Source: Lytechinus pictus (taxonomy: Eukaryota). Taken from it: 64,000 bases of DNA. The stretch spans positions 24,738,001 to 24,802,000 of the forward strand of contig NC_087254.1 of NCBI RefSeq assembly GCF_037042905.1, written 5' to 3'. The notes under the pieces are model-generated. The model saw only the letters and a program-made list of their open reading frames with translations. It was not told where the DNA came from and searched no databases. Both the position numbers and the translations under genes were made by a program. Positions 1 through 64,000 of the stretch are shown here, piece after piece (within the stretch, counting starts at the first letter, position 1; each line of letters begins with the position of its first letter).

Positions 1-1220
1 CTGACCAACCGATTCAGGACAAACTGACCGAATTTGTGAACTGCCTCGATTGTGTTAGCTTTTGCGTCTGCTCCGAGAAAATCCGAACTTCTCGACAAGC
101 ATCAAGAAATCGCCAGTTTGCAAGCAGAGGTATCCAAATAAGTCTAATATGACATCAACCGAATTTATGGCATTTTAACCTCCATCTGATACAATTATCT
201 TACCTTTGTAAGTGATTTATTTTCTAAAGCTTTGCGAAACGATCATGCACAAATTAAGCCTTTAGTTTAAGGTCACACTTTTTTATGACACATTTTCAGC
301 CGAGCACGCACTAGTCGATCGTCATGGAATTTTGAGATCGCGATACCGGCGAAAGAAACACTTCGCCTACTTTATAATTCCGTCAAGCTAATTTGACTTT
401 GGAATTGAATCTTGCCTTCCGTTTCGTATTTATGATTTTGATTAATGTAGTGTGAACTGTGAGAATTTTTTTGATTGAAAATAAACTTCATGATAAAAAA
501 ATGTGCGCAAATTATGGTCACCCCATCATACTGTATTAACTATTACCGAACATGTATTTTCTGTGGGAAAAGTTGAGAAATCAACAAAATGACAGTGCTA
601 GTTATTATATCTTTATTTTTACTTTGAGGCCTGAGCCTCCGAGTCCGAGGCCCGTCAAGTTCAACTTCAAGTTCAACATGTTCAACAAACTTGAAAATGT
701 GTTTTTGACCATTTTTCTTCATCGTTTTATTCAATCAAGTTCCCTTTGGAAGGATGTTGCAAGGTTTTAAGCATATTGAATTTTTTTTCGGATGCGTAAA
801 TGCGCGCGTTCATTCACTTTTGTCTAGAGGCTCGAGTGAGTCCGAGACTTGACAATCATGTGCGAGAAATTACGAGACCCCACACAGATGTTAACGAATG
901 GGGCATGTGTCACGGGGAAAATTTGCTTTGCATAACTCACATTGATATTCTTTTCTATTTCACACCCTTACCTGACTTTCCTTTTCTTTCGCTTTATGTT
1001 TTTTGTAAAGGGCGGTCGTATGAGAAACTTTCCGACATTTTCTTGCTGGTCTATCTATTGCTAAAGACGATTTTCCAGACATTCCTCCGCTCAATTTGAC
1101 CAACGGCGCGCAACTGAAATTTTCGATCATTTCAAAATAAGTCAACGAGACAAATTACGCACAAAAAGTAAGGAGCTAGTGCATACTGCATTTAAAATCT
1201 GAGACCTGTCGCATTAAGCT

Positions 1221-4200
1221 ATGTCTGCAACCACCAATTTCTTCAAGACGGCTTCTGCTGAGGAATGGACAAAAGTTCTTAAACTCTACAACCATGTCTT
1301 GAATCTCAAGGCTTCTAAGATCCAGAAACCTGGTGGGAGCAAGAATTTGCTGGACCTTGACAAGTGGTAAAACGGGGTCGAGCGTCGAGGACTGAATCAT
1401 CATCATCATGATTCACTGAGTGACAACACACAAATCAGATATCTGCTGATGATGATTTCCAGTCAGTCATCAGTCATGACAAGGGATATGGCCTGACGAA
1501 CATGACGATTAGTTCTTATTAAGTTAGTTAGTGGTTGGGATATGAAATAGACTTTTGTTTCTATCAATTATCATAGTCAGCTAGGAATACAAAACAATTT
1601 TGATAATGAAGCCACACTGAAAAGTGTCAGCATAAAACAGGCTAATTTAGGGGAAAATATGGCACATTTTTTCGGGGAAGTTCAGGCTACTAGAAAAATG
1701 TGATCTGAATTGATTATTAACTTGTGTTTGGCATGTATGGAAAGAGAAAACTCGGGGGCTTCTTTTGACAGTAAGGACAAGTTTATATGGTCATTTTAAA
1801 TAAGGATTTAGAGATAAATTGCAAACCCTTATTTTTGTGTGTGTTGAGATTGCCATTTCTCCATGCGTTTTCTATGGGAAAATGAAATTTCTGTTTTGCA
1901 CAATTTTGTTCACTTTGTCGCAATTTTTCATTGTGATCTGGTTTTCAAATCTTTATAAAAATCATACCATCAGAAAGAGCATAAAAAATCCTATTGGACT
2001 CGATCTTTATGGACAAGTTTTTGGCATTAATAATAGATTTATAACAGCTCTCGGAAGCTAAAAATTTGGATTTGTGTGTGTCCATTTCTTAACTACACAG
2101 TCTATGGCAGAGAAATGCTGAAAATTTACCTAATTTCATTCTTCTTTTTTGAAGCCAATAATTGGATTTTTTTCAAAAATGTTACATTTCTGTCAGTCTG
2201 AAGGTCATTTCTCTTCAAATTCACAAAGAAAATGTGATATTTTCTTGAAATAAGAAAAATATTTTTTTTCTCCAGACACCCTATTAATAATAGACCTCTA
2301 AAATATAGTTTTGAATTAATGGCTTACCTTTAGAATCCAATGTCATGAATCAATTACAGATCTATGTGATATGATGGTGTGTGTGATGCCTCATTCGAAG
2401 ACTAAATCCTTGCTCTCATAATCGATTATGACATTGGATTGTAAAGTTACTCCATAGTAATCCTCTAACAAATGTGTGAAATTAAACCGTATGAGAACCA
2501 AGAAAGAATTTTGAAAGATGAGCCAAAAAAAAGCCTAAAAAGTATCAGCGTGAGGCAGGCCTGATGCAGGAGTATCATTGTTGCCTATATATAGACCTAT
2601 ATCTGTTTCAAAGACACATTCTTCGGCTATTTTATGAATGTAATCCTTTCATCCCAGGCCTGTCTTGAATGGGGTTCGGTAAATTTACTAGGCATTTGCA
2701 GTCTGCAACCACCATATCGGTTCTCTTTGTTGAGTCTATAGATTATTAGCCATTTGCAATGTAGACAGTGATATTATCACTATTAATAACAGTTATGAGG
2801 CCCTAATGATAAATGCAAAACAATGATTTTTATATAAAACGAACAATAATACAGCTAGGTGATTGTGGTGATAAAGTGCCCTCTAAGATTTTTATTGTGG
2901 TGCAACAGTACAAGCACTTAAGGCTTGCAAAGTGCTTTTGCACAACATTGTAAATAACCAAGATCCATGCATGGCCATTAACAAGCTATTGTTTCATGTG
3001 AAAGGTCAACAATATTCTTGCCAGAATTTATTCAAGGAATAAAGGACCCATACTAATTTATAACCCTTGTGATGATGATGATGATCGATGGAAGTGATAA
3101 TCAGGGGCGGATCCACAATTTCCAAAGGGGGGGACACATTTTTTCCCCAAGGAAAAATTTGACAAGCAAAAAAAAAAGGTTCTCCAAAAAAAAAAAGGAT
3201 TTTTCATCCACGAAAAAATTTGACAAGCAAAAAAAAATCTTCACATTCAAATTTTAATCGTTCCTCTGAAAAGGAGGGAGGGGCACGGGCTGGCTTTGCC
3301 CCCCCCCCCTGGATCCCCCAGTGGGATAATGATAACAGTATTGATTATCAAAGGGGAATCAAACCCAAATAAAAAAAGTTTTCCTTAGAAGAGAAAGAAA
3401 AGCAGTTATATTTCAAAATTCAAATGATATTTTTCTTTAATGATGAGATTTTTAATGTGCTACCTTGGTTACATTTTTTTCACCTTGGTTATTTATTTTT
3501 ATTACTGCCCTGGCACGGGAATAGGTACTTGGATTAAATTACAAATCCCTGATAATTAAGTGCATGGCCTATGGGAAGTTGTCCCTGCCACTTGTTATAA
3601 TTTACTTATTCAGTTAATTTGAAATGTAATAGTCTTAGGGATATTGATTTTAAAACAGTTATAACTTTCTTATTACTTGCTCCATTTCTTACAAACTTTT
3701 ACCAGTACTCTTTTACTTGTTTTTCTCCTCTCTCACATATTTTTATGACGAAGGTTAGATTTCCCTTTAATGATAATGATAATTATAATGAATAAAGATA
3801 TAGCTAACATCAATGATGATGATATTGATGTTGATAATGGTAACATCAAATTTATAATAGGACAATAATTTATGTACAGTGTAGTCATTGTAATCATACA
3901 ATTGTAGGTCTTACAGATTATACTCTGGCATTCTTTTTTAACTGACAAGTGAGTTATTGTCGTTGTTGTTGTTGTATACAGGTTTCAAACAGAACTTTCA
4001 CAGTCAATACAAGGAAGGAAAGAAAGATACATCACACATGAGGAGTTAACAAAGCTTATGAAGTGGAAATTGAGTGTAAGTAAATTCTGTTACATTTACC
4101 AGGGATTGGAGACTTGGTGGCCCGTATTCTGAACTCGGGTTTAAATTAAACCCTGGTTTAAAGTTGTGGTTAAACTATGGAGAGCCAATTGGGGGACAAA

Positions 4201-7200
4201 TCCCTAACGGTACAGTATATATTCCATTTATCAAATCATATGACACCCAAGTTGTTCATAATTGTCTGGGAATGATAACTGAAGTATTTTTCTTCATTAT
4301 GAGAGCAAAAGAAAAAGAAATAGTAAACATGAGAAATATACAATATAAACAGATTTATTAAATTTGGCTTCCCATAATTTTAGCACAGAGTAGACCGTAG
4401 TCTAAGTTAAACCTGACTTCAGAATACGGGCCATTGGTTGGAAGGCACTTCTGCACTTTGGGTTATAGGATAACTCCCCAGCCCAATGCAAACTCTCCCA
4501 GAAGGACACTTTGCTATACTATATACTAGGCTGATGACTATTGGGTCCCAAGTACAACTGTTTTCCTTGTTTTTACATATAATTATTTCTGCTTTCGTGA
4601 TATGAATTCTTCCAAACCACTACACCTGGATTTAGTGCGGCAAATATCAGTTGATGCCTTGTAGTTGTTTATAAACAGGGCCCTAAGTACAGAAAGAGAC
4701 TTGTCCCTGGGACCTCAAGTTATGCTGTATGCTTAAGGATTTACATAAAGGAATTATATTGTTTGTTGCTGTTGTTGTTTGTGGGTTTTTGTTTCTTTTT
4801 TTTTTGCTGCTTTTGTTGCAATAACTAAAGAACCGCTTTGATATTTAAAGTGCATAGAATCATTACATTTGAGGTTATCCTTTATAGTAGCATCAAAACA
4901 TTCTAATCGAACAAAGTATTCAAAGCTCAGGGGCTAGCCGCTAGCTAGAAACACCTATAGCTTGCTCCTCTATTTTGTTTTTTATCAGAATTTTCTGATG
5001 TCACTCATATTCTCAATTTTCTCTCGTTTCACCAGAGAGGAAAGTTCCGACCCAGATTGACTGAAATGGTCCAGACCAACAGCCCAGACCTTGTTGAGAA
5101 GTCTAGCCGACAAGCCTTCAAGAAGTTACCCAACGTGGGTGCTGCCATCAAAGAGTTGATTGTGCTAAAGGCAGTTGGTCCAGCAACAGCATCAGGTGGG
5201 TGTTTCATAAAGCTGTTTGTAAGTTAAAGTGATTGGTTAACTTTGGTTTGACTTTTAAAAAATCTGAGCTAGAAGGTCACACTTGTTACCTGTGTCTGTG
5301 ATATGTTACAAAAATGAAGTCCAGAAAAAATTGCGTTCGAAAATAATTATTTAGTGCTTCAAAAATTGAAATATAAAGTGACCGAAAACATCATCTTAAT
5401 TTCATCCCAAATGTGTACTATTTAGGCGTCTATAAGACGCCTATATATTTACAAAATCGGGGTTTGCCTTGTAGTTTTAGCTTTTCATTCTCAATAATGG
5501 TTGTTTTCAGGGTTTATTAGTTCTAATACATGCACTTGTACACATGTTTCATCTTGGTTTGAGAATTTTTTTAATCGGCTGCTCAGTAGTTAAACAATAC
5601 CTTTAAGAACGCCTGGTGATCCTTTCTTATGGCAAATGGTATATTCATTAGAGATGGTTTTGCGCGTAAGGATCACCAGTCGTTCTTAAAGTCACTCTTA
5701 ACTTACGAACAGCTTTATGAAACGGCCCCCAGGTATATCCCTAGTCCCCTGGATACTGTACGTTACAGTTCAAGGTAGAATCCTTGCTTGATGGGGGGTG
5801 GGTCTGCTCAAGGATCAGTGATGTTTGCACCTTTGCTCATCCTAACATCTCAAAATTAGTCCTTATAAGTAGTTTTATCAAAATCACGTTGCTGTTATTT
5901 TATTTTCAATGCTTTTATCTTCATTTTCAGTGTAGAGGGGTCACTATACAAACGGTATCAAATAATTGGATTTCCATGTTCAGGGTAGAAATGTTTGCCT
6001 GGTTGTGACGCCATTTAAAGTTTCAAAGCGTAGATCTTGTCATTTAGGTTGCATTTTAGATACATGAAGCATCAACCGGGGGTGTACTTGAGTCTATTGT
6101 ATTGCAGTTGATTTAAATGTTGAGCAATATTACTTATTCCTATCCAAATGATTTAGCTGCTATAACAATCATTAACTTATGGAATATTAATTCATTTCAA
6201 TTCTTTTCTTTTCTTTTTTTCTTGTCAGCCGTCTTAGCAGCAGGAGCCCCTGAACATGCCCCATTCATGGCAGATGAAAGTATGTTGCCTATTCCAGGCC
6301 TGTCCCCACTGGCTTACACTGAAGCTGCTTATAAAAGATATGCAGTAGAGGTTCAAGACTGTGTGAAGAGACTCAAAAAGGAAGGTAATGTACAATGGGA
6401 AGGAGATTGTGGAAAGAGAATGAATTTGAACAGTTAAAATCCCATGTGGATAGGGTGGATAGTTGACCAGTGGTATAAATGTTGCAGTGGGCTGAGATTT
6501 TAATAATGTGATGTTGTGTTCTGTAAAAAAAAAATTAAGTGGTTGAAGTGAGTGAGCTGAAAATTCGTATTTTTTTAATTGAATTTTTTGTCTCACCGGC
6601 ATAGCAGAGTGAGACTATAGGCGCCGCTTTTCCGACGGCGGCGTCAACACCAAATCTTAACCGAAGGTTAAGTTTTTGAAATGACAGCATAACTTAGAAA
6701 GTATATGGACCCAGTTCATGAAACTTGGCCATAAGATTAATCAAGTATTACTGAACATCCTGCCTGAGTTTCAGGTCACATGACCAAGGTCAAATGTAAT
6801 AGGGTCAATGAACTTTAATAGACCATGTTGGGGGAATCAACATCAAAATCTTAACCTAAGGCTAAGTTTTTGAAATGTCATCATAACTTAGAAAATATAT
6901 GGACCTAGTTCATGAAACTTGGACATAAGGTTAATCAAGTATTACTGAACATCCTGCTTGAGTTTCAGGTCACATGACCTGATGACCAAGGTCTAAGGTC
7001 ATTTAAGGTCAATGAACTTTGGCCATGTTGGGGGTATTTGTTGAATTACCATCATATCCCTGTAAGTGTTTTGGTCTAGTTCATAAAATGTGGAAATAAG
7101 AGTAACCAAGTATCATTTAACACCTTGTGCGAGTTTCAGGTCACATGACCAAGGTCAAAGGTCAATGGACTTTGGCCATATTGGGGGTATTTGTTGAATT

Positions 7201-8138
7201 ACCATCATGACTCTGTAAGTATATTGGTCTAGTTCATAAAACTTGGACATAAGAGTCATCAAATATCACTGAACATTTCATGCGAGTTTCAGGTCACATG
7301 ACCAAAGTCAAAGGTCATTGAACTTTGGCCATTTTAGAGGTTATTATTAGATTGCTGTCATTACTTTCAAAGTATATAGATATAGTGTATAAAATGTGGA
7401 TATAGGGGTAATCAAGTATCACTGACAAGTTTTAGGTCACATGATCAAGGTCAAATGTCAATGAATGTAGTATTGTATCATTATATGAATGGTGTTTTTT
7501 GTGAATGATTATTTTATATTAGTTTTCAAAGTCAGCACTGCTGTTATTTTGAATCGCGTGATGCAGGTGAGACCGCCAGAGGCGTTCCACTTGTTTTTTC
7601 TACAAATCTTAGTACTTACAATGTACATTACTACCATGTAAAACATTGCTCTTAATCTAAATTTTGCCATTTCCTTATATTTCATCTGGAAATATGTATT
7701 CAAGCTTTTCTGTCTCCGCTCACTGGACATTTCCTATATTGTGCCATCTAATGTCGTGTTCACTGCCTATTCAACCTTGAATTATGTAATGTACCACCAA
7801 ACAGTATGTTATATCTCCTCTTATAATTACTTTTTGTAGACTTCTGATTTGTTTTAATATGTACTTGAAACCACTGCATGTTTTACTTATTGGAGGAACT
7901 ATATCCTGTTGTCTTCAATGAAGGCTCACCAATAATTTCAGATTTTTCATTTTAACATTCTTGCTGTCCAGATCCCTCCGGAGAGTGGACCCCGCATAAA
8001 GTGGAACTGGCCCTATGGACCCATTACATGGCTTGTAAGCTAGACCCCTCTGTACTCGAAACCAAAAATGGACCATCTAACAAGAGGAAGAGCACTGGAG
8101 ATGGAGATGGGGATGAAGAAAAACCTAGAAAGAAATAA
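1221..8138 (+). CDS. Amun/zgc:112496-like uncharacterised protein with helix-hairpin-helix DNA glycosylase fold, 240 aa, 5 exons
   Basis: Exons 1221-1366, 3982-4075, 5036-5195, 6229-6384, 7972-8138. All are GT-AG with consistent phases, 723 nt in total. Translation: MSATTNFFK...LLDLDKWFQTEL...LMKWKLSRGKFRPRL...LIVLKAVGPATASAVL...PFMADE...WTPHKVELALW...KPRKK*. KWKLxRGKFRPRL and LKxVGPATASAVL are recalled hallmarks of this family. Confidence 0.85.
3102..3323. mobile_element. Short MITE with CAGGGGCGGATCCA...TGGATCCCCCAGTG ends
   Basis: Imperfect terminal inverted repeats with G/C runs; internal repeat of AAAAATTTGACAAGCAAAAAA. Confidence 0.6.
3351..3770. mobile_element. Kolobok-like (TTAA/AGG-ended) MITE, degenerate
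   Basis: AAGGGGAATCAAACC at left; GGTTAGATTTCCCTTTAA at right. Confidence 0.5.
4119..4432. mobile_element. MITE with GGCCCGTATTCTGAA TIR; related degenerate copy at ~38507-38815
   Basis: GGCCCGTATTCTGAA...TTCAGAATACGGGCC. The second copy shares TGTGGTT(T)AACTATGGA and CTAAGTTAAAC...ACTTCAGAATACGG. Confidence 0.75.
5196..5729 (+). mobile_element. CAG-duplicating MITE (PIF/Harbinger-like) at the exon 3 splice donor, interrupted by a TTAA-flanked insertion
   Basis: GTGGGTGTTTCATAAAGCTGT...ACAGCTTTATGAAACGGCCCC with CAG on both sides (5193-5195, 5730-5732). Confidence 0.85.
5228..5602. mobile_element. Kolobok-like MITE nested in the CAG MITE
   Basis: TTAA|AGTGATTGGTTAACT...AGTTAAACAATACCT|TTAA imperfect TIR; the host MITE resumes after it. 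Confidence 0.65.
6585..7597 (+). mobile_element. Helentron-associated (HINE/pearl-like) element with internal ~155-195 bp tandem repeats
   Basis: Begins in a T-run with GTCTCACC(G)GCAT and a nearby inverted GTGAGAC, then a GGC microsatellite, about 5 repeats containing AAGGTCAAAGGTCA, 3' subterminal IR ATGCAGGTGAGAC, and ends in a T-run. Same family as 31573-32531. Confidence 0.8.
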
Positions 8139-8352
8139 AATATTTGTTCCCATGGTCCTGCTTCAAAACATTCCCACAGTATCTAATCATGGTTACAATG
8201 CTGCTATAGGGGGATCTAAATTGTTACTTGCTTGTGTTAAAGCATTTTAACAGTACTTTGTACCTTGTATCTTAGTACGAACCCCACTCCGCGTGTTTCA
8301 GTTGCCTTCTGCAAGGAACTAATGCTGAGCAATGTTCCCTGCAGAAAGACCT

Positions 8353-8860
8353 GGGCCCCATTTCATAAAAGTTGTTACAATTTAAAGCTACTGAAATTCA
8401 TCGATTTGATTGGCTGATAGTAAACTTGTAAAAAAATTGTGTATTTGTTATTGTAACAAGTCTTTATAAATCGGGACCCTGGTCCTGTCTTCTGTTGGCT
8501 TAAACCATCAGGGGGGTGTTTCACAAAGATTTAATTATGACTTAGAGTCGCACTTAAATGCCTAGTTGTGCGAGGTATAAAAGCCATGACCGCATTGGTG
8601 AGATCATGTAAAGAGGACGCGCACTATTGTATATTGATCAATTAGATTGCACGTTGCATTTAAGATACGCGTCGGCATTTAAGTGCGATTTAAGTCATAC
8701 TTAAATCTTTGTGAAACACCCCCCTGGGCCTGTTAACAGAAAGGTTTACAATTAAACACAAGTATAAAAGAATGATTCCTGGTCAGTGTTTTAAATAAAT
8801 GAACCTGATTAGCCAATAGTCATTAAGTATTGATTGTAAACCTTTATTTACATAGCCCTA
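8353..8860. mobile_element. Cluster of three small CWG-flanked MITEs downstream of the gene 1 stop codon
   Basis: ~8353-8480 (GGGCCCCATTTCATAAA/TTTATAAATCGGGACCC), ~8511-8724 (GGGGTGTTTCACAAAGATTTAA/TTAAATCTTTGTGAAACACCCC), ~8726-8858 (degenerate). Confidence 0.7.
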
Positions 8861-11426
8861 GAATCATGATAGTGATGAATTTTACCAAAAAAATCTGTCT
8901 TTGTGAAAAAAAAAAGCATGAGATTTGTTTGGCTTCAAAGATAATTCATGATCAGTGGATTTTTCCCCCTCCAAATTTCTGACTTGTTCTTCAGTCAGTA
9001 TTGAGTGCATCAAACAAAGATCAATAATTCAGAATGTTGCCAAATAATGAACATTTTGATGTGCCATGTGATTCACCCTTTTCTCTTGTCGGGTCTCTAT
9101 ACTAAAAGTCCTAATGGTCGTTTTGTGATAGAGGATCGCATATAACACTTCAGTACTATGAGCTCCATAGCACAAATATATACTATGTATTCAATGAGCC
9201 TTGTTGAAGTATTATGAATAATGATGACAGTTTGAACATGTCACAACAGGGAATCACACCAGTTATATTTTATAAGATCTTATGTATACCAAGCTTCAAA
9301 TGTACATGTTTTTATTTGCTTTGATATCTCTAGAGTTTTTTTCATGAGAAATAATTGTTCTTTTGAATATTTTTTCTCATTTTTATAGCAAATTCCAAAT
9401 ATATCAAAAAATTATGCAAAATTTGATCTTCATTTGAAAATGCATTTACTACATGTATTTACTTTGGGTGTGAATTCAAGTCAGTATTATCTTCATAGAA
9501 TTTATTTTGCTGCTGTTAAAATGTCTTTCCTAGAATGTTTGTCTTCCAATTTGTTCTGAAATACTGTGCTTTAAAACATTTCATCGTCATTCAACAAGCA
9601 TTAAGTTGCATTAAAGTGGGAGGAAGAATTTTGAGAGTGGACACTATACCTGGAAACAGTACAAAATTTGATTTTCAAATGCATGTTGAAATGGTATTTA
9701 AATAATGTGAATAATTCCAATGTTAACAATTTGCACTGTTTTGAACACAAACAGAACGTCGTCTTTTACTCAGTGTTCCAGGTAATGCCAGATGCAAATA
9801 AGAAAATAAAACTTTTCAAATGAAATATGTTTCTTGTGAAGCAGAACAAATATTTAATATTTAATCATGCCTTAATAAATGATTGAAACATGGTTAAAAA
9901 AAACATATCTTGAAGAATATATTAATTTTATTCATGCCCAACAAAGTTGATGTATGGGTAAATAGTATCTTAGGGTGGTTCTGTTTTGCTCAATTTGTGT
10001 TGTAGGAAATTGTTTAATAGTGAAAGAACTAAAATCACAAGGAAAACAAGAGAAAGAGAGATGGATAGGTAGATAGGTAGGTAGAGAGAGCGAGAGGAGA
10101 CTGAAAGAGGCGACCGGGGAATATATAGTGAAAGTAACAGACAAAGTTTAAAACAGAAATCATATTATGTAGGCTATGTAAACAAAAAATAGAGGTAGTA
10201 GGTTTACCTGAGAAAAATCTAATTGCATGATTTACCGATTCTTGGGTTTTTTTTGGGGGGGTGCTTAAATTTCCATGTGGAGACAGATTATGCTAATTTA
10301 ATCAATATGCTGGGATATTATTTTCAATTTTCAGGTCAATTACCTAGCCAATGGCAATAGTTTTTTAATTTATCATTACCAATATAAATTTGTGATTCTT
10401 TAAGCTTCAAGAACGTGTTCCAAAAACTTTCCAAATATGATATATCTCTTTAAAGATAGAAATAATTTATTTTCAAGGCAATGTATTTTGACCTGGTATC
10501 TCTTAATTATTTTTCCCTTTGATTTGTTTTATTGTGTGTGTGTCCAGCCATGGACTGGGAAGGTTATCACTAAAAAATAAGGCATTTGGTCCCTGGGTGG
10601 GGCAGAGAGTGCATGGGCGTCAGTGCAGAGGATTATCATTCATTCATGGCGGGGACATCTATTGTTGCGTCGTCCCCCCCCCCCCCCCAGCACAAAAGAT
10701 AATCCTTTGCGCGGACTCCCATGAAAGAGTGAATACAGTCCCCCCCCCCCCCCCCTAAAAAAAAATGTAAAGAACAGTCACAGATACCGTACCGTGCTTC
10801 AAGTAACGTTCTATTCTGTGCAATATCATCGACTATCTTCACTCGAAATGTAGCGGTTAATTTGAGAATTTCCTGCGGGTGAGTTTTTCAGTTTTCGATA
10901 GTATCAATTTAACCGTGATCTTACTTCACAAACAGTGCTGGCATTGTCCTCTTAGGCACTTTGTGTTCTTGCTTGTATTTAATTTGCATAGTAACATCAT
11001 GTATTTGCTGTCTGGCTGATGCTGAGCGACCGACGGTCGCCCAGCCGAGACAGCTCAGCCTCAATCAGGCCTGGCCTTGCGAGCTGCCCGGCCAAGCCGG
11101 GCGCCCGTGCCGTAGGCCGGCTCGGCACACCTCCCACAGCAGGGGCCTGTTTTATGACGAGATGAGCGATGTGTAGGAACGTGCTAACGTTACTCCTAGG
11201 ACCATTCTTCCGAAATAGGATTCTAGGAAGTTTGGTGACGAATCAGCGCTTTCCGTTTCACGAAGCCGAACTCCGAAGGCAATTTTGTCTTCCATTCCAA
11301 TTCCCATTCCATGATTCCGTGACATTGTCATAACTCATTGACTTTGTTTTATTCGATAAGCGATAGTTTTAACGTTACTTTTATTAGTACCGTATCGCCG
11401 ATCGGAAAAAAAGATTTAGTCTTCAT

Positions 11427-12931
11427 CAGGGTGACCAGATTTCAAAAAATGAAATACGGGACAATCGACAAAGCACGATGCACGAGCGGATCGACCGATC
11501 CAGGTCTTAATTTAAAAAAAAAGAAATCAACAAAGAAGGCTAAAGACAAAGTAGATCTCTACACAATGTTAGACTTGGAAAAAAAAAATAAAGTAAGGGA
11601 GGGTGAACGAAAGAATGAAGGAGAGAAAGAAAAGAGGAAAGAAAAAGAGATGAATGAAGTAAAAAATAAAAGAAGGATAAATAACAAATAGAGAAAAAAA
11701 GAAAGAAAAAAACGTTTCCGTTATTCTCTGAAATGAATAAATAAAAAAAAGTAAGGGAAGATGAATGAATGTCAAAAGAAAAAATAAAGGAGAGAAAGGA
11801 AAACAAAGTTAAAAAAATGGAGGAAGAATCAAAGAATGAAGGAAAGAAAATGTTTCCTAGTCATTCTTTGAAAGAAAGAAAAAAAACGGAGGAAGGAAGG
11901 GAAAGAAAGAATAAAGGAAAATAATCAGAAGGAAAACAAGAAAAAGAATTAAAGAGAGGGAGGAGAGAATGAAAAAAGACAGAAAATAATGGAAGGAGAG
12001 AAAGAACGAAAAGGAGAGGAAGGGAGAAGGAAGCAAAGAAAAGAAAGAATAAATTCAAGAAAGGGAAAAATGAATAGAGAGAGAAGGATCAGGAAATAAA
12101 GCTAGGAAAGATTGGAAATAAAGATCGATGGAACAAAAAAGGCAAGCAGGAATGATTAGAAGGATAGAAAAAGGAAAAAAGTTCAAACTTCAACTTCAAG
12201 CAAACAAAATATATCTAATCATCTAACAAAAGTCTTAACATGATATTTGGGTTTTTCTTGATTGTTTAGATGTTTTAGAAATGAATAGAATTTCAAAGTG
12301 AAACATTGTCAAACTTAAAAATAAGATGAAACCTCGCGGCATCACATTCACAGCTACACAGGCATCTCTCATCCCAAGTTCGCTTTGGTCACAATTATAG
12401 ACTCAATAAACGAAAGCTGAAACTACTAGATCTAGTTATGAAATGTCAATAACTTGCTCCTCCGATTACATCCCCAAATCAGTAATCTGAGAATCCATAA
12501 TATAATCATTAAAAAAATTCCCGCCGATTTTGTGATTTTGGTGGGAAAACTAGCTGTTTATCATATGAGATTGTTTGCTCCATTAAGAATCTGCTCCGAT
12601 CCCATATACTTTACATGCCTAGCTAGTAGCCTGCCACACACAGGCAGGAAGCCATGCAGTGCACGTAACTAGACTATTCATTTGCAATGTACTTTGGGGC
12701 CTATTGTTTAGCAAGAAAATCACCGCAGAACTTGCAAAAGTTTACAGTTATCGATTCTATTGTTGTCTCTGCTTCGTCATCTGTTGGTTATTTGACAAAA
12801 ATTCTACACTTTTCTGTGTATCAACTATATTTTGTTCAATATTCTGAAATACGGGACAAATAGGCGTCCCGGGAAGGGTTTGTCGGGACGCCGAGACAAA
12901 GAAGCAAAATACGGGACGTCCGGTCACCCTG
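11427..12931 (+). mobile_element. Non-autonomous hAT (Blackjack-like) element, 1505 bp, 8-bp TSD
   Basis: TIR CAGGGTGACC/GGTCACCCTG, subterminal AAATACGGGAC repeats, perfect TSD GTCTTCAT at 11419-11426 and 12932-12939. Confidence 0.9.
11510..12180. repeat. Purine-rich (GA/AAG) low-complexity tract inside the hAT element
   Basis: Almost only A/G on the + strand; explains the spurious K/E-rich and F/L/S-rich ORFs. Confidence 0.85.
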
Positions 12932-12948
12932 GTCTTCATTGTCACCTG

Positions 12949-13371
12949 TAGATCAAAAGCTTCGGTCTCTGTTATGTTGGTTGTTCCGCTGAACTCCGTT
13001 GGCTCCACTCACCAAATACAGAGACCGAAGTTGTAGCTTGATCTGTACAGGGACTCAATGGCCATAGGCCCATATGTTTATGTATGAAGTTCGGATCAAC
13101 CAGGGAAGTGGGAGTTGCACGACAACCGAAGTAAGTCACTGTTTTTCCCCCTTTTAGTTTATTATTTCCCGTTTTGGTGCATTTCAGGCCAAAACGGAAT
13201 AATAATCTTTATTTTGGTACAGTTCTTTTTATATATTTTTATGAAATAAAGACAAAAATCAATGAGCCCCGTTAGGGGGATTTTGCATTGTTAACCCCCT
13301 AATGGTGGCTGCACGATAGCGAGCCGTCTGTGTTAAAAAACTCCTCGAAACAGACGGCTGCCAGCTGTCTA
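12949..13371 (+). mobile_element. TAGA...TCTA element with 9-bp TSD and a hairpin at each end (AcademH- or Mutator-like), copy 1
   Basis: Flanks TGTCACCTG/AGTCACCTG; colinear, highly similar copy at 49388-50260. Confidence 0.8.
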
Positions 13372-14096
13372 AGTCACCTGAACCTTATAGTTTTATTTCT
13401 GATTGACGGCTTTTCATAAATTAAGGTCATGTGTTTTCATTGTTTTAATAAATGGAGATCAAATAATGTTTTATTTATTACTGATTGTAATTTGTAGAAT
13501 TGATGTATGGAGCTTACTCTGTGACTGTGAGGTAAAAAGAAAAAAACTTTAAAGATTCACAAACATAACCGATAACTGGATCAAATCGAATTTTTCATTA
13601 TTTCCCTGATCTAGACCACAGTGAATGAAAGAGACCTATGTCCGGCAAACAAATTGAAGTAACTAACAATTACTAAGTAATTTCAACATTTTATTAGTGA
13701 AATATTCTGAATTTTTATAGAATACTTATTTCTAGTAATGATTTTTGCGAATTGTGCTTTAGAAATTTGTCGAGGTAAAAATATAGGTTTGAATGGAGTA
13801 AACAAAATCAACATGTCTGATTGTATGAGACTAAAAAGGAAAATATGAGAGGCTGCATGTGAAAAATCGAATTTATTTTATTTGTCAGATACAAATGCAA
13901 GAAATACAAATGTGAGTGTTTAGAGTATAAACATACCTTTGCATGAAAAGTAACCAAAGACAAGCAAAATATGAAAATTGCTACAAACATGTCAAGTGGA
14001 TAAAGTACCGGTAGCGCTTTGCAATAATAAAACATAGGAAAATGTGTGAAATCAAAATCGGCAATGGAAAAAAAAAACTATTTACAGAAACTTTGT

Positions 14097-14187
14097 TTTT
14101 CGCCAAGGCTACATCACGCTTATTGAGATATGCATGATGGGCTACATCACGCATATTGAGATATGCGTGATGTAGCTTTGGCGAAAA
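14097..14187. repeat. Foldback palindrome with internal tandem duplication
   Basis: TTTTCGCCAAGGCTACATCACGC...GCGTGATGTAGCTTTGGCGAAAA; the unit GGCTACATCACGCwTATTGAGATATGC occurs twice. Confidence 0.75.
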
Positions 14188-14557
14188 TCAAAGAAAACAA
14201 GATGGTGACATACATGTAAACATCGTGGCAAGGTTTCCCTGTCTTTTCATATTATTTTTCTTGGTTTTTTTTAATGAATTCTTGTTTAAAAATGAAATCA
14301 ATATCGCAGAAATGTTGGAAATGAAGTTGTATCCCAGGCATTTACATGATTTAGGGCTAGATCTTTTAGAAGGAAAGTAGAAATCTTGGGGGCGAATGGG
14401 ACGCAATCCCTGGCTCCATGGAGAGTAAGCATACATTAGTAAATGATTTTTACTCTCTAGGAGCCTCCAGGCTGAGTCCTGGCTAAGCTAATGCTAGGAC
14501 AAGGTGCACTGCCACTGGCCACTTTCTCGCAAACTTATTGTTAATTAAACTTAAAAC

Positions 14558-14790
14558 CAGGGCTCGACATTAGCAGTGGACCGGGGCAACCAAAAATGAG
14601 AGTCGGGCCACCAAAATGTAAAAGCCTGCAATTGGTGGCCCAGGCAGGCTACCAAAGTTTTGATAAATTGTAATGTTTTCTATTGTTTTAGGGCCACCAA
14701 ATTTGCTTTTCGAACCACCAAGAATATGAAATTAATGATTTTGGTGGACCGATCTGGCCACCAAGAAAAAAAGTTAGTGTGGAGCCATTT
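14558..14790. mobile_element. hAT-like MITE, degenerate
   Basis: CAGGGCTCGACATTA left end versus TAGTGTGGAGCCA right end; repeated GGCCACCAA subterminal motifs. Confidence 0.5.
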
Positions 14791-15193
14791 AAAACTACAT
14801 TGTAACTTAACGTTAGAAGATAGATCTGTGTGCATTGACATTGTTGTAGACTATTGTAGATCTTTTGATTTTTTTTTTCAGAATCTCAGACTAGGGCCTA
14901 ACTGTGAAAACAGAAAAGATCTACATGTAGTAGACCCTATCTAACGTTAGAATCTACTGTCAAAATTTGTAAAATATGCAAAAAAAAGTAGATCTAACTT
15001 TTAACGTGACATAGTCTATATATAGATAGACTACAATTCAAATAGTCTACATGTAGATCTACCTAAACTGTCTGCCATGTCAGGCAAATATTAATCCTAT
15101 CTAGGTGTAGATTAATATCTGGTTAGATTTTTTTCTACTTGATCATTAACAGATTGACAGAACTCTGCTTGAGGTACATGTACCACCAGATCC

Positions 15194-18100
15194 ATGGCAC
15201 AGGAACATGAAGATAATGTAACCAGTCTTGAGAATGCCTCCTTTGCACGACTTGCAGCCGAAAAGGAGCAGGAATGGCGCCATCTTCAGGCCATGCATGC
15301 CCAAAGTCTTGAAGATTGTTTAAGAGAAAAGGACAAGACCTTGAAAGAGCACAAAGAGAAGTTTCAAATGCTCAAAGAAGATTTCAAATTCAATCTGAAA
15401 CTCCTTGCAGAGAGGGATCAGGAATTAGATCAGTAAGAACTTAAATATCTTTCTTTCTTTCTGTATGAAATTTTAAATCATAATCTCCATGTAATTTAAT
15501 TTATTTTTCTTTTTTCATATGCTACAGGGCATAATATTTGTGATATCGCATTGCAATAAACTAGGCAACATGTCTTTTATGGAGCAGATTTTTAAATGTG
15601 TCTAGACTCTGAACAAACATTAAAACGGTTTATAAGTTTGAGAAATGAAATCATGACTTGATGCTTTGACCTTTATGCATTGCCTAATTGCATTCCATTG
15701 TACTCAGTAGATGACTAAAACAAAAAGAAACATGTGCTTTGAATCCTGAGAAATATCAAACAGTGCTGTAGTTGATAAAGATGGTGCATTTGTAGCTTGA
15801 TGTTTCCAAATCCATTTTGTGTCAGATACCGGTGTTAATAGTATATTTTGGGAGAATGGGACTATTGGTAACTACTGGTAATATTTTTTTCTTTAACGTT
15901 TGTTGAAAAGTAAAAATCATTAGCATGGAAATTAATGGGTCAGCATTTGCTACAATCTATAGCCTCGAATCCTTCATTCTAAAGAGTAGCTAGAGATACA
16001 CATGACTTCAATCAGAACATATTCAGATTTAAGTTTATTTAGATTGCTGTGATACTAGCAATTGTTGTTTGATATGATCCTAATTTTGAAGGCTTGAAGT
16101 AATGCAAGAGCAGCTAAGAGCCAGGCTGCAATCCAGAGAGGCCGCAGTCAGTGAGTTGAAGATTCAAATCGATGAGCTAAAGACAAGAAGGAGTCAGGAC
16201 GAAAGGGCAATGGAGGATCTTCAAAGACACTATCAACAGAGGATTAGGGAAAAACAGGCTGAGGTGGAACAATACAAGATGTTAGTATCAAAGGGAAATA
16301 AACTCTTAATTCAATCTACAGTATTAAGTAAATGATGATTTTTCAATTACAGATATCTTGAAAATGTCTGCACATATTTTATTTTTTCTCTTCCACATAT
16401 TGAACAATATCAAGTTAAAACATGAATCAAAGTTTAGTATTTTCTAAAAGATCTATCAATGTCAGCCTATGCCTTTAATTGAATGCCTTCATGTTTCCAA
16501 ATGCAACCTACAACATGGAACAAGCTATCAAGTGATATGATGTTATTTATGCTCAGTTGTAAAGACGCTGAACTGCAGACAGAGCGGGATGAGGTGGAGG
16601 CACTGAGGCGTGATATGAAGCGGAGGATCAGTGAGGTCGAAGAAGAGCTTGATATTCAGCGCAGGGAGATGTCAGCTGGCTTTGATGATGCTTCCAGGAA
16701 GAGAGAGAAGGAATATCGGACCAAGATCGATGAGCTCAGCTCAACAGTGCTATCACATGAAATGAAGGTAAGAGGGTAATATTATCGCATGGCTGATGAA
16801 GGCTATCAAAGGTTAAGTCCACGTGAATAAGTTCATGTTAGCCTTTTGAAGGGAGGATGATCTTAATAGATGGTAAGGGTCACAATATCAAGGGTTTATG
16901 TTCCCAGGTCATATTCATGAAAATATTTCTTTCGTATTAATTATTATAACAGAAGAAACTTTCAAGGATCAATTTCAAACTTGAGGTATGCGTATGTGAG
17001 TGAGAATGATCTGATTACATTTTGGAGACAGAAGGTCAAAGGACAGAAAGGTCATTATTTCAAAATGTTATAATTTGAGTGCATAATACATTCATGATCA
17101 GGCAATGACAGTGGCAATAATGTTGACTGTGCAGTCAAGAATCAATCTATTTTGAAAATTGTAAAAGTTAGGTATGTAATACATGTGTATTCTCTGCCAA
17201 TCGCAAGGGCAAATAATTTTGAAAGGTGCTTTCAAGAATATATCTAGTTTTTCAGTTGCACAATGTTTTTTGTTTTGTCTTCAGGCCAAACTATTGAGCA
17301 AGGAATTGGAGCTGGTGAGAGGGGCGAGTCAACAGACCTCTACAGAACTCAAGAACAGTGATACCAAGATGGATGACCTGAAAAAGAAACTCAAACAGAC
17401 AGAATGGGAGCTGAGTGACCTCAGAGGTATCAAGGATGCGAGGTAAATTATTTTTTAAACAATTTTGAAGAGCATCAAAGTGTAGAGACATTTATTTATA
17501 AATTATGGCTTGCACCCAGTAATTTAGATTGCCTGTGCGGCCTGATAATCTTGGAACCTGTCATTCACTCCCTACCGAGCAGAGCCTCTACCATCAGGTC
17601 CTTTACAGCTCCACTTTAGAGTCACAAAGAAAATACATCGGCAACTCTGATTTTATTTGATACATAAGGAATGCATATAAAGTTTGATTGATTTGGGTTT
17701 TTTAATATGAAATAGAAATTGCAGCTGAATATGAAAGGACCGTATTAGAAGTAACTTTACTCTAAAATGGTTCCTACCAACTACCACCCAGTGGTTGTTT
17801 CATAAAGCTGTTTGTAAAGTTACACACAACTTTACGCAGGACTGGAACAGGATCTTAGGTGCTAAGTCAGCTACATGAGGATATATTGTGTGGCACAGAA
17901 AGGGTCACCAGTCGTGCCTAAATTCTTGCGTAATTTTACAAACAGCTTTATGAAACTGCCCCCAGGAATCATTCTTTAAATGTATCAAGCACTAAAAACA
18001 GGTATCAGAAGTAAATGTGGGGGATATGCCTTTGAATGACTAAAGAGTTGCAGTTTCATACAATGTGGTGTACACTATTCAAAAACTATTTATAATTGGT

Positions 18101-21100
18101 TGTAATATGACAAAACGTTACTTATGATTGCTATGTTGCTTTTTTCAACTTGTCACAAACACTGCCTAGCTTCTTTTGCCAGGCCCAATTTTACAAATTA
18201 TGTTATCAGTTATTAGTTGAGGTTAGCATTATTTCTATTTAATGTTTCTTTCATTGTACTTTGATTGAAGATGTGCAGTTTTGATGTAATGTTTACTGAA
18301 TTGTGAAAAATAAAAATGAATTGAATTGATAATGCTTCCCAGTCAATTCAAGTCAAGGATTTTACTTCAATTAACAATAAATGTATCATTCCCTTTTTGA
18401 GTTTTTTTTTTTCTTGGTGGGTGTGTTTGTTTGGAATTTTCTCATCATGTGGTGAAAAAACTTCATATATACTCCTCACAAACTCTAAACTCTACTGAAA
18501 AATCAGTTTAAAATCTATTTACAGAATTACTGAGCTTGAGTCACAATTGCTTTATGCAAAGCAAGCAGTTGAGAGGGCCGAGGAGGAATTCAACAGAAAG
18601 TAAGTCAACAATTCATCATCATCATCATCATAATGATAACATGATAATGATAATAATAATAACAATGATAATAATGATNNNNNNNNNNNNNNNNNNNNNN
18701 NNNNNNNNNNNNNNNNNNNNNNNNNNNNNNNNNNNNNNNNNNNNNNNNNNNNNNNNNNNNNNNNNNNNNNNNNNNNNNNNNNNNNNNNNNNNNNNNNNNN
18801 NNNNNNNNNNNNNNNNNNNNNNNNNNNNNNNNNNNNNNNNNNNNNNNNNNNNNNNNNNNNNNNNNNNNNNNNNNNNNNNNNNNNNNNNNNTATTGATAAT
18901 ATAAATGATATTTCTTTAGTATTTATTCCATTAAACATACAAGATTCAAATTCAAGATTCATATGATGGGTCCATGAATGCAGGCATACAAAGAAATTTA
19001 GAAAATACAATAGAAAAGGACACTTTCTGCCTGATACCCCTTCAAATTCAGAATTATTAGTAAAATGTCTGTGCCCTGTTGATCCCCACCCCACCCCCCC
19101 CCCCATTCTTTACTTTGTATTTAATGTGGATTCAGGTTTCTTCTTCAGACTTGATTTTAAATGTTTTGTGGAATTCAGATTTTTAATATCTGATGGGGAG
19201 ATTGTTCCAATATCTACTTGTGTTTGGCCCGAAGCTTTTCAAATAAGCTTTCATTTTACAATGTACTGGTACTTAACAATTTGCATTATCTCTCACTTAA
19301 TTTATCAACTCATATTCTTTCCATTTCCTAGTTTTTTTTCCCGAAGTATACGTGTATGATTTCAATGTCAATAGCAACATTAAACTCTGGTGAACTTTCC
19401 CACCTAATATAAACCACTAAAATATCTTTATGCAAAATATTACTGCTGTGGTAACCAAACTTCGTATTTCAAAAAATTTTAAAAAGAGAGTGAAAAATCA
19501 TAGCTGAATTAACGCTGTGTCCAGTTAGTTTTCCCTGGGATGTAGTGTAGGGGTGTATTCATTTTTAGATAGAGAATTAGGAGATGGAGAGAATATCGTT
19601 TGATCGTTCTGGTCATTTTCTCATTGAAACATAAAAGTGACTTTTATTGATATGTTATTTTATCCCCTCCATGTCAGACATAAGGAGCTGGACAGATATG
19701 CCAGGGAGAAGGAGACTGCCATGCTTGGGTTGAAGGAGGCCCAGATGGAGACAGAGAGAAAGCTCCAAGAGGAGATCAGGAGGCTAGAAGGAGCCCTAGA
19801 GGACAAAGAGGTGGAGATGAGGAGAGAGACATGGGAGCATCAGGATGCACTGAAAGATAAAGAGATGCTTATTGAAAAGTGAGTTAGAAATAATGTTTGA
19901 GGTGGCTAAATGTGCTCAACCTAACCTGTATTTGATCACCTAAATACTTTCATTCCAACATCTAGGGATGTTGTCAAGACCGGTACTTCTGAGTCAGCGA
20001 GGCCATTGGAGATTTGCTTTTCCCCCAAGGGCAAGGCCAAGGCCGACAAAATGAGACCTCGAGGTTGGCCTAGCCTACGTCCTCGCCAAGAGCTTTCTGC
20101 TCACATTCATGATATCATCATATTCAACCATGGTAACACATTAACCAGCAAAGTTAGCAATTTTGACAGAAAAAAAATATATCTTGCATATCAATTTAAC
20201 ATGCATTTTACAAGTACTGGCTATCATGGCAGGATTCCTTTGTTTATACATGTATAAAAGCTTTGTTTAATTCAAGCATTTCGGTATTCATCAATTTGAC
20301 CGTTTCTCCCATGAATATGAAGTGAGGTGATTTTTTTTTTATATGGAAGTGCCCAATTGTAGATGATATTAATTGATATTGTCATCAGCATTGTTTGAGG
20401 TATTTAAGGTCAAGTAAGTAGGTTAAATGTTGAATAGCAACAAAATACATACACAATTAATAAATTCACATATTGAATGTGCACAAGGGGAAAGGATTCA
20501 TTATTACAGATAACTTTTTTTGTAATTTTGCAGACATCAACAAGAGTCCAGAGAGCTAAGAAACCAGCTTGATGGCCAGGTATCCAAAGTATCTAAGGAC
20601 TTGGTATCAAAAGACCTTGTGATTGAGTCACTGCGAGACCGGGAGGGAAAACTCAGAGCTGAATTAGAATGCCGCAAACAAGACATTGAAAGGTACCTTT
20701 TATGCAGTATATTTGCATACAAACAAAAACATTCAAGCAAGAATATTCAGAAATCCTGCTCAGTACTATTATTTCCATAGCTCTATTTGGTTGATAGAAG
20801 GTTTGGAAATGTAGTATCATGTGTATGTTTTGATGTGAAGATCTAGATAGAGAAATGTAAGCCTTAATGTGGTTGATATTCGTAGTCTTTGGTGAAACTT
20901 TTTTTATGCTCACCTCTATTTTAGTGGTCCACCAGTCTTCACCAAAGAAATCACGTATGGTTACTGGTAAAAAAAAAACCTGTAATAGCTCCGCCCTAAC
21001 TGCATACGTGAAGGCATTTGAAAAGTAGTTCTTTGCAGAGAAAAAGTTTTTGGATGATACTCTTCCTAAATTATATAATTCTGATAATTTGATAGCTTGC

Positions 21101-24100
21101 AATAGTTATTTCGATATCTCCACCAACTATACTATCTCTTCAAGATACCAGAAGGAGCTTGTCGTTGCTGCAGAGAAGGAGCAAAACATGGAGCGTACAA
21201 AGGCACAGCTGGAGCTGGATTGGCAAAGGAGATATGAAGATGCAGAGAGGAACCAGTATGCTAAATCTGAGGATCTGATTGATAAGCTTACAAAGTCTAG
21301 AGATCAAGTGAGCATAGTATTTTATTTTTTTTATTTATTTTTTTGCAAGGGGGGTGTCTTCTTACAAGGGCACTCTTAGATATTCATATTTTTTTTGTGT
21401 CATAAAGATGGAAGGATTCCTGCATATTTTTGAATTTGTAATTTGAAAGTGATACCTATCTTTAAAAAAAATAATAACTCACATCATTATAAGGGATGGG
21501 GAGGAGATGGCAGTCAATACGCAACTCCACCCCCCCCCCTTTCTCTCTCTTTTTCTCTCTTTTGCTCTCTGTCTCTTTTTCTTTTGCTCATTATGTTGCT
21601 CTCCAACTTGGATATGGAGACTATGGTGCATCTAATATTACGTCCATACCTTTCTTCTCCTGACTTTATACTCTGCAGGCTGTTGCATTGACCAAGGAAC
21701 TAGAAAGGGAGTTGCAGCAAAGAGATGACTTGAACAGAGTCTTAGCACGAGACCGGGACCAAGCTGTAGCTACGTTAAGAAAACACAAGCTACAGATCGA
21801 CAGGGATATGATTCCTGTGAGTTCCAGTAAAAATTCCACCATCTCTATCTCTTTAATACCCAAATATATTTCTAGCACATGTTTTATATGGGCGTTTCTG
21901 GGAATAAGCCTGTTCACGGTTGTAAACTGCGCACGAGCAGAAGAAGGTCATTGGAGACAACCATGAAGGTGGCTTTCAAATTCACTGACATAGGCATTTG
22001 TGATTTGATGATTATTCATGTATTCCTTTCAAAATATTTATCACATCCAAGCTGAAGAGTAATAAATAGAGCCTTCATAATCACTGGTATTTGACAGTAG
22101 CCTAAACAATAGTCAAATGTGCCAAAGGCAGACAATAAAACAGATTTCCAAACTTTATCCCTGATGTACTATTCTAGTCACCTGGTCTATACAATGCCTT
22201 TTGTTCTTAGAATTTGAATACTCTACCAGTAAAGCTTACGCAACATCAACATTTGAAAATGATAGTGCTTATCCTAATGAAAAATCACAAAGGTCATTAG
22301 AGAAAAGTTGATCATGAGCTAACCGTGAACTGGCTTATTGTTTTCATGGTATCATATTGCAGTTTGTATATAATCATTAGCAAATTAGTCAGCTCATGCT
22401 CAAGAATGCACCTTGCTGCTTATTCATCATTGCGATCATGCTTTGAACATAGTAGCACTTGAGCATGACTGATTTGTTTAATTAATTCGATGTTAAACAT
22501 CCCCCGTGATATTTACTTCCCAAGTGAATATAAATTGAATACATGTTTGTTACACAAAAATGTCATTTAGAGTCGAGATACTGGAATGGAGAATGCTCAG
22601 TTGGAATCCAGCCAGGTTGAAGAGCTTCAGGCCCAGAATGAATCTCTCATTGCAGTCATCAAGGATATGAAGAGAGAGATGGAAGAGATGGAAAGACAGA
22701 TTGACAGAAGGTACAAAGATGGAATAAACATCAGAAAGAGGGTAGATGAGCCCATGAGAGGGGAGGACATGAAGAATGAACAAGTCCCCTTTACTGAAGG
22801 TAGAATGTTCTCTGAGTTCAACGTCTTGATTGATTTATTCTTATTAAATGGATTATATTTTAATAGAGGGGAGAAGTCAAGACATGAGCTATGAGCTTCC
22901 CTAACTGAAGGTACATGTAGAAAGTTCACTTGAACTCTGACCCATCTATTTAGATTATTCTTGTTTATCAATAAATCATTTGGTAAAAAAATATTACACT
23001 CTTTCTTATAGCAGTTCAAAGTTCCTGGTGCATTTTATTTTTTTGGATATTCTGCTCAATTATATGTGTACCAATACACCACTACATCATGGACTTTGTC
23101 ACTTAGTTTATCTTTAATCAATACTTTCATTCCCCCCCCCCCCCTTATCATGAGATAGAGTGTTATTATCTACCTAGAAATGTATGTATGCTTGAGTTTC
23201 TCTTTATGTAAAGTAGGTTATTGTCAGATCGATAAAAAGTAAATTTCTATTTTAAAGGAGGAAGTTATTCATAGGGTTGTAATTGATTAGCAATAAAAAA
23301 TAAACTTATAGGAAATGGGCTGTCTTCCTTTCTACCCAGAATATGTCAAGTCCATTGAGAAAGAGTGCAGAGAACTTAAGGTTGAAAAGAGGAGATTGGA
23401 GGAAAGACTATCCACCCTTGCACATACCATTCAAGATGGAGGGATGTTACCATCTGGTCATCTAGGAGGGATTCATATTGATCTTGCTGAAAATGATGCA
23501 ATCAAAAGCCATATCCAGTCCCTAAATGATACTATTGGTGAGATTTAAATGTATTTTTACATTTGCATTTGTCTTTGGTGATCCTGAGCTCATGTCCGTA
23601 TCTTTCCACCATGGTGTATTTGGCTAACAAGGAAAAATAAAGAAATAGTTTACCTAGCAAGAAAGCGCAGGGAAAATATGGATTTATCAGTAGAGCAAGC
23701 TGTAGAAGTATAAGTAGCTGTTAAATCCTACATGTAGCTGTGTATATCCTAGGAAAACTGTAATTTTTAAGAGAGCTGAGGCTTGTAATCACTTGGAATG
23801 GAAGAGAAACTCCATGGCTAATGTATGATGTTAGCTCACTGTTATCGACCAATCTCTCATAATGAGCACGAAGGAGTGATGTCCCATGAGGGCATGAGCG
23901 TTGTGAAATGCTTGAATTATATTTGTTTACAGGAATGATAGTATAATTAATGCCAATAACTGAATTCCATCAAAACTAGATGTGATCTTTATTTGTTCTA
24001 TCTGTAAAAGGTGCCCTGCGAGCAGATAAGGTCACAACGTCGGCTGAGTTGAGGAAATATCAGGCTCGACTGAGTCATTTAGAAACTGAATTGAGCCAGA

Positions 24101-27100
24101 AACAATATCAGGTAGGTAGGCATTACCGTCTCTCCTGGTAGTTAGAAACTGAAAAACTTTGATAGTGGGATTGAAATTATGACTGTCTTAATTTTTCTGT
24201 TTTCATTTTCTACTTTTCTGCTCCTCTTCCCGATCAACAACTTTTTATTTTCTTTCTTCAATCTCTTCTTCTCACCCTTTTCTATGTTTCATTAGTTCTT
24301 GCCAAGAAAATAAATAGCTTAGAAAAGAATAGGTAATAATGGGTCAGGCAAAATGGGGACTCATATATTATTTGTTATGCTGAAGTAATTATGCTTCATT
24401 TTCACAGCCGAGAGAGAAACAGGCAGAGGTTGATCAGTTAAGGTATGAGCTATCCACCCAGGCCAGGCGCCATGCTGCCGAGTCTGCTTCCACTGCTCAG
24501 AGGATGAGTCAACTAGAACTAGAGTTACTAGAGGCTAGGAGAGAAGCAGATGAGTATTACAAGGGTACCTTACAGACCAACCTGGAAGCAACCACCCTTG
24601 GGCAACAGGTGAGGTTACTTTTAGTATGGTGTTGAAAACACAAAAAGCAATCATTTTTTCGGCAGCATGCGAGTTAGAGTGGATGTCCTAAAGTTTGGTG
24701 TTCAATGTTGATGTTGGTGTTAAGCATTAGTCACAACACCAAAACCAACATGAAAGCAACCACCCATGGGCAGTTTACATTAGGTTTTTTTTACTTCGGG
24801 TTACTTCAAATATGGTGTTTAAAACTAGTGTTGGTGCCTGATGGGTGTTTCATAAAATTGTTCATAAGTTAAGAGCAACTTTAAAAACGACTGATGAACC
24901 TTTCTTACGCGTTAGATAATCACCAATGAACATATAATGGTGAACATCATTTACCACAAGAAAAGATCACCAGTCGTTCTTAACCCTTTGCGTGCGGGCC
25001 CGCGAAACCGGATACCTCTCCCTGCGGCGGAGCTGTTTTTGTACATTGCTGGTATTTGGATCTGTGGCGGTCTTTTCCTAATCTATTGCTAAATGCACCA
25101 AACTGAAGTATTTTCAGGATTTTTAGTAAATGTAAAGATGAAAGATCAGACATTTTTCTTTCTAAAACTAAAGGTCTCGCTTCTCAAATCAACAGAATAG
25201 TTAAGAAATTTACGAGGAAAAAGTACTGTTATTTTGCCAAATCTTTGCTTTTTCCCAAGTCAATAGGCACTGTGTACAAAAATGCGTAAGGGCAATCAGC
25301 ACGCGCGGACAAGTCGGGTTCGATCGATACCGCTTTGTTGTCTGCTCTGGTGCTTTTTTTCATTGCCTATTGTCACCACTGAACTAGAAATATATAAAAA
25401 TGAAAGAGGAAAAAGTTCAAACTTAAAGCAAACAAAAGCAATCCATTCATCTAACAGAAATGATAATGATATTTGGTGTTTTTTAGATATATCTTTAAAA
25501 TTTTGAAAAACTAAGTGGTTTAGAAATGAATAAAATTTCAAAGTGAAACATTGTCAACTTACAAATTAGAGGAAACAGCGCCGGCATCCTACACAACAAG
25601 ACTAAAAACGAAAGCTAAAACAACTACATGTAGATCCAGTTATGAAAACTAAAAAAACTTGTTCCTCCTATTAAATCAGTAATCTGAGAATCTATTATGA
25701 TCATAAAAATTTCCCGCCGATTTTGTGATTATTTTGGTGGAAAACTGTTTATCATGTGTGATTGTTTGCACCATTGAGAATCTGCTCCGATCCTACATGC
25801 ATAGAGCCTGCATGCCACTGCACCCAGGCAGGAAGCCAGCTCGTTTGCAATGTATTTGGTTAGGAAAAAAATCACCCGCAGAACTTTCAAAAGTTTAGTT
25901 ATATCGATTAATTGTTGTCTCTGCTTCGTCATCTGTTTGGTTATTTGATGAAAATTCGTCACTTTTAAATGTATCAACTACATTTTGTTCAATATTCTAC
26001 AAATACGGGACAGATAGATGTGTCCCGGGAAGGGTTTGCCGGGACGCCGGGACAAAGGAGCAAAATACGGGACGATCCCGGGAAATACGGGACGTCTGGT
26101 CACCCTGGAAATATATGACAAGAGGTAGTGGTCTTTTTGTGCAATTTTTGACATGTGGAATATTTCATACTGACCAGGATATGCATATAACTGGTATGTG
26201 AAAATAAGCGAAATTTAGTGCCACAACTTTTTTAATGGAATTACCATTGCTATGCTTTTCTGATTTGTGCTCTAATTAGTAAACTTGTTAGAGTTGACTT
26301 GGTTTTGTTTATCCATCACCCATTCCTTTATGTAAAGGTGTATTGATGTATAAGCACATGTCGTGCAACATCCATGCTCTTCCAAATTAAATTTCATAAG
26401 AATTCAAATTCTATTGTGCCCATTTTTATATACACTGTACTTAGTAGATATTTCATGACTGAGCACACGAAGGTCCAACTTTGAAGGCTCATTAAAAGTA
26501 ACAACCTTCTTGTCCTCAAACTTCTATTCAATTTTTCACCCTGAATGTGTGATTGGACAGTATGAGAGAGAGGGAAGGGAATATTTACTCAAAATTTATA
26601 TAGAGAAAGTTGAAATGAGAAAGGCAAAATGGTAAAGAGAGAGAGGGGCATGAAAGTAGAAATGGAAGAAATAGAAGGGGATGGAGAAAAGGGAGGATAA
26701 GAGAGATTGACAGAAGAGGAAAATCAGAGAAAATGAGGTGAGATGAATAGTTGAATGAGAAGGGAGGTTTTAAAAAAAAAAGCTAGAGAAAAGGGACATG
26801 ATTTCTAATCGTTAAAAGAATTTTTTTTTATAATGCAACCAGCTAGTAGGCCTTTATTGTTCAGACAATTTGTAGGCCTATACTCAGAAAGCATATTTGT
26901 TGTGGGCCTTTCTTTGTCACAGTGTGCGCGTGAAAAAGGTCGAGTTTTTTATGATTTCATGTCTGTATGTTTACTCCCCTTTAATACAAAAATGTGACTA
27001 AATCAACATTTTCAGTTATGAAAGTATTCAATAACATATAGATCATGATGTAACAAAGCAAACTAAAACTTTAAACAGCACAAGGAAGTTTCTTTGCGTT

Positions 27101-30100
27101 CCTTTCTCCCATCTGCCTACACGCAGCATTTGTCGACCAGCCAGTATTGACCTAGCAAAATGGCGGCGCGGCTTTGTGTACGTTGGGAATAGGGACAAGT
27201 ATTCCACGTATTCTAGTTCAGTGATTGTCACGCTCCTCATGAATGGTCTCTTTACCCCCTTGTATACAGATCATTTGCAAAGTGTATAATTACGACGATA
27301 ATCCGTTTGGGGTGAAATCACAGCATACCAAATACCTTTATTTTCCAGAATGAATAAAAAAGGGTGAATGTTCCCTTGCAAGTACAATGATGATGCTGCG
27401 CAACGAAAGTCCGAAACTATTTTGTGATTTTTGGCTTCTGGGCTTTAAGACGGTGGCCTCAATGTTTCACTAAAAATCGCCTTTGGTTTCTCTTTTAATG
27501 AATTATAGTTTGTTAAAAAACGATTATCTTGTTCCTGAAGATTGCATACCAGTCTTCGATTTGTTTTCCTGTTGCAATTTCAAAGAGCGAAGGGGGTAAA
27601 TGTGACTCAAATAGTGGATCTGAAATCATACCTCCCAACGCTCTCCTCGTCTTGTTCTACGTTTCATTTTTCTATCTCCCTTTTCCCTCCAAAATAACCA
27701 TGCTACCGATTACTGTTCATCACAATGAGAGAAAGTAAATTATTTTTATCTATTGAAATTGTAGCATCTAAATTAAATATATTTATACATCTTTTTCAAA
27801 TATTTGGGTGTTGATTCTCACCAGGGTTAGCGCCCCCCCCCCCAAAAAAAAAGGTCAACCTGTCTTTTTTTTTTCTTTATATGGATCCTTTTCTGCTACG
27901 CTATTCGCCAGAAAAACAAAAGAAAAAAAAGGAGAAAGAAACTGGCGAAAAAAATTAATAACATTTTTAGGGGGAGGGTTAGGTGTAAGATTGAGAGGGG
28001 TTTGTCGGGACACGTCAAACAAACATGTTTTTTTTTTTTAGGTGGATGCCTCAACGTAAATTCTTATTCTATTTCCTCAATTTCCGGCGAGGAAACTTTT
28101 AGTTCATTGTTAGTTTTAGCGTTTGAACTGATTATGCTTTTTTCGAATTTTCAATGCAAAAAATTTCACCTGCTTGGGAGAGAAAGAGAGAATGAGATGA
28201 AAAGCTTCCAAACCTAACATGACAAATTCATTCTATAAAATGGCGTGAGTTACAAATTGAGGTGAGGGACTAGTATTCTATGATTCTTTATAAGTAAATA
28301 TTCATGCAATCGCAAAAGCGCACATTATGGTTTACATTATACCTTTTTGGTCCATTTCCTCTTTTTTCCCTTCCATCCTTTCTGTCGTTTTATCATTCTC
28401 CTATACATGAATCTCGATTTGCATTTTCTATTCTTTTTTTTAAATCTCACTTGCATCTTCTTCCATCCCTCTATGTATCATCACCCAGGGGAAATTGTAT
28501 TTTTTGTGAAGAAAGCACTGTCATGCTCAAGAAGAAAATGTTCTTGCCATGTATTAAGCGCCTGCCATGTTTTGTCAATAAATGAGTAAACATTTATTTT
28601 TTTGAATGTTACTGTCCTAATATGAAAAGCAGTAAGAGTTTTTTGTATTGCTAAATACGAGAAGCATTCAGTAGGTCATCCTGACGAAATATACTAATCT
28701 TCCTTTTATTCAGGGCGTTGGCTATTTGTCCCCTGCTCTTTTTATAAGGAATTTGTTTGAGCGTCCGCCATGACTTTCTTTTTGTTTGGGGAGTGCCGAG
28801 ACCAAGAACTGCATGGACGTTTTCATTTTCAAAAGAGCAGAGGATAAACGGTGTTCTAAATTCCTTTATTTTCTGTTTGTTTCCTTTGAAATAGAAGACA
28901 AAAATAAGAGCAATATCGGATGAGAGAACGAGAGAAAGCGGAGGGGGGGGTTCAAAAATTAACCAGGGGCCCGTTTTATATAAAATTTGTTTACAAATTT
29001 TCAATAACACTTGAAAGCTACTGAAATCCTTCTATTTGACTGGCGGATGGTAAATTTGTTTAAATTATTGCGCATTTGTCAATATAAAATGTACATGTAT
29101 AATGTATTTATAAAACGGTGCCAATTAGGGATTTCCTCGTTTTCCCTTTCTCTGGTTTCTAACCTGTAACCGAATGTATTATCTACAGCTTTCATTCCCT
29201 TATATCTATCGTCTTTCTATATCCCCTCCCTTCTACACCTTTCTTTCTCTGAGTTCTTCTCATTTAAATTATATCTGTATCGTCTTCCTTCTTCCCGATT
29301 TGGATTACGAGGTATATACCCGCCCCCATCCCCCTCAATCCTTTCTGATTTTTTCTTCTCAGTTCCTGTCATTTTACATTACATCTAACGTCTCCCCGCT
29401 CTCTTTCTCTCTTCATCGGAAACGGTTCCGAGAGAATGCCTCCTTTTTGCCAACTTGTATCGGAGATGGTTGGAATTGTGGGCCTCTTGTTCTATTGCAT
29501 CGTAGTCATCATGTCGAAAATTTTGGGGGGTTTTCCCCCACTTTCTCAAATAATGTCTCGAAAAACCTTTTAAAATTACTATTGTAACTGTCATTTCACA
29601 ATGAATTCTATATCATCTTCCATTTTCTATATTGATAACATGGGTAGATATCTTTCGCAAAAGACAATATGATGATGATCATCATCATCATCGTATAAAA
29701 ATGCACAACTTAACTATTTGTGAACTTGGGGCTTAGGGTTATGGCAAGACAGGCCTCAATCTTTCACTAAAAGTAATTTTCTTTTTTAGATTTTTTCATA
29801 AATTATATGTCTCATTTAATTTGATTTTCCATGCAGCTACTAGTATTATAATGATAAAATAATTTTGTTCCTGAAGTTTGCGCACCGGTATTCGATTTGT
29901 AATATCCTGAAATTATTTCTAAGTGTTAAACGAATGAAAGTGACTAAAATTGTAAGTCTGAAATCATACCTCCCAACTCTCTTCTTGTCACTTTCTACGT
30001 TTCTTTCTTTATCTTACTATTCCCTCAAAAAGAGCCATGATAGCAATTAATGAAAGTAAGAGAAAGTAATTTTTCTTGAATAAATTATAGCATCCGTAAT

Positions 30101-33100
30101 CATGTTCTTTCGTTTTGTTCTATTATCTCCTTCGTTTTGTTATATTGTCTCCTTGATTTCACAGCCGAAAACAAAGTAATAAATAAATCATTAAAAAACA
30201 TTCACAACAGTTAGAATTCATTTTTGTCTCTATCGTTTTAATCGTTCAATCTCATAGTACAGAGGCAGCGCAGTTGGTAGGAAGTTTCCGTCCTCACCCC
30301 TTTCAGCAAACATGTACAAAAAAATCTGAAGTCTATATAAATTTATGATTTTTTTGGGCCGGTCCACTCCCTCCCACATTCAGCTCAACCCCTCCATTAT
30401 CAAAAACGCTCAGTGGCCCCTGTTTTTTATTTTAAAAAATCAGATATTTTGGTTTTGATGCTAGCCAGGGTAAGCGCCCTAAATGTTTGTTTGCAGTAAC
30501 GGAAACAATTTGTTTTCCTCTATGAATCTTTTCTACCACGCTATTTGCCGGTTTAAAAAAAGAAGAAAGAAATTGGCGAAAAAGTAGGAAAATCAATAAA
30601 ATTTGGGTCGGTATCAAAATTTTTTTTGGGGGGGTGTAGGTCACACATGAATAAAAGTTTGTAGGATTGAGAGGGTTCTATCGGATGACAAACCAGACAA
30701 ACAAATTATCATCCTGTATCATTTTATTTCCTCCATTTCGCGCGAGGAAACTTTTAGTTCATTATTGGTTTTATAATTTGAAGTGATTATGTTTCCGGCA
30801 ACTTTTCAATGCAAAAGTTTTCATCTGGGAGAGAAAAGGAAATAAGATGAAGAGCTTCTTAAACCTAACCTATTATAAATTCATTCTGTAAAATGACATA
30901 AATTAACAAATTGTGATTTTTTTTTTTGCCACTTCACCCCCGTCCCACAGCTCAACCCCTGCACCATAAAAAACATTGCTGTCCCTGTATAACATCTTTT
31001 TCCACATATTTTGGTTTAGATGCTAACCATGGTAAGCGCCCCAAATGCAATTTTTTTTTGGGGTCGTAACGGGGAAAAAAAGTGGCCAGGACGGTCTTTA
31101 TTCTTATCTTTTCTACCGCGTTACTCGCAATTAAAAACAGAAAATCGGAGAGAGGAGACAAACAAGCAATTTTAGAGTGTAGGTCAGAACATTTCCATCT
31201 GGGGAGGGGGCAAGGTCAAACAAGAATAATGATAAAAAGTCATCAGTATGGCAAGGGTCTGGGGACCGAGTTGCGACAAACAAACGTTGTGGGATTTTTT
31301 AAAAGTAATCTAACCAAAAAATAAAGTCATGTTGTTATTCGTTTAAGTAGATATTCATGGAATTTTAGCAAAAGCACACTTGTCTAATCCCCTTTTATCT
31401 CTGTCTCTCATTCTCTCTCGTTCTCTGTGACATCTGAACATATTTTTTCTATAATTTCCCTAAATGATTCTTCGTTCATCCTTATATGCATCATCACCCA
31501 GGGGTAGCGCTTTTATGCAATATGAATCACTGACGGATGTCATAAGCACCTGCGTTGTCGGTAAATGAGACAATTTTTGTCTCACCTGCATAGCAGAGTG
31601 AGACTATAGGCGCCGCTTTTCCGACGGCGACGGCGGCGGCGGCGTCAACACCAAATCTTAACCTGAGGTTAAGTTTTTGAAATGACAGCATAACTTAGAA
31701 AGTATATGGACCTAGTTCATGAAACTTGGCCATAAGGTTAATCAAGTATTACTGAACATCCTGCCTGAGTTTCATGTCACATGACCAAGGTCAAAGGTCA
31801 TTTAGGGTCAATGAACTTAGACCATGTTGGGGGAATCAACATCAAAATCTTAACCTAAGGTTAAGTTTTTGAAATGTCATCATAACTTAGAAAATATATG
31901 GACCTAGTTCATGAAACTTATACATAAGGTTAATCAAGTATCACTGAACATCCTGCATGAGTTTCACGTCACATGACCAAGGTCAAAGGTCATTTAGGGT
32001 CAATGAACTTTGGCCGAATTGGGGGTATCTGTTGAATTACCATCATAACTTTGAAAGTTTATGGATCTGATTCATGAAACTTGGACATAATAGTAATCAA
32101 GTATTACTGAACATCCTGTGCAAGTTTCAGGTCACATGATCAAGGTCAAAGGTCATTTAGGGTCAATGAACTTTGGCCAAATTGGGGTATTTGTTGAATT
32201 ACAGCCATAAATTTGAACGTGTGTTGGTCTAGTTCATAAAACTTGGACATAATAGTAATCAAGTATCACTGAACATCCTGTGCGAGTTTCAGGTCACATG
32301 ATCAAGGTCAAAGGTCATGTAAGGTCAAAGAACTTTGGCCACGTTGGGGGTATTTGTTGAATTGCCATCATATCTCTATAAGTGTATTGGTCTAGTTCAT
32401 AAAACGTGGAAATAAGAGTAACCAAGTATCACTGAACATCTTGTGCGAGTTATAGTAGTTTTCAAAATCAGCACTGCTGCTATATTGAATCGCGTGATGC
32501 AGGTGAGACGGCCAGAGGCATTCCACTTGTTTCTTTTTAGATACGGTTTGTTGGTCGAAAAAAAAGTATTCATAAAAGCTTTTTGTATTGCTAAGTACGA
32601 AAAGCATTCAATGGGTCATCCTGCCGATAAACACTAATCTTCCTTTTGTTCGGGGCGTTGACCATCTGTATCCTGCTCTTTTCGGAAGGAATTTATTTGA
32701 GTGGCCGCCCAGACATTCTTTTGTTCGGATAGTGCCAATATCATGAACTACATGGACGTTTCCCTTTTGAAAAGAGCAGAAGATGAATGGTGTGCTTAAC
32801 TGCTTTCTTTTCTCTTTTTTTCAGAATAGTAGACAAAAATAATAAGAAGGAGGATAATGGGGAGGGAAAAAGTTCAAAAGTGCACCAAGATCAGCTCAAA
32901 GTACTAAGACATAACAAGCTTTTTGTTTTTCTGAAAATACAATCGATCAATGAAACCAAGGAGATATCATTCTATCTAAAGTGATATCTCCTTGATGAAA
33001 CAAATAAGACGAAAATGGTGAATAAACGCGTAGCTTATTACGTGACGATCTTGCAGAAAAGATAGCGTATATCTATCAGAACAACGATATGGATCAAATC

Positions 33101-36100
33101 ACGTGATCAGAACAAATCACGTGATCAGGCCTTGTGCGCGCATACGTGCTCGTCACAAAATTTATTCTCCCCGTCAGACTCCAACGAGAAAATCGGATAA
33201 AGTTGAAATGATTTCCTAATTTCGGGATTTTTCCCCACGTAGCTGTATATTTTTTTCAATCTGTTATCGAAATAGGTTTATAAAGGAAATAGTGGCAGAG
33301 GTTTAAGTACATAAAAATTACGAAAGAGCTGAAAAACTTCATTGAATTAAACCAAACATATCTCGGCTTCTGTAGAAGCCCGTCGTAGCTAAGTGAACGA
33401 CTCGCTGGGCTTCTGTGGAAGCCCGTCGCACGCAAAGGGTTAAAGTCGCTCTTAACTTACGAACAGCCCCCAGGACACCTGCCAAAATACCCAAACCAAA
33501 TTGGAAGTAACCTTTAATAGGACAGCAGGTGGGTGTTTCATAAAGCTGTTCGTAAGTTAAGAACGACTGGTGATCCTTTCTTGTGGTACATGGTAGATTC
33601 ATTGGCGATGGTTTAGAGCGTAAAAAGGATCACCAGTCGTACTTAAAGTCGCTCTTAACTTACGAACAGCTTTATGAAACGGACCCCAGGTGGGTGTTTC
33701 ATAAAGCTGTTCGTAAGTTAAGAGCGACTTTAAGAACGACTGGTGATCCTTTCTTATTGCGAATGGTATATTCATTAGCGATGGTTTTGCGCGTAAGAAA
33801 CGATCACCAGTCGTACTTAAAGTCGCTCTTAACTTACAAACAGCTTTATGAAACGGACCCCAGGTAAGTTAACATGGGATGATTTCAAGTATAGTATTAA
33901 ACATTAGTGTTTCACACGAGTGTTGGTGTAGAAGCAAGACTCCTGTTCAAAGACACTGAAGCTTTTATAGAATGGTATTAGACTTTATTTTCTGCCCCCT
34001 AAATCCACATACTGTATATTTTTACACTGAAAGTAGATTATGAGTTATAAAATCATGGTCATGAGAAAAAGAATGATAGTGATTATCCAAATTACTATTA
34101 CTGGAAATGCTTGATATTTCATATCACTTTCTGTTATACATGCCTTCAAGAAGCTCCAAACAAGTTGACTGTTAATTTTTTTTCAAGCTACCTTGCTTTT
34201 AGTGCAATGTGTTTACTATTATTATTTTTTTTTGCTTCCCAGGTCTCTGCTCTGACTATGGATCTTGCTGGTCGAGGTTCAACTAACAGGCATGGGATCC
34301 AGGTTAGTTATATTTACTTCACAACAAGATTTTGTTTGAATTTGTTACCAGTTCATTGTTTTATAAAATGAAAATGAAAATATATTGCATAGCTTGTACT
34401 GGTCAGAAAACAATACTCAAAAGATATCTGTAGCATAATCTTGAAGAAAAATGATTATTAATTGACAAATACTTGCAGAAAAAAAGAAAAAATCATATTG
34501 TTCAATAATTAGAAATATATCACTTGTTTCTTAATAACTAGGCCTGAATGACACAAAAAAATTATATATTTAATCACCCCCATCCTTTGATTACCTGAAG
34601 CAAACCTGTTACCAATCATTTAATTCTATGTTCTGTTGCAATCATTTTTATCAGAGTCCATTGGTAACCCAGCTTCAGAGAGAAGTTCATAATCTTAGGT
34701 CTCAGCTGGCTAGGGTCAGAACTCATCCGGGAGATGATCAAAATGCAGACCGTGATGGCGTAAGTATATTTAGTTGGCTAACCATTTCCATCATGATTGG
34801 TAAATTTATGGGCCCCTTTATGTCATGGCCGATGGAGATAACCTGGAGCATGGTACAAGAATATGGTGAAACCTTTCTTGACAGGATGTCAGTGTTCATG
34901 TTCAGAGGATGGAGATTTTTCTCTGTAAAAGACTACCAGACTGGATACAGGAGGGGGGGGGGGTCTGTACATACACGGTACACATAAAGCTCAATTAATG
35001 TGTGTGGGGGGTATGATGAACAGGGGTAAATCGAATGTTCGGTTTTTTTTACCAATGTCATTTTCTACAGCTAACTAAGAATTTACTAGACTTTTTAAAA
35101 TCAAATTTGCTTATTTGACCATATTTAATCCCAAGCCATGTTTGATTATTTCTTGTAAAAGTTTCAACAACAACAGGCCATTATTCATCATTTCACAGAT
35201 AATCTATCAAAATTATGGGGTATTTTCATAATCAAAAGTATGTAGCTATATGTACCGACTGGGGTCTTTTGTTTTGCCACCAGTTGCAAGCTAAACTCAA
35301 GACAGCAGCACGTCATATTAGTCAACTAGCCAAGGAAAAACAGAAACTTATTGAGATGGGTAATCGATTACGATCAGAGCTGGCCCTCTACAGACCTTCA
35401 CCTCCTCCCCAACTGTCAAAGGGTCAGAGGTCAGCTGCAGGAGAGAGGAGTGTGACAGCAGGGAAGCTGGCAGAGCAGGTCTCTTTTAAGCTTCAAAACT
35501 TGGAGAAACTGCAGTATGCTCTCACCAAGCAGGTAAAGTCATGGCCAAATTTTCTGATAATGATAACAATATCATATATTACAGATAAGTTTAATTCCAC
35601 ATTGTTAGCTAAATGATAAATTGACATAACATTGATAAAAAAGATATTTGTTGCCATCTTTATTGGCTTTTAGACAATACAATTTAATTAATGTAATTGC
35701 CCTGTTGATCTGAACTACATGTATTTGGTTAAATCTAGATGGATTTAGATTATGAATCTCTTTAAACAAGAAAATGAGACAAATATTGGTTATCCTATCT
35801 CATAGGATGCCGTAGCTATGGGCATTTTAGGGATCAGACTGAAACAAAGGAACAAGGGCAAGTTTTTCTGTTTGGACACTGGACATCTTGTTAATGACAA
35901 TGAAACACTTGCACCACTTCTGTTACGCTCCCGAGTTCTTGCATGGTCATTGACCAACAGTGAATTTTGTTCCAGGGTGAACTCAGGATGAACCATAATT
36001 CCAGTTCTGTACTTGTCTTACTCATTAAGGTGTCAGCATAAGTAACTGCTTTCAAATCAGGCAAGCTCTTTTTGAGGCAGGTGTAACAATTGGACAAATA

Positions 36101-38071
36101 TCCATTGTTAAAGGCCAATAAATGTTAATCAACAAAAGACTTAACCAATGAGATTAGGGAAATAAGGAAATGTTAACACTGTTTTATGAAATTGTAATTT
36201 TTTAGTTAGATTTAAATCTTTGTGAAACACCCCCTCCCCTATCCAATCATTTGATATCAAAGTATATTTTCTGCTGTAGGAATTGCAGTTTGCCAGAGGG
36301 AGTAGTCATAACGATGAAGTTACAGATGTCATACAGGTGCAGCTAAGCTCATCATCTGATACAACACCAGAGGTCACACCTAGGTTAGCTGAAGACACAC
36401 AACCTCTTCCAACCAACTATTCACAAAGTAAGATCTTGCAAAAATTATTCAGTTAGGTTTGTATCTTGAACATGTGCAGTGCTTAATTATTTTTTTGTAG
36501 TCTTCGTTAGCACTTTCTTTCATGATATTTGATTTTGAAGTGAAATTCCCCCAGTTATTTCAAATGATATTCTTTAGTCTTTTAATTACATGGATTTTTT
36601 TTTTCATTTTACTTAGAAAATAAAAGGTATTGAAAATGTAGGATTCATTTTGTCTTATTAGAAATAGTCCTTTGTCTCCCAAACCACACTGATCTTTTTT
36701 CTAACCTCATCAAGATAGCCATACTTTAGGATGACAACAAATTTACAACAACAAAAAACTTTTTAATATGAAAATGTCTTTCAAATGAATGGGTTCCTCA
36801 AGTTTTTGAGATTTATTTTATATTAGCCTTGCTGTCTATTCCTCAGATTGGAAAAATATGACAAAGATTCCATAACATAAGAATTTTGTTGAGGTTAGGA
36901 ATGTTTACAAATTTTTCTTTCATAGGTAAACCCTCTCCCCAAGTACACATAAGAACTCATCACTCACACAGCTCAGATGGGGAGGCACCCAGCAGTGATT
37001 CATCAGCCAATCAGAGGCACACACCATTGATGATGTCATCATTAGGGGAGGAGTCTATGCAAGATGTGTGGCGTCTTCTTGACGATGGGGCCAGCCCATT
37101 ATTTTTCAGATCACCTTCTCCAATGCGTATACCAGGTACAGCTCTATCGATACCATATCAATGTGTACATTTAATATAAATATTTTTCAATTCCTGCTGA
37201 AACATAAAATATGTTAAGTAATATTTGATTTTAAAAAATCAAGGACAATACTTGAACAGAAATATTATTATGAAATATATTTTTATATCTAGGTAAATCC
37301 TATTGATAAAGAAGGCCCTTGGCCAAATTTTCCTTTGCCATGCAAAAGTGTAATAATAATATAGGGTATTTATATTGCGCACATATCCACCTTGTTAGGT
37401 GCTCAAGGCGCTCCTATATTACCCGGCTAAGCTAGGCGTTCATAGCGCACACAGCTTTTTAAGGAATTACTTCCTACCGGTACCCATTTACCTCACCTGG
37501 GTTGAGTGCAGCACATTGTGGATCAGTTTCTTGCCGAAGGAAATTACGCCATGGCTGGGATTCGAACCCACGACCCTCTGTTTCAAAGTCCGAAGACTAA
37601 TCCACTGGGCCACAACGCTCCACATAAGAAATTATGCCTAAGAAAATTTATGATGTCACATCTCATCTACTTTGAACATTTTTAAAAGAATTTTCTCCAT
37701 TTTATTCCAGATTTTACATGATATTCTTGAAGTGACTACTTGTATATTTTATAAAGTGTCTTGATTTGTGTCCAATGGTTCAGATACACTAATTTGACAA
37801 CAACAACAAATTTGCATTGTTAACAGACCACTCTCCTATACCAGAGGAGCCTCAGTCCTCCATTCCATCCAGTCACCAATCCCATCAGCGCCACTGTACA
37901 GGAGGCCTAGAGGTTGCTGGACATAGTACCCACTACCAGGTCAGAGGTTCAAACCCCTCCATCAAACCAGAGTTATCCTCCAAGGCAGCAGGAAAGATAC
38001 AACCCAAGTTACAGCCTCCCAAGAGAAAAATTAGAAATTATGCACTTAGAGACAGTAATGATGTGAGGTGA
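15194..38071 (+). CDS. CCDC57: Coiled-coil domain-containing protein 57, 1092 aa, 19 coding exons
   Basis: Exons 15194-15432, 16092-16280, 16557-16767, 17285-17442, 18525-18599, 19678-19878, 20534-20692, 21145-21307, 21679-21816, 22571-22799, 23340-23537, 24011-24111, 24408-24608, 34243-34302, 34655-34759, 35284-35532, 36280-36427, 36926-37135, 37827-38071. Total 3279 nt with phases matching throughout. Motifs KEQEWRHLQ, EDFKFNLKLLAERDQELD, HKELDRYAREK, LDWQRR, KQKLIEMGNRLR and C-terminal KIRNY match vertebrate CCDC57 as recalled. Confidence 0.9.
17790..17962 (+). mobile_element. Diverged copy of the CAG-duplicating MITE family
   Basis: GTGGTTGTTTCATAAAGCTGTTT...AAACAGCTTTATGAAACTGCCCC followed by CAG. 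Confidence 0.75.
18679..18890. other. Assembly gap (212 N) next to a CAT/AAT microsatellite
   Basis: Run of N; trinucleotide repeat at 18614-18678. The flanking CCDC57 exons join in frame (RK|HKELD), so no exon appears to be missing. Confidence 0.98.
25405..26107 (+). mobile_element. Right half of the hAT element family seen at 11427-12931
   Basis: Colinear with ~12175-12931 and ends GGTCACCCTG; the left TIR is absent. Confidence 0.85.
31573..32531 (+). mobile_element. HINE/pearl-like element, second copy, nested in the piggyBac-type element
   Basis: TTTTTGTCTCACCTGCAT...ATGCAGGTGAGACGGCCAGAGGCATTCCACTTGTT, with internal repeats spaced ~192, 163, 162, 163 bp. Confidence 0.85.
33529..33860 (+). 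mobile_element. Head-to-tail pair of CAG-duplicating MITEs (33529-33686, 33690-33860)
   Basis: CAG|GTGGGTGTTTC...GAAACGGACCC|CAG|GTGGGTGTTTC...GAAACGGACCC|CAG|GTAAGT. Confidence 0.9.
37351..37623 (-). mobile_element. tRNA-derived SINE
   Basis: Minus strand: GTGGAGCGTTGTGGCCCAGTGG (A box), GGTTCGAATCCC (B box), body with ACTCAACCCAGGTG...AAATGGGTACC, and (ATT)n tail. Confidence 0.85.
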
Positions 38072-38335
38072 CAGTAAACATGTCTGGTGACAGGGACGAT
38101 GTCAGGTGACAGTGGAGATGTTAAATGCGATGTCAGGTGAGAGTTAGGATCTCAGGTGATGGTGGATATTTCAAATGTGATGTCAGGTGACAGAAAGATT
38201 TTAAGGGTCGATGACGATGTGAGGTAACAGTGAAAACTATCAGCTTAATAGTGGAGTTGCTAGGTGTTGCTGATGATATAAGGTGATGATGAAAATTTCA
38301 GTTAATGATGAAATCAGATGACTGTTCAGATATCA
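38060..38335 (+). repeat. Degenerate minisatellite, core GATGTCAGGTGACAG, overlapping the CCDC57 stop codon
   Basis: About ten decaying copies spaced ~20-30 bp apart. Confidence 0.7.
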
Positions 38336-41067
38336 GGGAAGCATTTCACCTACATTGTTGCCTGACAAGTCAGTTCTGAAAACTTTGCTTGACTTTGATT
38401 GGCAGAGAAGCCTAGATGTCTGATTGTTAAAGACTTTGTTGGATCAAACATCCAACAAGTTCTTTCTTGAAACCTGTCCCAGCTATCAGTGATGATGTCT
38501 GAAGACACTATTCTGAAAAAGGGGCTAAATTTGTGGTTACTCTGGTCTAAAGGTGTGGTTTAACTATGGATAGCCAATAGTATCACAAACATCTAACAGA
38601 ACAGGTTCAACTTGTCAGCTCATTTATATGTTACACACGCATCATTCAGAACTGTCTGGGAATCATAAGTATTAAAGATGGTCTTTTCTTCACCATTAAA
38701 CCATGAGGAAAGTGCAAAATAACATGACAAATAAAATTTTGATGATTTTGGCTTCCTATAAATTTATCACAGTTTGAAGATCATGGCCTAAGTTAAACTA
38801 TACTTCAGAATACGGTCATGAAGGTTCTCCATGTTGAATGTCCTTGAGGAGTAATGACAACCTACATTGATGGTAATTTAACAGAAGTAGCATTGTGGAG
38901 TGGGTGAATCTCCTGACCAGCAATGAACAGGTGGTGCTATGGGGTTTGATCTTCAGAAAATTTACTTATGGTACTCACCGTGTGGTCATTGTCAAAAAGC
39001 CTTTTAATTTTGTTACTAGGAATGCAAATATGTGGATGCAATTAGAATGCAAAATAGTCTTATGTACTTAAAACTGAAGCCAATTTTCCATTGAATCAGT
39101 ACCCAATCACAAAATGAGCCTACTTCTGGCATGACATTTTCTAGCAAAATGTCATGTAACATCACTGCACTATGCCCTTATGGCTTATGCCTTGAATATT
39201 TGTGCATTTTTTAAATAATGACAAAATCTTTGGTCACAATACAGTCATTTTACTTTTTGTCTAGCTTTATTTATTTGAGATTTTCATACGTTCAGCAATT
39301 TATTTCTGAAAAATTTCCAAAAGTTTGGAGTGACAAAATGTCCCCGAAATTATCCAATTGAATCTATATAACAAATATATATATATTTTTTTATTTCTCT
39401 AAAATTGAAAATATGTGTTTAATGTCATACATCTAGTTTTTTGTACAGTCCAGAATCCAGATTCTCCTGTAAGGAGTAGAAAAACTGTAGTTGAGTATGA
39501 AATCCCTTTGCATGACCAGTCTATAAATGAATTCAAAGCCCTTTTATTGAGGAGGAAAATAAAGTTTGGTTAAATGTCCACCTAAACATGAAATAATTAC
39601 CCAGTATAATTGCCCAGTTCACCAGTTTTACATGAAGAGATTTTATGGGGAGTCTGGGAAGTCATCCCCCCCCCCCAAAGAAAAAAATACAATTGATATT
39701 AAATATTTACTGTTTGTCTGTGGGTAACACAGGGTCCATTTGCCTTGCCTACGTGAATTTCATTTAAATATGCCTATATTTTGCAAAGGCGATCTCAAGA
39801 CTTACAAAAAAGTGTACTTGGGTGAGCAACAGATTGTAACATCATACTACATTTCCTTTCATTCTTCATTTTAACTTCAGTAAACTTGTCCAGTAATATT
39901 GGATAAACACAATTTTTTATATAGGCCTACTGTATTAGTTACTGCATGCATTCCAAATCTTCCAATCAAATATTTAAAGAAAACTGTCTCATAAATATTG
40001 TATTAATTTAAATAAATGTTTTTATTTTTCAATAGAAAAAATAAATTATTAATATTATTGAATATTTATATCGCTTGTCAATTCTGCTTGTATCATGTTT
40101 GTCAATGGAGAGTCGAGTACCAATGAAGGAATGATATAAAACTTTAATAGAAATATAGAACATTTACATTTGAGTTAATACATGTTAACTGCGTAGCATT
40201 TGCAAATACCATGTACGGTATATACCCCCTCCCCCATAAACAATTAAGTTTTACCCCTGCACTTCCCCTCCCTATCTTCCCTCCCAATTTGATGTTGTTG
40301 GAATCAAAGGATACTCTGCTGGAGTTACTTATTGGAGGAAACAAGAAACCTCGTGTACAAAAATGACTCGTCCAGTTTAGTTGCTTCTCAGTGCCAAGTC
40401 CTTTGGGTAGGAGGTACTCGACATTAACAGTATATTCCTGTAATGATGCATTTACCGTATATTGTAATTGTCAACTGCCTGTCCTCAATAGAAGCAAGCG
40501 ATGGGTAATGGTTCATATAAATCAGACACAGTGCAAAAAGCTCAGCAATATTTTGTATACAGACTCAACAGGATCTGAAGCAACAACTAAAATAGCAGAT
40601 GCAAGGTAGTTTTTTGTCACAAGGAGATGAAAATTGTTTGCCGTTAAAATTGCTTGAAAAGGTGGTACATTGTCGATTTTTGTGCATGGAAAGACTCGTG
40701 ACATCATACAACATACATGTAACTCTATGACGTAATAATAAAATCATGACTAGTCGCGACATAATGAAATAATTATGACATGAAACTGGGTCGGAGATTT
40801 TAAGACTAGAAGTTTCACGTAAATAATCATTTTATAAAAATTTATTCAGCAGAAGAGATGATTTATCTCAAGGTGTCTGGACACCATGAAAAATATTGCT
40901 GAGCTTGGTACAATGCTAATCAATTGTTGAACACAATGTACATGTAAGCTACTGAAACCATATGTGCATTTTATTTTGGGACAACTACTCTTTCCTCTTC
41001 CCACTCCACTCTTTTTTTTCCCTCTCTTTCCTCTTCTCACAACCCAACCCCCCCCCCCACTCCTTAT

Positions 41068-41934
41068 TATTTTATACGCCCATCCTAGGGGATGTATTAT
41101 GGTATCACGCTTGGTGTCCATCCGTCCGTTAACTTTTCCTTGTAAACGCAATAGCTTAACCTAAGCTCATATGAATTGGTGTGTATGATACAAGCATGAA
41201 TCCCAGGAAGCCTATTGATTTTGAGATCAAAGGGTCATAGGTCAAGGTCACAGTGACATGTTTTCATCTTACCCTTCTGAAGTCCTTGTAAACACAATAA
41301 CTTTAGTTAATTTAACCTAGGCTCATATAATTTGGTGTGTATGATACTAGCATGAATCCCAGGAAGCCTATTGATTTTGAGGTCGAAAGGTCAAGGTCAC
41401 AGTGACATGCTTTCATCTTACCCTTCTAAAGTCCTTGTAAACGCGATAACTTCAGTTTAACTTTAATAACCTAGGCTCATATAATTTAGTATGTATGATA
41501 CTAGCATGGATCCCAGTAAGCCTATTGATTTTGAGGTCAAAAGGTCAAGGTCACAGTGACATGTTTTCATCTTGCCCTTCTGAAGTCCTTGTAAACACGA
41601 TACATTAGTTGATGTACCTAGGCTCATGATTTGGTGTGTATGATACTAGCATGGATCCCAGGAATCCTATTGATTTTGAGGTCGAAAGGTTAAGGTCACA
41701 GTGACATGCTTTTATCTTACCCTTCTAAAGTCCTTGTAAATGCGATAACTTAAGTTGAACTTAACCTAGGCTCATATGATTTGGTGTGTGTGATACTAGC
41801 ATGGATTCCAGGAATTCTATTGATTGTGAGGTCAAAGGTGAAGTCGCCACCTTCCACTTTTCTTGCTTGACCAATAACTCCATTTTCCACGTTACAGGCG
41901 GCGTATTATGTGCTCACCTTAGCAACACTGTTTT
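41068..41934 (+). mobile_element. Second HINE-like family with ~148-bp tandem array
   Basis: T-run start ATACGCC, GTCC microsatellite, CCTTGTAAA recurring at ~41138, 41284, 41433, 41587, 41732, and 3' inverted GGCGTAT near 41900. Confidence 0.75.
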
Positions 41935-42225
41935 CTCTTATGACTATCTCTGAGCTCCCCTGAATCACCATTCCTTCTGCATACTCCCCCCTCCCTTCCT
42001 TTTCTTCTACTTACAGCTTTCTGTATCATCTGTCTCCTCTTTTTCACTTGACCATTTTTTATCGCCTATTTGTTCCCTCTTTTATGCTTTCCTCTAATAC
42101 CCTTCCTCTTTCTACCCCCCTCCCCCTTAATTCTCTCTGCGTGTCAACATATTCCCTTCTTTCTTATTTGACCTGTGTTTATGCACAAATGACTTAAAAT
42201 ATACAGGTTTGTTTAATAAGCATAA

Positions 42226-42752
42226 GGGATGGTCCGGACTGGAAATGTTTATATCTAAATGAATAGAGTAAAATTCACAGAGCAAAATGCTGAAAATTTC
42301 ATCAAAATCGGACAATAAATAACAAATTTTAAAATTTATCAATATTTTGTGATAACAGTTATGTGCGCATCGTCATGAATATTCATTAGGTGGGCTGATG
42401 TCACATCCCCACTTCCCTTTTTCTTATATTATTACATGAAATCATGTTTCATTTTTTCATACATGTGTAAATGATGTGCCTCCATTAAGATGAGTTGCGG
42501 CAATAAATAACTAATGTACTTAATCACTTGTCAATCCAATTGTTTTAGTTCTTGGTAGAAAATTTTTGAATAAACCTTATTTCATATAATAAAATACAAA
42601 AGAACAAGTAAGGGAATGACATCATCAGCCCACCTAATGAACATTCATAAAGACATGCCCAGAACCGTTTCACCAAAATATGCAAACCTTTAAAATTCAA
42701 TAATTTCGTTATTTGTTATCCAATTTTGATCAAATTTTCAGCATTTTGCTTT
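42226..42752. mobile_element. Long-IR MITE, degenerate; related to the 47175-47733 family
   Basis: GCAAAATGCTGAAAATTTCATCAAAATCGGA versus CCAATTTTGATCAAATTTTCAGCATTTTGC; ATTAGGTGGGCTGATG/CATCAGCCCACCTAAT. Confidence 0.7.
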
Positions 42753-43410
42753 GTGTGTGTCTTTTTCCTCTTTTTCTAAATTTTTGGATAACCACAATTT
42801 CATTTATATTTAGGGGTATAGATCACTTTGGGAGGGATAATTTGGGTGAAAAAAGCATGTAGATTTGATCACTAAAAACATTTTGTTTTGTGGCAGTTAT
42901 TGTATATACTAAAATGTAGTTGAATGCCTTCCCTTCCCAGCTGCATAAAACAAGTGAGATGAACAAAGTATACCAGCAGAACCACATCTAGGATTTTTCA
43001 AATGTTTCATTACTTTTACTTATATTTATAAACAGAAAAAAAATCTCCTTTATAGAAATATGAATTTCTATCCTTCCAACCCCCCCCCCCAAAAAAAAAT
43101 AATGCAATGGTAATAATGAAATTAAATATAATCCCTTTATGAATGCTCTGTTGCACAACTGATGTTGACATCCTGGTATCGATTTCATGCAATGTCATCT
43201 GGTGTTCTCTCTGGCTCATATTAACAATGCTTGTTGCTGACACAGGCTGAGCAATCCACCTTGCTAAAAATCACATTCCAGGCTATCTTCTGTGCATTTG
43301 ATATACAGTGTATATCTACGTCCCTGCACATACATTTTCTTCTGAAAGTGGCCTCCTTCAATGTCAAATGAGTCAATATATTTTCCATAAAATTTTTTTT
43401 TTTTCGTTGC

Positions 43411-46400
43411 TCAATCATCAAAGGAAACCTGTCGTTCATGCTTGGTCGCCGAGTATGCCTTTTTCACTCTTAATCTCTCTCTGTTTGCAGATTCCACTCT
43501 AGAATGATATAAAAGGTAGACAACAGAAATTCCAATTATATTTTATATAAGAAATGTCTTTCAGTGAAAATCCTACTGGACATCATTTTGCTTAAAATCC
43601 TCCCATTTCATAAGTCATAAACAAGCAATTTTTTTTTTCCTGGGGCTACTTTTTCACAACTTTCTGTCTACATGTTGCTCTGTAACATTGGATAAGCATT
43701 AAAATTGAGATGAATGGGGGTTACAAGGGCCCCTTCTCGAAGTTTCCAGGGCTCTCATGAGCATTTTGAGGGCCCCCAAGCCCCCATTCAAGTTTTACCC
43801 TGGTCACAAAACAATGAGTGATGTAGAAATGCTGAAGAGAATTCCTGTTAAAAGGTGCAGCATTGGCTTTGGTTTAACTGTAAAATACTGTTATTTTAGA
43901 ACATAAATATGATTCTTTTCTTTCTTTCAATTGCATAATATAAAGATCAGAAAATGAAACATAAGAAACTCCATGAAATTCTTGATTTCAATGATATATT
44001 TCTCAAATTTTTCTGACTGTATTAATACCACTTCATGTGCTGTTCAAAAATTATGACCGAATTTACACAAGAACTGTGACCCTTTCTTGGGTGCTAAATC
44101 AGATTTTCAGTATTTTGATACCCATAAGCTTCAGAATATCTTTGTAGATTAAAATTCTCATTGTAAAGAGGCATCTGAGTGAAAGTCAGTAAGTCATCCA
44201 CGTTTCAATCTGGTTTAGTCCTACACTACGAGGGTTGCTGGATTCACCTCAAGAAGTCACCCTCACCTCTACTCTCCTCCACTACTTGCTCCTTCAATAT
44301 ATTTAAAGTTTCAATTCAATATATTTCAAAATTTTGATAGGGTTATAGAAATGCATTCCAATTACGTGAAAAACAGAAAATGTGGGGTATTTTATCCAGT
44401 ACAAAGAAAGGTTTACTGTTCATGCATTAGGTATCTGTACAGCTTAATGAAACAATCCCCATGCGGACTTTCCCTTCTTTACTCTTTTACCTTAATCTTC
44501 TTACAGCCTTGTCCTTTTCACTTGGTTCCTTAGGTTTGCGCTCTGCCTCTGCAACCATATCTCTGATCTTTTGAAGACAATCACTGAAGTTTCTGATCTG
44601 TGACCTCGTTCGTTCAGACACCAATACCATCTCCCCTCTGCTATTTATTTTATTCTTTTGCTAAATTGGGACAAACACAAGAGAAAATATAGTGCTCTGT
44701 ATTTACATTGTGAAAATCCTATGCTGATAGTGAACTGTTATACTAACAATTTTTTACAACAGAAAAAGCTGTTCTCCTTGGACATTTTTATCTGCATTAT
44801 TCAGCATCCCCCTTTCCATTAAAAAAGGGGGAAAATACTCAGTACCCATATGTCCTAGGAAAAAAAAACACTTTACAGACTAAGAAGTTACACTTTCCTT
44901 CCAATCAAACCTTACTTCAAACCAAATACATTTTTTATTAATAACTTCTCTCCTCTTCCCTCCAACTCTTCCCCTTCAAGTAGCTCCCCGCCCAAAACAA
45001 ATCACATATACTCCCTAATCCACACACACACACACAATTCTCCCCCCCCCCATCCCCATCCTGCCAAATACACCTTATCATGGTACATTAAAACATGAAC
45101 AATTACCTGAACTTGGAGTTTATCTCTAACATTCTGAGGTAACCATTCTGCTGTAGCAACATGAAACCTGACATCCACCTTCGTTTCCACTATATCAAAT
45201 GAAATATCTTGCATCAGTATGTATCCTTCTCATTAACTTGGACTATACAAGAATATTAGGCTACTATTATATTAGTCTGCATTTAAAGTTACATCATTTC
45301 CAAATCAATTCAATGGTTCTATGCTTCAACATTTTATTGTCAATTTCAGGGTGCAATTCACAGATTTTGAAATCTGTCTTTCACCTTCATCTTCACACTG
45401 TTAGACCTTTATAAACTTTGCAAGTTTCAGTATTCAAAATAAAAGCAGTAATTTCATATTGATGACACTTCTTAGATCATTTTTAAACATGTCATTAATT
45501 AAATAACAATAAATTATTAAATATGTTTTAACATATATATAAATCATGATTTTCATTTAGTTCCATGGGTCATAAAAGAAACATTCAACATGAATAATTC
45601 AATTCAATTAGGATTTTGAAGAGGCTTCCTTTTAAAACAAGCAAATTGTATCCCAATTCCCATGAAAAAATAAATAAATTAAAAAAGCAGTTTAACTTTC
45701 ATCAAATCAAAGGAGATCCTAAGATTTTTATCTCTCAATGGATAAAATGGTAATTTTTATCCTTTCGTAGGATTTCCCGTTCCATATTCTTTTCAATATC
45801 TAGATTTTTTTCTAATGAAAATTCAATCTAAAAAAATAACCTTACATTAGATGTGGGCAAGTGTCTTAAAATAGTAAACTGGTGATCACAATACTTCATT
45901 TATTGAAAGAAAAATAATTATCATAATGTTCTTTCACATGGCATACTTCTGTCAGCTCAAGGAGGGATATGTTAGAAAACCATGTATTACCTTTATTTAC
46001 ATTTTGACCCCCTGCTCCACCACTTCTGCTGTACTTCACCATCAACTTATCTGAAATGAAAAATAATAATCAATTAAATACTCATTATTCTTCTCCAGAT
46101 TGGTAATTGCTTTGCATTCACTTTCAAATTCTAAAGAAATATATTTTTTAAATCCTGAAAACCCAATAGGAGCATGCATACATTTGACAAGTGTGTGCTT
46201 GAATACAATAAAAACATTTTAAATAAAATGCTTACCATCATGATAAATTGATAATGTAGATTCATTCCATTATTTTAATGTTTTGTGTGGATGGAAAAAC
46301 ATTAGTTGGGCAAAAATATAGGGGCCCCATTACATAAAAGATACCATTATGGTAACTTTGCCATTCAATGGTAACTACCATAGTAACACTGATCAATAGT

Positions 46401-49400
46401 CAATAAACATCAAGGATTCCATGCAAGTTACTATTGCACAGCAAAGTTACCATAATGGTAATTGTTATACAAAGGGGCACTGATGCAGCCATCTAAAAAA
46501 AAACAAAAAAACAATAGAATATGATGGCACCTATTTAAAAACAAATAACCTGAGTGGGAAATATGAAATGTTGCCTTACTTGGCCTTATCCACAAAGTGA
46601 CACCCCCAAAAAATAAATATATAAATTATAAATAATAATAATAAAATAATAATGATAAATAATAATAATAATTAAATATAATACAATAAATATTATTATA
46701 ATAAGAAAAAGAATAAGTAAATTAATATTTTAATAATAATAAATAAATAAAATAAAATAGTAAACAAAATAATGGATATAACATTAACAATAAAAATTAT
46801 AATTATAACTAGCACAACCCTAAAAAAACAAAAAACATCCTAACTACATCAGAAGAAAGAGAAGTAAAAAAATGCATATTCTGTGCACATTTTAAAGCAA
46901 CATGATCTCTCAATCATTTAAGCTTAAGTTTCAATGAAAATATCTGTGAAATATGAATTTTTTATTTCTATTAATTATTTATCACATACATTTTAATGAA
47001 AATAATCATTGTAATCCTTGAATTGACTACAATTATTATCATACACACAATGAAAAGTGTGTAAAATTGTGCCGTGTAACGTCAGTTACCGTGAAAATGC
47101 CCATTATATGAATGCATTGGAAACCTCGAAATCACTTTTCACATCGAAATTCACAAATTTTTAACTTGCAACTTAAAAAAAGAGTTGATTTGAATAAAAA
47201 GAGAAAAGTCCAACATGCATAACACTGAAAATTTCATCAAAATCGGATGTAAAATAAGAAAGTAATGACCTTTTTAAGTTTCACTTGATTTCACGTATAG
47301 AAACGGTTATATGCACATCCCAGTTGGTATGCAAATGAGGGAACTGATGATGTCACCCACTCACTGTTTCTTTTGTTTTATTATAAGAAACATGAAATAT
47401 TCTAATTTCTTCTTCATTGTTTTATGAAAAAAGTTTGATTTTCTCAATGAGCATGTGGAATTACCATTGTTTAACATTTTATGGTTCAGTCAATTTGGTC
47501 CTTATCTGTGAAAATTGAAATATAGTGTAATTCAAATAATTAAAAAAAAATAGAGACATTATTGATTCTCTCATTTGCATGTGACTAAAGTGATCCTGTG
47601 TAAAATAAGCAAAAACAAAAATGTCATAACTTTCACATTTTACATCAAATTTTGATATTTTCAGCATCATGCTTGTCTGATTTTTCTCCATTGATTCATA
47701 TCAACATTTTTCTGAGGTGGACTGGACCTTTAAACATTTCATATGTATATGAGTATCTAAAGGAAAGTGTAGCATTGAAAATGTGGCCAATTTGAGAATA
47801 AAAGCTAATTATGTAGGCCTGCTTCAAATAATCCATGTTACCAAATACATGCAAGATAAAGGGGTGTTAAAAGAATGATTGAATAACTGTCTAAAATTAC
47901 TGTAATTTTCAGAGGTATTCTAATTGAGATCAATATGTTCAAGAAGCTTCATATCGGTCATAACTATACTTACCAACTGGAATTTGTCCACTGAACTTTA
48001 ACCCAGAATTCTGATCTGTGGTCTGAATAGAATGAAACAGATTGTAAACTATATAAAATTCTGATAGTGACATAATCTGACTAGTTAGGAATACATAATA
48101 AACACTAAAATTTTATATTTTGCAATGTATAGCGTGGTACCCTAAGCTAAAGGTTAAAATGTGTAGACTCAATTTCAGGGTTTCATGAGGCAAACCCCCA
48201 TCAAAATATAATCTGAGTGCCCCCCCCATGTCTCTTCGCATACACCTTCTGCACAATTCTAAGAAAAGACAAGTAACGACCACATACCTTACGCCTGCAA
48301 TTCATAGAGATATTCATCTAGAGCTATAAAAAATTGTGATTTTTGAAATTACTTATTACAGACATTACATGTGAAGGTCTCAAAATTCAACTTTCCTCAT
48401 TCCCATCCTCCAACCTCCTCAATCCTTTTATCATTTCTACTTCTTCCTCCTCCTCCTCCTCCTCCCCTTCCAGTTCCAATATTTGTTCCTTCCTCTACTC
48501 CTTAATTTTTTCGTCATCTTCCTCGATCCTTCTCTATCTCTTCTATCTATTATACTATTAATTTGCTGAAGATCTATGTCTGGACAGATTGTTTGTCCAT
48601 GTAAAATATTACTTTCAGGAACTTTGTAATCAATAAGTTATAATTTGTTTGAAAAATAAACATGTCTAGATCTAGGTCTAGTTATGACTGTTGGGGAAAA
48701 CCCATCAAATAGATAAATCACAATAATTTTTCTCCCTTATCACTCTTCCACTCTCAATTACAATTAAAATTGCACTTGCATCAGCTTCGATCCATTACTT
48801 ATCTTGCCAATAACTACAGTACATGTATAACCAAACATGATTATTCTAGAATATGAATTATTCTTAAACCTGTTATGTCTGGCTTAACTTTGTCTTTGAT
48901 CATCTACAGTATGATGGTGGTCCCCAAGTCTGCACAACTTACCATTTTAGTTAAGATTTAACATGAATTTCTTTTTATTTCACAAAATCTTTCAGTAATT
49001 ATGTTCGTTATATTATGAGTAAGTGTACCAAATATATCATAAAGATTTTAAGTATAGGATTTTCTTGGAAAAAACCTCAGGCATTCATTTTCAGATTGAA
49101 AAAAAAATGGTACCCCATGTCTGCGCACTTTGCACACGATTCGGGTATTTTGATGAGAAAGGTTGCATTTTGAGGCCGTCACATGAAATGCCCAAAATTC
49201 ATTATTTTTCCACCATTTTGAGTTGGATAAATTTTTTAGTGAATATCTGTGTTGCATCACTTGCATGTGTAAAGTTAGTGTTCGTTGCGTATCTTTTACT
49301 AGAAATAGAATCGCACAGATATGCGTGTGCGCAGACAAGGGGGAGTGGGGGACTGCACAGACTTGGGAGTTGGGGGAACTTGCCATGTAGACCAAAAGCT

Positions 49401-50782
49401 TCGGTCTCTGTTATGTTGGTTGTTCCGCTGAACTCCGTTGGCTCCACTCACCAAATACAGAGACCGAAGTTCTAGCACTATCAGTAGAGGCGCACGGCCA
49501 ATATTGGAGACTGTCTCCAATGTGGGAGATTATCTCCAATATCAGAGACTTTTGTAAAGAATTTGGGTATCCAATTTCAGAGACAGTCTCCAGTTTTGGA
49601 GTCCAGTTTCCTTTGTTTACATTTGCTGCAAAAGGATTACCTTGGCGGCAAATAAAAATGTGATAAGCAGATTCCTCATGAAAAATTACCCCTTTTCACC
49701 ATCTACTTTAAAAATTCACCGTCTACTTTTATTTTGATAAGGAATTTTGTTGTCAATCACACTCAAAACAAATGGGCTTCTGACCTCAGTGAGACAAAAT
49801 TTTGGGTGGAAAAATCATACTTTTGTTGGTGTTGTTTCTTTTGTCCTTTTGCAAAGCAAGTCTCCAATGTGGGAGATTGTCTCCCCTATTGGAGAGAGTC
49901 TCCCATATTGGCCGTGCGCCTCTACTGACTATCTGTACAGGGGACTCAATGGCCATATGTTTATGTATTAAGTTCGGATAAAACAGGGAAGTGAGGTTGC
50001 GCGACAGCCGAAGTAAGTGACTGTTTTTTCCTCATCTAAGTTTATTTTTCCCCGTTTTGGTGCATTTTAGGCCAAAACAAAATAATAATCTTTATTTTGG
50101 TAGTTCTTTTTATATATTTTTATGAAATAAAAGACAAAATCGATGAGCCCCGTCGGGGGGAATTTGCATTGTTAACCCCCTAATGGTGGCTGCATGAGGA
50201 GAAATTTTTTTTTTTTAAAGTTAAAAAAACTCCTCGAAACAGACGGCTGCCAGCTGTCTACTTGCCATACAAATACTACCAGTCACAATTCTCTGACTAC
50301 CTGTTTACCCGTTTCACCAGAGAACAATATATTTGGTCCACTGAATCTATTCATTGTTCTCTGGTGAAACAGGTAAACAGGTAGTCAAAGAATTGTACCC
50401 AGTTGTTGTAATTGTATGTCCGGACAGGTTTTGTGTCTGGACACTCAATTTTAGAAATATCAATAAAAAGTCATTTGGAAAAATTTTCAAGCGAAGTCTC
50501 ATCAATTTTTAGTACAAATTATTAGGAAATAAAATTAGAAAACAAAATAGAAGATAAGATGATAACAACAATTGAATTCATATTTTTAGTGTAATCCAAC
50601 TTGTTGTGTACCTCATGTGCTTTGCTCGTTGAAATTGTAAAATCTTGCTCGCTGTGTGGATACAGTTTGTTCAAACTGTAATTGCTCTGGAAATGTCCAG
50701 CATTCAGACGATTTGGTGTCACGCAGAGATTCCTCCGATGTACAAAAAGGCAAAAAGCACGTCTCATCATCATACTCGACAT
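43411..50782 (-). CDS. MRPL58: Mitochondrial peptidyl-tRNA hydrolase ICT1 / mitoribosomal protein mL62, 206 aa, 6 exons
   Basis: Minus-strand exons 50782-50612, 48022-47974, 46050-45991, 45189-45107, 44660-44491, 43498-43411; 621 nt. Arg-rich N-terminal presequence, YSLNKLYP, FSGQIPVDKL, catalytic SRSGGAGGQNVNKVETKVDVRF, SERTRSQIRN and basic C-terminal tail. Confidence 0.95.
46321..46480. mobile_element. Small MITE
   Basis: GGGGCCCC...TACCATTATGGTAACTTTGC / GCAAAGTTACCATAATGGTAA...GGGGCAC. Confidence 0.6.
46610..46810. repeat. AAT-rich low-complexity tract
   Basis: Nearly pure A/T. Confidence 0.8.
47175..47733. mobile_element. Kolobok-like TTAA MITE, left end truncated
   Basis: Ends GGTGGACTGGACCT|TTAA; internal IR CTGAAAATTTCATCAAAATCGGATGTAAAA / TTTTACATCAAATTTTGATATTTTCAG. 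Confidence 0.6.
49388..50260 (+). mobile_element. TAGA...TCTA 9-bp-TSD element, copy 2, in ICT1 intron 1
   Basis: TAGAC...GTCTA. Left flank CTTGCCATG; right flank CTTGCCAT(G), interrupted by a later hairpin insertion. Confidence 0.85.
49482..49927. mobile_element. 446-bp MITE with 5-bp TSD (ACTAT)
   Basis: Perfect 23-bp TIR CAGTAGAGGCGCACGGCCAATAT; subterminal GTCTCCAATGTGGGAGATT repeats; the empty site is visible in copy 1 near 13035-13045. Confidence 0.9.
50269..50415. mobile_element. Foldback hairpin element
   Basis: Arms ACAATTCTCTGACTACCTGTTTACCCGTTTCACCAGAGAACAAT / ATTGTTCTCTGGTGAAACAGGTAAACAGGTAGTCAAAGAATTGT. Confidence 0.75.
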
Positions 50783-51025
50783 TTGACAGTTGTCAGGAAT
50801 AGGAAGAATTAGATAATTCAGCTACATACGGCGATACGCATACATGGGACTGTAGTGTAATATTGCGCATGCAAATTATTAGACTGCCGTAATCGCAGCC
50901 TGGCTTCAGCTTTGAGCACAGCAATGCACAGTGATGCATGCACAGTAGTAGCAATGTTACGAGCACTCCTGTCGTTGTGATGTTACGTGTATTATATATC
51001 ATGCTATCATACGTCAGGATATGAA

Positions 51026-51107
51026 GGTAGCGTGGCCGAGCGGTCTAAGGCGCTGGTTTAAGGCACCAGTCATTTCGATGGCGTGGGTTCGAATCCCACC
51101 GCTGCCA
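51026..51107 (+). tRNA. tRNA-Leu (anticodon AAG)
   Basis: 82 nt, GGTAGCG...CGCTGCCA. A box TGGCCGAGCGG, anticodon stem CTGGT/ACCAG with loop TTAAGGC, long variable arm, B box GGTTCGAATCC, followed by T-runs. Confidence 0.97.
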
Positions 51108-51111
51108 CATC

Positions 51112-51124
51112 TTTTTATTTTTTT
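51112..51124 (+). terminator. RNA polymerase III oligo-T terminator of tRNA-Leu
   Basis: TTTTTATTTTTTT beginning 5 nt after the tRNA 3' end. Confidence 0.75.
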
Positions 51125-51126
51125 AA

Positions 51127-51904
51127 AGGAGAATGAAACTCTTGGAGCAAGTTAGCTTTTGTGAAAGCAGAAAAATCAAAGAATAAGATCAACAAAAGTT
51201 TGAGTAAAATAGGACTAGCAATAGAAGAGTTATCAACATTTGAATGTCGAGATCACTAATGCTATGGAGATCCTCCTTTTGGCAAAGCGACCAAGATCTA
51301 TGATGTCACAGATGAACAACTCTCCCCTTTTGGACACTGAAAATATACCCCAAAACATCTCTTTTTGCTCATTCTAATCATATGACAAAATTATTCATCA
51401 ATGATATAATGTTGTGAAACCTCTGTACTTGTCCTCTCATAAAGAGAACACCTCACCTTGTGATAGACTCTATAAAAGTGAGAATATAAGTGAAATAAGT
51501 ACTAAAGTAATGAGGGAGTTGTACGTGTGTGACATCACAGATCTTGGTCGCATTGCCAATTGGAGGATCTACATGGCATTATAGTGTAGTATGTTTCACG
51601 GTACACCATGTATCTTTCTTGGGCATATGTTGGTACACCATGTATCTTTCTTGGGCATATGTTGGTCCTGAAAAGGACCAACATATGCCCAAGAAAGATA
51701 CATGGTGTACCGTGAAACCTACTACACTATTCTTCTTCGCCATGGAAACCTTCAGAAATTACTACATGGCATTAGTGATCTCAATATTCAAATGCTCATA
51801 ACTTTCTTATTCTTCATTCAATCTTCCTCAAATTTTCAACAATATGTTTCTTTGATTTTTCTCTTTGATATGGATTCAGCTGGTTTCAAGGGTTTCATTC
51901 TCCT
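51127..51904. mobile_element. Kolobok-like MITE with TTAA TSD, immediately downstream of tRNA-Leu
   Basis: TTAA|AGGAGAATGAAACTCTTG...CAAGGGTTTCATTCTCCT|TTAA; long internal IR (GCGACCAAGATCTATGATGTCAC / GTGACATCACAGATCTTGGTCGC). Confidence 0.85.
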
Positions 51905-52099
51905 TTAAGTTACCTCCTTATATTTCAAAGCTGGAAAAGTAAAAGAAAATTCTAACTTTAGTAAGTAAAATGATGATGACCCAGCTGGACTGACGTTAGG
52001 GACAAACAACATTTTTAATTCACTGTAAATGAATTGGTCCATGGTAAAAAGTAGCAAATTAACTCATAAGTTTTGGTGGCCGTCTTCGATACAGTTTTA

Positions 52100-52880
52100 A
52101 TGAAGCTAGCTTGAAATTTATCTACCAATCAAATTTTCGTCTTATTTTTTACTCTGCTGGTGTAGTGTACGATTCTAGTAATAAAGGATGTGTTACCCAA
52201 TTGCAAAAGTTGCAAAACACAGCTGGAAGAATAATACTTTGGATATATCCATTCAAACATAAAATCATATCGTATATATTCACCAAATCCTAAACTGGAA
52301 ATCTTTGGAATGTCATCGACAAAAATGTATAAACTCCATGATTTTCAAAATCATTCATGATCTCAGTGCCCCTTACTTAAAATATTCTTTCAATACTATT
52401 TATCACAACTATTCATTGCTCTCAATTGGAAACTTATATCTTTACCTAAGCCACGTCGTCGAATGTTTTCATCACTGGCGGATGGAGCCTCGCAATTTAA
52501 TTATTTATCTCCTTCTAGTATAAAATCATCTTCTAATTATAACAAATTCATTATAGGACACTTTATGACATATTTCCTTTTAAACCAAAGTTCAAAAAAT
52601 ATAATTTGGGGGTACTTTTGGGGTGGGTGGGTACGTTATAGGTACTCGGTTTCTACAGTAGGGTGGGGTTGCTGTTCTTTCTCCCTTATACAAATTTGTT
52701 AATGAATTTATTTTTGTAATATGAATTTTATCTTTTTTGTTTGATATAGCTGGACCCCTCGGCAGAACAAATGTGCTGTAATGGCTCAGCTGAGTAGAGC
52801 GATCTATCCAATGTTATTTTATCACGTATTATGTTGTAATTTTATTGTTTTTATATTGGTAAATAAACTAAAATCAATTC
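52100..52880 (+). mobile_element. Degraded LINE (CR1/L2-group) 3' end
   Basis: LQKLQNTAGRIIL and MIFKIIHDLSAPYL resemble the C-terminal region of CR1/L2 ORF2; AATAAA plus short-repeat tail at ~52862. Confidence 0.65.
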
Positions 52881-55800
52881 AGACTTTGCAAATCTTTAAT
52901 CTGCTTGCCTACGTACCCGCCCAACAATGCCCCCCCCCCCTTCACTAATACTTTTTCCAAAGAGCCAAATACAAATATATATTCTTTGTGTTATCATTTT
53001 GAAAATAACATTGATAACGATAATTTGGAAAAATAAACCACATTACACTGCGTAGGCCTAAGCCTTGTATGCACACTGATGGGAACTGAACTCCGATATA
53101 GATCAAGAAAAGGATACATTCGATCGTCATACCAATTTTAAACTGAGCTAGCATTATTTTGAGACGGCCATTTTTGATAATGTGCTTTGGAGCCGCGGAA
53201 CGGGGAACTGGTGGACCAGATTCAGGACAAACACGTAAAAATTACAATCTAATTGTGATTTTCTACAATTGTCAGCCCCCCCCCCCCCCCGCCGCTCCAC
53301 ACACAAACACTTTCAAAACCGTTCCGCCCCTGCAGTGAGTGATAGAAAAATAATATTACTTCTTAAATATTTTCTAATTCCATCATGTCTAGTCTACTGT
53401 GATATAATTTTTTTCTTGTCCTGAATGGGCATAAATCATCACAGTGCTTTTTTTTTATGAAAGTGTGTACATAAATCGGAAATCGGTTAAAATTCATCGT
53501 CAATATTATTGAAACTCTGATAATGGACATTATTCATTCCACTTTTTTATTCAAGAGTCTGTCCAATATTAAGGAAAAAAATATGTTCTCCTTTAGAGCC
53601 CCTCTTTATACTCAGCATATACTAGTATATTAACAAAAATGCACTCCTATAATAACTTGTAAATCTAATACAGATGAAATGATCAGCTGGGTGCAGTTTT
53701 CTATTTCAGCCATTTTGATTAATTCAGTTAACACATAGCTCCATGATTTAACAGAGGGAGCAGTTGCAAACCATTGTTTATCAATGTAATAATTTCAATT
53801 AGTTCGTTTTATGGTGTACATGACCATACACTGTGTAAAAATATTTTGTGAGTGTGTATGTTTTCAAATATTATTTTATTCGCTTGAAAGTTCTAGTGAC
53901 ATCAACATTATGACAATATATTGTTAACTGAAGAATTATAACTTCATAATACGCACCAAGATAATAATCAATTATTGATGTTTGGTGAAACCCCCCCCCC
54001 CCCCACACACACACACACACACCCAATAAGATATACAGATGAACTTTTCTTCTTTAATTAATTTCCAGTTTTGTAATCAATGAGTCCATAATCAAACAAT
54101 AATAATGATAAACTGAATCTGGTGTGAGATGGTGAAATACAAGTTTAGGTGCCACCTTAGAACACTATTTGTTTAATCATGACCTCAGTAAATAAACATA
54201 AATAAGCGATATAACTCGCTCAAAGTCTGATTCTGAGTGGTAGTACACTATGGACCCACTCTTGAGATGGGTACATGGACGCAAAGATGAATAATACGAA
54301 AACTCTTCGAAATTATGTGAACATGGTTAATCTTTAACTTGCAATTTGTGTTTGGTTCCCACTGAAGGGTGACTCCTGGTACGCGGTTTGTCTGTTAATG
54401 TTTAAAGCAATCAAAATTTCTGAATCACCTGAACTTTGGACTGTGGTGACAATCTTTATACAAGTGGGGGCTCTAGGGTATTTTGGTAGGGGCCGGTAGT
54501 GGAGGGGGCAACACCTTCTAAATGTGACATATTTTTATCAATTACTCAAAAAGGGTGTCATAAAATTACACGAATAAAGCCTCTTTCATTAATACTCTTT
54601 TTTCTTCTTTTATTTTTCTTCCTCCTTTTTTCCTTCCCCTATTCTTTCTTTATTTTTTTTATCAAACTGACTATCAAGCGCTCGCCCACCCTGCCCCATG
54701 CTTTTGAGCCATCCTTGTTTTTTAGCCGCTGAAGCAATATATGTCCCGGACGTCTCGTAGGTTGCAAAGTCAATCACAAATGAATGACTTTGGCATTTCA
54801 TGGTTTTTGTTACTTCAGTCTAGAGTAACTTATTTGGGATGAAAACTAACATGTTTCAGAGTGCTATATTAAAAAAAAAGAGTTTTCATAAACACTGTAA
54901 AAACGCTGTTAAAAATATTTAGCACGTTGTTAGCTTTGTTTTAACTTTTAAACATTTGTTTAACTTTCTAAACAATTTGTTTAAACCTTTGTACAACTTG
55001 TTAAAAATTTAGGCAAAAATGGTTGTTCAACAAACTTGCTTAAATAACGTGCTTTTTTACCTGTTTACAGTTACTGATGACTTTAGTAGAATAAATGGGT
55101 TTTCTTATAGACTACTTTGGGGATTCCGGGGGTCAGTGTAAAAATCAACCAATATTTATCGGTTAGAAACACTCGCTCTGTGCATACCAGTATAATGCTT
55201 TGTGAAACTTTAAAATGTATGTTTTTATTAATGATGACCTCAGTGCTATATGTGTTTCAATGTTTAAATCAACCTATGATTGTTCGTGCTCGAACTTCAC
55301 CTTTTAATATTACTATAAAGTGATTGGAAATAAGAATGCGAATACGATTACCATTTAAAGCGACTGGAGACTGAAAAAAGACATGTGTTGATTTAACGGT
55401 TTGAAATAGTCATGTAAAACCAACATCCAAAATGGCTTTATAGGGAGAGGTGAAGCTCATTTACATTGATCTGATCATCTCAACACTCATATACCAAACA
55501 TTCCCCCAAACATCATCTTGGGTTAATCATTAATAATATGCATACTTTGCTTTTGCAACTATTCAAACAAATGCCGTTAGAACGAGCCAATAGCGTGGCG
55601 TCTTCCTCATCAATAATTACGGCCCTGTAGCACGAAGCTTAACAATCCATTGTACCATTGATTTTACCATTGATAGCACATAAAAATGAACACAACCTGT
55701 TTTGGAAACCAACTCTACTATCAATCTTTAAGTTTTATGTTAAAGGGCCCCGAACTATTCTTCGAGTGATATATTTGCGTGTGCGTCCGTGAAAAATACT

Positions 55801-56030
55801 AAGGTGTAGCCCGTTTATGAAAAAACCACTTGCTCATAAGGTTCTTTTACCGCCATTTTTTATCTTCACGCTTGTTTTTTCTTCTTCAATCTTTGGCAGT
55901 TATACCTGAGGAAAGCCATTCATCTGCTATCCAGTATACTGGCACCATTTAGTCACTGTAAGGCTGCTATTCTAATTCCCCATTTGGAACATACTTTGGG
56001 ATAAATTCTAGACTGAGTAGCAATACAAAA

Positions 56031-59000
56031 ATGGCACGCAGGAGAGATAGAGATGACAAAATTTCGATCGATGCCAGCGACATCGTCGAACTGTCGAAAG
56101 CGACGTCGATCTTCGAGAAGTTCATCCAGTCGACATTTGCTGAGTTCGCTGGAACCATGATCTACACCTTCCTTGCTTGTATGGCAGTAACTACGATGGA
56201 TGTAACGCTGATTGCATTCGCAGAAGGACTTGGAATCGCCTTCCTCTGCTCAGCATTCTTGAATGTCAGGTGAGTTGGGTTTATTTTTTAGCTATATATA
56301 GTTTGAAGTCTTGGTTGTAAGTCTGAAATTTTTATTAACTTTGAAATTATTTGGTTTGGCATTCATCACAAATAACATAAAAATACATATTATATTGTAA
56401 AATTGTGCCATTTAAAACGATTTTTTAAATTCCTGTAGTGTAATATAGGTTGCATGCAAGATGTGCAACATAATGTGGTACTTAAATGGCGTTTCTATTA
56501 CACTAAAAATGACGACTCTTTCTGATACATTGTGTTGACCCATTCGACTGTCAAATATAAATATGCTTCCGGTAAATAATATTATATGTTTATCAAAATA
56601 GTGACCTATGTCGTGAAATTCACTAAACTTATTTGAAAATTATACAGTGCCCCCCTCAAAAAACACGAATTTATCATAACTTTATCACAATAAAACAACG
56701 ATAAATGGTGCATATTTTGTAAAACTTGTATTCCTTACTTTCAATTTATGCAAATGGCTTCCCACAGGCTTAGTAAATGTTAATAACGGTTACCAACAAG
56801 CAATAGCGGGCAGCATCTGAATTTTGAATTTTCAAAGAGAAAATCACATTTATCATTTTGTTTTTGTTCCCCTATAAATTAGATCTCAAACAACAAAAAT
56901 GATCCAAGAATAACAAAGCACTTTTAATTGTGTTTTAATGATGTTGATGATTTGTATGTGTATTTTCATGATATTGTGAAATAAACAAAATACTGCACGA
57001 CTGCCATTTAGAAATTTTCTATTTCAACTCCGTTTTGTCGATTTGACTACATGTATAGCCATTTAACTAGCGTTAACTTTATATACGTCCAATGCTACTA
57101 TACATTCATCAATTCCAAACGAATTCTTTAGTTTATGTCTTATCATTTTGTTATTTTCTCAACTCCATTCAATTTACCCCTTTCCTTATCCTTATTGATT
57201 TTTTTTTAATTAATCGTTTAATTTGTAGTCAGTATTAGTTCAGGTACATATGATACATATTGTATATAGGTTATATGACAGAATGTTGCAGTGTGTACCT
57301 GGCGAAAATATATATATACTGTATATGTCCAATCTGAAAATGAGTAGCCGAATACCGAATGTACAGTCGATGCAGGGAAGTGTTATAACACTTCCCTGGT
57401 CGATGTACTGAAATAGAAAAGCCAACTTAGAATATTTTAGAGGAGATTGGTGAATAAAGTATTTCTGCTTGGCCCTAGCCGCCGCCGCCCTATATATAGC
57501 CTTACATATTTAACACTTACCAAAATAACTTGCTAAATAACTTTTTACTGAATTCTATTTGGTAAAAAGCTTAGTAATGAGTAGGCCTAAAATGGCACAT
57601 GAAATTAATGTTTTCACCATCAATAACTCTCGGAGCATAATAGGGTATAAGTCTTTTATTTATTAGCCAACAACGTATACATGCAGGATTAAGTTACACT
57701 TTTGACATGTTTGATTTAATGGGATTCTGAAAGAAAAGTGATACATGTAATGCTATGCTAATAAGCGTGTAGGGTATAATCTACGGATGGTGTTATTCTA
57801 AGACGGTTATACGTCAATATGTTTAAAGAATACAATTTTATGTTGATCTTTCGAAAAAGTATTCTGAATAAAATTCCAAACTGAAACTAACAAAGTTTCG
57901 GTTTCCAATATAACTGTAGAATTGGTGTTTGTTTTTATGTTTCTATCATAATTCTTAGTCGATAACTCCTTCTTTCCAATCTCGGAGATAATACTCGATG
58001 AGTCCAAAACTTTCGATTTTTTTCGATGTAATGAACCCCAAATGTCTTTCAAAGTGATGCATGACCTAAGTTGTAAAATACATGTAATTGATTAAATGAT
58101 TAATTTCAAATGTCCTCCAAATCATTCGCATATTATAGTGACATTATTTTGGGTGTAACCTCGATTAGCATCTCGCTATTATGTTAGCTCCAATTACCAA
58201 ATGTTTATGTTCATTTGTGATGTACTATTTCATGTAATGGGATTTGGTAATAAAATTCAATTCATTAAGGAAACCCTACTGAAATATTTATATCATTAAC
58301 AAAATATACTGGGTTATAATCACGTGACGCAGATTGATGATGACTCAACAGGCAAATACGCAGTTCGCTTAGTTTATGGTAAATCAAAATGTTTACTTAA
58401 TCTGAAGGCTTGGTCTGCAGCATTTTAATAAGCTAATAACAAAATTCTACGATCCTCCAAAATGCTAACAAAATATAGGTTACTGGTTGATCCACATGGT
58501 TCCAAAGTAATAAATTGTCTTTAAACTTGCAAAAAACATATTATGTTAATTTCAAGAACTCCAAAACAATAGCTGATCATTATACAGAAGAAATAAAGAT
58601 AAGTGGGATTTCTATCGGACAAAAAAATAATGTGAGATTTTTAGTTGTCATTTTAGATGAGTTTTTAAGATGGAATGACCATGTATCTAAAATATTGACG
58701 TCTGTATCAATATGTATAGGTATAATGTTTAAAGTTTTATAGGTGTTTTTTCTGTATGTGATATATATGTATATATTCTTGTTTGTGATTTGATGATTAT
58801 GTTTGTTTTTAATTGAATATGGAAATAAATGAAATGAAATACTATTTACCTCCCCAAACATTACTCTCAATTTATAATTCTATTTTACTTCCACATGTCA
58901 CTTATTGCAATATTGTATGGGGCTTATTCAAATAAAAAAAATCACCATATCCTTTTACTTCAAAAGAAAGCTATTCGTTTGTATGCCAAAGCAGGTTATT

Positions 59001-62000
59001 ATGAAAATACTGGTCCCCTCTTTAACCGTTTCAAGACTTTAAAAAATTGATGATATACATAAATTTCAAATTGCTTTGTTTATGTTTAGGTTTCACTGGC
59101 GTCAATTACCAATAACATTTGATCATATGTTCCTTTTGAATTCATTTATTCACAATTATCCTACGAGAACCTCAACAAATTTACATTTATCAAACCCGCT
59201 AACCGCCTTAGCCCAATTGTCAATAAGACATACTGGTCCAGATACCTGGAAAGATATACCTTTAACAATACGTTGTGCACCTACATTGAACAAATTTAAG
59301 GTTGAGTTTAAGCATTCCATTATTAGCACTTATTTGAGTTAAGATATTGTTCTATCATCAGTTTCATCATATTGCATAATGTATTTTTTGTATTATTTTA
59401 TACGACGTATCTATGTTAAACATAGTAATATTAATCGATACACGGCTGGTGTGTTATTATCATTTGATTTATTCTTGACATGCTTGATGTGTTTTCCTTT
59501 TGGCCCTGCTTTTATTGTTAAATATGACTTATATTTATTTTATTCAGGGCCGTAGTCTTTCTTGAGGGGCGTCCTTTTTCAAGCCTTTGTGCTTATGACT
59601 GTCCCCTCCCATGCATTGATTGTTTATTGTTATTTTACCGTGAAATATTGTCAATATATTTTCTGTTGTATGATTTATCTTTTGCATGGAAATAAAGAAT
59701 CAATCAATCAATCAATCTAACTGCACAATTAGGGGTGCTTCACCGTGCTTGCTCCAAGTAGCGTAATGAGCACAAAAAAAATTGGTTTAGGGGCCAATGG
59801 GCCAAACGGGGTGTAGGGAGCAACATTTTTTAATGTCGTAAGCGAAGCGAGCGAGCAAACTTTTTGACATTTTTATACGAAAAGATAATTTTGTAATAGG
59901 TTTTGAAAATATATATAGAAAATGAAATATTATTTTACTTTTTTTCCTTTCCTTTCGTTTTGTTTCCTTTTCTACATTTTTTTGGGGGGAGTGGAACTTT
60001 TTCGAGGGGCACCGGGCCCTGTAAGCTATACGCCAGTAGGTGCTCCGCAAGTAATAGCAAATTTAGACATTTTAAAAATGAAAATGATAGATGATAGTAT
60101 TCAAAGTGGTAATGGTAATATATGGCGACGTCCATTAAAGAAATATATTGTTTTTAACATAGTTCTGATAGCTCTATAGGGTTTCTCCTCTGTTGTCCCG
60201 TTGATTGAAATTATTGTTTTACTTGTTCTACAGGTATTTCCTTTATAGCATAGTTATTTTTTTCATTTGCCATTTTCATTTCATTTTTATTCGTCATGTA
60301 ATATCGTAGGAAAAGACGATTTATATAGTCATGATAGAGGCAATGGAGCGATTATGCAAGTGCAAAGTACATTAAATTCTCGAATGATTTTTCTTGTTTT
60401 TACGATGATATTGTGTATACCTCATATTCACACGATAATAGCCCCCCCCCCCCCCTCCCTCCCGTTCACAAACACGATATTTGATTTCCTTCTGTTAAAT
60501 GTAACTGTTACCAGGAAGAGAAGGATTTCTTTTATAAATTTCCGTGAAAAGTTGATCAATTAATATGCATCGCAATAAATAACAGCTTCTCTTTTTATAT
60601 TTTCCTTTCTCCTTTTCTGTCTTTTCTCCTTTCTCTGTTCATTTCCTTTCTCCCTTCCCCTTTCCCTTCCCAATTTGTCTTTTCCCCCTTTCTTATGAAC
60701 AGTGGAGGCCTCTTCAATCCAGGATTAACATTTGCCATGGCATTGGCTGGAGGAGTCAACGCACTCGCCGCCATCTTATATTTCATTGTCCAGATACTCG
60801 GAGCTCTAATTGGGGCTTCTTTTGTCAAGGTAATATCTTTGGAGTCTGCTTGTGTCGGGGAAATCACATCGAGTCCGAATATTAAAAAAATAAATAAGAA
60901 TAAAAGAAAGAATAGATTGATATTTTGTTACATGAAACAATTGTGAGGTTCCCTATTGTTAATATGAGATGGTGATGATGGAGATGACTGTGATGATGGC
61001 GATGGCGGAGATGACGATGATGAGGATGATGAGGATGATGAGAATGATGATGAAGATGACAAAGATGACGATGATGAGGATGATGAGAATGATGATGAAG
61101 ATGACGAAGATGACGATGATGACGATGATGATGATGATTATGACGTGATGGTGATAATGATGGTGGTGATGATGATGATGGTGGTGGTGGTTATGATGAT
61201 GACGATGATGTTGATTGTGGTGGTGCTGATCACCATAGGGTCCATAGATAGGAACTCCCCTTCCCCCTCCCTCTCTCTCTCTCCCTCTCTCTCTCTTTCT
61301 CAATCTCTTCCTATTATATCGTTCAACCCCTTTATGCCTTTACAACTTCTCTCTATTTCTATCACACCAGGCCGTAGTCCTCAATGACTCCTACTACGAC
61401 ATCAAGGGAGGCTGCAACCAGTACCGTGGACTGGTGCCTTACGACAAGTATGACGCTAACCGACAGATAGACATGACACAGGGAACCGCCGTGGTCATTG
61501 AGGCCATCCTCAGTACCATGATCTATCTCGTTTACCTCATGTCTAATCTTGACACGAAAGCCCGCCAGGTCACCGGCCCTCTCGCCTACGGATTCGCGGT
61601 CCTCGTCAGTATCATTTGCGCGTAAGAGTCAATCTTTGAAATTATTACAACCGCGAGATAATATTGAGTTACCTCGATTTATGCTATTCATTTTATCGAT
61701 TTTCAATCCCAAATACAATATTTATAAAATTACTTGTAACAATCGAAAAGAAAGAAACAACAACAGCATCATCTTCCTGTTTGACTTGAAAATAATGGTT
61801 TATCCCGTCACTTAAGAAAGGAGACTTGGAGGCCACTGCTGGGCCCCCAAAACTTTCTCGGCCAAGAAAAGAAAGGGAAGGAGAAATGAAAAGGAAAAAA
61901 GCAAAAGGGATTTTTTTTTTTCGAAATCTGTCATAAGTTTAGATTTTCACATTAAAAAAAAAAATTCTCGCTCGCGACTGTTTGGAACTTTTACCCCATG

Positions 62001-63500
62001 ATCTGCCTCTCATTTTTTTTCTCTCTTTCCGTATCTTTAAGCTAATTGTGATATATGTGTAAGCAATGGTTAATGTGGTATAGATGATATTTCCATCTTA
62101 CTTTACAATGCATTCAACTTAATCTAAACTAACCCCTCCTCTCCTCCCCATCTCTCACTCTTGGTTATTAAAATACAGGTATCATTGCACTGGAGCATCT
62201 TTCAACCCAGCCCGTAGCTTTGGACCCGCGGTCATATCAGGCTTCTGGGCAGAACACTACATCTACTGGGCTGGTCCAGCCATTGGTGGTCTCTTGGCAG
62301 GTCTCTTGTACAGGTATGTCCGTATGCAGCGAGTAGGGGGCGAGGGCACTGGCGTACCTAGGATTTTCCAGAAGGGGGGCAAATTTTTTGGAGGATATTT
62401 CGTCAGGGGGGGCAGGGATACGTCCCCTGCATGAGTTGTGACTCGTCAGGGGGCAGTCTGCCCCCCCCCCCCTTAGGTACGCTAGTGGGCGAAGGGCAGT
62501 CAGTGCCCCCCCCCCCCCTCAGAAATTTTCAAAACTTACATTTTTACTGAAAAGTTTCACAAATTCACCAAAGGTGTGCACGAAATACTTAACTTCCACT
62601 TTTTAGAAATTGCGTCTTGCCCCCCACCCCCACTAATAAAAATATAACTTTCAATTCATTTCCTATATTTCCACAATAACAGCAAAGTAATTAGAGTTTA
62701 TACAAATCAAAATCAATATTTGAAAAATACAATTCATATTACTTAGCAATATAACATAACAATACATTCAAACTAGTAGTTTGATAATTATATTGGAAAT
62801 TCAAAACTGCATTACGGAGGAAGGAAAAGCATAGAATTAGAATCAGGTCCCTTATAGCATTAAATTAATGGTATAATTGTTGTTATCTTGCCTCTAAGAG
62901 AAATATCTACCTCTTTATGATATCTAAAGAGATTTGGTTTTCAAAGAGTTATGATTACTCTTGAAACGTGAAATTCATCTCTCCACTTCTTATGGTTCAA
63001 CGAGATTAAGCCACATCATACTATTCGATTCTTCGTAATAGCTTTATATTCTTCTGTTCTTCTGTTAATTTAATTTCAATATAGTTTTATATCTGGTTTT
63101 ATTTTAATATTGACAATGATTGATTTCCCCCTACTAGGGTAGCCTGCTCGACAAGCCATCTGGCTTTTTGTGGCTTTCCCGTAATTCCTGTTATAACTAC
63201 AATATGTTAACATTATTCGTATATGCCATGTATACCAAATTATTGTTTAATCTTTGCTTTCCTGTTGTGTAAAAATATATGTATTTTTTGTAATGTTATT
63301 TTTATATGGAATTTGAAATAAATGAACTGAACTGAACTTTATATGACAGTGCGGGACAATTTTTTTTTTATGTTAAGATGTGACGATAAGTTAACAAAAT
63401 AATAATGTACAATATTGATCTAATTTTCTATCCCTCATCTTTCCTCTTTTTTAGGTTGATTCTCGGAGATAGGAAGAAGCGTTTCATCCTCAAACATTAA
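56031..63500 (+). CDS. AQP8: Aquaporin-8-like MIP channel, 265 aa, 5 exons
   Basis: Exons 56031-56269, 60703-60829, 61371-61621, 62179-62313, 63455-63500; 798 nt. AEFAGT in TM1, SGGLFNPG in loop [13 protein letters not shown] in loop E, HYIYWAGP, and C-terminus [13 protein letters not shown] resembling AQP8. Confidence 0.88.
58505..59717 (+). mobile_element. 5'-truncated, frameshifted LINE (CR1/L2/Crack-like) with (AATC)n tail
   Basis: [32 protein letters not shown]...[10 protein letters not shown]...LNKFK; AATAAAG followed by (AATC)n at 59691-59717. Confidence 0.8.
60966..61232. repeat. Compound (GAT/GAC/GGT)n trinucleotide microsatellite in aquaporin intron 2
   Basis: About 85 imperfect triplets, followed by a CT repeat. 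Confidence 0.9.
62348..62487. mobile_element. Short MITE CACTGGCGTACCTA...TAGGTACGCTAGTG
   Basis: Imperfect TIR; flanks GGCGAGGG / GGCGAAGG look like an 8-bp TSD. Confidence 0.65.
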
Positions 63501-64000
63501 GTCAAGACAACTACCATATAGGTCAACATGTTCTCATTCTGGACTACATAAACATGGAAGAGGGTCATCACAAACTTAACATCTTGTTGCCTAACCATAA
63601 ATAACAAAAGTTTACCTGGTTAATGAAAAATAACTTCTATCCGGATATATCACAAAAATAGAAAATACACTCTAAACTAGATTATATGGGGATGAAGCTA
63701 CTTACTCTATACTGTTAAAACAAAGTCGCACGTGAAACTATTGATATTTTCATACTTAAGAGAAAGACATTCAAGATATTTACATCGAGAAAATATCAGA
63801 AGTCTATACAACCCACTGTAAATTTTAGATATGTTGAATACAAATATTACATCTGGTAAAGAGAAATATTGTATCATTTCTGCACAATTTATCAAATAGC
63901 AACTCACACCATAAACAAATTTTTAGTGTACATAGTAGTGAAGTACTTTAAAAGCAAAATTACATAAGCAGATAAGTCAGCATTTAGTATAATCTTTCTG

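Follow-up and report, generated by a model that had tools for sequence, protein, structure and literature searches.

A Harbinger-type MITE at an exon 3 splice donor of Lytechinus pictus whose terminus probably rebuilds the donor

How can a gene keep its mRNA intact when a transposable element lies exactly at one of its splice donors? The question is raised by a 64,000-nucleotide stretch of Lytechinus pictus DNA (NC_087254.1, positions 24,738,001 to 24,802,000; hereafter the window, numbered from its first letter), in which a non-autonomous TIR element of 534 bp (MITE copy A, 5196–5729) directly follows the last base of exon 3 of a gene designated gene 1. Features are on the forward strand unless stated otherwise, and a slash within a motif marks a boundary. 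The reading favored here, and considered probable, is that a Harbinger-type element inserted at the CAG/G of exon 3, that its terminus rebuilt the donor, and that the mRNA was left unchanged.

Gene 1 encodes a conserved protein of small size that has a helix-hairpin-helix-like motif. Attempts to name it (Pfam, PDB, Atlas) yielded no more than a weak HhH signal and a pointer towards ‘zgc:112496-like’ proteins, and the same assembly carries a 240-residue gene call at the locus. Exon 3 (5036–5195) and exon 4 (6229–6384) were delimited by an mRNA contig and by translation and, for exon 3, by homologues that are contiguous across the junction. The 3′ end of exon 3 reads ...GCATCAG at 5195, in phase 1. 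Pieces of the mRNA contig fall on the window at 3981–4075, 5037–5195, and 6230–6323, with a further exon 4 piece at 6294–6384, and yield the junction 5195^6229 that had been anticipated in an earlier sequence-only reading of this DNA. Indeed, the homologues of gene 1 run uninterrupted through ...GPATASAILAAGAPEH..., which spans the exon 3/exon 4 junction. Four of 159 exon-3 positions are mismatched between the mRNA contig and the window, so the contig represents another haplotype.

Copy A is framed by a duplicated CAG. The left copy of the TSD consists of the last three exon bases (5193–5195), and 5193 is where reads from other copies show an alignment break; the right copy is at 5730–5732. 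The element opens with GTGGGT (5196–5201), and its 3′ end, ...GGCCCC at 5729, is followed by the CAG and then by GTATAT (5733–5738), the displaced original donor, which now lies 537 nt into the intron. The sequence-only reading had described these letters correctly but had let the element extend to 5733 instead of 5729. The terminal arms at 5195–5227 and 5698–5730 (33 nt) are 88% complementary. Arm comparison, alignment, and folding place the left TIR at 5196–5232; the right TIR occupies 5693–5729, and its reverse complement begins GGGGCCGTTTCAT, which is PIF/Harbinger-like when set against a published TIR table (PMC6327408). A 26-nt TIR motif occurs nine times in the 64-kb window, where none is expected, whereas contigs from metagenomes, viruses, and prokaryote genomes gave only single chance matches, all bacterial, and no extra copies. 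The ORFs of copy A are short and include no transposase, the MITE ORFs had no match in the protein collection, and a search of 5100–5800 against Rfam returned nothing near any threshold. Sequence from the entire length of copy A recurs at very high depth in DNA and RNA runs, and the small size and high copy number of the element are those of a MITE.

The site without the element was found in relatives. Of two DNA contigs from the sister taxon (organism B), the longer (X30) aligns over 5031–5197, continues with 13 unaligned letters, and resumes at 5737–6412, and the shorter (X28) is aligned through 5197 and ends 25 letters beyond. In a contig of a related urchin (L007), exon 3 ends CAG/GTAAGT with an intron there and no element, and a Tara scaffold (L008) has the same exon 3 end and an intron at the same codon position, again without the element. 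The empty site of copy A in L. variegatus rests on read contigs, gene 1 lying outside the L011 stretch examined. The copy A insertion was absent in every other sample examined. The organism B contigs and L007 run CAG/GT across the empty site, which confirms the TSD and bears out the earlier description of a MITE placed exactly at a CAG/GT donor. As the same exon is free of the element in the sister taxon and in the related urchin, copy A is a lineage-specific insertion; intron 3, which organism B, L007, and L008 possess without copy A, predates the element. The portion of intron 3 that was there before the insertion (5733–6228) is covered by X30 over 5737–6412 and matched by the L007 intron at the same position. 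No intron was gained at the gene 1 locus; copy A entered an intron that already existed.

The family to which copy A belongs has a 3-bp CWG TSD, a C/CWG/G target, and a terminus of the GGGGCCGTTT type. The pre-insertion sites in the window read CAG/G in four of four cases and C-CAG-G in two of the four, and the consensus flanks from hundreds to thousands of reads of other copies have C before the CWG and G after it; the TSD is CAG in the window or CTG in the read consensus. The right terminus, GGGGCCGTTTCAT in copy A and GGGTCCGTTTCAT in copy B, conforms to the GGSNCYGTTTG type. At the left end stands the variant GTGGGTGTTTCAT, whose GT departs from the canonical GG; in copies A, B1, and B2 this GT end is the sense-side one. 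Target and terminus together point to membership of the PIF/Harbinger superfamily. Analogous to Harbinger3_DR, whose integration target is AAACACCWGGTCTTT, and to Tourist-like MITEs, the family has a 3-bp TSD in which CWG is duplicated inside CCWGG (PMC3016246), and its terminus GGGGCCGTTT... may be compared with the PIF/Harbinger TIRs GGGCCCGTTTG and GGTCCTGTTTG, the latter from Harbinger, and with ZmPIFa GGGCCCGTTTGTTT (PMC6327408). Like other PIF/Harbinger MITEs, its members are short, non-coding, high in copy number, and often in genes, although one terminus of copy A is the variant GTGGGTGTTT and about 340 extra internal bases are present. The TSD of PIF/Harbinger elements is usually TWA, as in most described members, whereas the urchin family duplicates CWG. 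An autonomous PIF/Harbinger partner would encode a DDE_Tnp_4 transposase plus a Myb-like ORF between the TIRs of the urchin family. Such a partner was not found when a 308-aa DDE_Tnp_4 ORF upstream of CCDC57 in L. variegatus was examined; neither TIRs on its flanks nor sequence resembling the MITE terminus turned up there.

This target preference bears directly on the position of copy A. Of the roughly 335 CAGG sites that the window contains, about 9 (about 3%) are real splice junctions, so that one junction hit in four insertions is unremarkable. Because the C/CWG/G target of the family overlaps the CAG/G splice consensus, the preference is enough to explain where copy A lies.

Five copies of the family are present in the 64 kb, with the same termini in B1, B2, C, and D as in copy A. 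The four copies besides copy A represent three independent insertions, all deep inside CCDC57 introns. Copy C (17792–17962) is older and diverged, and is common to L. variegatus. Copy D was broken at TTAA by an 8.46-kb element into a left part (24841–24984) and a right part (33440–33473, including the CAG duplication at 33471–33473); its empty site in L. variegatus, GGTGC-CAG-GACACC, is clean. Copy B1 (33529–33686), a short form, and copy B2 (33690–33860) stand in tandem with one CAG in common and are followed by CAG/GTAAGT. The TSD CAG thus flanks copies C and B1/B2 too. Counting copy A, each of the window's four independent insertions lies sense to its host gene (one-sided p about 0.06), a pattern in weak agreement with selection on orientation at sites other than that of copy A. 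The opposite orientation, antisense, is found in an older related copy near 44030.

Two candidate exons beside these copies were rejected. The CAG/GTAAGT at 33861–33869 borders a 55-nt stretch (33474–33528) that is missing from the CCDC57 proteins of S. purpuratus and L. pictus, both of which join 24608 directly to 34243; a 36-nt microexon 3′ of copy C was discarded on the same protein comparison. Exon status for 33474–33528 would have placed two more copies on splice sites. The window also contains an N run at 18679–18890.

The following course of events is proposed for gene 1. A non-autonomous PIF/Harbinger-type element inserted into the CAG/G at the exon 3 donor of this helix-hairpin-helix gene, either after the split between L. 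pictus and the sister taxon or as a variant that is still segregating in L. pictus. The core preferred by the family is the palindromic C/CWG/G, of which the 3-bp CWG is duplicated, and as CAG/G is a half-match to this core, splice donors are ordinary targets. Copy A lies with its GT-first terminus, GTGGGT, against the exon, so that a donor dinucleotide with good U1 complementarity was rebuilt at exactly the old position. Exon 3 would still end at 5195 and be joined to 6229, and the element would be removed together with the old GTATAT within an intron enlarged to 1,033 nt from about 496 nt. Since the element starts with GT and exon 3 of the mature mRNA ends at 5195, the terminus of copy A must supply the donor, as had been supposed earlier; by geometry and mRNA junction, GTGGGT is the sole donor giving 5195^6229. 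For GTGGGT at 5196, a U1 duplex of −14.6 kcal/mol is predicted, compared with −8.5 kcal/mol for the old GTATAT and −5.4 kcal/mol for a GTAAGT at 5219. The mRNA junction was read on another haplotype, and we infer that GTGGGT is the donor on the insertion allele and that it is used efficiently there. An insertion in the opposite orientation, in which the exon would be followed by GGGGCC, is expected to have been purged by selection.

The efficiency of the new donor is what separates this reading from one in which copy A is a mildly harmful hypomorphic allele, too young to have been purged so far. Here the GTAAGT of the left TIR (5219–5224), a possible competing donor, or the TIR hairpin would divert some transcripts to a frameshifted or retained-intron product. 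The GTAAGT is a perfect consensus 23 nt inside the element; splicing at this site would lengthen exon 3 by 23 nt and cause a frameshift, and read-through would meet a stop at 5225–5227. Folding of copy A predicts about 38 bp of stem and a structure far more stable than shuffles (z −7.3), and the new donor can be base-paired within the TIR stem to the 3′ end of the element, which in this model could lower donor use. An allele under such a burden would also fit with the absence of the insertion from all other samples examined. However, the terminal donor is still preceded by the exonic CAG and forms a stronger duplex with U1 than either alternative, U1 can bind a donor before the right TIR is transcribed, and the 240-residue gene call comes from the same assembly, and a hypomorphic allele is regarded as unlikely. 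Extremely unlikely is a misplacement of the repeat at the exon 3 boundary during assembly. The element is high in copy number and the exact copy A junction occurs in no independent DNA run compared, but its boundaries are exact, the 3-bp TSD is perfect, the flanks are collinear with relatives, and copy D shows the same structure against its own empty site.

More far-reaching is the proposal that the urchin MITE family is a working introner, with a change from GG to GT at one terminus, an AG supplied by the CAG TSD, and lineage-specific Lytechinus introns as its product. Its termini (5′ GTGGGT and 3′ ...CCCCC plus the TSD AG) would have been selected for exact splicing from an exonic CAG/G, copies elsewhere would form whole lineage-specific introns, and copy A would have chanced upon an existing donor. 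We consider this quite unlikely, both for copy A and for the family. Introners, DNA transposons that generate introns, occur in algae, dinoflagellates, fungi, and a small number of animals (PMC9860276, PMC12130899), and a 2022 survey recorded them in just two animal groups, which itself speaks against a further one (PMC9860276). The geometry does fit the type that carries its 5′ site and co-opts its 3′ site from the TSD (PMC9860276), and the sequence-only reading had cited the introner logic correctly: copy A has TIRs, a short TSD, GT at 5196, and the TSD AG at 5731–5732, and GT-to-AG removal would restore the pre-insertion RNA. The target is similar to the proto-splice site MAG/G, and both the sense-side GT termini of A, B1, and B2 and the uniform sense orientation of the independent insertions would be in keeping with such a family. 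Yet introner copies make up entire introns in many genes, and none of the five window copies is a whole intron; introns of introner origin are absent where the element is absent, and organism B, L007, and L008 keep theirs. As the presence or absence of intron 3 does not track copy A, which sits inside an older intron, the earlier view that the family creates introns, with copies forming whole ones, receives no support in the window. The putative branch-point-like CTTAAC (5697–5702) has its A 31 nt upstream of G5732, in agreement with the distance of about 30 nt first reported, but the acceptor context is weak because the stretch from CTTAAC to the TSD is 52% pyrimidine, a poor tract that had also been recognized before, and contains a further AG at 5711–5712; autonomous splicing is putative. 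Many family copies have a symmetric right end, ...ACCCAC/CTGG, with a CTG TSD and therefore supply no AG, MITE sequence is abundant in RNA contigs and hence not efficiently removed as a unit, and the older copy near 44030 has the opposite orientation. The same AG and GT, juxtaposed at 5731–5734, would in principle allow the intron to be removed in two steps, from 5196 to the AG at 5732, leaving CAG/GTATAT as a zero-length exon, and then from 5733 to 6229. Such juxtaposition inside an intron is shared with the recursive sites of Drosophila and vertebrates (ratchet points, zero-length exons), the CTTAAC lies at a distance of 31 nt, and pairing of the TIRs into a stem would place the two ends of the element side by side. 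Recursive splice sites are, however, typical of very long introns in which the pyrimidine tract is strong, whereas the whole intron here is only 1,033 nt, the tract is weak, an AG closer than 5732 follows the branch motif, the regenerated GTATAT pairs poorly with U1, and the AG/GT is a by-product of the TSD. The intermediate would be identical to pre-mRNA of the empty allele and therefore unreadable from RNA alone. The raw RNA reads compared with the window are from a taxon that does not carry copy A. Recursive splicing at copy A, by the two-step route set out above, is very unlikely.

The favored reading, a Harbinger-type insertion that rebuilds the donor it interrupts, has a parallel in maize, where Ds and dSpm insertions were reportedly shown by Wessler and colleagues in the late 1980s to be spliced from transcripts via terminal splice sites. 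In both cases, the terminus of a DNA transposon gives the donor and a genic insertion is tolerated. The maize insertions were exonic and their splicing imprecise, whereas copy A would restore the pre-insertion junction exactly because its insertion point is the old donor. Copy A offers a clean natural case of a DNA transposon on a splice donor with the mRNA unchanged and with empty and filled sites in sister taxa, and it probably persists because the donor is rebuilt from its own terminus. Since the Harbinger-type target (CCWGG, CWG TSD) overlaps CAG/G, repeated landings on splice junctions are to be expected. A terminus that starts with GT then suffices for tolerance and, in principle, also for intron making, which provides a concrete hypothesis for the origin of introners in an animal that is testable genome-wide. 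On present evidence, copy A itself is an insertion in an old intron, not an intron gain. If the family were nevertheless an introner, echinoderms would become one of the rare animal groups that have introners, and the target preference of a transposase would be linked to the gain of introns at proto-splice sites.

The length of copy A is due to an internal stretch (5233–5570, delimited by alignment and read depth) that is missing from the short copies of about 150–170 bp. This stretch is itself repetitive in Lytechinus reads, and reads show joints of the 5227>5601 type. A degenerate second left-TIR-like stretch lies 3′ of it at about 5570–5600 and is followed by a core in common with the short copies (5601–5692; 88%–91% identity to B1/B2), which has its own 39-nt inverted repeat. 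The internal portion of about 340 bp marks either a long subfamily or a nested repeat.

In the window, the + strand exon 3 of gene 1, a small helix-hairpin-helix (HhH)-like gene, ends in ...GCATCAG at 5195 and is followed immediately by GTGGGTGTTTCATAAAGCTG... (window 4000-7000 read). At the far end the sequence runs ...CAGCTTTATGAAACGGCCCC (5729), then CAG (5730-5732), then GTATATCC from 5733. Since the two ends form a 33-nt inverted repeat (88% complementary), the element, copy A, spans 5196-5729, is 534 bp long and has a direct CAG repeat on both sides. The sequence-only reading had described a MITE at the donor with duplication of CAG, and this is correct, with coordinates shifted slightly. 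Copy A carries ∼340 bases more than the short copies of its family, after the left TIR; beyond them comes a second, degenerate stretch resembling the left TIR.

With 5036-5195 joined to 6229-6384, the frame is open and reads ...KAVGPATAS|AVLAAGAPEH.... Homologues in molluscs, fish and cnidarians (∼190-230 aa, annotated as uncharacterised, with a weak HhH signal) are uninterrupted across the exon 3/4 junction, for example P0156 (...GPATASAILAAGAPEH...). An mRNA contig of 447 nt from organism A aligns to 3981-4075, 5037-5195 and 6230-6323, so that both mature junctions, 4075^5036 and 5195^6229, are seen in RNA. Much of intron 2 is occupied by a different MITE (4118-4432; termini GGCCCGTATTCTGAA... 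and ...TTCAGAATACGGGCC), which is very high copy in read runs and is missing from L007, a related-urchin contig in which intron 2 is only ∼230 nt.

Because exon 3 of the mRNA ends at 5195, and use of the old donor would extend it by 537 nt with stops included, we infer that the terminus of copy A must serve as the donor on the insertion allele. The organism A mRNA contig represents a different haplotype from the window, as it differs at 4 positions in 159 nt, and the raw RNA reads (X21) are all from organism B, the sister taxon without the insertion. In a crude duplex calculation against the U1 5′ end, the new donor CAG|GUGGGU gave −14.6 kcal/mol, the displaced donor CAG|GUAUAU −8.5 kcal/mol and a donor inside the left TIR, UUU|GUAAGU (5219), −5.4 kcal/mol. 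The last could compete, adding 23 nt and shifting the frame. As a second caution, the two TIRs are predicted to be able to pair in a stem of ∼38 bp with the new donor inside it (z −7.3 versus shuffles). As oriented, copy A places GTGGGT right after exon 3; the opposite orientation would put GGGGCC there, and such an allele would probably be lost. Of the sequence-only interpretation, replacement of the donor by the MITE terminus holds, with the end of exon 3 seen in mature mRNA and donor use on this allele inferred from it.

The site without the element is found elsewhere. In organism B, a DNA contig of 1,025 nt (X30) matches 5031-5197, then has 13 unaligned letters and resumes with 5737-6412; the contig alignment from a second run (X28) ends at 5197. 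In L007 (a Logan contig) exons 2, 3 and 4 are present, exon 3 ends ...GCTTCAG|GTAAGTTAAC, and intron 3 is 569 nt long without the MITE. Exon 3 ends alike in the Tara scaffold L008, at CGG|GTAAAC. These empty sites show that the intron position is older than copy A, the empty state being exon-CAG|GT-intron. The 534 bp plus one CAG were gained in the L. pictus lineage or on an L. pictus allele, and no intron was created.

Nine occurrences of the 26-nt TIR motif lie in the window, where none is expected, and BLAST and alignment delimited four further copies there: B1 (33529-33686) and B2 (33690-33860), in tandem with one CAG common to both; C (17792-17962); and D, whose two parts (24841-24984 and 33440-33470) lie on either side of an 8.46-kb TTAA-flanked insertion. 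Short copies measure ∼150-170 bp. The pre-insertion site was CAG|G in all four independent insertions (A, T-CAG-GT; B, G-CAG-GT; C and D, C-CAG-GA), and every base of the D site is confirmed by the empty site in L. variegatus, GGTGC-CAG-GACACC. Copy C also occurs in L. variegatus, which makes it older. In reads and contigs of other genomic copies the alignment breaks at 5193 and 5729-5734, and the consensus of the loose ends has C immediately before CWG and G immediately after (for instance ...AC|CAG, ...AAC|CTG, CTG|GT, CTG|GA). Many of them terminate in ...ACCCAC|CTGG and so have the GTGGGTG terminus at both ends. From these flanks, the family duplicates CWG within a C|CWG|G core. This explains the B1/B2 tandem, as each insertion rebuilds CAG|G at both of its own ends. 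Copy B2 (171 nt) is open throughout in one frame (33583-33867); with the 3-bp duplication it would supply 58 in-frame codons if exonised, and its ORF had no match in the protein collection. Subfamily C has an old, degenerate relative at 44030-44100 (L009:32663-32730 in L. variegatus), which keeps CAG and the terminus in L. variegatus and has lost the terminal ∼20 nt in L. pictus.

The CWG duplication agrees with AAACACCWGGTCTTT, the sequence into which the reconstructed zebrafish element Harbinger3_DR inserts (PMC3016246), and the right terminus of copy A, GGGGCCGTTT..., fits the PIF/Harbinger hallmark (ZmPIFa GGGCCCGTTTGTTT, Harbinger GGTCCTGTTTG; PMC6327408). On these sequence features the family is filed as a putative PIF/Harbinger-type MITE, with the reservation that a transposase partner carrying its TIRs was not found. 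Upstream of CCDC57 in L. variegatus there is a single-exon 308-aa DDE_Tnp_4 (Harbinger/HARBI1-type transposase) ORF (L009:1973-2899). No TIRs, the MITE's included, were found around it, and decay or domestication of the copy may be the reason; the L. pictus window showed no counterpart.

The half-target of the family, CAG|G, is also the splice-junction consensus, a mechanistic coincidence that bears on how copy A came to lie on a donor. CAGG occurs in the window 177 times on one strand and 163 times on the other. About nine of these sites are real junctions (six donors, CAG|GT, and three acceptors, CAG|G), and one junction hit in four insertions is thus expected about one time in ten; such hits would be common genome-wide for a family of high copy number. 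A special affinity for splice sites is not needed to explain the position of copy A. B1/B2, before CAG|GTAAGT, were considered as a second donor case. The 55 nt upstream (33474-33528) have an open frame, and the candidate was rejected because the CCDC57 proteins of S. purpuratus and L. pictus lack this stretch and join the exon ending at 24608 straight to that starting at 34243.

The sequence-only reading had also proposed a self-masking introner family. The geometry is real: copy A opens with GT, is followed by the AG of the duplication and has CTTAAC 31 nt before that AG, as in a described introner type (PMC9860276). Introner behaviour at the level of the family was, however, not borne out. 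No copy in the window forms a whole intron, intron 3 predates copy A, the acceptor lies in a weak context (pyrimidine content 52%, and another AG in between at 5711-5712), the CTG duplication of many copies provides no AG, and RNA contigs contain abundant MITE sequence. A working introner family whose copies are spliced out exactly is accordingly unlikely. Orientation is not informative, the four independent insertions being sense to the host gene and the older related copy near 44030 antisense to the RF-1-domain gene next to it. Recursive splicing at the AG|GT of 5732|5733 is also improbable: intron 3 is short, the donor that would be regenerated is weak, and an intermediate would look just like pre-mRNA of the empty allele. 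Copy A is best read as a PIF/Harbinger-type MITE and a TE-supplied splice site, both of known kinds. The published surveys consulted place introners in very few animal groups (PMC9860276) and mention neither echinoderms nor molluscs.

CCDC57, the second gene of the window (15.2-38.1 kb, + strand), has best matches over tblastn pieces of 81% (S. purpuratus) and 94% (L. pictus). Outside a masked N run (18679-18890), window 5194-48071 has 100% identity to its locus in the L. pictus assembly GCA_037042905.1. S. purpuratus isoform X2 lacks the CCDC57 exon at 18523-18600, just 5′ of the N run, an exon that the proteins of L. pictus and L. variegatus both have. The 8.46-kb element within copy D (24985-33439; termini CCCTTTGCG... 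and ...CGCAAAGGG) lies at TTAA, piggyBac style; with copies D, B1 and B2 it lengthens a CCDC57 intron to 9,634 nt in L. pictus, against ∼470 nt in L. variegatus. An ∼870-bp repeat with internal units of ∼160 bp occurs twice (6585-7460 and 31574-32451, ∼84% identical), with more copies in L. variegatus, one of them inserted near the orthologue of position 17700.

What the first reader, a model, noticed from the sequence alone, without database searches (positions are those of the whole stretch)
33526..33869. Same MITE inserted twice in tandem at another CAG|GTAAGT donor
Seen: CAG|MITE|CAG|MITE|CAG|GTAAGT, in the same orientation as at 5196. The target is a perfect donor consensus within a decayed copy of the CCDC57 exon 13 end. 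Three of about five family copies in the window therefore sit at CAG|GT, and all five point the same way as host transcription. Inference: preference for, or selective tolerance at, donor sites. Each insertion regenerates the target, building a chain of potential recursive splice sites in a 9.6-kb intron.
Basis: partly seen in the sequence, partly recalled or inferred. Interest (0 to 1): 0.7.

Follow-up and report, generated by a model that had tools for sequence, protein, structure and literature searches.

The report
Two small transposons inserted in tandem
Two different copies of a small non-coding sea urchin transposon landed one after the other on the same three-base target inside a long intron; the family does this hundreds of times genome-wide because each insertion recreates its preferred landing sequence, and it does not seek out splice sites.

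Summary
Window 33526-33869 reads CAG | 158-bp MITE | CAG | 171-bp MITE | CAG | GTAAGT, inside the 9.6-kb intron 24609-34242 of a coiled-coil gene expressed from the + strand.

The two copies are only 86% alike. Each is closer to dispersed copies (93-97%), and most of their differences are subfamily polymorphisms. They are therefore two independent insertions, not a local duplication.

Genome-wide the family has at least 6000 ends. Its 3-bp duplication is CWG, with CAG and CTG equally common. The GT after the left CAG belongs to the element. The target is the palindrome G-A-C-CWG-G-T-C, as in NuwaI/Harbinger-type transposons.

Each insertion leaves two good targets at its own borders. About 385 abutting pairs share one CWG, in all orientations (221 head-to-tail, 93 head-to-head, 71 tail-to-tail). 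This is the known double-insertion route to transposon dimers.

Donor targeting is not supported. Of 606 right ends followed by CAGGT, only 3 continue as GTRAGT, including this one, which is about chance. The donor look here is inherited, because the target is a decayed copy of the exon-13 end.

I could not test recursive splicing, because the unique intron sequence had no read depth. The acceptor-like side is weak and lies in a very stable hairpin. The finding is ordinary and of low interest.

The parts
33526..33528 (+). Left copy of the 3-bp target duplication (CAG)
   Evidence: Read directly. Genome-wide, the 3 bases before the constant GTGGGTG are CAG or CTG.
33529..33686 (+). MITE copy 1, 158 bp, of the short subfamily that carries a 12-bp deletion in the left arm
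   Evidence: It is 93-94% identical to dispersed 158-161-bp copies that share the deletion, and 86% identical to its neighbour.
33687..33689 (+). The single CAG shared by the two copies (the regenerated target that was used again)
   Evidence: The same architecture occurs at 221 head-to-tail sites genome-wide.
33690..33860 (+). MITE copy 2, 171 bp, of the full-length subfamily
   Evidence: It is 96-97% identical to many dispersed 171-bp copies.
33861..33863 (+). Right copy of the target duplication (CAG)
33864..33960 (+). Right flank. It starts with GTAAGT and is the 3' part of a decayed copy of the 'exon-13 end plus intron start' unit.
33474..33525 (+). Left flank, the 5' part of the same decayed unit (homologous to the last ~40 nt of exon 13)
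24504..24608 (+). 3' part of the real upstream exon (open frame ending ...LGQQ), followed by the true donor CAG|GTGAGG at 24609
24720..24840 (+). Second, better preserved copy of the exon-end unit inside the intron
   Evidence: z 12.2 against the exon end.
24841..24983 (+). Left part of an older MITE copy. Its left flank is CTG. It is interrupted at its own TTAA.
24984..33439 (.). About 8.5-kb insertion with CCC...GGG ends and TTAA on both sides (piggyBac-like). It splits the older MITE.
   Evidence: I read the ends. The element as a whole is another finding's subject (s1-311776).
33444..33470 (+). Right remainder of the older MITE copy, followed by CAG|GACACC
5196..5729 (+). Copy of the family with about 370 bp of foreign internal sequence. 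It sits exactly on a real exon-intron boundary (CAG..CAG|GTATAT).
   Evidence: The exon continues at about 6210, so the intron existed before the insertion.
17792..17962 (+). Diverged copy flanked by CAG..CAG|GAATCA (no GT)
34243..34302 (+). Next expressed exon of the host gene (60 nt), behind a strong pyrimidine tract
   Evidence: A joint at 34299/34302 to 34652/34655, GT..AG, is seen in 14 raw RNA reads and in two runs' contigs.
34655..34758 (+). Following exon
35283..35533 (+). Following exon
   Evidence: with the open frame.

Best explanation
The feature is a dimer made by two separate cut-and-paste insertions of a non-autonomous transposon (MITE). The family is of the PIF/Harbinger-related NuwaI type and duplicates a CWG target.

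The transposase, supplied in trans and not identified here, prefers the palindrome G-A-C-CWG-G-T-C and duplicates the central CWG. The element's own ends supply the preferred neighbours: the left end begins GT, and the right end finishes CCC. Every resident copy is therefore flanked by two fresh, good targets.

The older, short-subfamily copy most likely inserted first into ...CAG|GTAAGT. The younger full-length copy then inserted into the regenerated right-hand CCC-CAG-GT site. This order is inferred from subfamily divergence only.

The target looked like a splice donor for two reasons. It descends from a local duplicate of the exon-13 3' end, and CAG|GT is half of the transposase's preferred site.

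Nothing shows that the dimer does anything for the host gene. It is most likely spliced out as part of the 9.6-kb intron.
For: Shown:
- The TSD is CWG, and GT is part of the element.
- The target logo from 58 fetched copies is palindromic.
- The two copies are 86% alike, while each is 93-97% like unlinked copies. 20 of the 24 differing alignment columns, including the 12-bp deletion shared by 11 dispersed copies, are polymorphisms present in other copies.
- Abutting pairs with exactly one CWG between them number 221 head-to-tail, 93 head-to-head and 71 tail-to-tail. About 5 of 88 unique listed right flanks run straight into another copy.
- The flanks on either side of the dimer are collinear with one local repeat unit, so both belong to the same locus.

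Literature:
- NuwaI elements have CWG duplications, 12-61 bp inverted repeats that usually start GGG, and a two-ORF Harbinger-like partner (PMC4482050).
- PIF/Harbinger elements have an extended target preference (PMC2836001).
- Transposon dimers with a target duplication in the junction arise by double insertion driven by site preference (PMC5932611).
Against: - No autonomous partner with these inverted repeats was found. The genome has 144 DDE_Tnp_4 matches, but the 30 best, each with 1.5-kb flanks, lack the repeat.
- The left end starts GT-GGG rather than GGG.
- No read or contig uniquely spans the dimer. A haplotype-merging assembly error, with one copy per haplotype at the same site, is therefore not formally excluded.
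- My rough position-weight estimate (inference) predicts only about 60 abutting pairs, against about 385 seen. Site preference alone may not be the whole story. Local re-insertion, transposase tethering to resident ends, or mobilisation of dimers as units may contribute.
- Head-to-tail pairs are somewhat over-represented (221 against 164 inverted). Part of this may be undercounting of the more variable right end.
Confidence: 0.8

Rival explanations
1. Donor-site targeting or selective retention. The family prefers, or is preferentially tolerated at, CAG|GT splice donors in the sense orientation.
For: - Two of the four target sites in the window are a real donor (5193) or a donor-derived site (33861).
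- All five copies are in sense orientation.
- Logically (inference), a copy landing exactly on a real donor is tolerable only in the sense orientation. Only the left end restores a GT next to the exon.
Against: - Genome-wide, the flank is CAG or CTG equally often.
- Only about 30% of right flanks continue with GT. None of the 12 non-dimer CAGGT flanks listed continues as GTRAGT.
- Only 3 of 606 CAGGT-flanked right ends continue as GTRAGT, which is chance level.
- Of the 5 reverse-oriented left ends followed by CAGGTRAGT, 4 are simply head-to-head dimers.
- Stranded RNA over the element core is about 58% antisense.
- None of 58 fetched copies has coding-looking flanks.
Confidence: 0.07
2. The tandem is a local duplication, an unequal-crossover product, or an assembly artefact of a single insertion.
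For: - Tandem repeats are error-prone in assemblies of highly heterozygous genomes.
- No unique spanning read was available.
- The surrounding intron has itself undergone local duplications.
Against: - The copies differ at 14% of positions. Most differences are subfamily-diagnostic, including a 12-bp indel shared with 11 unlinked copies. Each copy has closer relatives elsewhere.
- Exactly one TSD-length CAG lies in the junction.
- The same architecture recurs at hundreds of loci and in inverted orientations, which duplication cannot produce.
- The flanks are collinear with one repeat unit.
Confidence: 0.05
3. The dimer is functional in splicing. CCCCAG|GTGGGT and CCCCAG|GTAAGT would act as zero-length-exon recursive splice sites, or each element plus one CAG would behave as a self-contained intron (introner-like).
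For: - Each unit runs GT...AG by sequence, and removing one unit would restore CAG|GT exactly.
- A branch-point-like CTTAAC lies about 35 nt upstream of each AG (read).
- Introners have been reported in the purple sea urchin, family not stated in the held text (PMC12130899).
Against: - The tract before each AG is only about half pyrimidine, with a GAAACGGA block. The real acceptor at 34242 is almost pure pyrimidine.
- The 344 nt fold into a structure of -187.5 kcal/mol (z -19), which buries most of both units. The middle junction sits in the 15-nt loop of a 57-bp stem.
- No listed joint or right-anchored loose end lies at 33690 or 33864. The loose ends at the element borders have about 0.4 agreement, so they are the flanks of other copies. 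Only the best-supported rows of those tables were shown.
- The 5196 copy sits in a pre-existing intron.
- None of 58 copies is flanked by coding-looking sequence.
Confidence: 0.05

Closest known systems
NuwaI group of the PHIS (PIF/Harbinger-ISL2EU-Spy) superfamily and its MITEs (Han et al. 2015, PMC4482050)
   Same: - 3-bp CWG target duplication.
- Long terminal inverted repeats (57-61 nt here, 12-61 nt in the paper).
- The right end starts GGG directly after the duplication.
- Animal host.
- Extended palindromic target preference, as reported for PIF/Harbinger elements (PMC2836001).
   Different: - The left end carries two extra bases (GT) before GGG.
- No autonomous two-ORF partner was linked to it here.
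- Echinoderms were not among the 16 host genomes listed in that paper.
Transposon tandem dimers formed by double insertion at a regenerated target (McGurk and Barbash 2018, PMC5932611)
   Same: - The junction contains exactly one target-duplication-length sequence that matches the family's target motif.
- The two members are demonstrably independent copies.
- Dimers are frequent in a family with strong site preference.
- Inverted dimers with a palindromic junction also occur.
   Different: - The element is a 160-170-bp MITE in a sea urchin, not P-element, hobo or jockey in Drosophila.
- The data are fixed copies in one assembly, not population data.
- No expansion beyond two copies is seen at this locus.
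Introners (intron-generating transposons; Gozashti et al. 2025, PMC12130899, which reports them in Strongylocentrotus purpuratus)
   Same: One element plus one CAG reads GT...AG, and its removal would restore the target exactly. This is the architecture introners use.
   Different: - Here the copies lie inside, or at the start of, pre-existing introns.
- I found no copy that constitutes a whole intron between coding flanks.
- The published sea urchin family could not be compared, because no supplement was held.
Recursive (zero-length-exon) splice sites of long introns in Drosophila and vertebrates
   Same: An AG is juxtaposed to GTAAGT deep inside a long intron.
   Different: - The pyrimidine tract is weak.
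- The sites are embedded in a very stable hairpin.
- There is no RNA evidence.
- The family shows no conservation of or enrichment for GTRAGT.

Membership tests
MITE (non-autonomous class 2 element) | Short, non-coding, with terminal inverted repeats, a target duplication and high copy number | tested here: met
   The copies are 158-171 bp with 57-61-nt arms. The flanks are CWG. At least 6028 left ends match within 2 mismatches. No open frame lies in the element (reading).
NuwaI / PIF-Harbinger-related (PHIS) transposons | 3-bp target duplication with consensus CWG | tested here: met
   200 listed flanks and 58 fetched copies were examined. 54 of 58 left flanks and 52 of 58 right flanks are C-N-G with W in the middle. 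Rare non-CWG flanks are duplicated on both sides: CAA/CAA, CGG/CGG, CCG/CCG.
NuwaI / PIF-Harbinger-related (PHIS) transposons | Inverted repeats of 12-61 bp that usually start with GGG | tested here: met
   The reverse complement of the right end starts GGGNCC directly after CWG. The left end reads GT-GGGTG, so GGG is offset by 2 bases.
NuwaI / PIF-Harbinger-related (PHIS) transposons | Extended, palindromic target preference around the duplication | tested here: met
   The logo is G(45%) A(52%) C(64%) CWG G(67%) T(47%) C(34%). PMC2836001 states the superfamily property.
NuwaI / PIF-Harbinger-related (PHIS) transposons | An autonomous partner with the same ends, encoding a DDE transposase plus a Myb/SANT protein | tested here: inconclusive
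   The genome holds 144 DDE_Tnp_4 (PF13359) matches. The 30 best loci, with 1.5 kb on each side, hold no match to the repeat. Wider flanks could not be fetched.
Double-insertion transposon dimer | The junction holds one target-duplication-length sequence that fits the target motif | tested here: met
   CAG lies at 33687-33689. 221 head-to-tail junctions with CWG exist genome-wide.
Double-insertion transposon dimer | The two members are independent copies, not duplicates of each other | tested here: met
   The copies are 86% alike, against 93-97% to unlinked copies. 20 of 24 differing columns are shared polymorphisms.
Double-insertion transposon dimer | Inverted as well as direct dimers occur, as expected for a palindromic target | tested here: met
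   There are 93 head-to-head and 71 tail-to-tail sites, against 221 head-to-tail.
Introner | Copies make up whole spliced introns between coding flanks that are absent from orthologues | tested here: inconclusive
   This is not the case at this locus or at 5196, where the introns pre-exist. None of 58 fetched copies has coding-looking flanks. The sample is small, and no annotation or orthologues were available.
Recursive splice site | A strong pyrimidine tract plus AG directly followed by a consensus donor | tested here: not met
   AG|GTAAGT is present. The 20 nt before the AG are only about 50% pyrimidine, while the real acceptor at 34242 is almost pure pyrimidine.
Recursive splice site | Junction reads from the upstream exon to the site, and sawtooth intron coverage | tested here: inconclusive
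   The unique intron sequence 33970-34183 has depth 0 in about 6% of a 21-Gb ribo-depleted run. No joints are listed at 33690 or 33864.

The most novel reading that the evidence does not exclude
The family may be splice-competent. One element plus one CAG would form a complete GT...AG unit that the sea urchin spliceosome can remove. Copies in the sense orientation would then be near-neutral even in exons or on donors, so the family would be an introner source. Dimers like this one would be removed stepwise through zero-length-exon (recursive) sites. My data do not exclude this, because there was no intron read depth and no annotation-wide test. The sequence features argue against it.
Probability: 0.06. 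Interest if true: 0.6.

Novelty: new member of a known kind. Interest (0 to 1): 0.22.

Why it matters
It matters little for splicing biology. The donor-like appearance is a by-product of a transposase target (CCWGG, often followed by T) that overlaps half of the CAG|GT donor motif. At this site it also reflects a duplicated exon end.

The finding is useful as a documented case. In a sea urchin, a CWG-targeting Harbinger-related MITE family regenerates its own target and forms hundreds of abutting pairs. Such pairs are the raw material from which transposon-derived satellites and long hairpins can grow.

It is also a caution for annotators. Copies of this family begin with GT after CAG and end with CAG, so they will often mimic splice junctions.

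Tried and rejected
- **5-bp CAGGT duplication.** I first suspected this. I rejected it because the flank varies between CAG and CTG while GT stays constant, and the right flank after CWG is variable.
- **Introner creating the intron at 5196.** I rejected this because the exon continues only at about 6210.
- **Read check of the assembly and of recursive splicing.** The runs hold the exons and the repeat, but no unique intron sequence. No piece spans the dimer uniquely.
- **Autonomous partner.** The transposase loci lacked the repeat within 1.5 kb. For the same reason I could not inspect the two other CAG|GTRAGT sites (C1:28235767, C16:19072098).
- **Host gene identity (CCDC57).** This is not verified. 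An Atlas look-up of one exon gave nothing. I ran no further search on a peripheral point, and I searched no spliced model.
- **Rfam.** The inter-element hairpin gave only sub-threshold generic miRNA-precursor matches.
- **Supplement of the sea urchin introner paper.** It was not held.
- **Empty-site sequence.** I built the pre-insertion site (flanks joined without the elements) only inside a script for alignment. It was not sent to any search.
Full report
**What is there**

Window 33526-33869 reads CAG, a 158-bp element, CAG, a 171-bp element, CAG, then GTAAGT. Both elements have the same polarity. The left end is GTGGGTGTTTCAT and the right end is ATGAAACGGACCC. In the second copy the inverted arms are 61 nt long and 95% complementary. 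The 28-nt arm core occurs seven times in the window and never in 100 shuffles.

A BLAST of both copies against the window and direct reading give five copies at four sites, all left-to-right on the + strand:

| Copy | Flanks | Note |
|---|---|---|
| 5196-5729 | CAG..CAG\|GTATAT | on a real exon-intron boundary |
| 17792-17962 | CAG..CAG\|GAATCA | diverged copy |
| 24841-24983 + 33444-33470 | CTG..CAG\|GACACC | split by a TTAA-flanked ~8.5-kb insertion |
| 33529-33860 (the dimer) | CAG..CAG\|GTAAGT | this finding |

The genome is a sea urchin assembly of 812 Mb.

**Host gene**

- Stranded raw RNA reads and contigs from two organism labels cover exons 34243-34302, 34655-34758 and 35283-35533.
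- A GT..AG joint at 34299/34302 to 34652/34655 is supported by 14 reads. Read polarity shows a + strand transcript.
- The upstream exon ends at 24608 before GTGAGG.
- I did not verify that the gene is CCDC57.

**The target site**

I removed the two elements inside a script only. The flanks then align collinearly over about 95 nt with a repeat unit at 24720-24846 (z 10.8, 0 of 1000 shuffles). That unit is a clear copy of the exon-13 end plus intron start (z 12.2). The direct match of the site to the exon end is weak (z 3.5), but it places CAG|GT on the true donor. The donor-like target is therefore inherited from a duplicated exon end. The collinearity also shows that both flanks belong to one locus.

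**What the family does genome-wide**

- Copy number: the left end occurs at least 6028 times within two mismatches.
- Left flank: in 100 listed left flanks, the five bases before GGGTG are CAG-GT or CTG-GT. GT is therefore part of the element and the variable CWG is the duplication.
- Right flank: in 100 listed right flanks (88 unique by my hand count), CWG follows the element and the sequence then varies. G at +1 occurs in about two thirds, and GT in 25 of 84.
- Orientation: pooled hand counts give CAG 80 and CTG 75, so the element has no orientation preference relative to the target.
- Logo: 58 fetched copies give the palindrome G-A-C-CWG-G-T-C.

This matches the NuwaI group of the PIF/Harbinger-related PHIS superfamily. 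That group has CWG duplications, 12-61 bp repeats that usually start GGG, and animal hosts (PMC4482050). It also matches the extended target preference known for the superfamily (PMC2836001).

I could not link an autonomous partner. The genome has 144 DDE_Tnp_4 matches, but none of the 30 best loci carries the repeat within 1.5 kb.

**Donor preference**

Right ends followed by CAGGT number 606. Only 3 of them, including this window's, continue as GTRAGT. That is 0.5%, against about 0.9% expected from base composition. In the window itself, 2 of 98 CAGGT sites continue that way.

In the opposite orientation there are 5 such sites, and 4 of those are head-to-head dimers whose partner has a mutated end.

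Stranded total-RNA reads over the non-palindromic core of the element are about 58% antisense. Sense orientation is therefore not a family rule, although this measure is weighted by expression.

The family does not target donors. CAG|GT is simply half of CCWGGT.

**Why a tandem**

The two copies are 86% identical. Copy 2 is 96-97% identical to many unlinked 171-bp copies. Copy 1 is 93-94% identical to unlinked 158-161-bp copies.

Of the 24 alignment columns where they differ, 20 are polymorphisms present in other copies. These include a 12-bp deletion shared by 11 dispersed copies. The copies are therefore two independent insertions from different subfamilies. They are not a duplication, an unequal crossover or a repeat-collapse artefact.

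Abutting pairs that share exactly one CWG, counted within 2 mismatches:

| Orientation | Sites |
|---|---|
| head-to-tail | 221 |
| head-to-head | 93 |
| tail-to-tail | 71 (about 12 belong to one segmental repeat on C17) |

Pairs in all orientations are what re-insertion into a palindromic target predicts. Slippage or duplication cannot produce the inverted ones.

The element's ends supply the preferred neighbours: CWG-GT on the left and CC-CWG on the right. Each copy is therefore flanked by two good targets. This is the double-insertion mechanism described for Drosophila transposon dimers (PMC5932611).

My rough position-weight estimate gives about 60 expected pairs, against about 385 observed. 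This is an inference, not a computation on the whole genome. Some extra attraction to resident copies, or movement of dimers as units, may also contribute.

**Splicing**

Each unit reads GT...AG, and the junctions read AG|GT. Several features argue against use as splice sites:

- The 20 nt before each AG are only about half pyrimidine. The real acceptor at 34242 is nearly pure pyrimidine.
- The 344 nt fold at -187.5 kcal/mol (z -19). Copy 1's right arm pairs with copy 2's left arm in a 57-bp stem.
- No listed joint or right-anchored loose end lies at 33690 or 33864. The loose ends at the element borders have about 0.4 agreement, so they are the flanks of other copies. Only the best-supported rows of those tables were shown.

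The unique intron sequence had zero depth, so recursive splicing is untested rather than refuted.

Introners are reported in the purple sea urchin (PMC12130899). The family is not named in the held text and the supplement was unavailable. None of my 58 copies has coding-looking flanks.

**Earlier notes from this scan**

An earlier follow-up on the copy at 5193-5738 (s1-311593) reached the same reading: a Harbinger-type MITE on a donor because of its landing sequence. I tested the target preference independently here and agree.

**Verdict**

- Target regeneration and double insertion are supported, and they are a known phenomenon.
- Donor preference is not supported.
- Recursive splicing is unsupported.

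Noticed in passing
L002-L059 (fetched copies); window 24838-24840 versus 33471-33473: The two flanking trinucleotides are often discordant. Of 38 copies with CWG on both sides, 11 have CAG on one side and CTG on the other. Rare non-CWG flanks can still be duplicated exactly (CAA/CAA, CGG/CGG). This is too frequent for point mutation. One possible cause is that the excised element carries donor-TSD 5' overhangs. This follows from the staggered-TSD-cleavage model of PMC4561436 and would leave a mismatched middle base at the new site. A second possible cause is hairpin-templated correction.
   Followed up: partly
window 24980-33443: An insertion of about 8.5 kb with CCC...GGG ends and TTAA on both sides sits in the TTAA of an older MITE copy. 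It accounts for most of the 9.6-kb intron. It is already noted by the scan as s1-311776.
   Followed up: partly
window 24560-24700, 24720-24846, 33474-33528 plus 33864-33960: The last ~40 nt of the exon plus ~90 nt of intron start are present three times in the intron: the real copy and two decayed ones. MITE copies sit at or next to two of them.
   Followed up: partly
G000 C1/C2, e.g. C1:7616769-7616956, 7623951-7624138, 7631087-7631274: One MITE copy with identical flanks recurs many times, partly at about 7-kb spacing. The flanks are ...TTGATCAGGC on the left and CTGGGCTTGGAAATG on the right. The MITE is therefore embedded in a larger repeated or tandemly duplicated unit.
   Followed up: no
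G000 C17:11790275-12836585: The same tail-to-tail junction, with the same mismatch, recurs 12 times at roughly 80-170-kb spacing. This points to a large segmental tandem repeat on that chromosome.
   Followed up: no
window 33622-33753: The junction of the two copies forms a 57-bp, 98% complementary hairpin with a 15-nt loop. It gives sub-threshold matches to several miRNA-precursor models (best 58 bits against a cut-off of 100). Dimers of this family are ready-made long hairpins in pre-mRNA.
   Followed up: partly
window 34652-35533 in runs X15 versus X3/X24: Two organism labels hold the exons and the MITE words. Contigs of organism A differ from the window by about 3-9% in these exons (8 of 251 and 10 of 107 letters). 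Organism B differs by 0.4-5% (1 of 250 and 5 of 108). The family is therefore shared by at least two related sea urchins.
   Followed up: no
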